Origin: Amphiscolops sp. MND2022
Taxonomy: Eukaryota
DNA length: 64,000 bases
Direction: 5' to 3'
Assembly (NCBI GenBank): GCA_964187785.1
Contig: OZ076409.1
Span: forward strand, 78,680,001-78,744,000
In this document: positions 1 through 64,000 of the stretch, piece by piece
Layout of the letters: each line of letters begins with the position of its first letter
How positions within the stretch are numbered: position 1 is the first letter of the stretch
Program-made: the position numbers and the translations under genes
The notes under the pieces: generated by a model
Told to the model about the DNA's origin: nothing
What the model saw: only the letters and a program-made list of their open reading frames with translations
The model's database searches: none

Positions 1-1183
1 AACTGTATTTACTGTTTCAGACTTTTAAGCTATGTAATAATTAAACGACAGCGTTTCCAGAAAACGTGTTGGCTTAAAAACTTACAGGTCAGAGTCGTAG
101 GTACAGGATGTGTGTTGGTATTTTCCGTTGTTAATAGTGGTTTGCGAGATAATGCGTGATATTTTTTTAAATACGATACCAAACACTTCTTTGATTCCAA
201 AACAAAAAACACTTCTGTAAATAATCGAAAATCCAAAGGTTTTTGCTCATGAGTTTTTGTCAAATGAAAATATAAAATCTTAGTGTGCTTTCAAATATTT
301 CGCTGGTAAGTTTGAGTGTTTTAGTTTTTCGCTACCCTTGTCTTCTCAATTAAACTAACCAAGAGAACAAGTTAGCAATTAAAATGGTTTCGTTCATAGA
401 ATGGAACAATGAATTCACAAGGGTTAATAATGTTGGTTGCCGCCAATGAGTGTTAGAATGCCAGAATCATATGGGCTACATATTCAGAGCCTGTACAGAT
501 CACTGGTACTTTCTTCGATTTTTCGATCTTTTTTTCGACGTTCCTGCTAGGTATTCTGATCTTACTAGTATCAAGAAAATAGCCATGTAATCCATTGCTG
601 GCTATGGACACCATCTCATGAAACGCCATGAAAAGCTAAGGTTATCTAATCGAACTTTGAATTGAACTTAATTGGTGATTTTGGCAACCCGTGAATGATA
701 TGATTATGTACAGATCGAATATTTATGTCCTCACCATCTGTGACGTATTTCAATATACGTATTTCAAGTCGTCGGCTTTTGTTAAGCACTAATCATTTTG
801 AAAACGTGACGTGATAGCGTTTGAAGACATTGGCGAAATAGATACGCATGTTGGGTTGTGAAAACAAAACCATTACGCAATTGTTTTGAAAACATTAAAC
901 TTGTCATTGTGAAATTATTTAGGAGGCCGTTGCTTATGAGAATTGCTGGCGTGCAATTAGGAAAGGTAAACCGGAATAACAGAACATTTGTGGGGCACTT
1001 TGCGGATATGTACAAGAAAATAATCTTATCTGAAGGTAGAAGAGACTCCCAGCGAAGGCGGATCTGATTTAATAACACAAGCACGCATGAACAGTTTAGG
1101 AGCGTTTGAAGCTCAAGTCAGAAGATCTCGGATTAGGAAACGTTAGATAAACATGAAAAACTCGGGATTGTTTCACATGCACC

Positions 1184-3302
1184 TGTTACGACTATTTATC
1201 GGGGTGATTTTTCGATTAGTCGCAGTGGTTTTATTTTTGATTGGTGTCGAAGTTATGTTTTCCGGAATATTTTCGGACTCAGAATCTGTTTCTTCAGCAG
1301 TAGCTGTGACAGTTTGTTTTTTAACAGGAGCAGCTATTAGTTTTAACATCTCCTTTTGATTTTCGGCTAAAATTTTGGTGAGATCAGACATGATTTCCTT
1401 TCTTAGTGAAGACTTGATTTCCTCTAGATTTTCAGTGGTTACTCTAGGAGATTTACTTGACCCCGCTACGGGATTTAGGTTTTGATTAACCTCAGTTATT
1501 GGGGTCTCCATTTCGGTGGAAACTAGTTCTTCAACAGCTTTTCTCTTCTGGCATCTAGTAGTCATTTTAGATAGAGCGAGAGAGAGGTTGTTCTTTGGAA
1601 AAATTTGAATTCTTCAAAGAAATATGGTTTTCGAAACGAAGTATTAACGGAGTAGTCTAGGAAACAGATTAACTTATTTTAAAAATCCCTAGGTATATAT
1701 ACTTTCACAGCATCATTTGTTCCTCACCTAAAAATTCCTAGGAATCCTTAAAATCGGTTTTGTTCAACAAAAATGCTTAATCATCGTTATTATTTCAACC
1801 CCTTTATTACTTGTTCATGATTTAAAATTCCTAGTCACGGATCCCTTACGGAGTACTTGTTGAAATCATTTTTGTTCATTAACATCATTTCCGGTTTGAT
1901 CGCGGAAAAGGCGGCAAAACAAGTGTCTAGTTGAAACTTTATCGCGGAAAGCACGCGGGCGTGAACGATGATTCACTTTACGAGCAGTAAACTTTCAACT
2001 TGCGATAAAAGAAATGACAAGCGAAATTTGTTACGGAGACATCTCGGACGAATTTTGGATTGATAAACTGTGATATTTGAGAAGGAACAAATGATGCTGG
2101 AAAAATGATGAATACGAACTAAAAAACCTGATTATTGTAAATCAGAAAACAACCAACAATATTCTATCTAACTTTACATGAATTGAGTCAGTTAATACTG
2201 ACAAATGCAACAATTAAATAGTATATTCATGAAAGCAACGTTTCTACAACGTGATTAATACACAAAGTATTCTTTTACAGAATAGGAAGAAGCACTCTTT
2301 TGTAAGGATTCACTTTTATCCTAATTAACAGCACGAACTTTTTTTTAATCGATCACTAAAACGGAGAAAATCCGGGTGGAAAAAGTAAAACCTTATGATA
2401 ATTTAAATATCTCGGGATAATTCTACATGACCTCGGGAACATCCTAATGTAATTGGATAGCTTCTGTGTTTTAGAATTTTCCACGCTTGTCTTACATGTA
2501 TTAACATTAGGTATAACTTCGTCGATTTACAATTCGCTCCGTAAGCGCTCCGTACGTATTAAGATTAGGTATAGCTTCTTCGCATTACAATTTGCTCCGT
2601 AAGCGGTCCGTACGTATTAAGATTAGGTATAGTTGAGCAGTGCTTGCTTGCGGAGACAGAGCGGACTGCGTTAACAAATTCATTCTTATTCTCTCGCTCA
2701 ATTGGCGTTGCTATGGTAACTAGGGGTGGTGAAAGACGACGCTATTGGTCCGTAAAAATAGAAACATCTACCTTTCAATCAAGCTTAGTGACGCTGCCAT
2801 TACGTTGTAAATATTCTCTTAAGTTGTTTAACTGCATTCTTAAGTGGATATTCACAACTAATCAATCATTGGAAAACAATTCCACCATTCTCTTTGTATG
2901 TTCTTTCATTTTAGATTGTATGCGTTCCGTTGGGATCACGGAATTAAATATTGTTTTAGTGTTTTCATTTTAGTGTGGAGAAAAAGAAAAATTGATCCCA
3001 GTGTTAAGGATGTTTCCTTTTTAATATTTAGATTGGCATGGAATTTTCATCAGTCAAAACCGGAAGTGATGAAACGATTGCATGTGAAATCATTAAACCG
3101 GAAGTTTTCTTTTTGTCTAAATCATTTTTGAATAATTTACGTTGCACTTCCGTTAAACTTAATTCGTGCTGCTGTTTGGATAAAAGGTAAGGCATTAAAT
3201 AGTTTACTTAATGTTGTGTAGCTCTGCCGTGTCCTTTTCCTCGCGTGAATTGCGGTATTCCTCCACAGCAAGTAAAATCCCGACCGGGAGCGGGTCGTGA
3301 CA
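1184..3302 (-). repeat. 3' LTR of Gypsy A (2119 bp)
   Basis: Matches 15045-15309 plus 24527-26380, with about 4 substitutions seen by eye and no net indel; TG...CA ends. Confidence 0.96.
2498..2632. repeat. 58-bp tandem repeat (~2.3 copies) in the U3 part of the Gypsy A LTR; also at 25576-25710
   Basis: GTATTAA(C/G)ATTAGGTATA recurs at 2498, 2556 and 2614. Confidence 0.9.
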
Positions 3303-3942
3303 GGGCGCCTCTATAGCCTGTTGACCACGGTCTGGGGCAGTGGGGAATCTCTCTGGTGATCAATACTGGTTGTTTTCGTGCTCTTGCCAGTTTTGTAGAA
3401 GTATAGCGCGTTCCCCGTCCGCACAACGGGCTGTTCTCTCGGCTGCTTTGTAGCTCTATGCCATAGGCGTTTTCGATTTCTTCTACTGCTGGCTCCATCA
3501 AGTCGTCGAGTTTGTCGGCTTTTGCAGGCGGTCCATTGTACTGAAGCTCTTTGTTAGACACGTCTCGTAATACTGGGGCGGGCTGCAGCGGCGGTAGTTG
3601 ACGGGGAGTATCCGGCTCTTCAAAGTAGCTTTCTTCAGACGTTTCAGTACTATGCCCTTCCACTATGAAAGCTTCGCCAGGGCTTGTAGTGCCGAGGTTT
3701 ATTTTTCTCGGTGAGCCGATAGTCTCAAATGTAGACGCTGAGATGCCGGATAAATTTAGACTATTGATAGAGTCCATCATTTCTTCTGCACTGCCTTTTG
3801 TAGCTTCTAAGGAGGCTTCAGAAAGATCCAGTGTTGTTATCACATTAAGCGGGAGTATTTTGATCGGGGTGCTCTGTCTTACGTTGCTACCCCGTTCTTC
3901 TTCATCAGAAGAGATATCAATTACAAGTTCGTAATTGCTCAT
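3208..3942 (-). CDS. Gypsy A sense-strand accessory ORF (244 aa; acidic, Ser/Pro-rich; N-terminal SIM-like VIDISSDEEE) running into the 3' LTR
   Basis: ATG-initiated 244-aa ORF inside the element; crosses the LTR boundary at 3302. Confidence 0.7.
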   Translation of the reverse strand: MSNYELVIDISSDEEERGSNVRQSTPIKILPLNVITTLDLSEASLEATKGSAEEMMDSINSLNLSGISASTFETIGSPRKINLGTTSPGEAFIVEGHSTETSEESYFEEPDTPRQLPPLQPAPVLRDVSNKELQYNGPPAKADKLDDLMEPAVEEIENAYGIELQSSRENSPLCGRGTRYTSTKLARARKQPVLITREIPHCPRPWSTGYRGALSRPAPGRDFTCCGGIPQFTRGKGHGRATQH

Positions 3943-4446
3943 TTTTGAATTCTGAAGATTTCAACTAACTTAACTTCACGTTTGGGATGCGGCAAATGTA
4001 GAGGTCAACTCTCTTTTCGTTCGTGTTTTTCCTGCATTCCTATTGGTTGTTATTTTCTTTTGTTCAAGTTCGTTTTCCTTCGGAAGCGTTTCGTTTCCAA
4101 CTGCGCTGTGATTGGCTGAACCGCGGAATAAGTTTCCAATTTTGAGCTACGTCATGACGTCATTCGTTTCTTTTAGGAAGAATAACGTCTAATCTTTCGT
4201 AAATTTTAATTTGTTAAGCCTTTTCTTCAGAACTTCCTGGTGAATTTTGATTCTTCAGTAGCATTTTTCGTGGGAACGTTTTGTCCTGACGGTGCCGCAA
4301 TGGGCTTTTACTGAAGTTAAAATATGTACATTTCTTTAGTCACACAGGGATGGTGTTGTTGTTTTTTCTTTTCCAAAATTTTACGGGAGCACTACGTAGT
4401 TTTCCTCCTTTTCTTTTCTTTGATTATTTGTTTTCTTCTTTTTCAG
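3943..4446. promoter_or_regulatory. Putative bidirectional promoter between the two divergent accessory genes
   Basis: CCAAT/ATTGG boxes near 4042, 4110 and 4136; overlapping CRE-like TACGTCATGACGTCA at 4148-4162; lies between two divergent starts. Confidence 0.45.
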
Positions 4447-4479
4447 ATTCTCTTGAAGACTTCTGTAATCTTCCGAGTT

Positions 4480-7400
4480 ATGGACGACGCTGTTGTTCCT
4501 TCATCTGGTGCAGTCGCTGGTACTGTGAGTGGAAATGAGACAAATTTCTGCTATACCGATGATGATGTGGTTTTCTCAGATGTAGATGCTGCTATTACTT
4601 CTTCAGGTTGGTAAAATCTTTCTGACTTTCATGGGTATTTTGACTATTCTTTTGGTGATCAGCCTTTTGTAGTCTTTACCCGTAACCCTGACGCGTCAAA
4701 CCAGATCTTGATTTTCAGTAGCTCAACCTGGCATCCCGGCAGTGACTGTTTCCGTGCCTGCTACGGGAGTATCTTCCACTGTTGCTAATGTTTTGCCATC
4801 GGTTTCAACTATTCTGCCGCCCAAGTCTACTTGCAGCGTCAACGATGCGTTGACCAGTGTATTGTGTGCTTCCGGGGTTGTCGCTTCTTGCTCTGAGGTT
4901 TCTCCTCAAGTTGCCAATACTCTTCCCTAGTCTAGTAGTCCTGTTACTCGCCTTGTTGTCGCTACTAGCAGCGATAGTGAGTCTCAAGGAGTTGAGACAG
5001 ATCCCCCCAGCAAGAGGAAAACGGGTTGGTGAGGTTTGCTTTTGGCGTCATGTTTACGTCATGTAAGTGATAGCACCAGAGTATATTTGATATTATAGTT
5101 CTGCGCGGAGATGATTCGGCCGACGCTTCTGCTGGTGACGTTACGCCTTCAAAACGTGGGAAGAAGGTTGTGTTATTGCCACCGTCTCCTCCACCATTGA
5201 TGAATGCTGCTGGTAATTGGCTTAGTTAGTGTGTTGTTTTTCGCATTTGTTGTTTGGTTTGCCTCTATGGTGCTGGAAGAAGGAAGAAAAAAAAGGGGAT
5301 AGTTTGTCGTATTTTGTCAGGAACTTTTCGGGTGGGGTGATATTCTCTCTAAGTTGTCATTAAACATCCGTTGTTGTTTCAGGTAACGATGAGGAGCAGC
5401 TGTATCGCTCTGGTGGGGTGATGTTAAGTCCTCAGGACGTGGTTCGCCTTGGTCAACGATTAGTGGAAGAAGTGAAGGAGGGTACCAGTTTGGCTATCCA
5501 GAATGGTTAGTATTTTTGGTTTTCGGTTGAACGGTGTGTGTTCGGTTGCTACGTTGTTGCGGGCAGTTGTGTGGTTCGGAGTTTGGGTTTCATCTGTGCG
5601 TCTATTTTTGTATTTTGTTTTACAGAGTTGCAGGAGTTCAGCGGAAGGGTCGAGAAAAAATTGACGAAGAAAGTGGTGAAGACGTATGGTAGCCGCAACA
5701 TACTTCATCGTCGGATGTTGAGTCGTCATCCTGCCTTCCCTGACTTTGTGACGGGCTCCAAAAAGGGTGTGGGAACCCACTTCAATTGTCGAGTCTGTCA
5801 ACGTGATGTAGCCATGAGGTCCCAGTGCGTTGGCGAGTTTAGGAGGCATTTCCAATCAGATGCTCATTGGTTCAAGGACGTAACTTATCGCGTCCACATG
5901 GGGTTGCAGGTTTTGAACCGATTGATGGAACCAATGGAATTGTCAGAGAGACAGCTGGCGGATTATAAGTCACGGCCCTTTTGTGACCTGGGTGAAGAGT
6001 ACCCATTTCCGGAAGACTTGGTTCCCAAACACTCTAAGCCTGACTCAAATGTGCCCTTCATGACCTTGGTTTCCTGCTTTTGCGAGTTTCTTCGTAATGG
6101 TGGCGACTTCGACTATCTGCGTCGTCTGTGGGGCCATTTTTGTGCGACTTTGGGCGAACGGGAGCCGTGTTTTCCTTTGCGTTGGAGCCGTTCGGAGACT
6201 GTGGTTAGTCTGTTGTTTTTCCCTCTTTTTCTCTTCTTTTTCGTTTCTTTCCTTCTTTTTATGCCAGTTTAATTCCGTAGTTTGTTCGTGTGGGGGAGGG
6301 ATGATGATTTCCAGTAATTTGGGAGTGAGGTCTGTTGTACGTATTTTAGTCGTTTCTCTGTCAAGGGCTGGCCCCTCGGGTTCTTCGGCTGATGATTAGC
6401 GACATCAAGGCCTTTAAGGAGTATGGGGTGCAATTTGAGAAGTCTGGTCATGTCGAACGGTGCTATGTTCTGTGCTGGGACGGGCTTGTTTTGAAAAAGA
6501 TTTGTGTGGGCAATGAGACTCTCGACCAAAGGATGCCTGCCCCCGAATTGCTTCCGTTGGCTCGAGTTGTGAACTGCTTGGAGGGGCAACAGATGCCTGT
6601 ATCTATTTGTGGTGCCAGTCCTTCGCTGTTTCGGGTGCTGGACGCAGGGAGAACTGATGATCGTCGCTTTGTGTCTTGGCAATCCTTTGATGAAGAGGTG
6701 TTTTTGCAGTGCTTTCGCCAAGCTCACCAGGATATTTTCGGAATGATTGAGATAACAACAGCAGTGGAGTATATAATCCATCGGTTGAAAGGGGCTCTGT
6801 ATGAAGACTGGAGCGAGGACAAGCCTCTTCTGCGTGCAACCATACGTGCGGGTTCCGTGGCCTTTTGCGACTTGCGGGAGATCTTAAGTGATCTGATTGA
6901 GCTGTGGCCTTCCATACGTCCCTTCATTCGGTACACGGGACATCCGCATTTCAAGAGTACTGTTGATCGGGTGAGTGCTGTTATATTGTAATTTTCTTGG
7001 TTGTTTTTCCGTTCAATCTTCGTGTTTCCGTGTTTTTTTTTGTCAGTTATAGTTGCTTGTCTTCCTCTTTTTGCTATTTGATATTGATGGTGTATTATTT
7101 ATTTCAGTTGCGTGGTACGGACTTCGAGTTGGTCTCCGACAGTCTCATTGTGCATCGCTTTGGCTTCCTTCGGCTGCTGTTGGATTCCTGTAAGTACGAA
7201 GACGTTTCGTTAGGAGTATGATCTTTCAATTGGCTGTTGTCTTTTGTTGATTGGCTTTCTTTATTGTGTTGGTGCTATTGCGTTCAATTTCTGTTGATTG
7301 CTGTGTCCTGGAGGCAAGATGTGTGTTTGTTGACGAGCGTGTTTTGTTTTAGATTACTTCAACTTTGAGAAGCTTCGTCAAGGCCGTAAAGATTACGCCT

Positions 7401-8614
7401 TCCATGGTTACGGCGAGGTCTGTAACTTCGTTTATTGCCTCCTGATGCGGACTCGCAAGTTGTCCAGTTTGCCTGGGATACATGAGTGGGAGAGTTATAT
7501 GGATGTTTCGAAACTCTCTAGATTCGATGAGATTTCTATGAGCGAATTCTTAATGGATAGTGAGTTTGGGCGAGGGTTGTCTGCAATCAAGACGGGCGAC
7601 GTGCAAGATTTTCGGGTGAAGTGTCGTGAATGTATCGATCGTGTTGTCTCACTAATTGTGTCAAGCACTGCTGTTACTTCTGGTATTTCTCGCGGACTCT
7701 ACAGCTTCTGTCCCGAAATTATGTTGGAGGGCGATGATCTTCACATATTCGAATTGTTTGGTTCCCTCTGTGATTTGTTGAGATCTTGTCGCGTTATGAC
7801 ACCGGACGATTTGAATGCTGCTTCTGCTGAGTTTAAAAGTTATGTCATTGAGAAACGACGACATCACGAGGATGCTACGTGTGCTGCGAGTGACATTGAT
7901 GATGTCATTAGTTTCCTGTTGCGGGATTTTGCATTTCAGTCCCGAGTCCACGTATTTCGGCTATTCAAGTTATGTTGCCTTTTCGTTGGATTGCCGAAGA
8001 GTGACCCTCCTGCTGTGACGATAGATTTGGGTGGTAGCGCGCTGAAGTCGTCTGTTCTGCAAGAGTGCATTTTGATGGTGCAATCCCATATTATCGGGCC
8101 TAGTTTTAATGCTCGGTTATTCTTTTCTGGTTCACTCCTGTCCGCTATCCGTGATGCCCTTCTGAATGCTGGCGACTTCTTCAGGGTTACTGACTTTGAC
8201 GTGTGGAGGGATTTCTGCGTGGACGATATGGATGCGTTCATTAAACATTATGAATCGCTGTATTGTCGTCATGTCTTGGAGCGACGGAAGGAGTGCGAGG
8301 CATTTTATGTGGAGTCGAACAAAGCGAATCGAAGTGCTCGCGAAAGACAGTGTTCCAGTTCAACTGAGGTTGGAAGTGTGGCGAGTTCTGCTGCTAGTTC
8401 AAGGAAGTCGACCAATAAGCCATTGGTTACAAAATTTTTGAAGGCGGATGTGCCCGTTGTTCGTCCGGCTGTTAAAGGTAGCGATAAAGGGAGTGGAGCA
8501 GCTTCATCAAAACAGAGCGGGGCTAGTGGTTCAAAGGGGTCTAAGAAGAACAAAAAAGGTGATATCTATGATCCAGACGTCGTTCACAAACTGAGAAAGC
8601 CATCAAACAGATAG
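4480..8614 (+). CDS. Antisense multi-exon accessory gene of Gypsy A (~1070 aa): zinc finger plus degenerate hAT-transposase-like body; one in-frame TAG at 4928-4930 in this copy
   Basis: Coding exons 4480-4606, 4719-5024, 5099-5212, 5383-5505, 5626-6203, 6350-6970, 7108-7189, 7353-8614. All 7 introns are GT..AG with T-rich acceptors and matching phases; total 3213 nt = 1071 codons. Zinc-finger motif CRVC...HFQSDAH. Confidence 0.85.
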
Positions 8615-8807
8615 TGCTATGATAGCGTTGATTTGATGTTGAGTTGTTTCTTGATGCTTTATTTATTTATTTGGCTCTGCCTTGTGTGATGCTTTGATTT
8701 ATTCTTTCGGGGCACCTTGGTTGTCCAATTGTCTTGCGTAGCTTAGTTATGAGTTGAAAATTTACCGTTGCCACTCCGGTTCGGTTTGGTTCATCGATTG
8801 TTTTTAT

Positions 8808-10322
8808 TTAGTTTTGAATTTGGGAGCTGTCTTCCGTAGTGATAGCGTCGAGCATCCGAAAATCAGGATGTGCATTAGGTCTAGGATTAGGTCGTAGGTT
8901 ATATCTTCCCGTTTTTCTAGGATTGTATCCGACAACTATAGGCGGCAATGTAGGCGGTATTGGGGGACTTTCTGTAGGCGGCGGGGTCATTATGAAAGGG
9001 TTATCACTGACGTCTAAGTTGAATGACGTGTTGTCTCCGGAAGATGTTTTATCCATCATTGTATTCTCATCTGCAGTTGTTGTAACTGTTTCATGGTCCG
9101 TTGTATCTCCGTCTTCAGTTTGTACTTCCGTGATAGTAGCTTCTTCATTGTCGTTTTCCGTTGGGGTTCCGAACAGAACTTCTCCGAATTCGGTCTCCCA
9201 AGCTTGCGCGTACCAATCATCATGGGTTGTTTTAACCTCAGGATCTGGAAGCTGATCTTCCACTTTGACTGTGACGTCAGGTACTCGTTGATTGGGCGCA
9301 TATAGCCTTAGGCGAATTCTATGGAGGGTTTGAGTGTATCTTGTTCCTGTTCGTCTTACGACGTAGTTGTTATTGGAAAGGACTTTGACCACTATATATG
9401 GTCCTGTCCAAATGCAATCTTTGAAAGCGAACTTCATTGACTGGTTATCAGCCTTCGGATTCAGGACATAGCAATAGTCATTGACTTTCAATGGCGTTGC
9501 TGTCGCTTTTTTATCGTAGTATCGCTTATATTTCAAATATGATTGCATAAGGTTGTCCTTGGCTGATTGATGTATCTCAGCTATTTGTTTCTGTAGTTCA
9601 TCCGTTAGGTCTTCGTTGGCATCTTTTTTCCATTCTGGCTTGAGTCCTAGTTTGATGTCTAGGATGTTGTACGGGATGCGTCCGTGAAATACGGTTGTTG
9701 GTTCGCATCCTAGGCTTTCGTGGTAACTAGTGTTGTAGTTCATTACTGCAATTTGTACGTATTTGTGCCACATTGAACGGCGTTCTCCCGTTGATATCTT
9801 GAGGGAAGTCTTTAGAGATGCATGCGTTCTTTCGAGTATGCCGATTGTTTGTGCATGCTTTGTTGACGCGTGACTAATCCGTATGTCCAGTGTTTGTGCT
9901 ATTTGGTTCACGACATCTGATCGGAATTGTGATCCTTTATCAGTCAGAATCACTGTAGGCAGATAACAGTGACGTGTCATAACGTCGATTATGCATCGTC
10001 CTACTGTTGTGGCAGTCATGTCTTGAGTGGGGTATGCGAACAAATAACGGGAGAAAACGTCCATCATGGTTATGATGTGTTTGTAGCCGTTTGATGAGGG
10101 TAGATTGGGTAGAATATCGACTTCTAGACAGTCTTCTGGTCCGAATGTGAATTCTCTATTACTCAGCATTTTAGGACGTATTTGGCGCGTGTCGATTCGT
10201 TTGTTGGATATGCAATCTGGGCAGTTGATTACCCAGGCTCTAATTTTCCGTGCAAGTCCCGGATAGTAATACTTTGCTCGGCTTTCCTGAATCATTTTGG
10301 TTATTCCTGGGTGTTTGTTCAT
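8808..10322 (-). CDS. pol: Gypsy A integrase (C-terminal part of pol, separated by a frameshift)
   Basis: HPG...CPDC zinc finger, rve core (EVDIL, LTDKGSQF, GILER) and GPY/F motif WTGPY. Confidence 0.95.
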   Translation of the reverse strand: MNKHPGITKMIQESRAKYYYPGLARKIRAWVINCPDCISNKRIDTRQIRPKMLSNREFTFGPEDCLEVDILPNLPSSNGYKHIITMMDVFSRYLFAYPTQDMTATTVGRCIIDVMTRHCYLPTVILTDKGSQFRSDVVNQIAQTLDIRISHASTKHAQTIGILERTHASLKTSLKISTGERRSMWHKYVQIAVMNYNTSYHESLGCEPTTVFHGRIPYNILDIKLGLKPEWKKDANEDLTDELQKQIAEIHQSAKDNLMQSYLKYKRYYDKKATATPLKVNDYCYVLNPKADNQSMKFAFKDCIWTGPYIVVKVLSNNNYVVRRTGTRYTQTLHRIRLRLYAPNQRVPDVTVKVEDQLPDPEVKTTHDDWYAQAWETEFGEVLFGTPTENDNEEATITEVQTEDGDTTDHETVTTTADENTMMDKTSSGDNTSFNLDVSDNPFIMTPPPTESPPIPPTLPPIVVGYNPRKTGRYNLRPNPRPNAHPDFRMLDAITTEDSSQIQN

Positions 10323-13300
10323 TTTTCCATGTACGTCGATAGGAGTTCTGGTACTATATGTTTCGGTATGAGGATTTGGTGATGTGTTACTGTGCCATCT
10401 TCTCCGTAGTATTTACGCATGAGTACTCCGTCTTTGACTATTATTCTTTCTTCGTGACGTAGTAGGTTTCGTCCTCTGGGTTCGGTCTTGAGAAGGTGTT
10501 TGTCGTATTCTTCGAGAAGCAGCCGTAGTTTCAATGCTTTCAATATTGGGTCCGCGTCCTGCTCGTTGCGGATGCGGGCGTTTTCCTTGATGGCTCCAAA
10601 GGCGTATACTGCTGAGTTGAGAGGTATGTGCACTGTTTCTGTGACTTCCGTTGTCAAGTTTTGTTGTTCCTTTTCGTCGATTGCTCGTTGTTTGCTAAGG
10701 GCTTTCCTGGCGAAAATTTCTTGTTCTGATTCCTCTTCTTCGTCTGGCAGGAAAAAGAGTTGTTCTTCGTCTGCAACATCTGTAGACTGTAGGTTAACCT
10801 CGATAGGTGCCGTTATGATGTCGCCTCGCAATTTGAGTTGGATTCTCTCTTTTGGAGTTAATTCGAGTCGAGACAGGAAGTCGGCTGCTGTATTTTGCGA
10901 GCCCGCTACGTGCATGATGCGGAATTTGAACTGGAGTACGTAGTCACAGGCATTCCAGAGAGCGGGTGGCGTTGTTTTCGTCTGGAAAAATCTTGTTACT
11001 GATCTGTTGTCTGTCAGTACTAGTGTAGGTAGTGTTGTTTCCCAGAGAATGTGACTATATTCGAGGAATGCATGATATATTGCGAGGAATTCTTTGCAGT
11101 ATATCGACATCTTCAGTTGTGACGGCGAGAATACGCGGGAGCCAAAAGCGACCGGTGCGAAAGCTTTCCGTTTGGAGAGTAGCTTTTTATCGTCGTTTTC
11201 TTCTATCATTAGGGCGTAACCTGATGCCCGGAAGCTTGCGTCCGTCATTAGTACGTATTGTTTTCCCGCAACTGGTTGTCTGAGGGCTAATCCACATGCT
11301 TCCGCTAGGCTTGCGTTGATGGCTTTGAAGTTGTCGACTAATTCTTCTGATATTGTGATTTTGGCATCTGCTTTTAGGAGTTCATACATTCCAATCATTT
11401 TTTCGGACAGTCTTGGTATGTAGTTTCTGTAGTAGTTGATGAATCCAATGTATTTCTGGACTTGTTTCTTTGACCGGGGAAATCTGATTTTTGATAGGAA
11501 GTTGGTGATTTTGTGTTCTTGCGGTGCTACTCCGTGGGGTGTGATGGTTCTTCCTAGGAATTCGATTTGGGTGACACCAAAGTGGCATTTTTCAATTGTG
11601 AGTTTTAGTCCTGCCTTGCGGATGCATTTGAAGACTGCTCTGATGTTCTTGATGAGTTGTTCCGTTGTGTTGGCGGCGATTCCGATGTCGTCCACATATT
11701 GGGCACACTGGTCTGCTTTGATGACGGTGTCGAGGTATTCCCGCATGAAGCTCGAAAAGGCTGACAAGGCTCTACTAAGGCCTTGGGCTAGCCTACGATA
11801 GGCAAACGTTCTACTAGCAAAATTAAATGCAAGGAGTTCTACTGACCTTTGATCTGCCATTTGGAGACAGTGATAGGCTTGTGAGCAATCTAGTTTGCAG
11901 AACAGCTGCTTCCCCGCTAGGTGTTGTGCGGCATCTGAGAGGGTGCTGATGGGGTGGTTGTTGTTTATATAGTCATCTGAGATGAGGGCGTTGATTTTCC
12001 GTAAGTCTACTAGGAGCCGTAGTTTTCCGTTGGGTTTGCGTTGTGCGAAGATGGGGCTGGCATATTTCGAGAATGGGAGGGTTGTGATGATCCCATATTT
12101 GTGCATCAGTGCCAATTCTACTGTGAGGTCGTCTTTGAGGTTGATGGGTACGGGGAGACTCTGTGTATATACCGGTTTGTCGTTTTTGGGAGTTAGGCAT
12201 ACCTTGAACTGGTTGTTCATTCCGATGTCCAGTCGGTGACGTGCAAAAATGTCGTTGAATTCGACTAGTGTGGACTCTAGGTTTTCACGGTCTTCTCCCG
12301 TTATTAGTGAATCATTCCATTTGAATAGCGAGAGGAATTGTGTTCTAGATTTTTCGTCTTGTTTGGGGTCCAGTTCTTCTAGTCTTTGTAGTTCGCGTAG
12401 TTCTCGTAGAATGCGTTGTTGGATGGGTGTGTGTTCCGATTCATCTCCGGGATTTTCGGGAGTTGGGAACCAGAATTTCTCTTCTGTTTGTTCTGACGAA
12501 TCAACTTGCATCAGTGCATTAACGTACGCAACAACATCGTCGTGTTCGGTAAGTAGATTGAGGGCTGCTATGTCTACTGCTCGTATCAATTTCGTTTCTT
12601 CGGGTTTCAGTATTTGTAATTCTGCTAGTTTCGTATGTGGCGTTATTGTATAGGGGAAGTCTGTGGTGTTCGCTATTTTTAACGCAACTCGTTTGTCTCG
12701 GGCTGTTGTTATTGCTGGGGCTACTATGAGTTTTGCATTTTCGTCGAACTGTGGTAAAGGTTGGACTGTCCCAGTTATTGAGTGGTCATTGCTTGTGGTG
12801 ATGGAGGCGTGGATGATTCGTGTGGTTTGGGCTGGTATGGTGTGTTTTTCTTCCGTTTTGATAGTGATGGGTTTGGGATTGCACTTCTGTCTTTCATCTT
12901 TTAGGGCTAGAGTGATTTGTATTTTGGGAAAGTCTATTGTTCCTTGTGCAGTATCTAGGATTGCGGAATGTTTCCGGAGGAATGCCAGGCCAATGATTGG
13001 GTAAGATGTTTTGGTCATGATGATGAAGGTCTCCTCGAACGCGTAATCCCCGATTTTGAATTGTATTGTGTATGTTGCACGGGCTTTTTCGAGTTCTGTG
13101 TTGGCATATTGTATCTTGAAAGGGGGCGGAGGTGCTTTCGCGATTATGGTTGCGTTGGCTTCAGTTTGTATCTTGTTTGCATCTCTTTCACTGATGACGT
13201 TGATGTAGGCTCCCGAGTCGACTAATGCATCAATTCTAGTGTTTTCAAAGTCGAGAGGAATAAAGAGCATTCTTTTCTTCTTTTTGAGGGTAATTGCCGA

Positions 13301-14023
13301 CATTAACGGAATGTAGTCGTTGTCTTTATCATGTTGTATGAATTCTTTTATGATGTTGAGATCGTATGGCAGTTGTTGTGGGCATTCCGTTACTTCGTCG
13401 TCTTCATGATTGTTGTTCTGATTTGGCAATTCAGATGCTGTTGTTGGGGGTGATACTATTTGATCGGCTGTTCCGCGTTGTTCTTTTGCTTGTTGTGACC
13501 ATATTGTTTTATCCTCAATGCAGATAATATTCTCTGCATCTATTGGTGTGTACGTGGTGGTGACGGGTGTTGGCGAGGACTGTGTTGTCTTTTTTAGGAT
13601 TGGTGACAAAGGTGTTGGTAGGGTTGTACTCTCGGTGACTTGAGCTTGAGGATTTGAAACTTGGATCTTAAAAGAGAGTTGGTTTGTGTCATAGATGGCT
13701 GGTTCATCCCAGGGATCACATCTATAGTCTTTATCATATATGTAAATGCGTTCGGTCTTTGATTCTGGTAAGGGTCTTTTTAGTGTCGCGTAGTTATCGG
13801 GCGATTCTGTTATCCATTGGGGTAGTGGTGTTGGGTCTTCTGGGTGTCGTGCATTGTGTCTAAGTATCATGCCTACGTTCCAACGACGTTGCCAGTCTTG
13901 TGTCGGTTCTTCATTGCATTCCGTCATGAAGTCTTCTTCGTAGCGATTTGGGGGGTCTTCTATTGTGTACGCCCTCGCGTCTACCGTTTCCCCGAAGCGG
14001 AGGCGCGGCGTTTTCAGTTTTTT
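10319..14023 (-). CDS. pol: Gypsy A pol: aspartic protease, reverse transcriptase, RNase H
   Basis: LVDSGA protease; RT motifs KLRLLVDLRKIN, KLDCSQAYH, YVDD; RNase H MTDAS...ADFLSR. The frame is open upstream of ATG 13927 to the slippery site. Confidence 0.96.
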   Translation of the reverse strand, partial: KKLKTPRLRFGETVDARAYTIEDPPNRYEEDFMTECNEEPTQDWQRRWNVGMILRHNARHPEDPTPLPQWITESPDNYATLKRPLPESKTERIYIYDKDYRCDPWDEPAIYDTNQLSFKIQVSNPQAQVTESTTLPTPLSPILKKTTQSSPTPVTTTYTPIDAENIICIEDKTIWSQQAKEQRGTADQIVSPPTTASELPNQNNNHEDDEVTECPQQLPYDLNIIKEFIQHDKDNDYIPLMSAITLKKKKRMLFIPLDFENTRIDALVDSGAYINVISERDANKIQTEANATIIAKAPPPPFKIQYANTELEKARATYTIQFKIGDYAFEETFIIMTKTSYPIIGLAFLRKHSAILDTAQGTIDFPKIQITLALKDERQKCNPKPITIKTEEKHTIPAQTTRIIHASITTSNDHSITGTVQPLPQFDENAKLIVAPAITTARDKRVALKIANTTDFPYTITPHTKLAELQILKPEETKLIRAVDIAALNLLTEHDDVVAYVNALMQVDSSEQTEEKFWFPTPENPGDESEHTPIQQRILRELRELQRLEELDPKQDEKSRTQFLSLFKWNDSLITGEDRENLESTLVEFNDIFARHRLDIGMNNQFKVCLTPKNDKPVYTQSLPVPINLKDDLTVELALMHKYGIITTLPFSKYASPIFAQRKPNGKLRLLVDLRKINALISDDYINNNHPISTLSDAAQHLAGKQLFCKLDCSQAYHCLQMADQRSVELLAFNFASRTFAYRRLAQGLSRALSAFSSFMREYLDTVIKADQCAQYVDDIGIAANTTEQLIKNIRAVFKCIRKAGLKLTIEKCHFGVTQIEFLGRTITPHGVAPQEHKITNFLSKIRFPRSKKQVQKYIGFINYYRNYIPRLSEKMIGMYELLKADAKITISEELVDNFKAINASLAEACGLALRQPVAGKQYVLMTDASFRASGYALMIEENDDKKLLSKRKAFAPVAFGSRVFSPSQLKMSIYCKEFLAIYHAFLEYSHILWETTLPTLVLTDNRSVTRFFQTKTTPPALWNACDYVLQFKFRIMHVAGSQNTAADFLSRLELTPKERIQLKLRGDIITAPIEVNLQSTDVADEEQLFFLPDEEEESEQEIFARKALSKQRAIDEKEQQNLTTEVTETVHIPLNSAVYAFGAIKENARIRNEQDADPILKALKLRLLLEEYDKHLLKTEPRGRNLLRHEERIIVKDGVLMRKYYGEDGTVTHHQILIPKHIVPELLSTYMEK
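13970..14023 (-). promoter_or_regulatory. Programmed -1 ribosomal frameshift signal (A AAA AAC plus GC-rich stem-loop)
   Basis: Heptamer at 14023-14017 directly before the gag TGA; 6-nt spacer, then a CGCCGCG...CGCGAGGGCG stem; pol is in the -1 frame. Confidence 0.85.
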
Positions 14024-15309
14024 GGCTGGATTTCAACAGTGGGGATTGGTTGTTCGCTGATTTGGCTGGTAGGGATTGTGAATTCATGACGTTTCTTCCT
14101 GGGGTCATTCGCCGCGTTAGCTCCGTACCAGCAGTTCTCGGTTTTGTGGAGTTTTCCGCAAGTGTCGCACTTTGGTTTGGGTGGTTCAATGGTGTTGGGG
14201 GCGCCGTTCCGTGCTTTAGTTTCGTAGTAACGATCTTTTCGTAATTTGCGGCATTGTGCTTTATAATGCCCCTGTTTGCCACAGTGGAAGCAACTTCCTC
14301 GTTGGGTGAGTTCCTTTTTTGGTTCCGGTGGGACGACGTCGACCGTATTTAGTGGTACTAGTGTGGTTTCGTCTGGGGCTCCCAGGCCATTAAGGCGCAT
14401 CTCTCGTTCGAGATGTAGGACAATATCATTATAGGGTTTGTCCTCGAGGTAGGCTCGGTTGAGGATCTTTTTGACGTGGTCTGGCATTTTGGCGTATATG
14501 GCCTTGTCTATAAATTTTTGTGCTTCAGAGCCGAACGCTTCTTTAGCCGTTTTTTGCAGTGTATCCAAAAATTCATGTAGTTTTTGTTTGGTTGGGTCAA
14601 AATGTAGCGAGTCCCATTCGCATCTCGCTTTGGCAGAAGATTGGAAATCTCCGAAGCGTCGTTTGAACGCCGTAATTACTTCCTCTAAATTATCTTTTTT
14701 GGCATCATCTAAGTTGCAATATGCCTGTAGTGCATTGCCTCGTAGTAGTGAGTGGAAGTAGTTGATTTTTTGGATTTCTGTTAGATGTGGGTACATTTTT
14801 ATGTTGTTCCGGAATAAGTCCTCGAAAAGTTCGAATTTTTCTGACTTACCATCGAATACAGGCAGTGATGCAGTGAGTGCTTTGGGCATTGGGGGTAGGT
14901 GGGGCAGCTGGTGTATTTCTGGTTGGGGAGCGAAGAGTAGTCGTGATGTCGAAGGACGTTCGTTGGGTGGCAAACTTTGTGGGCGATGCGGTCGTGTTTT
15001 CTTCTTTCCGAGGTTCGTTGAGTCATTGAGGACTCCTGTCACCATGTTACGACTATTTATCGGGGTGATTTTTCGATTAGTCGCAGTGGTTTTATTTTTG
15101 ATTGGTGTCGAAGTTATGTTTTCCGGAATATTTTCGGACTCAGAATCTGTTTCTTCAGCAGTAGCTGTGACAGTTTGTTTTTTAACAGGAGCAGCTATTA
15201 GTTTTAACATCTCCTTTTGATTTTCGGCTAAAATTTTGGTGAGATCAGACATGATTTCCTTTCTTAGTGAAGACTTGATTTCCTCTAGATTTTCAGTGGT
15301 TACTCTAGG
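14014..15309 (-). CDS. gag: Gypsy A gag, main part; its N-terminus lies at 24643-24527, beyond the BEL insertion
   Basis: Capsid-like LPVFDGKSEKFELFEDLF; knuckles CFHCGKQGHYKAQC and CDTCGKLHKTENC. Removing the BEL element and one TSD copy restores a 470-aa ORF. Confidence 0.93.
   Translation of the reverse strand, partial: PRVTTENLEEIKSSLRKEIMSDLTKILAENQKEMLKLIAAPVKKQTVTATAEETDSESENIPENITSTPIKNKTTATNRKITPINSRNMVTGVLNDSTNLGKKKTRPHRPQSLPPNERPSTSRLLFAPQPEIHQLPHLPPMPKALTASLPVFDGKSEKFELFEDLFRNNIKMYPHLTEIQKINYFHSLLRGNALQAYCNLDDAKKDNLEEVITAFKRRFGDFQSSAKARCEWDSLHFDPTKQKLHEFLDTLQKTAKEAFGSEAQKFIDKAIYAKMPDHVKKILNRAYLEDKPYNDIVLHLEREMRLNGLGAPDETTLVPLNTVDVVPPEPKKELTQRGSCFHCGKQGHYKAQCRKLRKDRYYETKARNGAPNTIEPPKPKCDTCGKLHKTENCWYGANAANDPRKKRHEFTIPTSQISEQPIPTVEIQPKN
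15030..15044 (-). other. Primer-binding site of Gypsy A (TGGTGACAGGAGTCC)
   Basis: TGG immediately follows the CA end of the 5' LTR; the priming tRNA was not identified. Confidence 0.75.
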
Positions 15310-15657
15310 TAAAGAAACTGTATTTTCGAATCGCCTTCGGCTAATAATACAGTCCGTTTGCAAAGAGTTTTTTGAACGCAATATTAAAACATTCAAAGAC
15401 ATCAGTGAATAAATCGAAACAACTTGCAAAAGATCAATATTGTTTACAAATATAATTAAACAAATTAAAGTTTCGAGATAGCAAATTATTTGAATGATAT
15501 TTGAAAAATATATTTTACTATTTTCAGAAGTAGCAAATATTTGACGGTTTCGGGAATCGAACCGGTAACCTTCAAATTCCGAGTCCCATACTCTACCGAC
15601 CGTGCTACGGTCACTTAATTTTGTTTGTTTTAATTCAACCATATTTGCTTTGCAACA
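15310..15657 (-). repeat. BEL 3' LTR (348 bp)
   Basis: No difference seen from 24174-24521; preceded on the minus strand by the PPT-like GGGCCCGGAGGA. Confidence 0.95.
15541..15614 (-). ncRNA. tRNA-like Pol III cassette inside the BEL LTR (second copy 24405-24478); not a functional tRNA
   Basis: Minus strand reads GTGACCG-TAGCACGGTCGGTAGAGT-ATGGGACTCGGAATTTGA-AGGTT-ACCGGTTCGATTCCCG: A box, anticodon-like loop and B box at tRNA spacing, but the stems pair poorly. Confidence 0.65.
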
Positions 15658-15816
15658 TCCTCCGGGCCCAAGAAGGTGTGAATGCAAAAAACTGAAAAAA
15701 CTTTTTTACTATTTTTTTTTCGGAAAACGGTTTACATGGAATTTTGATGTACATGTTACATTTTACTCATATTAGGCATGATTACAAGCAAGAACAAAAT
15801 TGAAGAAGGTTGAAGA

Positions 15817-18800
15817 TTAGGAAAGATTGGGAGAATCCGGGGACGGGAGAACGGGTGCGAGTTTGACGATGGGTCGAACTAAGTTTCCTGTTGCTGTTTT
15901 CAGTTCTGCAGAGCGGGCGACTGAGTCGGTTCCGTAGTTCAACTTAACCACTCGCGCAAGTGGGTAATGTCCTCGTGGACTCGTCGGTTCGACAATCCAG
16001 ACGAGGTCTCCGGTGATGAGATCTCGCTCTGGTGGAGCCGACCACTTTGAACGACGGTTAAGTGAAGGGACGTACTCTCTTAACCAGCGTTCCCAAATAG
16101 CATCAGAATATGCTTGAGCACGGACGTAACGCTTACGGTGGTCAATGTCAGCACGTTGGTGAGATGGCATCGTGGAACCCGCGGTTCCCAACAGGAAGTG
16201 ATTAGGTGTCAGAGCGTCTAAATCCGTGGCGTCTGAACTTGCAGGTACGAGTGGGCGGGAATTGAGACTCTGCTCGACTAAACAAAACGTAGTTGTCAAA
16301 ATCTCATCTGTTAGTCGCCGGTTTCCAAGAATCGCGTAGAAGATGTGTTTAAAACTCCTTACAATACGTTCCCAGACACCTCCATGGTGGGGAGCACTTG
16401 GAGGATTAAACTTCCATTGGATCCGTTTTTTGACGAGCGTTTCCGACAAGGTTTGTTGGTTCCAAGCTGCTACGTTTTGTAACAATTCCTTTTCGCTGGC
16501 AACGAAATTTGTTCCATTGTCAGACCACAAGACAGATGGAGTGCCCCGGCGGGCAGCGAAGCGCTCTATTCCCATCACACAACTACTAGTGTCCATGGTA
16601 GGGACAACTTCGAAGTGAACGGCTCTAGTAGTAAGACAGGTGAAAAGGAAACCCCATCGTTTCTCTGTTGACCTTTTAACAGAAACGTAGAAAGGTCCGA
16701 AGTAGTCGATGCCAGTATTGGTGAAAGGAGGTTCTCTGTAAGCTAGTCTTTCGCGGGGAAGATCTGCCATTATCGGATTGATTGTATTAGCTCGTCGTTT
16801 CCAGCATGTAACACACTTCGAGACAACTGTTCGCAGGGATGCTCTAAGTTTGACGATAGCGAACTGTTGTTGCACTAGCGCCCTCAAATAGTCAATACCT
16901 TGATGACAGTGTGTTTGATGGAGATGTTCTAAGAAAAGCCGGATAACAGGATGTCGGCTGTCGAGTAGAACTGGGTGTTTGGCATCAAAGTTGGACACTT
17001 CGAGTCGTTTCGTTCGACCGGTTGCTCGCAAGAGGCCTTGAGGCCCAATGAAGGGGGAAAATTGAAGGATTTTGGAAGTACTGTTGAGTGGAGATCCTTT
17101 CAACAGACTCGTCTTCTCTGTAGGAAAAGACTCATGTTGCACGAGGTAGAAAAGTCTACATTGAGCATTCTCTAGTTCTTGGGGATCAGTGACAGAGCCC
17201 GAAATGGAACGGTATCCTTCGTTTTTCGGCAGTAAGCGCAAAGCGTAGGCAACAACGCGCAGGAGTTTCTCGTACGAGCTGTACTTCTGCCACTCGAAAG
17301 TTGATGCGATGCTAGCTACTGTTGCACTTAATGCAGTGTCAGTTTCGAAAGTAGTGTAATTGGTTTCATGAAGCTCTGTCGTTTTTGCTTTCAGTTTGAA
17401 TTTCACGTTTGTTGGTGGTACAAATGGCCAGTCGGGAGTTTTCAGAAACGAAGGTCCGGTGAGCCAAGGGCTGTCGCGAAGTGACTTGGCACAAATTCCG
17501 CGTGTCCCAGCATCTGCCGGGTTATCACTTGACTTCACATAGTTCCATTCGTCTACCGTACTGAGTTCTAGGATTTCTGCTTCACGGTTTGTAACAAAGA
17601 CTGGCTGCTTTTCTAACGAGTTGAGCCAATGCAGGACCGTCGTGCTGTCAGTCCACATGAAAATCTTGTCAATCTTTAACGTGAGGGCATTTTGAATTTC
17701 TTTTCGAAGTCGTGCGGCGAGTAATGAGGCCTGTAACTCGAGCTTGGGAATCGTGAGGGCTTTCATAGGTGCCACTCTAGCTTTTCCGAAGACGAAAGCT
17801 AGTTCGGTACAGGTGCGGTTAGCAGCGGTTACCTTTCCTCGTAAAAAGGCGACGGCGCTGAAAACATCTTGTGAGCTATCACCAAACATGTGAAGCTCCA
17901 TTGATTCCACACGTCCTTCGAAGTAGCTCCTTGGTATTTCAATTTCGCCCAACGTTGTTAACTCTTCACTCCATTCAATGAACTTGGTTACAATCTCATC
18001 TGGTAGGTCATCGTCCCATTGTTGACCACTTAGTCTCCAGATGTCTTTCAACAATAACCTCGCTTGAACGGTGTAGGGAGCCACGAGGCCAATTGGGTCG
18101 TACACCGCTGAAACTAAGCTCAACACTACCCGTTGTGTTATCTTTTTCGTGGTGTCGGGACTTGTGCCTCGACTCACTACAAGGGTATCAGTTGAGTGAT
18201 TCCATTTGAGTCCCAAAACGTGGGAACACTCTTCAGCGATTGGTATTTCTTTTTCTTGATTCGATGTGAGGTCTGGTTCGAGCTTGGTTGGCAGCTGGCT
18301 CACGTTAGAAACGAATTTGGTTAGCTTGAACCCGCCTTTTGCAAGTAGCTTTACTAGGTCCTTCGCTTTGTTGCTGGCATCTTCCACGGTAGGACTTGAT
18401 TCCAGGTAGTCGTCCATGTAGAAGCTTCGATGGACACTTTGAGCTGCTTGCGGAAAATCGCTTTGATTGTCGGTACCGGTCCGTTTCAACGCGTAGTTGG
18501 CGCACGTGGGCGAGTCTTTGGAGCCAAAGATATGCCGGGTGTATTGGTATACAGCTATTTCGGAAGTTGGGTCTTCCCGCCACAGGAAACGAAGTGACGG
18601 TCGGTCGCGTGGAATAACTCCAACTTGGAGAAACATTCCTTCTATGTCGGCGGAGACAGCATACTTGAACTGTCGGAAACGAATTAGGATGTGGATTAAA
18701 CTTTGTAGCAAATCCGGTCCAGTTAACAAGGCGTTGTTCAGGGATTTACTTTGAAACTTTGCTGTTCCGTTCAAAACTCTGCGGACTTTGCCAGGTTTAT

Positions 18801-21800
18801 GTGGGTGGACAACTGGGTGGTGCGGCAGATACCACTCGCGAGGGTTGTCCACTTTGAAGCAGTCTGTTTTGTCGATTTTTTCAATATACCCTTTCTCTAA
18901 GTCATCTTGGATTGTTTTACCGTAGTGTTGTTTCAACTCGGGGTCTTTGCTGAAGCGCCTTTCCAGTGATTTTAGCTGTACCAGGGCAGAAAAGTAGTTA
19001 TTCGGCAAGCTACTTCCGTCTTCTGCCCACAACATTCCCACTTGGTACCGGCAACCATCGTGGTACGTTGTTTCGTCAAGTATTTTCGACGCCCTCGCGT
19101 CGGCAGCGGAGCGCGAATCTGCTTGTTTGTACGTTCCGTACGATTCCATATCGTACCAGCTACGTAGTTGGTCAACAAGTTCGGTATCCAATTGTTTGTC
19201 ACAAGTAACAGCTTTAAAACATGTTGAATAGAAACCCGAGGTCGACGGTAGTGGCCCACTCAAAACCCAGCCCAATGGTAGACGGACGGCAACTGGAGTA
19301 TTTTTGCGGTCGGAATCAAAATACTCCAGCGGGCGGATCGAGTGAAACACATCCTGACCAAGGATCATTTCCACATCAGCGTAACTGTACTTTTTCAAAG
19401 CGATTGGTTCGAGGTGTGGGTACTTTGTTTTCAAAAAATCGACGTCAATGAAGTCAGTTCCAACACTAAGGTCCTCCCTGACGTACGGTTTTACAACAAA
19501 GGGCGAGCAAGAGCCACCTGAATGAACGGGTGTCAACTTAAGCTCTACAATTTGTGTGTCAACAACTTGGTTAGAATTAATCCCGTGGACGGTGAGTTGG
19601 GTTGGTTTGCCATTAACATTCAACTTTTTTGCCAGATTCGCGGAGATCCAGGAATGGCTGCAGGCAGAATCACACAGCGCTAAAACTTTTTCCGACTTAC
19701 CATGTGACTGAAGTTCGACTTCCGTTACTTGTAGTAATCCTTTGACATCTGTGACGGAAGGCATGCCTGAGCTTTCTTCTGGTTTCTCGCTGTTTATCGA
19801 TGTGCCAATGCAACCAGATGTTTCGGGTTTTACTTTGCTGCTACTGACAGCATTCTTTGTGAAAATCCGCTCAGCTCCGTGCAAGAAGGTGTTGTGTGAG
19901 CTTTCACATCCATCTTTGGTGCACTTGCGGGGCTGTGGACACTGTCGGAACGAGTGATTGGGTTGGAAGCACGAAAAACAAAGCTTGTTGTCCGCCACAA
20001 TTCTTGCTCTTTCCGTGGGTGTCTTTTTTCTGAAAACTGGACATCTCCACAACGGGTGTTTGTCTTTACAGGCGACACAGTTTGACAGTTGTTCCACTTT
20101 ACTCTTCGAATTCGAACGTTGTTGGCTAGACGAGGCTGTCGAGGCAAAAACTTTGGAGACAGTTTTAGTCTTGGTTGCAGTGATGGTACTGTCTTCGGTT
20201 TTTGGCTTGAGGGACGCTGACTTCATGCGCTCGTGCGCTTCAGCCTTATCTTTTAGCCAGTCGTTGAAATCGATCAGTGTTGGCCTGTCCAATGTTCGCT
20301 TCACCGTGTGCATTGACCATGCTTCTTTCATATTCGGTGGAAGCTTTTGCACCGCTTGTCCCAGCAGTGATGCACTGGATAGATCTTGAAGGTAATTCAA
20401 AGAGCGGAAGACTCCGACTAAAGAACAGATGGTCGCCGAGTAACTGATGATGTTCTCACTGTTGTGCATCTTTAGAGGTGGGAAGTTCGATAACTTGTCG
20501 AGGTACGCAGTTACTACAGTCTGGGGCTGGCCGAATTTTCGCTCTAAAGCCTTTAACGCGTCTTTATACATTGCTCCACAGTAAGCGAATTCGGAAATAG
20601 CCGTCTTGGCTTTACCTGTTACGAGGGTCTTCAGGTATGTTAGCTTGACATCGTCTGTTAGTGGGGCCGAATCGATAGCGCTTTTGAATTGGCCGAACCA
20701 CTCGTGCCACTGTAGCGGATCGCCACTGTATTGCGCTAACTTCCACTCGGGCAGATGGTCTTTCTTCGTTGAAGCTAACAAAAGCGCAAGATCTTGAAGA
20801 GAAAACCCAGTTGTACTTGGTTGCTGTATCAACGTGGTTCCTGCAGGCACAAAAGTTGGAGCGGTTGGACTCAAAGTCGTGGTTGGTTGCGTTGTGGTAT
20901 ATACAGTGGGGTTACTAAGAGTTGTCAGCGGAACATAATACACAGCTCCCCCACGCGTAACGGGTATTGATGGTACGCTGCTGACCGGTGTGATAGCTAC
21001 AGGAATGGTAGACACACTTGTGGGAGGTGTCTGGGGTGAAGCTGTTGTAACAATTGGTGTCGGATTAATGGTCGGGTTAGGGAATGTCCATGCGGATAAG
21101 TTCGGTAGGAGGTGGTTCACCGGCATTGTGAACGTTGGCATCCTTGGCGGTACCAATGGCGGCTGCGGGACGTGTGAGAAAGTACTGGTTGCCTGGAGAA
21201 TAGGCAACTGTTGTGAAATGGCCGATGTTGATGGTCCGGGGACTGGCACGGTAGGTTCCGTAGGTGTAAGTGATGTTACTGCCTGTGCTACAGCATTAGG
21301 ACCCACGGTTGGCACCGGGACAACTGTTGTTGGGACACCAACTGCTGTTGGCGCTTGGTTTGTACCGTCCGGTGTCATGGTAGTTGGATCAGCATTACCC
21401 AGTGGCGGAAGCGAAGATGTCACTGCGGTAGTAGTAGCAATCGACGTTGCAATGCCAATGGGAACCACTGCTTGCGGTTGGTTATTGTTGATAGTAACAA
21501 CCGGGGAGTTGTTGATCCATTCGTTTATCCTTTGATTCTCGTTGGCTGCGCTTGTACCACTCAGTCGTGACAAAGTTTCGTGCAAATCCTCGTTGGCTTC
21601 GGAAAGATCATCTTGGAGTTCCAACTCCACAAGGTGAGCTGCTGCCAGTCGTTTCCGGTTTTCTTCTTGTAGCTGCTCTAATTCGAGCTCTTGCTTCTGC
21701 TTAGCTAGTCGTAAAGCGGCTTCGTTCTGCCTTTCTACCTCTTCTCGCTTATGCTGAGCAATAAGCAATTCGCGTTGTCTTTGACTGGAGGACTTAGATA

Positions 21801-22197
21801 CCTTGCTACTAGAAGCTTTACTGGATTTCACCTTTTTTGAAGTCCTAGATGAAGATTGTGATGACCGTTCAACGTTAGGGCACTGGTCTATATACTCCCT
21901 TGCACTCCTGAGAATTTCATCGTTTTGAACACTGGTGTCATTCAGCCACTTTTCCAAATCGGCTTTTACAGATGCAGGGTCACTTGTTTTCTTAGCAAGT
22001 TCGAGGAGCTGTTCATTCTTGGAGAACGCTTTGGTCATGGCTTCTTCGCAGTAAGTGACCAACCGTTCGATGCGGACGCGTCTCTCGGCATTGTTAACTG
22101 CTTCTGTCACTTCCCTTTGAATTTTGTTTAGGTCGGCCTCGGCTTTCGCACGACTGTCAAACAACTTCTGTACTTTCTCGTGAACGGGGTCAGACAT
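15817..22197 (-). CDS. gag-pol: BEL/Pao gag-pol polyprotein (2126 aa)
   Basis: BEL gag (YSGDPLQWHEW), three Cys/His knuckles, protease LCDSACS, RT (YLPHHPV, ADIEGMF, YMDD), Pao RNase H (FGDSS, NPADAGTRG), integrase (GIDYFGP, SDNGTNF, GGVWER). Confidence 0.98.
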   Translation of the reverse strand: MSDPVHEKVQKLFDSRAKAEADLNKIQREVTEAVNNAERRVRIERLVTYCEEAMTKAFSKNEQLLELAKKTSDPASVKADLEKWLNDTSVQNDEILRSAREYIDQCPNVERSSQSSSRTSKKVKSSKASSSKVSKSSSQRQRELLIAQHKREEVERQNEAALRLAKQKQELELEQLQEENRKRLAAAHLVELELQDDLSEANEDLHETLSRLSGTSAANENQRINEWINNSPVVTINNNQPQAVVPIGIATSIATTTAVTSSLPPLGNADPTTMTPDGTNQAPTAVGVPTTVVPVPTVGPNAVAQAVTSLTPTEPTVPVPGPSTSAISQQLPILQATSTFSHVPQPPLVPPRMPTFTMPVNHLLPNLSAWTFPNPTINPTPIVTTASPQTPPTSVSTIPVAITPVSSVPSIPVTRGGAVYYVPLTTLSNPTVYTTTQPTTTLSPTAPTFVPAGTTLIQQPSTTGFSLQDLALLLASTKKDHLPEWKLAQYSGDPLQWHEWFGQFKSAIDSAPLTDDVKLTYLKTLVTGKAKTAISEFAYCGAMYKDALKALERKFGQPQTVVTAYLDKLSNFPPLKMHNSENIISYSATICSLVGVFRSLNYLQDLSSASLLGQAVQKLPPNMKEAWSMHTVKRTLDRPTLIDFNDWLKDKAEAHERMKSASLKPKTEDSTITATKTKTVSKVFASTASSSQQRSNSKSKVEQLSNCVACKDKHPLWRCPVFRKKTPTERARIVADNKLCFSCFQPNHSFRQCPQPRKCTKDGCESSHNTFLHGAERIFTKNAVSSSKVKPETSGCIGTSINSEKPEESSGMPSVTDVKGLLQVTEVELQSHGKSEKVLALCDSACSHSWISANLAKKLNVNGKPTQLTVHGINSNQVVDTQIVELKLTPVHSGGSCSPFVVKPYVREDLSVGTDFIDVDFLKTKYPHLEPIALKKYSYADVEMILGQDVFHSIRPLEYFDSDRKNTPVAVRLPLGWVLSGPLPSTSGFYSTCFKAVTCDKQLDTELVDQLRSWYDMESYGTYKQADSRSAADARASKILDETTYHDGCRYQVGMLWAEDGSSLPNNYFSALVQLKSLERRFSKDPELKQHYGKTIQDDLEKGYIEKIDKTDCFKVDNPREWYLPHHPVVHPHKPGKVRRVLNGTAKFQSKSLNNALLTGPDLLQSLIHILIRFRQFKYAVSADIEGMFLQVGVIPRDRPSLRFLWREDPTSEIAVYQYTRHIFGSKDSPTCANYALKRTGTDNQSDFPQAAQSVHRSFYMDDYLESSPTVEDASNKAKDLVKLLAKGGFKLTKFVSNVSQLPTKLEPDLTSNQEKEIPIAEECSHVLGLKWNHSTDTLVVSRGTSPDTTKKITQRVVLSLVSAVYDPIGLVAPYTVQARLLLKDIWRLSGQQWDDDLPDEIVTKFIEWSEELTTLGEIEIPRSYFEGRVESMELHMFGDSSQDVFSAVAFLRGKVTAANRTCTELAFVFGKARVAPMKALTIPKLELQASLLAARLRKEIQNALTLKIDKIFMWTDSTTVLHWLNSLEKQPVFVTNREAEILELSTVDEWNYVKSSDNPADAGTRGICAKSLRDSPWLTGPSFLKTPDWPFVPPTNVKFKLKAKTTELHETNYTTFETDTALSATVASIASTFEWQKYSSYEKLLRVVAYALRLLPKNEGYRSISGSVTDPQELENAQCRLFYLVQHESFPTEKTSLLKGSPLNSTSKILQFSPFIGPQGLLRATGRTKRLEVSNFDAKHPVLLDSRHPVIRLFLEHLHQTHCHQGIDYLRALVQQQFAIVKLRASLRTVVSKCVTCWKRRANTINPIMADLPRERLAYREPPFTNTGIDYFGPFYVSVKRSTEKRWGFLFTCLTTRAVHFEVVPTMDTSSCVMGIERFAARRGTPSVLWSDNGTNFVASEKELLQNVAAWNQQTLSETLVKKRIQWKFNPPSAPHHGGVWERIVRSFKHIFYAILGNRRLTDEILTTTFCLVEQSLNSRPLVPASSDATDLDALTPNHFLLGTAGSTMPSHQRADIDHRKRYVRAQAYSDAIWERWLREYVPSLNRRSKWSAPPERDLITGDLVWIVEPTSPRGHYPLARVVKLNYGTDSVARSAELKTATGNLVRPIVKLAPVLPSPDSPNLS

Positions 22198-22627
22198 GAT
22201 AATGTCGAAAGTGGAAATCGGTAACCGTTTGTACTTTTCCCGACGTCAACCAAACAATCAAGTTTGGACGCAGTTCAAGGAAATGTTTAGTGGTGAGGAA
22301 TACGGGGTCAATCAGTGACAGCACGGTGTTTATACAGTGCTTAGAGAAAGAAATTGGCGGTTTTTTTTTTTTGGTTTTAAGTTAAAAGTAGTCACAGACT
22401 ACGAGGACGGAACACGATAAACTCAAAGTCGCGTCGACTCAACGCGGTAACAGTTGACGGTGGTGCGGGTGAGGGACGAAACGACTTTCAGAGTATCATC
22501 CAGTCAGTCAAGGCTGGACACAACTCTGAAAGAAGGAGGAAGAGCTGAAGAAACTTCAACCGATCAGTGAAGTTCGGACACTGTCTCGACAGCTGGAACC
22601 AGCGGGGGGGGGGGTTGTCAACTGAGA

Positions 22628-23236
22628 CTAAAAGGAGGCAGCGGCTCTCTTAGCAGCGTTCCGGGCACGCTTACTTGGCCGTTTGGGTCGGCTTTTATCA
22701 GTTATTGAGGACAGTTCGTTCTCATTACGGAGCAGAAAGTACAAATTTTTCAGTTCAAGCTCAGGGCTCTGATGCAGTGCTTTAAATTTTTTCAAAAGGT
22801 CGGCATCCTTCTGTTTTTTCAGGGAAATAAAGTCTTTGACTATATCGAATACTTTGATATCAAGATCGGTTTCCAATGTTTTCAATGATTCAAAGATCTC
22901 GGGGGTACGAAAGCGGTGGCAATACACCAGAGCACTGAGTTTTTTCTGAATGTGTTTCAAAATTTCAATTAATTCTGACACTGATAATGCACAAAAGTTA
23001 TTACTATGATGTCGGGAAATGCTGTTATTTAGGACATCGTGCCAAATGACAATGTTGGTTTTGTCTTTCAGATCTTTCGAAAGCAAATTTTGAACAATTT
23101 TTCTGGTGTTTTTCGTGTTCGGATTAAGACTTAGGCCCGGGATCGAATAGATTTTCTCTTTATAACGGTTGTTGTCTTCAGGGGTCAAAGTTTCTAAAGC
23201 ATGATGTAGCGAACTTGCTGCTATTATGAAAACCAT
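22628..23236 (-). CDS. BEL extra ORF upstream of gag-pol; SGNH/GDSL-hydrolase-like fold (~202 aa from ATG 23236)
   Basis: Blocks FIIAASSL, SIPGLS, VIWHDVLNNS and ALHQS fall in the order and spacing of SGNH blocks I, II, III and V; basic C-terminal tail. Confidence 0.6.
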   Translation of the reverse strand: MVFIIAASSLHHALETLTPEDNNRYKEKIYSIPGLSLNPNTKNTRKIVQNLLSKDLKDKTNIVIWHDVLNNSISRHHSNNFCALSVSELIEILKHIQKKLSALVYCHRFRTPEIFESLKTLETDLDIKVFDIVKDFISLKKQKDADLLKKFKALHQSPELELKNLYFLLRNENELSSITDKSRPKRPSKRARNAAKRAAASF

Positions 23237-24155
23237 GAGTGTTTTTTCGTTCAATGTTTTACCAAATCCAAATGAGGCAAAAATTGGCTTTCTATAAATT
23301 ACATTTACATATTGACATGAAAGGTCATTTATTTTCAAGACTTCATTTTTCAAGAAAAATTCAGCAAGTTGACCGCCGGCACTTAATCTTCAGAAATGTG
23401 ACCCTTGATAACCAAATTTTAGCAAAATCGGACGAAACTTACCAATCACTAGACAAAACAAAGTGATGGTAGTTTAGATATTCGAAAACGGTAGCTTCCC
23501 GAAGTTCAAACTTCTTGAGAGTTCATCTAATGGATATTTACGGACGCTAGTAACGTTATATTGCTATCTCGATATTACAGCACCTTATAATGAAGTTTTC
23601 TGAACAGTACATGAGTTGTTTATTTCCACATAACCGTTTTCCCCTGGCAAGAGGTTGTTCTGATGATGAGACACTTTTCTGGGTTTCTTTGGGCCCCCTT
23701 GGGTGTGAGTTTACTGTGGTTGAGTGGGCGCCTCGTTGGGTTCAAGGGATCGGCGGTGTTTGAGAAATTCTGATGGTTTGATCAAAGTGACTGGGCCTTC
23801 CGGATTTGAAGAATCATTCGGTGTAAGAAGTTTGACTATCTGCTTTCATGCCCCGCAAATCCAACAAATATAATCTGAGTGCTGTGATTGATTCAGGCGG
23901 GTATTCATCTTTCAGATGGAAGCAGACAATATAATGGAAGCTAACTTGATCAGAGGTAAAAACTGTGCATGGTTGATCAAAGAAGCGCAACTCAATAATT
24001 AGATACAATTTGTTTCGCAGGCAAATTATTCTGCGAGTAAATGTTGACGATTCGAGTGAAAGCGAAATTTATATTCTGATCGGATGGTTTTTTCGATAAA
24101 TATATTTCATTATGAGACAGTTCGATCACATGTTGACACTAAATCCTGGTTTACT

Positions 24156-24173
24156 ATCCTGGTCTGGACACCA
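24156..24173 (-). other. BEL primer-binding site (TGGTGTCCAGACCAGGAT)
   Basis: 18-mer starting with TGG directly after the 5' LTR and ending in GGAT, as expected for the complement of a tRNA 3' end. Confidence 0.8.
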
Positions 24174-24521
24174 TAAAGAAACTGTATTTTCGAATCGCCT
24201 TCGGCTAATAATACAGTCCGTTTGCAAAGAGTTTTTTGAACGCAATATTAAAACATTCAAAGACATCAGTGAATAAATCGAAACAACTTGCAAAAGATCA
24301 ATATTGTTTACAAATATAATTAAACAAATTAAAGTTTCGAGATAGCAAATTATTTGAATGATATTTGAAAAATATATTTTACTATTTTCAGAAGTAGCAA
24401 ATATTTGACGGTTTCGGGAATCGAACCGGTAACCTTCAAATTCCGAGTCCCATACTCTACCGACCGTGCTACGGTCACTTAATTTTGTTTGTTTTAATTC
24501 AACCATATTTGCTTTGCAACA
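24174..24521 (-). repeat. BEL 5' LTR (348 bp)
   Basis: Direct repeat of 15310-15657. Confidence 0.95.
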
Positions 24522-27500
24522 CTAGGAGATTTACTTGACCCCGCTACGGGATTTAGGTTTTGATTAACCTCAGTTATTGGGGTCTCCATTTCGGTGGAAA
24601 CTAGTTCTTCAACAGCTTTTCTCTTCTGGCTTCTAGTAGTCATTTTAGATAGAGCGAGAGAGAGGTTGTTCTTTGGAAAAATTTGAATTCTTCAAAGAAA
24701 TATGGTTTTCGAAACGAAGTATTAACGGAGTAGTCTAGGAAACAGATTAACTTATTTTACAAATCCCTAGGTATATATACTTTCACAGCATCATTTGTTC
24801 CTCACCTAAAAATTCCTAGGAATCCTTAAAATCGGTTTTGTTCAACAAAAATGCTTAATCATCGTTATTATTTCAACCCTTTTATTACTTGTTCATGATT
24901 TAAAATTCCTAGTCACGGATCCCTTACGGAGTACTTGTTGAAATCATTTTTGTTCATTAACATCATTTCCGGTTTGATCGCGGAAAAGGCGGCAAAACAA
25001 GTGTCTAGTTGAAACTTTATCGCGGAAAGCACGCGGGCGTGAACGATGATTCACTTTACGAGCAGTAAACTTTCAACTTGCGATAAAAGAAATGACAAGC
25101 GAAATTTGTTACGGAGACATCTCGGACGAATTTTGGATTGATAAACTGTGATATTTGAGAAGGAACAAATGATGCTGGAAAAATGATGAATACGAACTAA
25201 AAAACCTGATTATTGTAAATCAGAAAACAACCAACAATATTCTATCTAACTTTACATGAATTGAGTCAGTTAATACTGACAAATGCAACAATTAAATAGT
25301 ATATTCATGAAAGCAACGTTTCTACAACGTGATTAATACACAAAGTATTCTTTTACAGAATAGGAAGAAGCACTCTTTTGTAAGGATTCACTTTTATCCT
25401 AATTAACAGCACGAACTTTTTTTTAATCGATCACTAAAACGGAGAAAATCCGGGTGGAAAAAGTAAAACCTTATGATAATTTAAATATCTCGGGATAATT
25501 CTACATGACCTCGGGAACATCCTAATGTATTTGGATAGCTTCTGTGTTTTAGAATTTTCCACGCTTGTCTTACATGTATTAACATTAGGTATAACTTCGT
25601 CGATTTACAATTCGCTCCGTAAGCGCTCCGTACGTATTAAGATTAGGTATAGCTTCTTTGCATTACAATTTGCTCCGTAAGCGGTCCGTACGTATTAAGA
25701 TTAGGTATAGTTGAGCAGTGCTTGCTTGCGGAGACAGAGCGGACTGCGTTAACAAATTCATTCTTATTCTCTCGCTCAATTGGCGTTGCTATGGTAACTA
25801 GGGGTGGTGAAAGACGACGCTATTGGTCCGTAAAAATAGAAACATCTACCTTTCAATCAAGCTTAGTGACGCTGCCATTACGTTGTAAATATTCTCTTAA
25901 GTTGTTTAACTGCATTCTTAAGTGGATATTCACAACTAATCAATCATTGGAAAACAATTCCACCATTCTCTTTGTATGTTCTTTCATTTTAGATTGTATG
26001 CGTTCCGTTGGGATCACGGAATTAAATATTGTTTTAGTGTTTTCATTTTAGTGTGGAGAAAAAGAAAAATTGATCCCAGTGTTAAGGATGTTTCCTTTTT
26101 AATATTTAGATTGGCATGGAATTTTCATCAGTCAAAACCGGAAGTGATGAAACGATTGCATGTGAAATCATTAAACCGGAAGTTTTCTTTTTGTCTAAAT
26201 CATTTTTGAATAATTTACGTTGCACTTCCGTTAAACTTAATTCGTGCTGCTGTTTGGATAAAAGGTAAGGCATTAAATAGTTTACTTAATGTTGTGTAGC
26301 TCTGCCGTGTCCTTTTCCTCGCGTGAATTGCGGTATTCCTCCACAGCAAGTAAAATCCCGACCGGGAGCGGGTCGTGACAGCACCTGCTAACTAGTACCA
26401 CGTTCAAAAGGAGATTTCATTTTGTGACCAGATAGAGTTTCGAAATAAAAAGGCTCAAAAGTGAGTCTTTAAATCACTAAATAGTACTAAACAAATATAG
26501 TACAAAATAATACGTTAAAACTTAAATCGCAATGTGTTTGTGGGAATCGCACTGTTTATTGACCCGAAAAACAATAAAGGGTAATAAATAACTACAAAAT
26601 TTCGGGTTTCCGGATATTTCAGTGAATACCACGTGCTTTGTGATTTGCGCAGAAATTAACCAGCTTCCAAGGTCGACAAAACTTCATTTTCTATTCGATA
26701 TAAATTTTCTTCCAAGAAAAGTTTTCGCCTTGATATTCTCTTGAGATGTTTACTCATCAACCGTTGAAAAAGGATAGTCGAACACAAACAGGATTTAAAA
26801 GTCAAATAAACAAAAAATAGCTTCAAAGTTTGAATACGTCGTGATGTTCATTAAAGTTCTGAAATATCGTTCTTGAAAAAACTTCCAAAGAACGTGTCCT
26901 TGATTAGTGAATAGCATTAAAAAAATTGAACAACTATCGATTACTGATAAACATGTATTTATGTTCGACATTACAAGCTACTTTATAAGTTGATTTATAG
27001 CTAGTTTACCAATTTTGATAATCGTAATTTCCGTAAAAATTTTAACTTGTTTTTCAAAAAGCAAGCAGTTTTTATCTCGTTTCCATCTCACTTCATTTGA
27101 AAAAGTGGTGGAACTTCCAAAAGTAGATATTACCAATTTGCTCGAATTCTCCATATCACAGTCCTTCAAACGACTTTCCTTCAGAATCTTACCTGTTTGC
27201 TGAAAGTTTCGTTTGAAATCAATAGTTTCCACTGTGGACGGTTTACGCTAAACCCAAGCATGCCTACTCTTGGCAGCATTGATTGTCAAAAAAACATTGC
27301 CTTGTAATACATTCAAGTGTGTTTTAAATACAAAACATAGGTTCATTTTGAGGAAGGAGCTTTTTCATTTCGGAGATTAATTTCCATGTTTGTTCTTTTG
27401 ATATGATCAACAATGACGTCAATGGTGGCCTATAGGGGATTATAGTAACAACTAGGTTTCGCAATTGCGCTTCTAATCAGTCACCATACTTGTATATTTT

Positions 27501-28749
27501 GATACTGAACTTGTTTTCACTACAACCATCCGGAAAAATTTACACAACTTTCAAGAACATATTTTCAATTTGTTTGCCCAATTATTTGGTATAAAATCAC
27601 TTTTTACAGCTCCAAAAGCCCAGAAACTCAATCATGGGAATCAAGTTTTAGCTCGATAGTTTTAATTACACGCGCTTGTGTCATGCCTAGATTGTAAGGC
27701 GAGGCTTGTTGAATATTTTAATATACTTCTAGTTTTGTCTTGAAAGTGGATGTTTTGGAAACATTTTAAAATCAGTTCGTGTTTGGCAGCGCCCTGCTTA
27801 CCAAAAGCTACACGTGGAGCCACTTTGACAGTATCTTAGGAGTGCTTCAGGGTCCAGTAGGTTTTGGAGCGCTAATATTGTAGCAAGAACAAAAATGCGC
27901 AATAATAACAAAACTTAATGTATATTGAAAACATGCGAGATATTTTCCGCCCAAAACTGTTCTAGCAACGACATAAGTTTAAGGCTTGAGTGTAGACAAT
28001 GAACTATGAAAATGCAAAGAACTTTGAAAGTATGAGAGATTAGATTATTGCCATTTATTATCACATTTTGAAAGAAAACACTTAATTTGAGAACATAAAT
28101 GTTTGGTTGATGAACTGTGTGAATACCGGTACCCGCGTAAAAAAACGCTATCAAAATGCCAAAAAGTTCTAAAGTTGCGAATATTGAAGGAAACTCAGTT
28201 CTTGAAAGAATTGGTGAAATTTCTAGATACCATCTCCCAAAGCAAGCTGAATTTCCATTGTTGCAGTCACCTCGTCAACTGATCGTCGACTTGCCGTTGT
28301 GAATTTAGCTCTAGGTCACAAAGACCTGACTGCCCGTTGGTGTCTTATTATTTTCCGCCCATATTTCATATGGGAAAGGAAAATATTTAAATCGAACGGT
28401 TTTTTTTACAAAATTTGCCATGAATTTATTTATATCAAAGCTAAAGGGTTTCACCCATAGAATTCAGCTCACATAAATTTAGCTTCGTGCGATTTGTACT
28501 TGTGGAGATTTCCGGACTTTTTTAGTTGACCACAAGGACCAAAGAATGACCCCAAAATAACTCAAAAATGACCACAAAAAGCGAAAATTTGCGTTTTTTT
28601 ACGCTCTAATGCAATTTTTGTCAAGATTCCGATAAATATCGTGGATTAGAATGTTGAAAAGATTCACTTTCAACATGTGGAATATGCACATGTTATCAAT
28701 CTTGTTAGTAAAATTTCAACAGCAGAATTTTCAGTTGCTCCTGGACTTT

Positions 28750-28887
28750 CAAGTCGTTCATCCTTAGCTTAGTGGGATGATCACTGACAAAGAACAAGGC
28801 ATTTGGCGGAGAAAAGCAAAAATAAAAAAAGCAGCGGTGAACAATCGCATCTTTGTGACCTTGAGCCAATCACTTTGAAATCACAGC
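28750..28887 (+). mobile_element. SINE internal fragment (also 33851-33988)
   Basis: Similar to the body of the SINE at 51818; inverted copy of 29316-29453. Confidence 0.75.
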
Positions 28888-29159
28888 ACTTGAAAAATCA
28901 GTTCTTGATTTTGGTCTTTTAATCGTTTGTTCGTAACGGACTATTTGAAACGCTTAATAATCAACTCACATACATCAAAGCATGCTTCAAGTCTTTGTAA
29001 ATAAATAAGATAACAGGAGCGGTTTTTTATTTATGCCTATGGTATCAAAATTGCAGTAAACTAAATGTGCTTCCCGTTTATGAGAACAGAAAGTAAGTCC
29101 AGTTTAGTATAAGCATTCCAAAATCCATTTTACAAAGATTTTAGACGGCGTAGACCAAA

Positions 29160-29490
29160 AAAAGGAAAGTTCATCTCCTTGATTCCGCGGGGTGGACGCC
29201 AAAAAATACAGTTCTGCTTTTCTAAGTCGGCGCCTTTTCAGATACGCAGAAAGCTTTAGTACCATATTTGCACCCAAGTAGTCCAGCAATGGTCAACTTG
29301 GAATATTGGTTTGAAGCTGTGGTTTCAAAGTGATTGGCTCAAGGTCACAAAGATGCGATTGTTCACCGCTGCTTTTTTAATTTCTGCTTTTCTCCGCCAA
29401 ATGCCTTGTTCCTTGTCACTGATCATCCCACTAAGCTAAGGATGAACGACTTGCTTAAGACCCAATAATCGTGAGTTGGGAAAGATACCA
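29160..29490 (-). mobile_element. 5'-truncated tRNA-derived SINE (also ~34261-34591)
   Basis: The reverse complement shares AAAAGGCGCCGACTT, GAAAAGCAGAACTG, GGCGTCCACCCCGCGG and CACTTTGAAACCACAGC with 51818-52178. Confidence 0.8.
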
Positions 29491-32400
29491 ATAAAAGAAG
29501 ATTTTTTTCGGGAATCAGTTACACTTCTTGCAATAGTTATAGCCTTACTTTAGTTGATACACGATGACATCACAGATAAAAACTGAACTCCTCAGTTAAA
29601 ATGTACAAGGTTGAAAAATTTTATGTCATTCTCTTAAATTAGGATGTCTTACGCCAAAGTCTCCTTAGTTAAAATCTCCCGTATTATGAAATTATGATTA
29701 GCTACGTTCGTATACCAATAGTGACCTAAATGCAGGACCGAAGCGAATAAGAGAGACGTGCCATTACTTTACCAGCGCGAGCGACTGGTTTTACGAAGGC
29801 GGAGGTGAAGAAGTGCGAAGCACCTCTGGGGAAGGAACACCGAGTGATACAACCAGTGCTTTGATTTCATTCGATTGAGAAGAACTTAACCTAGGAGCTT
29901 TTGACGTGGAAGATTTCAACATGGATGACACTGTTACATAACAAGTATCGCAAGCGAAAACTATGAAAGCTCATTATATTCTTTTACAAGCATTTGACAA
30001 CAAAATTCATGAGCAAAATTTCGTCCAGATTTAGGGCAGAATTACGATGTTCTCTTCGGTTTCCAAAGCGAATCAAGTTTTAAACAAAAGCTGTTTCACA
30101 TTGTATATTGTCGTTTTGGAACTTTGAAATTAGCAATATTTCGAAAATCACTGTTCTGAAAAAAAACTTTCCGGGATTATTTTTGAAGCTTTGGTATATT
30201 TTACTAAGTCGTTTTTTCTGACAAACTGGTTTCTCAAGAAAATGAACAGCTAATTGAAAAACAGTTCTAATTTCATGGATACACTACAGTAAATTTGTCG
30301 AGTAAAAACTGAACTGTATTTACTGTTTCAGACTTTTAAGCTATGTAATAATTAAACGACAGCGTTTCCAGAAAACGTGTTGGCTTAAAAACTTACAGGT
30401 CAGAGTCGTAGGTACAGGATGTGTGTTGGTATTTTCCGTTGTTAATAGTGGTTTGCGAGATAATGCGTGATATTTTTTTAAATACGATACCAAACACTTC
30501 TTTGATTCCAAAACAAAAAACACTTCTGTAAATAATCGAAAATCCAAAGGTTTTTGCTCATGAGTTTTTGTCAAATGAAAATATAAAATCTTAGTGTGCT
30601 TTCAAATATTTCGCTGGTAAGTTTGAGTGTTTTAGTTTTTCGCTACCCTTGTCTTCTCAATTAAACTAACCAAGAGAACAAGTTAGCAATTAAAATGGTT
30701 TCGTTCATAGAATGGAACAATGAATTCACAAGGGTTAATAATGTTGGTTGCCGCCAATGAGTGTTAGAATGCCAGAATCATATGGGCTACATATTCAGAG
30801 CCTGTACAGATCACTGGTACTTTCTTCGATTTTTCGATCTTTTTTTCGACGTTCCTGCTAGGTATTCTGATCTATAAGAAAATAGCCATGTAATCCATTG
30901 CTGGCTATGGACACCATCTCATGAAACGCCATGAAAAGCTAAGGTTATCTAATCGAACTTTGAATTGAACTTAATTGGTGATTTTGGCAACCCGTGAATG
31001 ATATGATTATGTACAGATCGAATATTTATGTCCTCACCATCTGTGACGTATTTCAATATACGTATTTCAAGTCGTCGGCTTTTGTTAAGCACTAATCATT
31101 TTGAAAACGTGACGTGATAGCGTTTGAAGACATTGGCGAAATAGATACGCATGTTGGGTTGTGAAAACAAAACCATTACGCAATTGTTTTGAAAACATTA
31201 AACTTGTCATTGTGAAATTATTTAGGAGGCCGTTGCTTATGAGAATTGCTGGCGTGCAATTAGGAAAGGTAAACCGGAATAACAGAACATTTGTGGGGCA
31301 CTTTGCGGATATGTACAAGAAAATAATCTTATCTGAAGGTAGAAGAGACTCCCAGCGAAGGCGGATCTGATTTAATAACACAAGCACGCATGAACAGTTT
31401 AGGAGCGTTTGAAGCTCAAGTCAGAAGATCTCGGATTAGGAAACGTTAGATAAACATGAAAAACTCGGGATTGTTTCACATGCACCTGCTAACTAGTACC
31501 ACGTTCAAAAGGAGATTTCATTTTGTGACCAGATAGAGTTTCGAAATAAAAAGGCTCAAAAGTGAGTCTTTAAATCACTAAATAGTACTAAACAAATATA
31601 GTAAAAATAATACGTTAAAGCTTAAATCGCAATGTGTTTGTGGGAATCGCACTGTTTATTGACCCGAAAAACAATAAAGGGTAATAAATAACTACAAAAT
31701 TTCGGGTTTCCGGATATTTCAGTGAATACCACGTGCTTTGTGATTTGCGCAGAAATTAACCAGCTTCCAAGGTCGACAAAACTTCATTTTCTATTCGATA
31801 TAAATTTTCTTCCAAGAAAAGTTTTCGCCTTGATATTCTCTTGAGATGTTTACTCATCAACCGTTAAAAAAGGATAGTCGAACACAAACAGGATTTAAAA
31901 GTCAAATAAACAAAAAATAGCTTCAAAGTTTGAATACGTCGTGATGTTCATTAAAGTTCTGAAATATCGTTCTTGAAAAAACTTCCAAAGAACGTGTCCT
32001 TGATTAGTGAATAGCATTAAAAAAAATTGAACAACTATCGATTACTGATAAACATGTATTTATGTTCGACATTACAAGCTACTTTATAAGTTGATTTATA
32101 GCTAGTTTACCAATTTTGATAATCGTAATTTCCGTAAAAATTTTAACTTGTTTTTCAAAAAGCAAGCAGTTTTTATCTCGTTTCCATCTCACTTCATTTG
32201 AAAAAGTGGTGGAACTTCCAAAAGTAGATATTACCAATTTGCTCGAATTCTCCATATCACAGTCCTTCAAACGACTTTCCTTCAGAATCTTACCTGTTTG
32301 CTGAAAGTTTCGTTTGAAATCAATAGTTTCCACTGTGGACGGTTTACGCTAAACCCAAGCATGCCTACTCTTGGCAGCATTGATTGTCAAAAAAACATTG

Positions 32401-35400
32401 CCTTGTAATACATTCAAGTGTGTTTTAAATACAAAACATAGGTTCATTTTGAGGAAGGAGCTTTTTCATTTCGGAGATTCATTTCCATGTTTGTTCTTTT
32501 GATATGATCAACAATGACGTCAATGGTGGCCTATAGGGGATTATAGTAACAACTAGGTTTCGCAATTGCGCTTCTAATCAGTCACCATACTTGTATATTT
32601 TGATACTGAACTTGTTTTCACTACAACCATCCGGAAAAATTTACACAACTTTCAAGAACATATTTTCAATTTGTTTGCCCAATTATTTGGTATAAAATCA
32701 CTTTTTACAGCTCCAAAAGCCCAGAAACTCAATCATGGGAATCAAGTTTTAGCTCGATAGTTTTAATTACACGCGCTTGTGTCATGCCTAGATTGTAAGG
32801 CGAGGCTTGTTGAATATTTTAATATACTTCTAGTTTTGTCTTGAAAGTGGATGTTTTGGAAACATTTTAAAATCAGTTCGTGTTTGGCAGCGCCCTGCTT
32901 ACCAAAAGCTACACGTGGAGCCACTTTGACAGTATCTTAGGAGTGCTTCAGGGTCCAGTAGGTTTTGGAGCGCTAATATTGTAGCAAGAACAAAAATGCG
33001 CAATAATAACAAAACTTAATGTATATTGAAAACATGCGAGATATTTTCCGCCCAAAACTGTTCTAGCAACGACATAAGTTTAAGGCTTGAGTGTAGACAA
33101 TGAACTATGAAAATGCAAAGAACTTTGAAAGTATGAGAGATTAGATTATTGCCATTTATTATCACATTTTGAAAGAAAACACTTAATTTGAGAACATAAA
33201 TGTTTGGTTGATGAACTGTGTGAATACCGGTACCCGCGTAAAAAAACGCTATCAAAATGCCAAAAAGTTCTAAAGTTGCGAATATTGAAGGAAACTCAGT
33301 TCTTGAAAGAATTGGTGAAATTTCTAGATACCATCTCCCAAAGCAAGCTGAATTTCCATTGTTGCAGTCACCTCGTCAACTGATCGTCGACTTGCCGTTG
33401 TGAATTTAGCTCTAGGTCACAAAGACCTGACTGCCCGTTGGTGTCTTATTATTTTCCGCCCATATTTCATATGGGAAAGGAAAATATTTAAATCGAACGG
33501 TTTTTTTTACAAAATTTGCCATGAATTTATTTATATCAAAGCTAAAGGGTTTCACCCATAGAATTCAGCTCACATAAATTTAGCTTCGTGCGATTTGTAC
33601 TTGTGGAGATTTCCGGACTTTTTTAGTTGACCACAAGGACCAAAGAATGACCCCAAAATAACTCAAAAATGACCACAAAAAGCGAAAATTTGCGTTTTTT
33701 TACGCTTTAATGCAATTTTTGTCAAGATTCCGATAAATATCGTGGATTAGAATGTTGAAAAGATTCACTTTCAACATGTGGAATATGCACATGTTATCAA
33801 TCTTGTTAGTAAAATTTCAACAGCAGAATTTTCAGTTGCTCCTGGACTTTCAAGTCGTTCATCCTTAGCTTAGTGGGATGATCACTGACAAAGAACAAGG
33901 CATTTGGCGGAGAAAAGCAAAAATAAAAAAAGCAGCGGTGAACAATCGCATCTTTGTGACCTTGAGCCAATCACTTTGAAATCACAGCACTTGAAAAATC
34001 AGTTCTTGATTTTGGTCTTTTAATCGTTTGTTCGTAACGGACTATTTGAAACGCTTAATAATCAACTCACATACATCAAAGCATGCTTCAAGTCTTTGTA
34101 AATAAATAAGATAACAGGAGCGGTTTTTTATTTATGCCTATGGTATCAAAATTGCAGTAAACTAAATGTGCTTCCCGTTTATGAGAACAGAAAGTAAGTC
34201 CAGTTTAGTATAAGCATTCCAAAATCCATTTTACAAAGATTTTAGACGGCGTAGACCAAAAAAAGGAAAGTTCATCTCCTTGATTCCGCGGGGTGGACGC
34301 CAAAAAATACAGTTCTGCTTTTCTAAGTCGGCGCCTTTTCAGATACGCAGAAAGCTTTAGTACCATATTTGCACCCAAGTAGTCCAGCAATGGTCAACTT
34401 GGAATATTGGTTTGAAGCTGTGGTTTCAAAGTGATTGGCTCAAGGTCACAAAGATGCGATTGTTCACCGCTGCTTTTTTAATTTCTGCTTTTCTCCGCCA
34501 AATGCCTTGTTCCTTGTCACTGATCATCCCACTAAGCTAAGGATGAACGACTTGCTTAAGACCCAATAATCGTGAGTTGGGAAAGATACCAATAAAACAA
34601 GATTTTTTTCGGGAATCAGTTACACTTCTTGCAATAGTTATAGCCTTACTTTAGTTGATACACGATGACATCACAGATAAAAACTGAACTCCTCAGTTAA
34701 AATGTACAAGGTTGAAAAATTTTATGTCATTCTCTTAAATTAGGATGTCTTACGCCAAAGTCTCCTTAGTTAAAATCTCCCGTATTATGAAATTATGATT
34801 AGCTACGTTCGTATACCAATAGTGACCTAAATGCAGGACCGAAACGAATAAGAGAGACGTGCCATTACTTTACCAGCGCGAGCGACTGGTTTTACGAAGG
34901 CGGAGGTGAAGAAGTGCGAAGCACCTCTGGGGAAGGAACACCGAGTGATACAACCAGTGCTTTGATTTCATTCGATTGAGAAGAACTTAACCTAGGAGCT
35001 TTTGACGTGGAAGATTTCAACATGGATGACACTGTTACATAACAAGTATCGCAAGCGAAAACTATGAAAGCTCATTATATTCTTTTACAAGCATTTGACA
35101 ACAAAATTCATGAGCAAAATTTCGTCCAGATTTTGGGCAGAATTACGATGTTCTCTTCGGTTTCCAAAGCGAATCAAGTTTTAAACAAAAGCTGTTTCAC
35201 ATTGTATATTGTCGTTTTGGAACTTTGAAATTAGCAATTTTTCGAAAATCACTGTTCTGAAAAAAAACTTTCCGGGATTATTTTTGAAGCTTTGGTATAT
35301 TTTACTAAGTCGTTTTTTCTGACAAACTGGTTTCTCAAGAAAATGAACAGCTAATTGAAAAACAGTTCTAATTTCATGGATACACTACAGTAAATTTGTC

Positions 35401-38400
35401 GAGTAAAAACTGAACTGTATTTACTGTTTCAGACTTTTAAGCTATGTAATAATTAAACGACAGCGTTTCCAGAAAACGTGTTGGCTTAAAAACTTACAGG
35501 TCAGAGTCGTAGGTACAGGATGTGTGTTGGTATTTTCCGTTGTTAATAGTGGTTTGCGAGATAATGCGTGATATTTTTTTAAATACGATACCAAACACTT
35601 CTTTGATTCCAAAACAAAAAACACTTCTGTAAATAATCGAAAATCCAAAGGTTTTTGCTCATGAGTTTTTGTCAAATGAAAATATAAAATCTTAGTGTGC
35701 TTTCAAATATTTCGCTGGTAAGTTTGAGTGTTTTAGTTTTTCGCTACCCTTGTCTTCTCAATTAAACTAACCAAGAGAACAAGTTAGCAATTAAAATGGT
35801 TTCGTTCATAGAATGGAACAATGAATTCACAAGGGTTAATAATGTTGGTTGCCGCCAATGAGTGTTAGAATGCCAGAATCATATGGGCTACATATTCAGA
35901 GCCTGTACAGATCACTGGTACTTTCTTCGATTTTTCGATCTTTTTTTCGACGTTCCTGCTAGGTATTCTGATCTTACTAGTATCAAGAAAATAGCCATGT
36001 AATCCATTGCTGGCTATGGACACCATCTCATGAAACGCCATGAAAAGCTAAGGTTATCTAATCGAACTTTGAATTGAACTTAATTGGTGATTTTGGCAAC
36101 CCGTGAATGATATGATTATGTACAGATCGAATATTTATGTCCTCACCATCTGTGACGTATTTCAATATACGTATTTCAAGTCGTCGGCTTTTGTTAAGCA
36201 CTAATCATTTTGAAAACGTGACGTGATAGCGTTTGAAGACATTGGCGAAATAGATACGCATGTTGGGTTGTGAAAACAAAACCATTACGCAATTGTTTTG
36301 AAAACATTAAACTTGTCATTGTGAAATTATTTAGGAGGCCGTTGCTTATGAGAATTGCTGGCGTGCAATTAGGAAAGGTAAACCGGAATAACAGAACATT
36401 TGTGGGGCACTTTGCGGATATGTACAAGAAAATAATCTTATCTGAAGGTAGAAGAGACTCCCAGCGAAGGCGGATCTGATTTAATAACACAAGCACGCAT
36501 GAACAGTTTAGGAGCGTTTGAAGCTCAAGTCAGAAGATCTCGGATTAGGAAACGTTAGATAAACATGAAAAACTCGGGATTGTTTCACATGCACCTGCTA
36601 ACTAGTACCACGTTCAAAAAGAGATTTCATTTTGTGACCAGATAGAGTTTCGAAATAAAAAGGCTCAAAAGTGAGTCTTTAAATCACTAAATAGTACTAA
36701 ACAAATATAGTACAAAATAATACGTTAAAACTTAAATCGCAATGTGTTTGTGGGAATCGCACTGTTTATTGACCCGAAAAACAATAAAGGGTAATAAATA
36801 ACTACAAAATTTCGGGTTTCCGGATATTTCAGTGAATACCACGTGCTTTGTGATTTGCGCAGAAATTAACCAGCTTCCAAGGTCGACAAAACTTCATTTT
36901 CTATTCGATATAAATTTTCTTCCAAGAAAAGTTTTCGCCTTGATATTCTCTTGAGATGTTTACTCATCAACCGTTAAAAAAGGATAGTCGAACACAAACA
37001 GGATTTAAAAGACAAATAAACAGAAAATAGCTTCAAAGTTTGAATACGTCGTGATGTTCATTAAAGTTCTGAAACATCGTTCTTGAAAAAACTTCCAAAG
37101 AACGTGTCCTTGATTAGTGAATAGCATTTTAAAAAAATTGAACAACTATCGATTACTGATAAACATGTATTTATGTTCGACATTACAAGCTACTTTATAA
37201 GTTGATTTATAGCTAGTTTACCAATTTTGATAATCGTAATTTCCGTAAAAATTTTAACTTGTTTTTCAAAAAGCAAGCAGTTTTTATCTCGTTTCCATCT
37301 CACTTCATTTGAAAAAGTGGTGGAACTTCCAAAAGTAGATATTACCAATTTGCTCGAATTCTCCATATCACAGTCCTTCAAACGACTTTCCTTCAGAATC
37401 TTACCTGTTTGCTGAAAGTTTCGTTTGAAATCAATAGTTTCCACTGTGGACGGTTTACGCTAAACCCAAGCATGCCTACTCTTGGCAGCATTGATTGTCA
37501 AAAAAACATTGCCTTGTAATACATTCAAGTGTGTTTTAAATACAAAACATAGGTTCATTTTGAGGAAGGAGCTTTTTCATTTCGGAGATTCATTTCCATG
37601 TTTGTTCTTTTGATATGATCAACAATGACGTCAATGGTGGCCTATAGGGGATTATAGTAACAACTAGGTTTCGCAATTGCGCTTCTAATCAGTCACCATA
37701 CTTGTATATTTTGATACTGAACTTGTTTTCACTACAACCATCCGGAAAAATTTACACAACTTTCAAGAACATATTTTCAATTTGTTTGCCCAATTATTTG
37801 GTATAAAATCACTTTTTACAGCTCCAAAAGCCCAGAAACTCAATCATGGGAATCAAGTTTTAGCTCGATAGTTTTAATTACACGCGCTTGTGTCATGCCT
37901 AGATTGTAAGGCGAGGCTTGTTGAATATTTTAATATACTTCTAGTTTTGTCTTGAAAGTGGATGTTTTGGAAACATTTTAAAATCAGTTCGTGTTTGGCA
38001 GCGCCCTGCTTACCAAAAGCTACACGTGGAGCCACTTTGACAGTATCTTAGGAGTGCTTCAGGGTCCAATAGGTTTTGGAGCGCTAATATTGTAGCAAGA
38101 ACAAAAATGCGCAATAATAAAACTTAATGTATATTGAAAACATGCGAGATATTTTCCGCCCCAAACTGTTCTAGCAACGACATAAGTTTAAGGCTTGAGT
38201 GTAGACAATGAACTATGAAAATGCAAAGAACTTTGAAAGTATGAGAGATTAGATTATTGCCATTTATTATCACATTTTGAAAGAAAACACTTAATTTGAC
38301 AACATAAATGTTTGGTTGATGAACTGTGTGAATACCGGTACCCGCGTAAAAAAACGCTATCAAAATGCCAAAAAGTTCTAAAGTTGCGAATATTGAAGGA

Positions 38401-41400
38401 AACTCAGTTCTTGAAAGAATTGGTGAAATTTCTAGATACCATCTCCCAAAGCAAGCTGAATTTCCATTGTTGCAGTCACCTCGTCAACTGATCGTCGACT
38501 TGCCGTTGTGAATTTAGCTCTAGGTCACAAAGACCTGACTGCCCGTTGGTGTCTTATTATTTTCCGCCCATATTTCATATGGGAAAGGAAAATATTTAAA
38601 TCGACCGGGTTTTTTTTACAAAATTTGCCATGAATTTATTTATATCAAAGCTAAAGGGTTTCACTCATAGAATTCAGCTCACATAAATTTAGCTTCGTGC
38701 GATTTGTACTTGTGGAGATTTCCGGACTTTTTTAGTTGACCCCAAGGACCAAAGAATGACCCCAAAATAACTCAAAAATGACCACAAAAAGCGAAAATTT
38801 GCGTTTTTTTACGCTTTAATGCAATTTTTGCCAAGATTCCGATAAATGTCGTGGATTAGAATGTTGAAAAGATTCACAAAGACAAGAACTCGTTGTCCAG
38901 TAGTCGTTTATGAAGAGATAAATGCGGTTTTTTGGAAAAAAAGACCCAAAAATGACAAAGAAACCCAAAAATTTCCAGAATTTTAACGTTTTTAAGCAAT
39001 TTTTGTTAAATTTTCGATGGAATTTGTGGACTAGAATGTTGAAAACGATCAACATGGCACAAATTTGTTGTCCAGTAGGCGTTTCCGAAGAGATAATGGC
39101 TGTTTTTTATTTGAAAAAAGTCTCAACTTGACACCGAAAATGACAAAAGTCCCTAAATTTCCATTTTTCAAAGTTTCTACGCTTTTTTCGTCAAATTTTG
39201 GAGACTTCGAGGATTGGAATGTTTTGAGGGGTCAACAAGGAAAACGTTGGTTGTCCAGTAACCATTTTTAAGAGTTTATTGCATTTTTCTAAACAAAAAT
39301 GTCTCAAATTGACACCGAAATTGACAAAAACACAAAGTTTTCTAATTTTCAAAGTAGTTTTATGCATTTTTTGGCTTTATGCATTTCAAAGGGCCTCAAA
39401 TTGACCTGAGATGTCAAAACTTTGAAGTTTTTGTCGTTTTTGATGCAATTTCTGTAGATTTTTTGAAAGATGTTCTAAGTTCCGCAATCCACTCAACAAC
39501 GAAAAAACGAGCTATGCAATGTTTTTTTTTGAAGAGAACATTACAGTGTTTTGCTTCACAAACACTTCAGAATGACTGCAAAGGAGTCGAAAAATTTCAA
39601 CTTTGTTTTTGTGCAACTTGTGTACTTTTTGAATCGTTTTGGTGTCAAAATGTCAGCAAACGTTCAACAAAGACTAAACTCTCATTCAATTTAAGCTTTC
39701 TGGGGAATATTTGCAGCTTTCGGTTGGAAAATGGCTGAAAAGTGACCCCAAAAAGTCGAAAGCTTGAAAAGTTTTGTCGATTTCTCACATTTTCAGTGAA
39801 TTTTTATTTGAGATTGGAAAATTTTGGTAAACTAAAAAGTTCAAAACGCTCGCGTTGATAAAACTAGGTCCGGAACACGGTTTTAAAGAATGCCTGATAT
39901 ATGGTCGGAAGTTTCCTCAAAAAGACACAATTATTGGAAAAACTGAAAATTTTCAAGTTTTTTTACATTTTCAGGCAGTTTTTTGTTCATTTTTTGAACT
40001 AATTCCTTGCATAAAATGGTTTTAAACACTCAACACTAACTCATCCGGGTATCTCCAGTAGGCAATTTTCAAGAGATAACTGCATGTTTTGTTGTAATTG
40101 GTCTCAAAAACACCCAAAAATCCATGAAACAACAAAAAAGCACGTTGTTTGACAAACTAATCCCATTGTTTGTTCAAGCCACGAAAGCTTTCAAGGAAGA
40201 GGAGTTCCAATGACCTCAGCGTTTGAACAATAAGGTATTCAAAACGCAATTGTGAGAAAAAGAGGCATGAAGTTCATCGAGTTTACAGCAAAGATGTAAA
40301 AGTTTCCGAAATTTCTTTATTTTCGACAACATAGTCCCAATTTTGGACACTTTCCTAAAATTTACTTCAATGAGAAATATCATAGGCTCAGTATTGAAAC
40401 GTCTAGCTACCGGTAGTGTTCCGTAAAGATATTAGACAAGTTTATTCGCACAACTTTCAAATACTTTACTTGAAAACGTAAATTTCAACCTCATTTGTCC
40501 AATATTTGTCATTCAAAAACCTCCAAGCAAATTCGTTAGAAATGGAGTACATCTTCCTAAGAAAGATGTTTCGAGCTACTCGTGGGTTAGAATGGTGTAA
40601 AACATTCAACAACAGCTAAACTCGGTATCCAGTAGGCTTATTTTTGAAGATTGAACATCTGTATATTCATGTTCGAAAAGTTCCTCAAATTGACCCTAAA
40701 CTTGTCAAAACTATTTGCAATTTTTGACACTTCTGGTGAAACAATGTACAATAATATAACAAACCGGGATTGCTCAACTTTCCTAAATTTGGAACAGACC
40801 TAATTTCAAGCTTTTACCATTTTCTTTTTTACCATTAACGAAACGAGTTTCAGCTCGCGAAACTGCTTTTCTCAAGCCGAAATGTGCAATGAAAGCAAGG
40901 GGTACACTTTGACCAAATGAAAGTACAGAGTCTAAAAAAACTTAAATGAGGTATTTCCCACAATCAAAAAGTAAACTCATCAGCTCCACATGATCAAAAG
41001 TAACAAAGAGGTCACCCTCAAGACTCGGGAAACTTGTTTCCTTTACAGAAAACCTCAAAAACTAAAAATTTTGAAAATTGTTTTTAAAAAATTATTTTCA
41101 AAAATTTTATTGAAAACTTTCTTTTTTTCTCGGTAAGTCGCATAGTGCCGAAAAAACGAAAAGTGACCAGCACTCTTAAATAATATACTAGGGATTTCCT
41201 TTAAAATGGGGTACGATGAATCAAAATTTTCTTTTCTTCGAACTTATTGGCGTTTTTATAGTGCATTGGCTTATTCTTGAGGCTCAAACTTATGCAGTTG
41301 TAGAACAGTTCGGGGCGGAAAATATCCCGCTGCTCAGCGGGCGTCTTGTTTTTGGTTTCTCCGATAGTTGCTTTTTTTGCCAAGACACCTCTACTAAACT

Positions 41401-41937
41401 AGAGGTTACGAGCTTGCTCGAAGCCCAACTTGGCTGAGTCGAGAGAGATTCGAATCTGAATAACAGAACTAACGCTTTAACAACTTCACAATAGTCCTCA
41501 AAACTAAAAACTTTGGTTCCTTTTACAAAATTGTTCATCAGAAAACTCTATCGTTCCAAGTGCAAAAGTAGAATAAGTGACTGGTAGCTAAAAAGTTCGT
41601 CGGTTTTCTGGAACTCCACTACTCCAGAAACACACAATAGTCCTTGTGAAATTATTAAAAAACATTTGGAAAAAGGGATTTTTACTTTGTTTCTTTCGGG
41701 TTTTTATCAACAAAAGTTGAAAATTCTCAGCAGAAAAACATGCTCAGTAGCCATAAAGATTTTGTTTTTTCAAACTGGGAATTTGCAAATCCATGGAAAT
41801 GTTCTAATATACACAAGTTTGAGCTAAACTTGAAAAATATATATTTCTACTAGCCATAATTTCGGTCTTACGCGAACAAGTCGAAAATTGTTTTAGTACT
41901 ACGCGAACAAACGAAAAACGATGTCGCAAAAAGAATC

Positions 41938-42243
41938 AACAAGCCGGGACCGGCCCAAGTCGGCACCATATCTAAGGCTCAAATATAGCAAAAGGAGTTC
42001 AAATTGTCAAACTGTTGGTGAATTGGGGACCCTTTTATGAAAAAAAATGGAAAAAAGTCTCACAATGCCGAAAAAACTGAAAAGGGGAGACCCTTTGGTA
42101 TTTTTCAACATCCATTCTGTCGCAAAACTCCAAAAAAACTGAAGAAGGGAACCTTTGGGGAATTATTTTTCCCAAAAAAGTCTCGCAATGCCGAAAAAAC
42201 TAAGGAGGGAACATTTGGTCTCGTCCGGTATTGTATGTTACGC
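41938..42243 (-). mobile_element. Truncated DINE/HINE-like repeat
   Basis: AACAAGCCGGGACCGGCCCAAGTCGGC end and internal TTTTTCAACATCCATTCTGTCGCAAAAC are shared, inverted, with 50941-51619. Confidence 0.7.
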
Positions 42244-42489
42244 TAATACAAAACACGACATGAAAACTTCATTCTTTGACTGTTTCTGCGCACTTCACTG
42301 CATAGAAACACCAAAGTCTTTGAACACTTAAGATGACTTTTGAGATCCACCGAACTTTTTGAATGTTGAATAAAGTTCTGCAGAAAGGGTCGAAAATATG
42401 GAAATATTGTTTCTACTTTTTTAAAAAGTATTTTATAAAATTTTCCGAAAAATGTTTTCCAACTTCTCTTCTGAAACGCATTTCGATAG

Positions 42490-45400
42490 TGTTGTATTCT
42501 ATGAACTAGACTTGTAATATAAGAGTTTGTAAGAAACAATGTTTTCTCTAGCACAAAGTTTAGTGTAATGAAAGCTGAATAATCTAGAGAACTATATAGT
42601 TGTTAGTAAACAACAATAACAAAGGTAACTAAAAATAGCAACGGATTGTTTATCAACAGTTAATCTAAATTTGTCTGTTGTTCATTATTCTTCATTTCCC
42701 CCTCTGCAATTGGATGGGAACTATCCAATGGGGTTCCGTTGCAGTCCATAGTTTTGTGGTCGGTAACCTGGCCACGTCTCTTTATTGAATCCGGGCTTCC
42801 GTGATTAGCAGTTGTTGAATCCGGGCTTCCGTGATTGGCATTTTGTTTTTCCATTGAGTGGTTTAATTGTTTTCTTCGCCGGTCTGTTCTTCCCCTCCTC
42901 CTGTGTCTCCGGTAAAGGTGACAGATTTAGTCTTTTTATTGTGTTTCCTGTAACAATCTTGGTTAACCGGGTTGTTCAATCTTACTATAGGATTAGTTTT
43001 GGTTAGACGTTTTGACCGGCGTAGGTTATTTTCCTCTGTTTTTTCTAGTTCTTTTTCTATTTCAGTGCTTGAACTTAAATTGCTAGCGAGTTCTAGGTCT
43101 GATTCTTCTATTTTATCAAAAGTATCGTAGGTTACCTTACCGTTATGATCTTTGATATGAAGTTCTTGGCCTGAATTTTGTGTGTCCTTGATTATCTGTT
43201 CAATGTCGGGTGCCGACATTTGCTCTGAATTTGCGGTTAGTGTGCCTAGGTGTTCGTCGTTGCCATTCCCGGGTCTCACTTCGGGGGGGGGGGGCTTTGT
43301 TGTCCTCTTTCTCTGATCAATTTGGCCATTTTTGGTCTCCCTCTGCCAAATGTTCCGGTCTTTTTGGTGATCGGTGGTTCTGGACTGGTGTCCGATTGAT
43401 CGTCTTGAGATTGGAGCTTTCTGGGGGTATCTGGTGATTTGCTCTCTTTGCGGGCAAATCGTCCGTCCGGTCCTCTTGGTCCGGTGCCTCTGTTGGATGG
43501 TTCCTGTTCAAATGGTTTAACTGGTTTACTGATTAGTTGACGGTGGATTAATTTGTTATCTGCTGTAGTTATCGTATGATTGGTCCCTTTTATTGCCGTT
43601 TGCAACTGATCTGAGTAGGGACTCTCGAACTTAGTTTTTTGATTTTTTCTTTCGAAAAATTTAAACGGGTATTCGCTTACCGTCTTTGTCGATTTTCTTT
43701 TTTGTTTCATTGGCAGATGGTCGGAGCTACCGCCTTCTCCACTGAATGTATAGACTTGTAAAGTCTCTGGTTTTGCTGAAAAGGAATGGTTGTTTGTTAG
43801 TTTTTTGATTTCATTTAGGTTTAACATGTTACTTAGTTCCGTATTTGGTTCCCTTCCGAAATGTAGTTCGAATGCCGATTTTTTAAGTCTGGTGTGTGGT
43901 GTAGTCCGCATTACGTACAGTGCTAGATCGAGAGCTTTTCCGAACGGTTCTCCCGCTTTTATATTCGTTAATAAATTTTCCTTTAGGGTTCTTACGCCCC
44001 GCTCCACCAGACCGGTTTGGGTGTGTATGTACGGTGTTCCGTATATTATTGAAATGTAATTCTTTTTGCAGAATTCTCTGAAGAAGCGTCCTGTGAATGC
44101 CGATGCTTTATCGGTTCGTATTGTTTTTGGTATTCCGTTTAGTTGGATATACTGTTGTAAAAATTTTACAGCCGTTTCTCCGTTGTTTTGCACAAACTGG
44201 CGGCCGGCCTTTTGCTATACCGGTCAATGGATAGTAAAATGTAAAATCTACGGTTCCCTTCCGTGATTGGTCCGATGAAATCCAATTGGATTTCTTCATT
44301 CGATGCGTTCAATGGCGGTAAATGGTTTTGTTCCGTCTTAGGTAGGTTAGGTTTTAAATTCTTACCGGAAAGTTTGCACGGTATGCAGCTGTCGCATTTT
44401 CTTTGAATTGCCTCGGTTAGCTTCGGCCACCAGAAGTGTTTCGCTGCGATGGTCATCTTATTTATTGCTGGATGTCCTTTGTGGAGGAGTGAGATGACGG
44501 TTGTCCTTAGATTTGCGGGCACGATAATTTTCTCTTCGAAGAATACCAATCCATATCTTGTGGACAATTTCCTTTTGTATTGGTTGTATTCCTCGGGGAT
44601 GTTGTCATATTGCTTTCTTTCTAAGCATACGAGTGTTTTCAATAGTTTCGGGTCATTCGTCGTTTCTGTCATCAGCAACTGGAGGTCCGTTGCAAACTCT
44701 TTTTCGGTTTCCCTAACGGTATTTTCATGGTCCCAGTTGTTCGGTTCAATTGCTTGAATTCTTGGTGCATGGCCCATTTTGATGTATTGAACACTCTTTA
44801 TGCCAATGTAGTTGGCCCAGTTAATGGTCGGTACCTCCAGTACCGATGGAGCCATCTCGGAATCACTCGAGATTTCCCCTTCCTCCATTGGTACTTCTTC
44901 CGGGCGAGCTGTTGATGTGCCGGGTTGGCTTGTGTTTCTTGGAATAAATCCTCCTTCGAAGTTTCTTGCTCCGGTAAATTGCCAGTCGGGTAAATAATCA
45001 TTCTGTGGTTGATTATGAATGGGCCGCTTTCTAACTTCTACGGCCGGGCTTTCTAATCTACTGATAATCTCCAGTAGTTTTTCTTCGATGGTTTTTCTCT
45101 CATTGCGAAGGAATTTCGGTTCGTGGTATTTCTTCCACTTGCCGTTTGATAGCCGGTACACTCCTGGCTTTACGATATTTCGCCATCTCTCGAATAAATC
45201 CGTAGTCTCTTGGGAGGAATCAATTGATTCAAGAGTGTCAATGGTTCTTGCGTCCATTGTTATCGGAATAGAATTCTGATTAAGTTTCGCGTTACTGTTT
45301 GAAATGCGGTCAAGGCTGTTAATGGCGTTTTGTTCACGCGCGTTGTCCGATGATCGCTTATTGTCTACTTTTGGTCCGTTCTCGCGATATGATTGGTTGA

Positions 45401-48400
45401 AATGGTTGCTAAGGCAACCAAATTTTGAAACAAATCCGTAGTGCGGTGCTATGCTATTAATCACATACTCTTCTTCGTTTGCTTAATCCTTTTGCGCCGG
45501 TTCGATCGGATTTCTACTCAAGTAATCCGTGAGTGCTAAATGTTTACCGGCTATATGGTTGACGTTAATTGTAAAGTGTGCTAATCGGTCGAGCCAACGT
45601 GTTAAGCGGGCGCTATAAGTTTTGTTTGAGCGGTTGCGTTTTATTAGAGGTTCTAATGCTTGGTGGTCCGTCAATAATTTGACGGGTTTGCCGTAAATAT
45701 ATAGTCGGAAATGTTCTAAACCCCAGACTACCGCTAATAGTTCGAGCTCGTTAATTGCGTATTTTTTTTCTGTATCCGATAGAAATCTGCTTGCGAATGC
45801 TATCGGTTTTAAGTCGCCGTTGTTTTGTTCTTGCCAGAGGGTTGCGCCCAATCCCTTTGTACTGGCATCGGTTGTGAGTGTATTCGGTCGAACGGAACTG
45901 TAGTGAGCGAGACACGGTATTTCCGTGATTTTTTGCTTTAATTGGTTGAATGCTTCGGAGTGTTCCGTTGACCAGTTCCAGTTGTTTTTCTTCTTTAACA
46001 ACTGTCTCAATAGATCCGTTTGTGCTGACAGGTTTTCGATATATTTCGAGAGGTATTGAATTGCCCCTAGAAATGATTTCAATTCCTTTTCGTTTTTTGG
46101 TTCTTTTAATTCTTGTATCGCTTTTAGTTTATCTTGTAACGGTCTGATACCGTTTTGGTCAATTTTGTGACCTACCCACTCTATTTCGGTTTTGTAAAAT
46201 TCTGTTTTGTTTTCACTCAGTCTATATCCTGCGTTTTCTAATTTTGTTAGTACCTCAATTAACTCACGTGTATGTTGTTCTTTTGTTCCTTTTGTGACGA
46301 CTAATATGTCGTCTAACCACGCCGGATGTTTGTTCTCCAGTGTTTGGTCTATCTTTTCTTGAAATATGGTCGGTATGTCCGCCAGGCCGTAGAATCCCTT
46401 CAGGAATCTGTAGTATCCGGTGAAATTGCCTCCGGTTATCGCGAATATACACAGATATATTGCGTGTTTTGATAGCTGCATTTGTCCGTAGGCGTAGTCC
46501 AAGACGAATTTGGATATCCATATTTGGTCGGGTGCTCCGTCTGCTATTTTTCTGGATATTCGTGAGATGAGTTCCTCCATATTCGGCATTTGTGCTTTCC
46601 GTTTCACGGTTATTTCATTTAGTTTCCGTGAATCTAAAGTAAGTTTTACCGATTTATCTTTTTTCACGGTTATTACTGCCGGACTGACGAAACAATTTTC
46701 GTTGATATTTGTTGCTTTCTCGATATGTCCATTTTTCTTCAGCTTTTCAATTTCTTTACCGACTGCGGGTTGTAGATGTATTGGTATCGGACGACCTTTT
46801 TGTTGTATTAGTTTGGCGTCCGGTTTTAATTCGATGTCTACTTCTATTCCTTTTATTGTTTTGTTTTCGTGGAACAGTTTTTTGAATTTTCTCTTCAACT
46901 CGGTTATGTCCGGGTCTTCTTTTACATTCTGGATCTTCAGGTTAGTCTCCTCCATTTCTAGCTTTATCCCCAGGTGTTTCATCCAATCTAGTCCAAGTAA
47001 TGGATTCGTTTTTTTCGTAGTTATCAGTAGTTCTAGCTTTTTTGTTTCCCCGTTGATTTCAACGTTAGCTATTGTTTTTCCTTCGAATTGAATTTTGTTG
47101 TTGTTTACATGTCTGTATTCAGAATGTAGTGGCTTCATTGGTGTTATTTGGTTGAACATTTGTTTTGGAATCAGAGTGACCGGTGATCCGCTGTCTATAA
47201 TGAATTTGATTGGACGGTTATTAACCAATGCCGTTTTTGTGATAAATGGCTGACCGTCACTGGCTATTTGTTTTGTTGAATGGATTGTTTTCGTAATAAG
47301 GTGTATTTTATTTGGTGTCCATTCGTCTTCTTCTGCGCTTGTTGCTTCTGATTCCGGATGAATGTGTTTTATCTTTCGGTCCGTTCTCTGTTTTGTACGG
47401 CAGAATTTTGCGTAGTGGCCAATTTTTCCGCAGTTTAGGCACTTTTTTGTTTTTGCTGGGCAGTCGTGATGTTTATTCCAGTTTGGTGCTCCGCATCTAA
47501 TGCAGTCGACTACTCTGACTTTATTTGGTTTGTTTCGTTCCGGTTTTTGGTAGCTTCTTTTTTTTTCGACGTGTTTTATTTTTGTTTCTTCTTCCGTATC
47601 CCGAGATTCATTCATTTTTTCGTACATGTATTCGTGGATTGTGTCAGTTATTGCTTCTACCGACATGTCCCCTTTCTTTATTTTCTTTTTTAGGTCATTG
47701 TCTCCCGTGGTTTTCCCGATTACTGAAAGAAATTTTGATGCCAGCAGTTCTGCCGCTGTTATTTCTTCAAATTCGCAGTTTTTTTCGATTTCGAGTATTC
47801 TTTTCCATGTTTCTGCTGCGGATTCTCCGGGTTCCCGCTTTAAATTGAAGAAATCAGCTCTACTATGGTGTTTATTCCGTTCCGGAATAAAGTGTAGTCT
47901 GAATAGTGCGTAGAGACGGTATAATGGTAGAGAATTCGGTTCTCTTTCTCTTACCGTCTTTGTCATTTCGGTGAGTGCTGCTTGTCCGACCGCCCAGATG
48001 AAAACGTCTTTTATTTCGTCTTCGAGTTGGTCTCTGAATTGGGGAAGCACTTCTTTGGAGTTGGTCATCTTTGATAAATCTATTTCCCGTGTCATTTTGA
48101 TATATTGGGTGAATTTTCTCCACCAGAGCTTTGCACTGGTGTGATCGGTTTTTTCTAAAATCGGAATGGGCAACTTTTGTATTGTTGTCCGTTCTCCCGA
48201 TCTCGTTGTTGTATTGTTTGGGAGTGAATGGCTGCTTGCTTCTCCCGCGTTGTCTGGTTCGTCTTCCATTTTTGCAGTTTCTTTTTTTTTCTGTAAGTTC
48301 AGATTGTTGACTGCGCCATGTTGTATTCTATGAACTAGACTTGTAATATAAGAGTTTGTAAGAAACAATGTTTTCTCTAGCACAAAGTTTAGTGTAATGA

Positions 48401-48523
48401 AAGCTTAATAATCTAGAGAACTATATAGTTGTTAGTAAACAACAATAACAAAGGTAACTAAAAATAGCAACGGATTGTTTATCAACAGTTAATCTAAATT
48501 TGTCTGTTGTTCATTATTCTTCA
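42490..48523 (-). mobile_element. Ty3/Gypsy LTR retrotransposon B (6034 bp)
   Basis: 205-bp LTRs at 42490-42694 and 48319-48523 (one substitution seen); TSD GATAG at 42485-42489 and 48524-48528; PBS TGGCGCAGTC (tRNA-Ser-like); PPT AGAGGGGGAAA. Confidence 0.97.
42863..48269 (-). pseudogene. gag-pol: Gypsy B single-ORF gag-pol, disrupted (TAA at 45483-45485; frameshifts near 44190 and 43285)
   Basis: Knuckle CLNCGKIGHYAKFC, protease IIDSGS, RT WLDD, RNase H TTDAS/TDYLSR, integrase HKGH..CDSC, LDFIGP, RTDKAS, GLVER. Confidence 0.93.
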
Positions 48524-50940
48524 GATAGCGCATTGCATGGCACATTTCTAAGCCTTGTGGTTTTACCATTTTTTGTAAACATGCGAAAACTTCGAAATTG
48601 CAAGTACCTTGTCAGAGATTGAAGGTTTCTAATTTTTGGCTTTTTTGTTGTCATTTCAGGAAACGTTTTCGACATGAAAGTCCCACTTTCTCCTTTAAAT
48701 AGCGTGCTTAATAGCCTATTGTTTTAACGTTTGGTGGAAGTTCTAACCTAGAAAATTGTCCATATGTTTAACAAAATGAAAACTAAATACAAAATTTGAT
48801 TTTTGTCATTTTTGGGTCGTTTTTGAGGCATTTTTTAGCAAGAAACTGTCATTATCTCTTCAAAAAGCGTATTGCAGCTAAATTGTGTCGTCTTTGAACA
48901 TTTCAAAATCTCGAACTTACAAAATCTTGTTTCAATTTTTTGTAAAATGCATTAAAAGTTCAACAATGTGAAACATTTGAATTTTTCCACTCTTTTGGGG
49001 CCATTTTGAGATTTTAGATTTAAAAACTGCTCTTACAGATTAAACTATGAACAATTTGAACATTTTAGTCCACGGAATTGTTCGGAAATCTAACGGAATT
49101 TGTATTGAAAAAAAATTGAAAGTTTTTGTTTTTTGACTATCCTTGTGTCATTCTGTGATACTTTCCTTGCGAAAAGCTGCAAAAAAATTTTTAAACTGCG
49201 TTGCGTACCTAGATCTTTCGTCTTTGAGCTTTGTGAATCTTGTAACCCAATAAAAAATTTAACGAAACACTTGTTTTATGATGTCAAAAATGGGAAGGTT
49301 TTGGATTTTTTGACTATTTTGCAGTTTTTCTGAGGTACTTTCCTAGTTCGTTCCAAAAAAACGTATTCAATAGCTAGTTATTCAAAGCCATTGAACGATT
49401 TTTTTGTAACTCAAGAAATCAATCGAAACCTTTAAAACATTTGCCTGAAAACGTCAAAAACTGGCAAATTTTTTGTATTTTTGACTATTTTTGGCGTCAT
49501 TGTGGGTTGATTTTGTGGTCAGTCAAAAATTTCTATGTCTATATGTCGATTTCTATATCTATGTGTTGATTTCTATGGGTGAACTCCTTCAATTTGTGTA
49601 TAAATTTGGAACAAGTTTTGGGGAAAAAACGCAACTGAGTTGTTTTCCTTCTCGTATGGAATATGGGCGGTAAATAATTAACTTATACAGCTTCGTTATT
49701 TCTCGATGGTTTGAAAACAAAAACCTAAAGGGGGTTGGTCGTATTTAGTTGAATTCGATAACTAGTTGAGATTTTCTGAAGACTTCGCTCAACTTCTGCT
49801 TAAATCAAAAGATTTTGGACTATCAGATATCGCTTGCTTTGACTCGTCGAAACATTATGTGCATCTTATATATCCATAGAACAAAGCATTCTGCGTAAGT
49901 TCCACATTAATTCAATGTTGATAGTATGTTATGTGAGGTTTTGATCTCACTTCTGCCCTTTGAACTTGACCCTGAACTTCAAGGAAGGTTATTTTGGAAC
50001 CTTTCCGTCTCTATTTTTATACACAAGAGACCATCTAAGTCACCTGGTACTCTTTTTATGTTAAACAGATTTCACAAATTGGGTCATAAGTATGCCTTCT
50101 TTTCAAAGTAATAAAAAAAACTTCACAGATGCAATCAGGCTTAAGCTGAAAAGTTAGTTTGTTACGAATGGGCAAATAAAAGAGAGAAAAGAATTGAAAT
50201 CAAAAACCTCATAGTGTTAACGTGATAAATGCAAAACTCATTGTCACTGCATTTTTCTACCTTTTTTCAGAAAAAAAACAGTTCATGTATTTGGATCATA
50301 GAGAAGCAATATATTCTTTCAATATACTATTTCAAACAATATTAGCCTTTAGTAAACTTACAATTAGCATAATTTTTGCTCCCTCGAGAACAAGAATTGA
50401 CCTTTGAGGATTAATTTTTGAAATAATTACTCGGAAAAAAATATCAGAAAGAGGTGCTTTCACAGCAATTTTTGATATATTGCCTAGGCCAAAATTTTAA
50501 ATTTGATTCGAAGCAATAATAAATACTGTAAATATTTGAGCAGGAAGATGTTAATCAGTAGGAAAGCTTGGGCTTTTTAGTTTCTTCTGTAACAATTATC
50601 GAAGATTTAGCATGACTGCTTCTTTAAATCTGGTATTCTGAGAATTCTTGAAGCCATGACAGTCAATGTAAGATCAGACGTTTTAAATAATGCTTCTGAT
50701 TTGTTTTCTCTCATAAAAGTTCGTACATAAAAAAACGTGGTAATTTGAGTACTAACTAACGTAGGTTAACCCTTTTACTAGTATCTTGGCTGCCATGGAT
50801 TCCGTGGCAAGATTCGTACTAAAATTTTACTAAGATCTATCATTATTCGAAGATGAATCTTTGAGTTCCATGATTTCGAAGATTTCAATGATTTCGGGAA
50901 ACCGGAACAGTTTACAAAAAATTTTTAAATAATTTTGTTA

Positions 50941-51619
50941 TTTTTAGTCGGCGCTTCATGAAGTGAAACGCGACTATTATAGTGACTCTTTTTTTTATCC
51001 ACACGAACTGACCAAAATAGTTCTACAAAAGTTCTACAAAATATTATTGTACCAAAATGCACTATTTGGTCTAGCGAACTGAACCAAAATGGTTTTACCT
51101 GTTTTTCCGCGTAACATACCAAACCGGGCAAGACCAAAGAGTCTCCCCTTTCAATTTTTTTCGGCACTGCGAGACATTTTTTTTCGGAATTTTTTTTTCG
51201 AAATTTTTTTCCCCAAAGGGTCCCCCCTGCATTTTTTTGATGTTTTGCGACAGAATGGATGTTGAAAAACCTCAAAGGGTCCCCCCTTTTAGTTTTTTTT
51301 CGGCATTGTGAGATTTTTTTCCCGAAAATGAAAAAAAAATTTTCTTCAATTTTTTCATGTTTTGCGACAGAATGGATGTTGAAAAACCTCAAAGGGTCCC
51401 CCTTTCAGTTTTTCGGCATTGTGAGACTTTAGCGCGCCAGCTAGCGCGAGCCCCGGCGCGCCACTCGGTCCATTTTTTTAGTATGTATTTTTTTCAAAAA
51501 AAAAATTTCGAAAAATTTTCGATTTTCGAGTACTGTAAAAGAATACTTGACACTTGGAAGTCTTTTTGCTATTTTTGAGCCTTGGATATGGCGCCGACTT
51601 GGGCCTGTCCCGGCTTGTT
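50941..51619 (+). mobile_element. Non-autonomous DINE-1/HINE (Helentron)-like repeat, near complete
   Basis: T-run start; subterminal inverted repeat AGTCGGCGC (50946) / GCGCCGACT (51591); CTTGTT end; internal ~117-bp tandem repeats; related copies at 41938 and 61198. Confidence 0.6.
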
Positions 51620-51817
51620 GATAATACTTTTACGATGTTCTGCAGTTCCTGACGAGATTTTCCGTAAGTGAGCAATCGCCATTTTGGCTTTCTTATCAGG
51701 ATTGTTTTTCGAAACATGATTATCTTGATGGCAAAATCTCAGCCAAGATTGTTCAAAGATCAAAGCAAGATATCGCAAAGATGTCCATGGAGGGTCAACT
51801 CGGGAAGAGAAGAATAT

Positions 51818-52336
<519 letters not shown>

Positions 52337-53397
52337 ATTTATCATCTATCTATCTATTGCGTGTTGTAGACTAAGGAATAGTGACTCACCTCTCAGATAT
52401 GACTAAATCGGGAGTCCAAATGTCAGTGTCCATCAGTCTAATGGAAGTTATGTTGGCAAACTCTTCTGGATCCCACTTCAGGTTCGCATCCACCCAATGC
52501 TAAAAACGGTTATGTATGTTCACTTCAAAGCAATGGTTGTTAGATTTTTTTCAAGTTTAATTCTGCTAATCTGACATCAGTTCAACTTGTAAATTGCTAG
52601 TTTTACCAACTATTTTCTATTATGGAAATACAAGCACCTTTTGATGCCATTTAGAATCCAACCCATTGCAGCCGAACAATGTGGTCTGAGTTATTGTTCC
52701 AACAGTTTTCAAAGTTAACTAGTTTCGGTATTATATCTCGCTATGGGTTGTCTATGTGGGTTGATGTTTGCTGTACACTCATTTCATGTCAATGGCTTTC
52801 TAATTGAAACTAACCGTGGTTTCCCAGATGAGGACTTTGATCATTTGTAGTCGGAAATTCTGAAACACATTTTTTGTGCTCACAAAATGAATCGAATAGG
52901 AAGTTCAAATGATTTGGTAAAGTCTTCTGCCAAAAAACTTTATAATTTAGTATGAAAAACTATTACTGTACATTACATAACATCACAAGCTCACCACTAT
53001 TCCACAACAAAGATGTAAACACTATCAGTTTCTTCACGTTGAAATACAACCATTTACACGATTTTCTTTCAGCGCCGATCGCCAGTTATTCTGTCAATGA
53101 AACTATGAGGACATTTTCCAGACATATCATCAATATAATCTGATTAATCATTTAAAGATCGGTCGAGGCGAATGAAGAATTTATCCCAGTTTTTTGAACT
53201 TTTCACCCAAGACTTTTGAGTTCGAGGCTGATCATGTGCCATTTTTTGTCTAGTTTGAATTTTTTGTAAAATATTGATGAGAATTCATTCAATGACAATT
53301 TCAAAATGAAATATTATTTGTTGTTCAACTTTTGACCGTTTCATGCAATTTTGGTTCAACTTTTGAATCGTTTCGTGAGTATGAACACCCATAGAGT

Positions 53398-56300
53398 ATG
53401 CAGTAATGTACATGTATACTATAAATAGTAGCTATGACATTTTAGTACCTGTCAAAGATGCTACTGCTAGAAACTGTGCTGATCTATTCATTAACCTTTA
53501 AAATACGCATACCGATTGGAATAGATTCTTCAGCATTACCATTGTTCTTATCTTATATTCACAAGATACAACATGGCGCAGTAAAGCAAGATGGAAAATC
53601 AAAAAGCAACTGAGAGTAAAGGCTCCTCAAGTGGAGAAATCCATGAAAGCGCAAACTCAAAAACCGAAAAGACACATCAGAAAATTACCCTACCATTATT
53701 CGAAAAACGCAGGATACAGGAGGCGAAGCTATGGTGGAGACGATTCACGCAGTATATTAATATGACTCAAAACATTGATCTCAACACAATGACCACAGAC
53801 CGTGAGATACTAGAAAATTACAGGGACGATCTGGAACACCGGATCAAAGATTTGTTTATTTGGGCAATGGGCGAATCAGCGATAACGGAAATGACAAGAA
53901 CCGTTAGGGACAATGACCCAAATCGAATGGACATAAATCAACTGTACTCATTATTCCGGTTACACTTCATACCGAAACGAAACAAATTTCATAGTAGAGC
54001 CGACTTCTTTGGAATAACAAGAGAGAAACACGAATCAGCGGAAGACGTGTGGACGAGAATCCTTCAAGTGGAAAAAAATTGCGGGTTCGAATATGTAACA
54101 CCAGCCGAATTGATAGCGTCAAATGTTCTCTCTGTAATTGGAAGATCAACAGGAGACTACGAACTAAAGAAGAAGATTAGAAAAAATGACATGACAATAG
54201 AAATGATAACAGCATTGATACATGAACACATGTACCACCGACTAAATGACTCGAACAATTCGAACGAGAAATAAAACACGTGCAAGAACAGCCACACAAA
54301 CGAAAATGGACAGAAAAAACAGATGCACACAAAATAAAGAAAAGACCGGATATCAAAAACAAAAACCAAAAGATAACCGATGTGGACAATGCGGAGCACC
54401 AAATTGGGCAAGATAACATATCTGCCCAGCAAAATCAGCAGAAAGTAGAAAATGCAAAAGAAGCGGCCACTACGAAAAGATGTGTAGATCGATGAGAAGA
54501 GTACAATACGTCGACAAAACAACATCTTCAGCAAAGAAGATAATTGGGATTATGACAAAATCCAGAGAATAGAAAATACAAAACAAAAGAAAGGCTTTTA
54601 CAATGCCACACTATTGGTCAACAACGTACCAATCAAATTCATTATTGATAGTGGATCGCCAGTAACACTTATTCCGGAATGCTTGTTCAGCAAAATTACA
54701 CCAATTGAACCACTCAAGACCACTTATAAAGATGTAACCAATCAAAAGATTGACTTTACAGGACAGACGAAAGCAATGGTCAAAACAAACAAAGAAACAA
54801 TGGAACTACCACTATTAAGTACAAAAGCACAAATCGCCCCGTTATTGGGACTGGACTGGATGCAACAGCTGAAAATTAACTTGAGTTCAAACAACGACGC
54901 AATCCAAATCCACAACATAAGGTCGGACAACACAGAAAGAAAAATAATAAAACTCCAGAACGACTTCAAAGATTTATTTTACAACAACAAAGAGATAAGG
55001 AATCTCTCGGTGAAAATAAATTTAAAAACTGGAGCACAGATAATACAACAAAAAGGACGACCAATCCCAATACATTTACAAGACCAAGTGGCACAGGAGC
55101 TGAAACGCCTAATAAAACATGGCTATGTAGAAAAGGCTACAGAAATTACTGAAAACTGCTTCGTAAGTCCTGCGGTAATAACCGTAAAAAAGGACAATTC
55201 GATAAAAATCGCACTTGATTCCAGACAATTAAACGAAATTACTGTGAAGCGAAAAACACAAATGCCGAATATGGAAGAATTGATACCACGGATTTCAAGA
55301 AAGATATCCGAAGGAGAAGACGGAGAAGTATTAGCAACAAAGCTCGACTTCGATTATGCATACGGACAAATCAAATTAGATGACGATACAAAAAATTTGT
55401 GCATATTTACCGTCACAGGATGTGTTTTCACTGGGTACTACCGTTCCTTGAAAGGTTTCTCCGGACTGGCGGACATTCCGACGATTTTCCAAGAACGGAT
55501 AGACACGACGCTAGAACACAAACACCCGGCTTGGTTGGACAATATAAAAATTGTCACCAAAGGAAACCTGGAAAAACACGAAGCGGAAGTACGTGAAACA
55601 ATGACGAAACTGGAAAAGCAGGATATAGATTAAATCCAAACAAATGTGAATTCTTCAAAAAAGAAGTCTGATGGGTTGGTCACAAATTTGACCAACAAGG
55701 GATACGACCCCTGCAGGACAAATTGGAGGCAATAAAAAAGATCAAAATACCAAAAAACGAAAAAAAAATAAAATCATTTCTGTGGGCAATCCAATACTTG
55801 TCAAAGTATATTGAAAACCTATCAACAAATACGGACATTCTACGAAAACTATTGAAAAAGCAAAACGAGTGGATCTGGACTGAAGAACATACAAGAGCTT
55901 TCAATAATTTGAAAGAATGTATCACAAAAATCCCATGTTTAGCACACTACAACGCCCAAAGGGAAAACATAATTACAACAGACGCCAGTACAAAAGGACT
56001 GGGGGCCACGCTTTGGCAAAACAGGAAACCGGTAAAAAAGCCAATTTAATTTGCAAGCTGATTTCGATCCGGTACAGAAAAGAAGTACGCAAAAAACGAC
56101 TTAGAATTGCTAGCCGTAGTATGGGGTCTAGAACACTTTAGACTATATATCTACGGAAAACCAATTGAACTTATAACAGATCACGAAGCGCTAGAACCAT
56201 TGATCAAAAGAAACAGGTCAAATAAAACCTATGGCGCGAGACTAACAAGATGGTTAGATCGCTTGGCTCACTTCGACATTACCATTAAACACGTCACCGG

Positions 56301-59261
56301 AAAACATTTAGCACTAACGGATTATCTGAGTAGAAATCCAACATCAAGGCCAGAACCCATTCAAAATTACGACAAAGAGTACGTAATTAATTGCATAAAT
56401 CTATTACTTGATTTCATCAACAATTACGGCAGCATTACCGCTAAGATGAACAAAGAAGCGCGAACGGACGATATTTGGAAGTGTTATCAGAAATTCAACC
56501 AATATGAATCAAGCAAGCGGAACGAACCGAAGTCAAAATTGAACAAAACAAACAAGCGCAGTTCGTTGCTACCTCAACTCAATACAGTCGATCGCAATAT
56601 TATTAACAACGTCAAACACAATTAGGAAACAATAATGGACATTCGCCGCATTGAACAGATTGAAGCACATGACCCGTCCGAAGAAACATTACAGCTTGTG
56701 AACCGCTGGAAAGAATTAGTAAAACCCGGAGAATATAGAACATCTAAAGGAAACTGGAAAAAGTATAATCCTCCAAGACACCATAGAGCGGAAATAAAAC
56801 GAATCGAGATGAATTTAAACCAAAGAAGGAATAGAATGCTCTGGAACCGCATGGATGAATAAGACGAAGAACCCGAAGAAAACACCACAAAAAGAGAAGA
56901 ACTCTACCGGGTGATAGAAAAAATTAGAAACATGCCGAAATATCAAGATGAAGGACAACCGGAAACAACGGACAACACAACGGAAGTAGAAAGCCAACCA
57001 GAAACAAACGAGAAAGATTCAAGAAGTTCCGCCGACTCATTCGATGTACCAGCAATTAACTTCAAAAGATACCTCGGTACGACCGGAGCTAGATACATCC
57101 AAATGGGACAGGCCAATCACATCCAAGGTGAAAATAAATGGGACTTAGAGGAAACCATCAGACAAGCTGAACAAAATTTCACCACGGATTTAAAAACAAT
57201 TGCCACAGAAACAACTAACGATGAAAAGCTGCTAAAAACATTAGTATGTTTGGAAAGAAGAACGCTGGAGCAAATACCGGATGATTACAAACCATACCAC
57301 AAACAGCTGTCAACACGATTCGGCGTGGTATTTTACGATGACCGAATCATAATACCAAAGTCACTGAGAACAACAATCATCATGCTCCTACACAAAGGAC
57401 ATGCGGCAATTAACAAAATGACGACGGCGGCAAAACCATTCTGGTGGCCACGAATTACACGAGAAATACAACAAAAATGTGACGAATGTATTCCGTGCAA
57501 AATGGCAGGTAAAAACATTAAACCACAATTACCAATGACTGAGATTAATTATTTACCACCGGTAGAGAAAACAAATCAAGAAATCCAATTGGATTTCATT
57601 GGACCAATAAGATTTAAGCACCGGAGATTCTACAAATCACCTTCTATAGACCGGTACAGCAGATGGCCGGCCGCGTGCATATGCGAAGCCCCGACAGGAA
57701 AAAGAGCAATAAATTTCCTTGAACAATATATTACATTAAATGGCCTACCACAAACCATTAGAACAGATAAAGGCACTGCCTTTACTGGAAAAGAGTTTTG
57801 AGAAATTTGTAAATCTCTAAACATGGAACGCCATATATACACACACCAACCGGATTGGTGGAAAGAGGTATTAAAACACTAAAAGAATACCCTAGAACGA
57901 ACTTGGAAGAAGGCTACAATATAAACGAAGCATTAAGCCGTTCACTACACGTAATGAGAACAACGGTCCATTCTAGCATAAAAGAAACACCGTTCGAACG
58001 CCATTGTGGCAGAAAACCACGAACGGAAGTTCATAACTATTTAAATATGTCGCCAAACAAACATTATAATGTTTCAGCGAGACCGGAGACACTACAAGTC
58101 TACACATTCACCAATGGGAACGGAGCTTACGACCAATTGGTTATGAAAGCCCCAAGAAAGCTAAAAGAAGACGTGAGTAACAAATTCCCATACCTATTTC
58201 TCGAGAAAAAACAAAACAAAGGAACATTTGAAAGCGCATACGAAAATAAACCACAAACTGTGGTAGCCGGAACAAATCACACAATAACAACCGATGAAAA
58301 CAAAATAATTCATAGAAAACGAATAAGCAAACCATTGAACCCAAAATTTCAGAACCCATTATCACGACGGGGAGAAAACCCGAGGGAAAACGACGGAAAA
58401 TTCCTACAACAAGGACAACTGGAAGAAGACCGAGGACCTTGACGTAACGACAGAACACTCAGAGAGATGTAGCACGCCAACACTAGAGAAGAAAATACTG
58501 GACAAAACACTGGAAACGGAAAACACGACAATCAGTCCAGTGTATGGCAGAGGCCGAAGAAAAGTGATAAGAGACAGAAAACCAAATACAACTCCAACAC
58601 CAGGATTGGAACTAAACGCAAGACCAACAACAGAAGACGACCCAAACGTGATTACAGTAGTGGACCAAAACGGTAATAATGAAATAATGATTTAATAAAA
58701 ACTGAAAACATAGAAGAAATCGAAAACCAAAACGAACAAAGTATACGAAAGTCAACCAGACTAAGATCCACTAATCCAATAAATATATATGATAATCCAA
58801 TCACGTTCTGACTATTACAGGTAACACCGTTAACAAATGGAGCGCACAGGATAACCAATAAAAGAGGAACGAGGGAACGACCGGAAGACATAAAGAAAGA
58901 AAATTCGGAAAGGAAAGAAGAAGAAGATTATACGGAACAAAGCGTATACAAAACAGTCATAAACATTTGGACCATTCGGTGCTATCATTACCGTTTGAAT
59001 TTTGAGTTTATTAGTGTATTGTCTATTTACGTTTATACATGTAATTATCTCCTATACAGGGGGGAATGTGGCATGACTTCACTTCATGCAGTAATGTACA
59101 TGTATACTATAAATAGTAGCTATGACATTTTAGGACCTGTCAAAGATGCTACTGCTAGAAACTGTGCTGATCTATTCATTGACCTTCAAAATACGCATAC
59201 CGATTGGAATAGATTCTTCAGCATTACCATTGTTCTTGTCTTATATTCACAAGATACAACA
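53398..59261 (+). mobile_element. Ty3/Gypsy LTR retrotransposon C, decayed, related to B
   Basis: 3' LTR 59067-59261 (195 bp, TG..CA) after PPT AGGGGGGAA; 5' LTR 53398-53573 lacks its first 19 bp; PBS TGGCGCAGT at 53574. Confidence 0.93.
53591..58810 (+). pseudogene. gag-pol: Gypsy C gag-pol with many stops and frameshifts
   Basis: Fragments colinear with Gypsy B: KLWWRRFTQYI, IIDSGSP, KLDFDYAYGQ, WLDN, TTDAS, HKGH..CDEC, RTDKGTAF. Confidence 0.93.
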
Positions 59262-61197
59262 CTGATCATGTGCCATTTTTTGTCTAGTTTGAATTTTTGT
59301 ATTATATTGATGAGAATTCATTCAATGACAATTTCAAAATGAAATGTTAGTACTTAGTTACCAGTTTCGTTTGAGACTGAGAAAAAGACTTCCTTGGAAA
59401 AGAATACAATTCTATGCAAAAATTAGCTTTTATTTCGTAGCATATGCATATCTTTTTTAAATGAAAGAATCAAAAGTGACAAAATGCCCCCGAAGAACAA
59501 AAAATGCTAATTTGTTGTTCAACTTTTGACCGTTTCATGCAATTTTGGTTCAACTTTTGAATCGTTTCGTGAGTATGAACACCCATAGAGTTCAACGGAA
59601 AAACAATTAGCTACCTAGGAAACTTCAGGTTCTTTTCTTCAAGTGCTTAAAATGGACCAAAATGTCCAAGTTTTTTTTTAACGTTTCGTGCATATTTTGT
59701 AAATTATTGGCTACCCTCGAGCCCTCAAAAATGTCTTTGCCAAGAAATTTCAGGCCGCAAAAAATCCCAGTGCTCAGCGGGTGTCTTTTGAATTATTGTT
59801 TTAAAATACGACAACATGAAAGAAAACAGTCATCCAAAAAATCAGTTCTTATATCTCGAATGTCTGCACATTCTTTTTGAAGTGATTCAATCAAACATTC
59901 AGCCTTACTCCTTGATGATACAAAATTAAATAAGAAGCGTTGGAACGAAAGCTATAAGTTGCCTGGAGCAGAGAAGTTTTGGGATTAGAGCGCTCAAAAG
60001 CAGACTTAAACAGAAGTGACAATTGAAGTTTATGCAATGTCACATCTTTAAAAGACTAATTCCTCAGAGACAGCAAGTCTAATTGCTTCCATTTCTATCC
60101 CATAAATTGCATCGACCTAAGTAGCCAGAGTGTCACATCCCCAATTTATCAACCCTCTTCTGGATGCCCGCGATGGTAACTTACCTCAAAAAGTGCCCCG
60201 CTCTTCTAATTGCACAAGATAAGAGAAGTGACACCGCCGGAACATTTAAATTACTACAGAGTGATTGCAACGATAGAGGTGGAAGGCTATTTACGTCATA
60301 ATAGGTCTAATTTCAGGTCATTTTGAAGTACGCTGTGTATTAAGCCGTTTCATTTTCAAGTTGAATGTTTCATCTGGTAATCGTGGTTTTGGAAAGTTGA
60401 AAGAAATCCAAAAGAAATGTGCCAAAATTTATCAGAAACCACTTCCACTGACCCTCACTTGAATTCATACTTGTTTCTTTGATTAAAGATCAGCAACTCG
60501 GTACGTCTAAAGTCGATGTTCGCTTTAGTCTTGAAAAGCGCAAAGCCTAGCTAAAAGTAATTGACTCTCAGTGCCAAAAATGATTCAAAAAGAGACTCAT
60601 TGGAGTTGAATTGTTGAATTTTCAATTGAAAATGTCAAAAAACTAGAAGGGGGCACTTTAATGGCCCGAAAAATCACAGAGTGCTAAAAACACAAAAGCA
60701 GAAAACTATTCCAATAAAAAAATCGATGAAAGTCTTCAACCAACAAAAGTGACAACTTACCGGAATAATCTTGAAAGAAAAAATGCAGATACGGCATATT
60801 TTAGAACATGAAAAATTGAAATGATAGAAATTATAAATCTTTTTGCTTTATCAAATGCAACAGCTTTGCATTCTCCCTGCACTCTGTTTGAGGTTAATTA
60901 AGACAATTTTTAATTCAGAACAATACGTGTGTGTACCTTCTATCATTTCAGTTCAAACCCGGTTCTTTGAATCTAGTGTCGACCATATAGAATCGTTATG
61001 TCTCGCGATGCTCCAGTAGTAATGTGTTTCTGAAGAATCACTCTCTCATTTAAAGCATACAGTAAATCCTTTGGTATTCGGAACTCTGAAGTATGCCTAC
61101 AGACAATACAACTTCATCTAGTCTCTCTGTCATTCTATGATAAGAATAACTTTTCAGCATCCCAATATTTTTGAATTTTCGATCACTTCCAAATGCG

Positions 61198-61686
61198 TTT
61201 TTAGTCGGGCTTTTTGTGAAACAAACAATGCCCGACTCTAACAGTGACCCTTATTTTTCTCCAAACAACAGTCCTCACTGAAACGTCATCTTTATACAGA
61301 ATTTATCTAGGACTTCCTACCTCACTAAAAAGCAATCTCGTGTGCTTCCAAAGGGTGCCACCTCTGGGTACCATAGTTTTGGAAGGTTTTTTGTTACTAG
61401 ACAACCCGGAAGGTTTAGTTTTACTGTTTTCCGGCATTGTGAGACTAATTTCCCGACAATGTTTGATGTTTTCCAAGGGTCCCCTTTGATTATTTTGATT
61501 TTTTGCACCCAACTGAGCGATAAATAAAAAGCCCAAAGGTCCTCTATTTTGCGTTTTTTGGCACTTTGAGACTGTTTGAAATTTCGAAACTTTGTGAGCT
61601 TCTGATAAAAAAACTTGAGCATATTTTTAAAACTTCGCGCTTTTTGAGCCTTAGGTATAGCGCCGACTTTGGACGTTCTCGTCGTT
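61198..61686 (+). mobile_element. Diverged DINE/HINE-like repeat
   Basis: TTTTTAGTCGG start and TTTTTGAGCCTTAGGTATAGCGCCGACTT near the end, as in 50941-51619. Confidence 0.6.
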
Positions 61687-62089
61687 ATGGCTTATAATCA
61701 TCAGTATTTCCCATAAACCTTGGCTTTTCTTTATGAGTTTATTCCATCGTACGGCAACTAGTATGTCACTACGGTATCTCAGTATTTTGCACTCTTTTTC
61801 AATCTTTGAGATTTGCTAACGATGTTTTGTTTCACTGATTATCAATCAATACGCCATATCAAAACTATTTGTAACTTGAATATCCAAGACACTCAGGACT
61901 TGAAAAATTGTTTTTCAATTGACTAGTTTGTTGGAACGTCATGTTGTTTGGAGAACGTCACGTGGAACAATACGGTGTTTCCTCCTTGGCACTCAAACTA
62001 CTTACGTTATTTCAAATTATTTTAACAGAAGTAAAATATGATGGACTTGATGACCATCATTGAAAACAGAATATTAGTTCGCTGCATAA

Positions 62090-62984
62090 ATAATTCACAT
62101 CGCCGAGACTGGACGAGCTGTATAGGATCTATCTATGTTTTTTTAGGCAAAACCACAAAAGAAGAGAACAACTCCAAACCCAAAAGACGAACAAGCTGGA
62201 CCGTCCACATGATGGAATGAAACGGAAGAGTCGTCGGAAGACGAGACATATGTAGCATCGGAAGAAATAAAGGATGAATCAACTCCAACGGACACTGCCA
62301 TCACAGAAATTGTGGAAGACACTGCCGAGTCAGAAGAGGAAAGAGAGTCGAGGCCTGAGGCCAATGAGACGGAAAGCGAGGAAATAGCAATTTCCCAAGA
62401 AACGGCAACTCCCCAAGAATTGCCAACTCATCAAGAAACGGCGAACCCGGCAGAAAACAACATTCCTGGAAAAGGAAAGAAGAAGGCCGTGAAGGCATCG
62501 GTGTCGTGCCCCCCCCCACAAAGGGAAAGTCGCCGGAGACGACCAACAGAACGCTACGGAATCGATGTAGTGATGAAAATCGACGGAGAAGACAAAAACA
62601 AGAAAGCCAAAGAACCTGAAGTCAGAAATATCTGAAACAGAAGAAACATGAAACATTACAACTACATTTATACTTTACCACATTATTACATTATCTTACA
62701 GTCATGTAATCTGAAATAAAATAACATTATCAGTTCTGGTACCATTTATTAACATGTAACGAAAAACCCCAGGTGTTATGTCAAAACGGGGAGTGTGACA
62801 GAGTACTAAAAAGAACAGTTACGCTAAAGATACTAATTACTAACACCTGTCACAAAAATGCTAGAATGAAATGAAAAACACTACGTTTAGTTGCTGTTGC
62901 CTTTACTTTGAGATACAGTTCATAATACATTGTTATCTCCCCTTCTTTCTTCTTTCTTACATTGCCTCTCAGTAGTCTTCAACA
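62090..62984 (+). mobile_element. 3' remnant of an LTR retrotransposon: acidic post-integrase tail, PPT and putative LTR at 62794-62984
   Basis: Acidic ORF ending SRRRRPTERYG; AAAACGGGGAG followed by TGTGACA...CTTCAACA. No second LTR in the window. Confidence 0.55.
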
Positions 62985-64000
62985 GATGCTAAACTGTTTC
63001 AATGTTAATATTAATGTATATATACATTTGCTATTTCTATGTATTTTCTGTTCACTTTCATTGTAACGTCTCAGGTCTTAATTTGTGCCAGTTTGTAAAG
63101 AATGTTTTCAGCCTTTTTCAGGTTTCTTTCTGAAGGCTTTGTACGAGAAAGCCGACGTGACTTGAGACTCAAATCAGATCGCGGTTTTGAACGATTATGA
63201 AAATGAGCAAGCAGTCATTTTTCTGTGGAGCTATTGTTTAGACAAAGTGTATAATAACTCCAATTAGAGCCTGGACCAGTCAGATTTTCGTTCAATTTTT
63301 AATAGTTAAAAATGGGCCGTAAATCGATAAACCGATAACTGTTCTCAAAAACAGAAAAAACTATTTTGAATGCGGTCGAGTTGCAATAAGCTGTACATTT
63401 ACAATTCCAACACTTTCCATCAAAACCAAATCAAGTCTAGAGTTTTGAAACTTAAATTTATGACCAAAGATGCTGAAACATCGTTATCAAGTAGTATATG
63501 TGAATTCTTCTGTGGAATCAGAAAAACGCAAATAACTTTCTGACAGGCAAGGGCTTTTTAACTTTTTATTGTCTGAAAGGTTTAAATGCGATGTTCCGCG
63601 GCTTTTTCTGTTAATCGGTTGAACGAACAATCTTAACGCTAAACGACCCGAGCGTTTTTGCAACTTTTCAAAAAATTGGATTAAAAAATTTAAAATATCA
63701 ATATCTCCACAACTACGCGTACCAGAGAAACGAACTATAGCGCGTTTGAAAGGTCTGATATTGGGCTTTCATTTTGGTCACGTGAGCCCCTGTCGCCGCG
63801 CGCCCCCTCCTTCAGAATTTTAGTTTCTTTTTCCGATACCGCCGCTTCGCATGCAAAATCTTTGACGCATTTAAATTCTAGGAAATTTGATTTTTATAAC
63901 AAATTGGTAGTAGGTTGGAACACTTTATTAACGGTGAATCTCAAGATTTTCAGGCAATCAGTTAACCAATGCAATTTTCTTCGGTTTTAATTGATTCAAT

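What the first reader, a model, noticed from the sequence alone, without database searches (positions are those of the whole stretch)
3208..4480. Second accessory ORF with a phospho-SIM-like motif, divergent from the antisense gene
Seen: a 244-aa low-complexity ORF begins MSNYELVIDISSDEEE and sits head-to-head with the spliced gene across ~540 bp containing CCAAT and CRE-like sites. Established: a V/I-x-V/I core followed by Ser/acidic residues is the SUMO-interacting motif, and SUMO acts in transposon silencing. Inference: a co-regulated two-gene cassette that may counter host silencing. It shows no env-like hydrophobic segments.
Basis: partly seen in the sequence, partly recalled or inferred. 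Interest (0 to 1): 0.72.

Follow-up and report, generated by a model that had tools for sequence, protein, structure and literature searches.

The report
Motif-studded accessory gene of a retrotransposon
A jumping gene carries an extra, conserved gene for a floppy protein studded with short docking signals for the host's SUMO and cell-division machinery, a possible way for the element to steer its own silencing.

Summary
The ORF (3942→3208, 244 aa) is real. It has 72 relatives at 29–98% identity. The SIM word is kept in 37 of 38 aligned members and is one of the two most conserved blocks; 47 of 73 proteins keep it in frame with the C-terminal block over 20 different spacings. The protein is predicted disordered, has no transmembrane segment and has no Pfam, PDB or Atlas match. 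The family also keeps CDK/Plk-type, PP1 (RV[S/T]F, absent in this copy), B56-like and KEN/D-box-like words. Relatives of the two genes share contigs (57 versus 9 expected), but partners are shuffled between subfamilies. Best reading: a nuclear, cell-cycle-timed adaptor that docks on SUMOylated chromatin proteins, made from an internal promoter. SUMO binding, transcription, co-regulation and anti-silencing are all untested, and the effect could be repressive.

The parts
3208..3942 (-). Accessory ORF, 244 aa, same strand as gag-pol, no intron, predicted disordered
3901..3927 (-). Phospho-SIM-like word LVIDISSDE (residues 6-14)
   Evidence: 37 of 38 aligned members; block conservation 0.97 against 0.54 overall; consensus from PMC8616421
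3859..3873 (-). STPIK (residues 24-28): CDK-site / Polo-box-docking-like word (label recalled)
   Evidence: STP[ILV][KR] in 34 of 38 and 174 of 182 full-frame members
3694..3708 (-). RKINL (residues 79-83): site where close relatives carry a PP1-docking [RK][VI][ST]F word; this copy does not match the consensus
   Evidence: RV[ST]F in 22 of 38 (15 of 16 long clade, 7 of 22 others), not in the window copy
3553..3570 (-). LRDVSN (residues 125-130): D-box-tail-like word without the canonical Arg
   Evidence: 15 of 22 short-clade rows, 0 of 16 long-clade rows; the long clade has KEN in 12 of 16
3493..3510 (-). LDDLME (residues 145-150): matches the PP2A-B56 [LMFI]xx[ILV]xE consensus
   Evidence: L[ND]DLxE in 29 of 38; consensus from PMC6406801
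3211..3354 (-). Basic C-terminal block with His/Cys and Gly-Arg words (REIPHC..RGALSRPAPG..CC..RGKG), spanning the internal-region/LTR edge
   Evidence: net charge +12 for residues 171-244, -20 for 1-170; conservation here is confounded with DNA-level signals at the LTR edge
3943..4479 (.). 537-bp gap between the two ATGs; putative bidirectional internal promoter: CCAAT boxes at 4042 and 4111 (facing the ORF) and 4136 (facing the partner), CRE at 4155, strong splice acceptor ending at 4446
   Evidence: read-through peptides of 4 of 10 relatives are compatible with kept CCAAT boxes; promoter activity untested
4480..8614 (+). Antisense partner gene: 8-exon model (4480-4606, 4719-5024, 5099-5212, 5383-5505, 5626-6203, 6350-6970, 7108-7189, 7353-8614), about 1070 codons, all introns GT-AG with matching phases; one in-frame stop at codon 113 unless exon 2 holds a further intron; a C-x2-C-x12-H-x5-H word in exon 5; no family assigned
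   Evidence: model; 38 relatives of the last exon; no match
1184..3302 (-). 3' LTR (2119 bp, TG...CA); holds the end of the accessory ORF and a copy of the gag start
8808..13927 (-). pol (protease, RT, RNase H, integrase in Ty3/Gypsy order), with a frame break near 10322-10334
14014..15309 (-). gag (downstream part); gag starts inside the LTR, reads through the primer-binding site at about 15044, and is interrupted by a nested element
15045..26380 (-). 5' LTR in two pieces (26380-24522 and 15309-15045), split by a nested LTR element at 15310-24521 with a 5-bp target duplication

Best explanation
This is a real accessory gene of a Ty3/Gypsy lineage. It encodes a disordered nuclear adaptor made of short host-like docking words. 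Shown: the ORF is conserved and in frame across the family, lies on the gag-pol strand, runs into the 3' LTR, and travels with an intron-bearing antisense gene. Inferred: it is transcribed from a CCAAT/CRE promoter in the 537-bp gap and ends in the LTR. Its N-terminal phospho-SIM docks on SUMOylated chromatin proteins. CDK/Plk-type sites, PP1 and PP2A-B56 docking words and APC/C-like degrons restrict it to part of the cell cycle. The basic His/Cys/Gly-Arg tail probably binds nucleic acid. The most likely net effect is to loosen or compete with SUMO-dependent repression of the element in dividing cells. My odds by step: real protein-coding gene 0.93; the SIM binds SUMO 0.7; internal promoter 0.65; net pro-element, anti-silencing effect 0.4.
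For: 72 relatives among 408 candidates at 29-98% identity. 47 of 73 proteins keep the SIM and the C-terminal block in one frame over 20 spacings of 177-262 residues. Neutral drift to 45% or 32% identity would leave the frame free of stops with probability about 9e-4 or 2e-4, ignoring indels. Ten clusters of 19-82 members from distant subfamilies list many full-length copies. The SIM block scores 0.97 against 0.54 for the protein, is kept in 227 of 239 members that cover the N-terminus, and such a word occurs in 0 of 120 pol and 0 of 169 partner-gene relatives. Of 55 recalled motif patterns, most of the enriched ones are nuclear or cell-cycle types: SIM 37 of 38, RV[ST]F 22 (0.5 shuffled), KEN 17 (2.2), D-box tail 15 (0.2), basic runs 15 (2.1). 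22 of 23 RVxF matches in the expected region have Ser/Thr at x, the Aurora-B-regulated type (PMC6721574 passage). Co-occurrence with the partner gene: 57 shared contig lengths against 9.1 expected, concentrated by subfamily, 0 of 2000 permutations. SUMOylation of piRNA silencing effectors is reported (PMC11512509 passage), and viral SIM proteins counter silencing (PMC8616421 passages).
Against: No binding, expression or DNA-level (dN/dS) evidence was obtained. SIM patterns are degenerate and many predicted SIMs are not real (PMC8616421). Motif counts are inflated by shared descent; shuffles do not control for that, and some irrelevant patterns (SH2 YEE 27 of 38, NES, TRAF2) were also enriched. 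The window copy lacks RVxF, KEN and the basic run, and a canonical RxxLxxxxN D-box occurs in only 2 of 38. Hits are selected for being open frames, and many copies are fragments (94 of 276 members lack one of the two end blocks). Substitutions are only modestly more conservative than neutral. The C-terminal block overlaps the LTR edge, so its conservation may be DNA-driven. No catalytic or ligase domain is predicted, unlike ICP0 or K-bZIP. Partner pairing is mosaic. A SIM serves repressors as readily as activators.
Confidence: 0.4

Rival explanations
1. Cell-cycle or mitotic-access adaptor. The protein uses the same words to time or place the element (tethering to mitotic chromatin, or acting as a phosphatase or APC/C decoy that lengthens a favourable phase). 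The SIM is a localisation signal and silencing is not the target.
For: RV[S/T]F, B56-type, CDK/STP and KEN/D-box-like words are kept alongside the SIM. Repo-Man and BubR1 combine such words (PMC6721574, PMC6406801 passages). The short clade keeps a D-box-tail word and the long clade KEN, as expected if degron function is kept while the word turns over.
Against: The SIM is far better conserved than any cell-cycle word except STP. RVxF is missing in this recently inserted copy and in 54 of 182 full-frame members that read RKIN[LF] (RKINF still fits the looser consensus).
Confidence: 0.25
2. Self-limiting repressor. The protein recruits SUMO-dependent repression to its own LTR or internal promoter and so holds the element latent or limits copy number.
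For: Phospho-SIMs of this form are typical of PML and Daxx, which are repressive (PMC8616421). A CtBP-like pattern (P-L/V-N-M-V type) matches 22 of 38. Foamy virus Bet, made from an internal promoter, suppresses that promoter (PMC13220597, abstract start).
Against: The CtBP match is a weak variant and absent from the window copy. The lineage is abundant (pol clusters of up to 1547 members). Self-limiting elements are argued to be out-competed (PMC5408684 passage).
Confidence: 0.17
3. The gene is real but is not driven by a shared divergent promoter. The ORF is made from a spliced (or trans-spliced) LTR transcript and the antisense gene from an antisense promoter in the 3' LTR, so the head-to-head layout says nothing about co-regulation. 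This rival concerns expression only and can hold together with any protein function.
For: A possible acceptor (TCTTCAG) ends 10 nt before the ORF's ATG. The partner has a strong acceptor at 4446 with no clear donor upstream. The LTR holds its own X-box/CCAAT/half-CRE cluster at 2701-2793. Rotifer ORF3s are said to be typically expressed from spliced messages (PMC5408684) and HTLV has an antisense promoter in the 3' LTR (PMC7264820).
Against: The candidate acceptor lacks the T-rich tract seen at the partner's acceptors. CCAAT-compatible words persist upstream in relatives at 46-84% ORF identity. The full CRE is rare in the window. Grande's antisense gene has its own internal promoter (PMC7264820).
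Confidence: 0.3
4. Not a protein gene: an open frame kept by chance or by DNA/RNA signals near the LTR.
For: The best-conserved C-terminal block coincides with the LTR start. No domain, fold or outside homolog was found. No transcript was seen.
Against: Frame kept over 20 indel lengths and down to 30% identity; start Met nearly invariant; the homologous sequence just upstream is not held in frame (window stop); the SIM lies about 620 bp from the LTR edge.
Confidence: 0.05

Closest known systems
Additional ORFs between pol and the 3' LTR in plant Ty3/Gypsy elements (Retand, Grande gene23; PMC11963269 passages, PMC7264820 main text)
   Same: Long pol-to-LTR region; family-wide antisense gene of unknown function; an internal promoter and nuclear localisation reported for Grande.
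   Different: No TRP28 or other Pfam match here. The partner has a seven-intron model, and a second, sense-strand ORF faces away from it and runs into the LTR. No SUMO mention in the Retand paper (0 hits).
Foamy virus tas/bet (internal promoter; PMC13220597 abstract start) and LTR-overlapping retroviral genes such as HIV nef and MMTV sag (recalled)
   Same: Non-envelope regulatory genes placed just before or across the 3' LTR on the sense strand, with an internal promoter in foamy viruses.
   Different: The element is Ty3/Gypsy by domain order and nearest solved relative, has no env, and shows no sequence likeness to those proteins in Pfam or PDB.
Viral SIM proteins KSHV K-bZIP and HSV-1 ICP0 (PMC8616421 passages)
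   Same: Core V-I-D-hydrophobic; nearby phosphorylatable serines; proposed use against nuclear silencing.
   Different: Those are SUMO or ubiquitin ligases; this protein has a single SIM, no predicted folded domain and no RING.
Mitotic motif scaffolds such as Repo-Man and BubR1 (PMC6721574, PMC6406801 passages)
   Same: Disordered chains that combine RVxF, LxxIxE, CDK/Plk sites and APC/C degrons.
   Different: No homology; encoded by a mobile element; the words are predicted only, and RVxF and KEN are patchy.
Transposon-encoded anti-silencing factors of plant DNA transposons (PMC11512509 passage; the name VANC is recalled)
   Same: Element-encoded accessory proteins proposed to lift host repression.
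   Different: Those have coiled-coil and DNA-binding folds and act on DNA methylation; none of that is seen here, and no effect is shown.
Non-env ORF3s of bdelloid rotifer LTR elements (PMC5408684 passages)
   Same: Animal LTR retrotransposons with family-specific, modular third ORFs.
   Different: Those are env-like, transmembrane, GDSL esterase or DEDDy nuclease; this one is none of these.

Membership tests
Ty3/Gypsy LTR retrotransposon (host element) | Direct LTRs with TG...CA ends and a short target-site duplication | tested here: met
   2119-bp LTRs, 5-bp GCACC duplication, single copy at two empty sites
Ty3/Gypsy LTR retrotransposon (host element) | pol order protease-RT-RNase H-integrase; RT nearest to Ty3 | tested here: met
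   Pfam order; best solved relative Ty3 Gag-Pol, E 7e-30. The clade within Ty3/Gypsy was not placed.
env / env-like ORF3 | Transmembrane segment or envelope homology | tested here: not met
   Best hydropathy 1.03; 0 Pfam families in 38 members
Phospho-SIM proteins | hhXh or hXhh core flanked by Ser/acidic residues | tested here: met
   LVIDISSDEEE; 37 of 38; consensus in PMC8616421
Phospho-SIM proteins | Motif lies in a disordered, accessible region and is conserved above its flanks | tested here: met
   pLDDT below 50 for residues 1-20; rank 5 of 238 windows
Phospho-SIM proteins | Binds SUMO, more tightly when phosphorylated | not testable with these tools
   No SUMO sequence was available to the complex predictor; no job was sent
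SUMO-targeted or SUMO ligases (ICP0, K-bZIP type) | RING or other ligase domain, or tandem SIMs | tested here: not met
   No Pfam or PDB match and no folded domain; one strong SIM only
PP1 regulatory proteins | [KR]x(0-1)[VI]x[FW] docking word | tested here: inconclusive
   24 of 38 members match, the window copy does not; binding untested
APC/C substrates or decoys | RxxLxxxxN D-box or KEN box | tested here: inconclusive
   Canonical D-box 2 of 38; KEN 17 of 38, KENxxP 6 of 38; Arg-less tail word 15 of 38
Retand-type antisense aORF | TRP28 (PF04195) domain | tested here: not met
   No Pfam match for the ORF or for exons 5, 6 and 8 of the partner; exons 1-4 and 7 were not scanned
hAT-transposase-derived proteins (partner gene) | hAT dimerisation or catalytic fold | tested here: inconclusive
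   Only an Atlas lead at score 0.84, rank 20, 22% of that cluster with PF05699; Pfam and fold searches gave no clear match
Bidirectional promoter | Divergent capped start sites within the gap | not testable with these tools
   No RNA run was listed

The most novel reading that the evidence does not exclude
A retrotransposon lineage has built, without capturing a host gene, a disordered mimic of mitotic chromatin scaffolds. It couples SUMO docking to PP1/PP2A recruitment and APC/C-timed destruction, and opens a cell-cycle window in which the element escapes SUMO-dependent silencing. It works with an intron-protected antisense partner and is swapped between subfamilies together with the LTR.
Probability: 0.2. 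Interest if true: 0.85.

Novelty: new variant of a known kind. Interest (0 to 1): 0.62.

Why it matters
Accessory ORFs of LTR retrotransposons are common but, apart from env and a few captured enzymes, their functions are unknown. This family gives short, testable handles: a near-invariant phospho-SIM, plus natural members with and without PP1 and APC/C words. Peptide binding and cell-cycle assays can therefore ask directly whether an animal-type retrotransposon engages the SUMO silencing pathway or the mitotic phosphatases. The layout (sense ORF into the LTR, back to back with a seven-intron antisense gene) also shows retrovirus-like regulatory complexity in an element without env.

Tried and rejected
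No whole genome is held for this window. No RNA holder was listed, which is no evidence either way. DNA of relatives was not found: 32 pattern matches in viral contigs and 596 in metagenome contigs, none confirmed. So dN/dS, promoter alignment and direct synteny were not run. Pfam: 0 families for 38 members. PDB profile: 1 chance-level hit, E 0.06. Atlas: no usable hit. The ORF model (pLDDT 53) was too poor for a fold search, so none was run. The profile search found 179 proteins; the 150 listed are at most 303 aa and mostly fragments, so no fused or long cellular form appeared, but the library has no names and I did not read every sequence. Partner gene: my impression of a hAT-derived protein was not confirmed (best Z 5.8, generic helical bundles). 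Rejected: env (no hydrophobic segment); 'low complexity'; the upstream 276-278-aa starts called in some relatives (absent here and in most subfamilies). No Rfam match in the window. No earlier finding of this scan matched. Paper searches listed no description of this family or of a SIM-bearing retrotransposon accessory ORF; I saw only the top listings, the library lacks most subscription journals, and no supplements were read.


Full report
Setting. The finding lies in a Ty3/Gypsy LTR retrotransposon on the minus strand, 1184-26380. It has 2119-bp LTRs with TG...CA ends and a 5-bp target duplication (GCACC) that is single at two empty sites in a 5.1-kb tandem repeat further along the window. 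The LTRs differ at 5 positions (a sixth mismatch is the junction of a nested element), so the insertion is recent. pol has the order protease, RT, RNase H, integrase and its best solved relative is Ty3. This copy is damaged: a second LTR element sits in its 5' LTR (15310-24521) and pol has a frame break near 10322-10334 against a 97% relative. No call names the host; it is an AT-rich eukaryote with short GT-AG introns, and my impression of an invertebrate animal is recalled, not tested.

The observation. The ORF runs 3942→3208, 244 aa, on the gag-pol strand; 0 of 1000 Markov samples reach that length. The gap to the partner's ATG is 537 bp with three CCAAT boxes (about 1.5 expected) and one full CRE (0.04 expected). 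There is no hydrophobic segment. SEG masks about 8 residues, so 'low-complexity' should read 'disordered' (AlphaFold2 pLDDT 53, pTM 0.14).

Is it a gene? A search gave 72 relatives among 408 candidates, 29-98% identical, all unnamed and without Pfam domains. I aligned the window protein with 37 of the 72, leaving out near-duplicates, fragments, frameshifted and chimeric calls (pairwise identity 30-95%). Of all 73 proteins, 47 hold the N-terminal word and the C-terminal block in one frame, at 20 different spacings from 177 to 262 residues. Neutral drift to 45% or 32% identity would leave no stop with probability about 9e-4 or 2e-4 before counting indels. Such hits are selected for being open, and many copies are decayed: 182 of 276 listed cluster members keep both ends. 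But distant subfamilies each have clusters of 19-82 members with many full-length copies. The start Met is nearly invariant, whereas the homologous sequence just upstream changes frame or stops. Substitutions are only modestly more conservative than neutral. A profile search of 1.84 billion representatives found 179 proteins; the 150 listed are at most 303 aa. Pfam, PDB and Atlas gave nothing. I conclude that it is an orphan, lineage-restricted protein gene (about 0.93). DNA of relatives could not be had, so dN/dS is missing.

The SIM. LVIDISSDEEE fits the hhXh core followed by serines and acids described for PML-type phospho-SIMs (PMC8616421, passages). It is kept in 37 of 38 aligned rows, 58 of 73 first hits, 92 of 115 search hits and 227 of 239 cluster members that cover the N-terminus. 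Its block conservation is 0.97 against 0.54 overall, rank 5 of 238 windows. The only equal block, RGALSRPAPG, sits on the LTR edge and may be held by DNA signals; the SIM is free of that confound. A comparable word occurs in 0 of 120 pol and 0 of 169 partner relatives. The same review warns that many predicted SIMs are not real, and binding was not testable here.

Other words. With a panel of 55 patterns recalled from memory, the enriched ones in 38 rows were mostly nuclear or cell-cycle types: S[ST]P 36 (12.8 shuffled), full CDK site 36 (14.4), RV[ST]F 22 (0.5), KEN 17 (2.2), an Arg-less D-box tail 15 (0.2), B56-type LxxIxE 32 (18.3), four basic residues 15 (2.1), RG repeats 26 (1.0). Consensus forms for RVxF, LxxIxE, D-box and KEN are in PMC6406801 and PMC6721574 (passages). 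The tree splits a 16-row long clade (100/100) from the rest. RV[ST]F is in 15 of 16 and 7 of 22 rows, at different distances from the EEP block (16-25 versus 26-31 residues), KEN mainly in the long clade and the D-box tail only in the others. That looks like motif turnover with function kept, but it is inference. Against: shared descent inflates all counts, a few irrelevant patterns were enriched too (SH2 YEE 27, NES 37, TRAF2 34), a canonical D-box is in 2 of 38, and the window copy has no RVxF, KEN or basic run.

The partner and the cassette. The plus-strand gene can be modelled as eight exons from 4480 to 8614 with GT-AG introns and matching phases, about 1070 codons, with one stop at codon 113 unless exon 2 has a further intron. 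Introns would survive retrotransposition only in this antisense orientation, and the sense ORF has none (inference). Its last exon has 38 relatives among 7057 candidates and no family or fold match; a hAT link is only a weak Atlas lead. Using equal contig length as a key, members of 20 ORF clusters (285 entries) and 10 partner clusters (137 entries; at most 15 members listed per cluster) share 57 contigs against 9.1 expected from ORF-ORF coincidences, concentrated in particular subfamily pairs (0 of 2000 permutations), including contigs of 9.7 and 35 kb. This shows shared contigs, not adjacency or orientation. The pairing is mosaic: a 96% partner goes with ORFs at 97%, 84% and 46% identity; an 84% ORF goes with 45-47% partners; 34% ORFs go with 65-67% partners. 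So the cassette is a family trait, but the two genes recombine and need not be a matched pair; the ORF may travel with the LTR it overlaps.

Promoter. Read-through peptides of 4 of 10 relatives with long upstream extensions carry words compatible with the CCAAT boxes, in subfamilies down to 46% ORF identity. This is compatible with, not proof of, a kept internal promoter. A possible acceptor 10 nt before the ATG, a strong acceptor at 4446 and an X-box/CCAAT cluster in the LTR keep LTR-driven splicing alive as a rival; trans-splicing would be another route if the host uses it, as some worms do (PMC9911081, passages; not tied to this record).

Mechanism. Best reading (0.4): a nuclear, cell-cycle-timed adaptor that docks through its phospho-SIM on SUMOylated chromatin proteins, brings or responds to mitotic kinases and phosphatases, and favours the element's expression. 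Rivals: cell-cycle or mitotic-access adaptor (0.25), self-limiting repressor (0.17), no protein (0.05); separately, expression without a shared promoter (0.3).

Comparison and novelty. Extra ORFs between pol and the 3' LTR are known in plants, including antisense genes with their own promoter (PMC7264820, parts 1-2 of 3; PMC11963269, passages), and in rotifers (PMC5408684, passages). Foamy viruses make Tas and Bet from an internal promoter (PMC13220597, abstract start); nef and sag overlapping the LTR are recalled. PMC13524379 (passages) had nothing on this layout, and the Cer1 CERV paper PMC10309623 was seen only as a listing. The present gene is a member of none of these families. My searches (earlier findings 13, 45, 48) listed no description of it; supplements were not read. 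I rate it a new variant of a known kind: a retrotransposon accessory gene, new in sequence, motif content and layout. Interest 0.62; 0.85 if the SUMO-plus-mitotic-phosphatase reading holds.

Noticed in passing
window 1173-1565 and 15045-15309: gag starts inside the LTR (ATG at 1565 in the 3' LTR copy) and reads through the LTR end and the primer-binding site, so both ends of this LTR are overlapped by coding frames.
   Followed up: partly
window 2707-2720 and 25785-25798: A near-palindromic GTTGCTATGGTAAC in both LTRs resembles an RFX X-box (label recalled), next to two CCAAT boxes and a half CRE; it may be the LTR enhancer or an antisense promoter.
   Followed up: no
window 2498-2632: 58-bp tandem repeat, 2.3 copies, in each LTR.
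   Followed up: no
window 15310-24521: Nested LTR element with identical 348-bp LTRs, a 5-bp target duplication, a 2126-aa polyprotein (BEL/Pao-like by recalled layout, not scanned) and a further 202-aa ORF at 22628-23236 upstream of it.
   Followed up: no
window 26381-38877 and 1-1183: The element sits in a 5.1-kb tandem repeat at about 99% identity, with short inverted repeats (138-nt arms) inside the unit; the other units are empty sites.
   Followed up: partly
window 42490-48523 and 53228-59591: Two further Gypsy-like elements of another family in opposite orientation, about 70% identical to each other, with short terminal repeats and no long pol-to-LTR region.
   Followed up: no
P0031 and P0046: Two relatives join a piece of the antisense gene (exon 5 or exon 1 homolog) to the accessory ORF in one frame, which needs an inversion or a mis-assembly in those copies. 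Unexplained.
   Followed up: partly
P0343, P0355: Two of 120 listed pol relatives at about 72% RT identity carry an extra PF00692 domain (dUTPase by recall of the accession), so accessory content varies in this lineage.
   Followed up: no
window 4928-4930: In-frame stop in modelled exon 2 of the antisense gene, which also ends a good splice-acceptor-like tract; either this copy is broken there or there is a further intron.
   Followed up: partly
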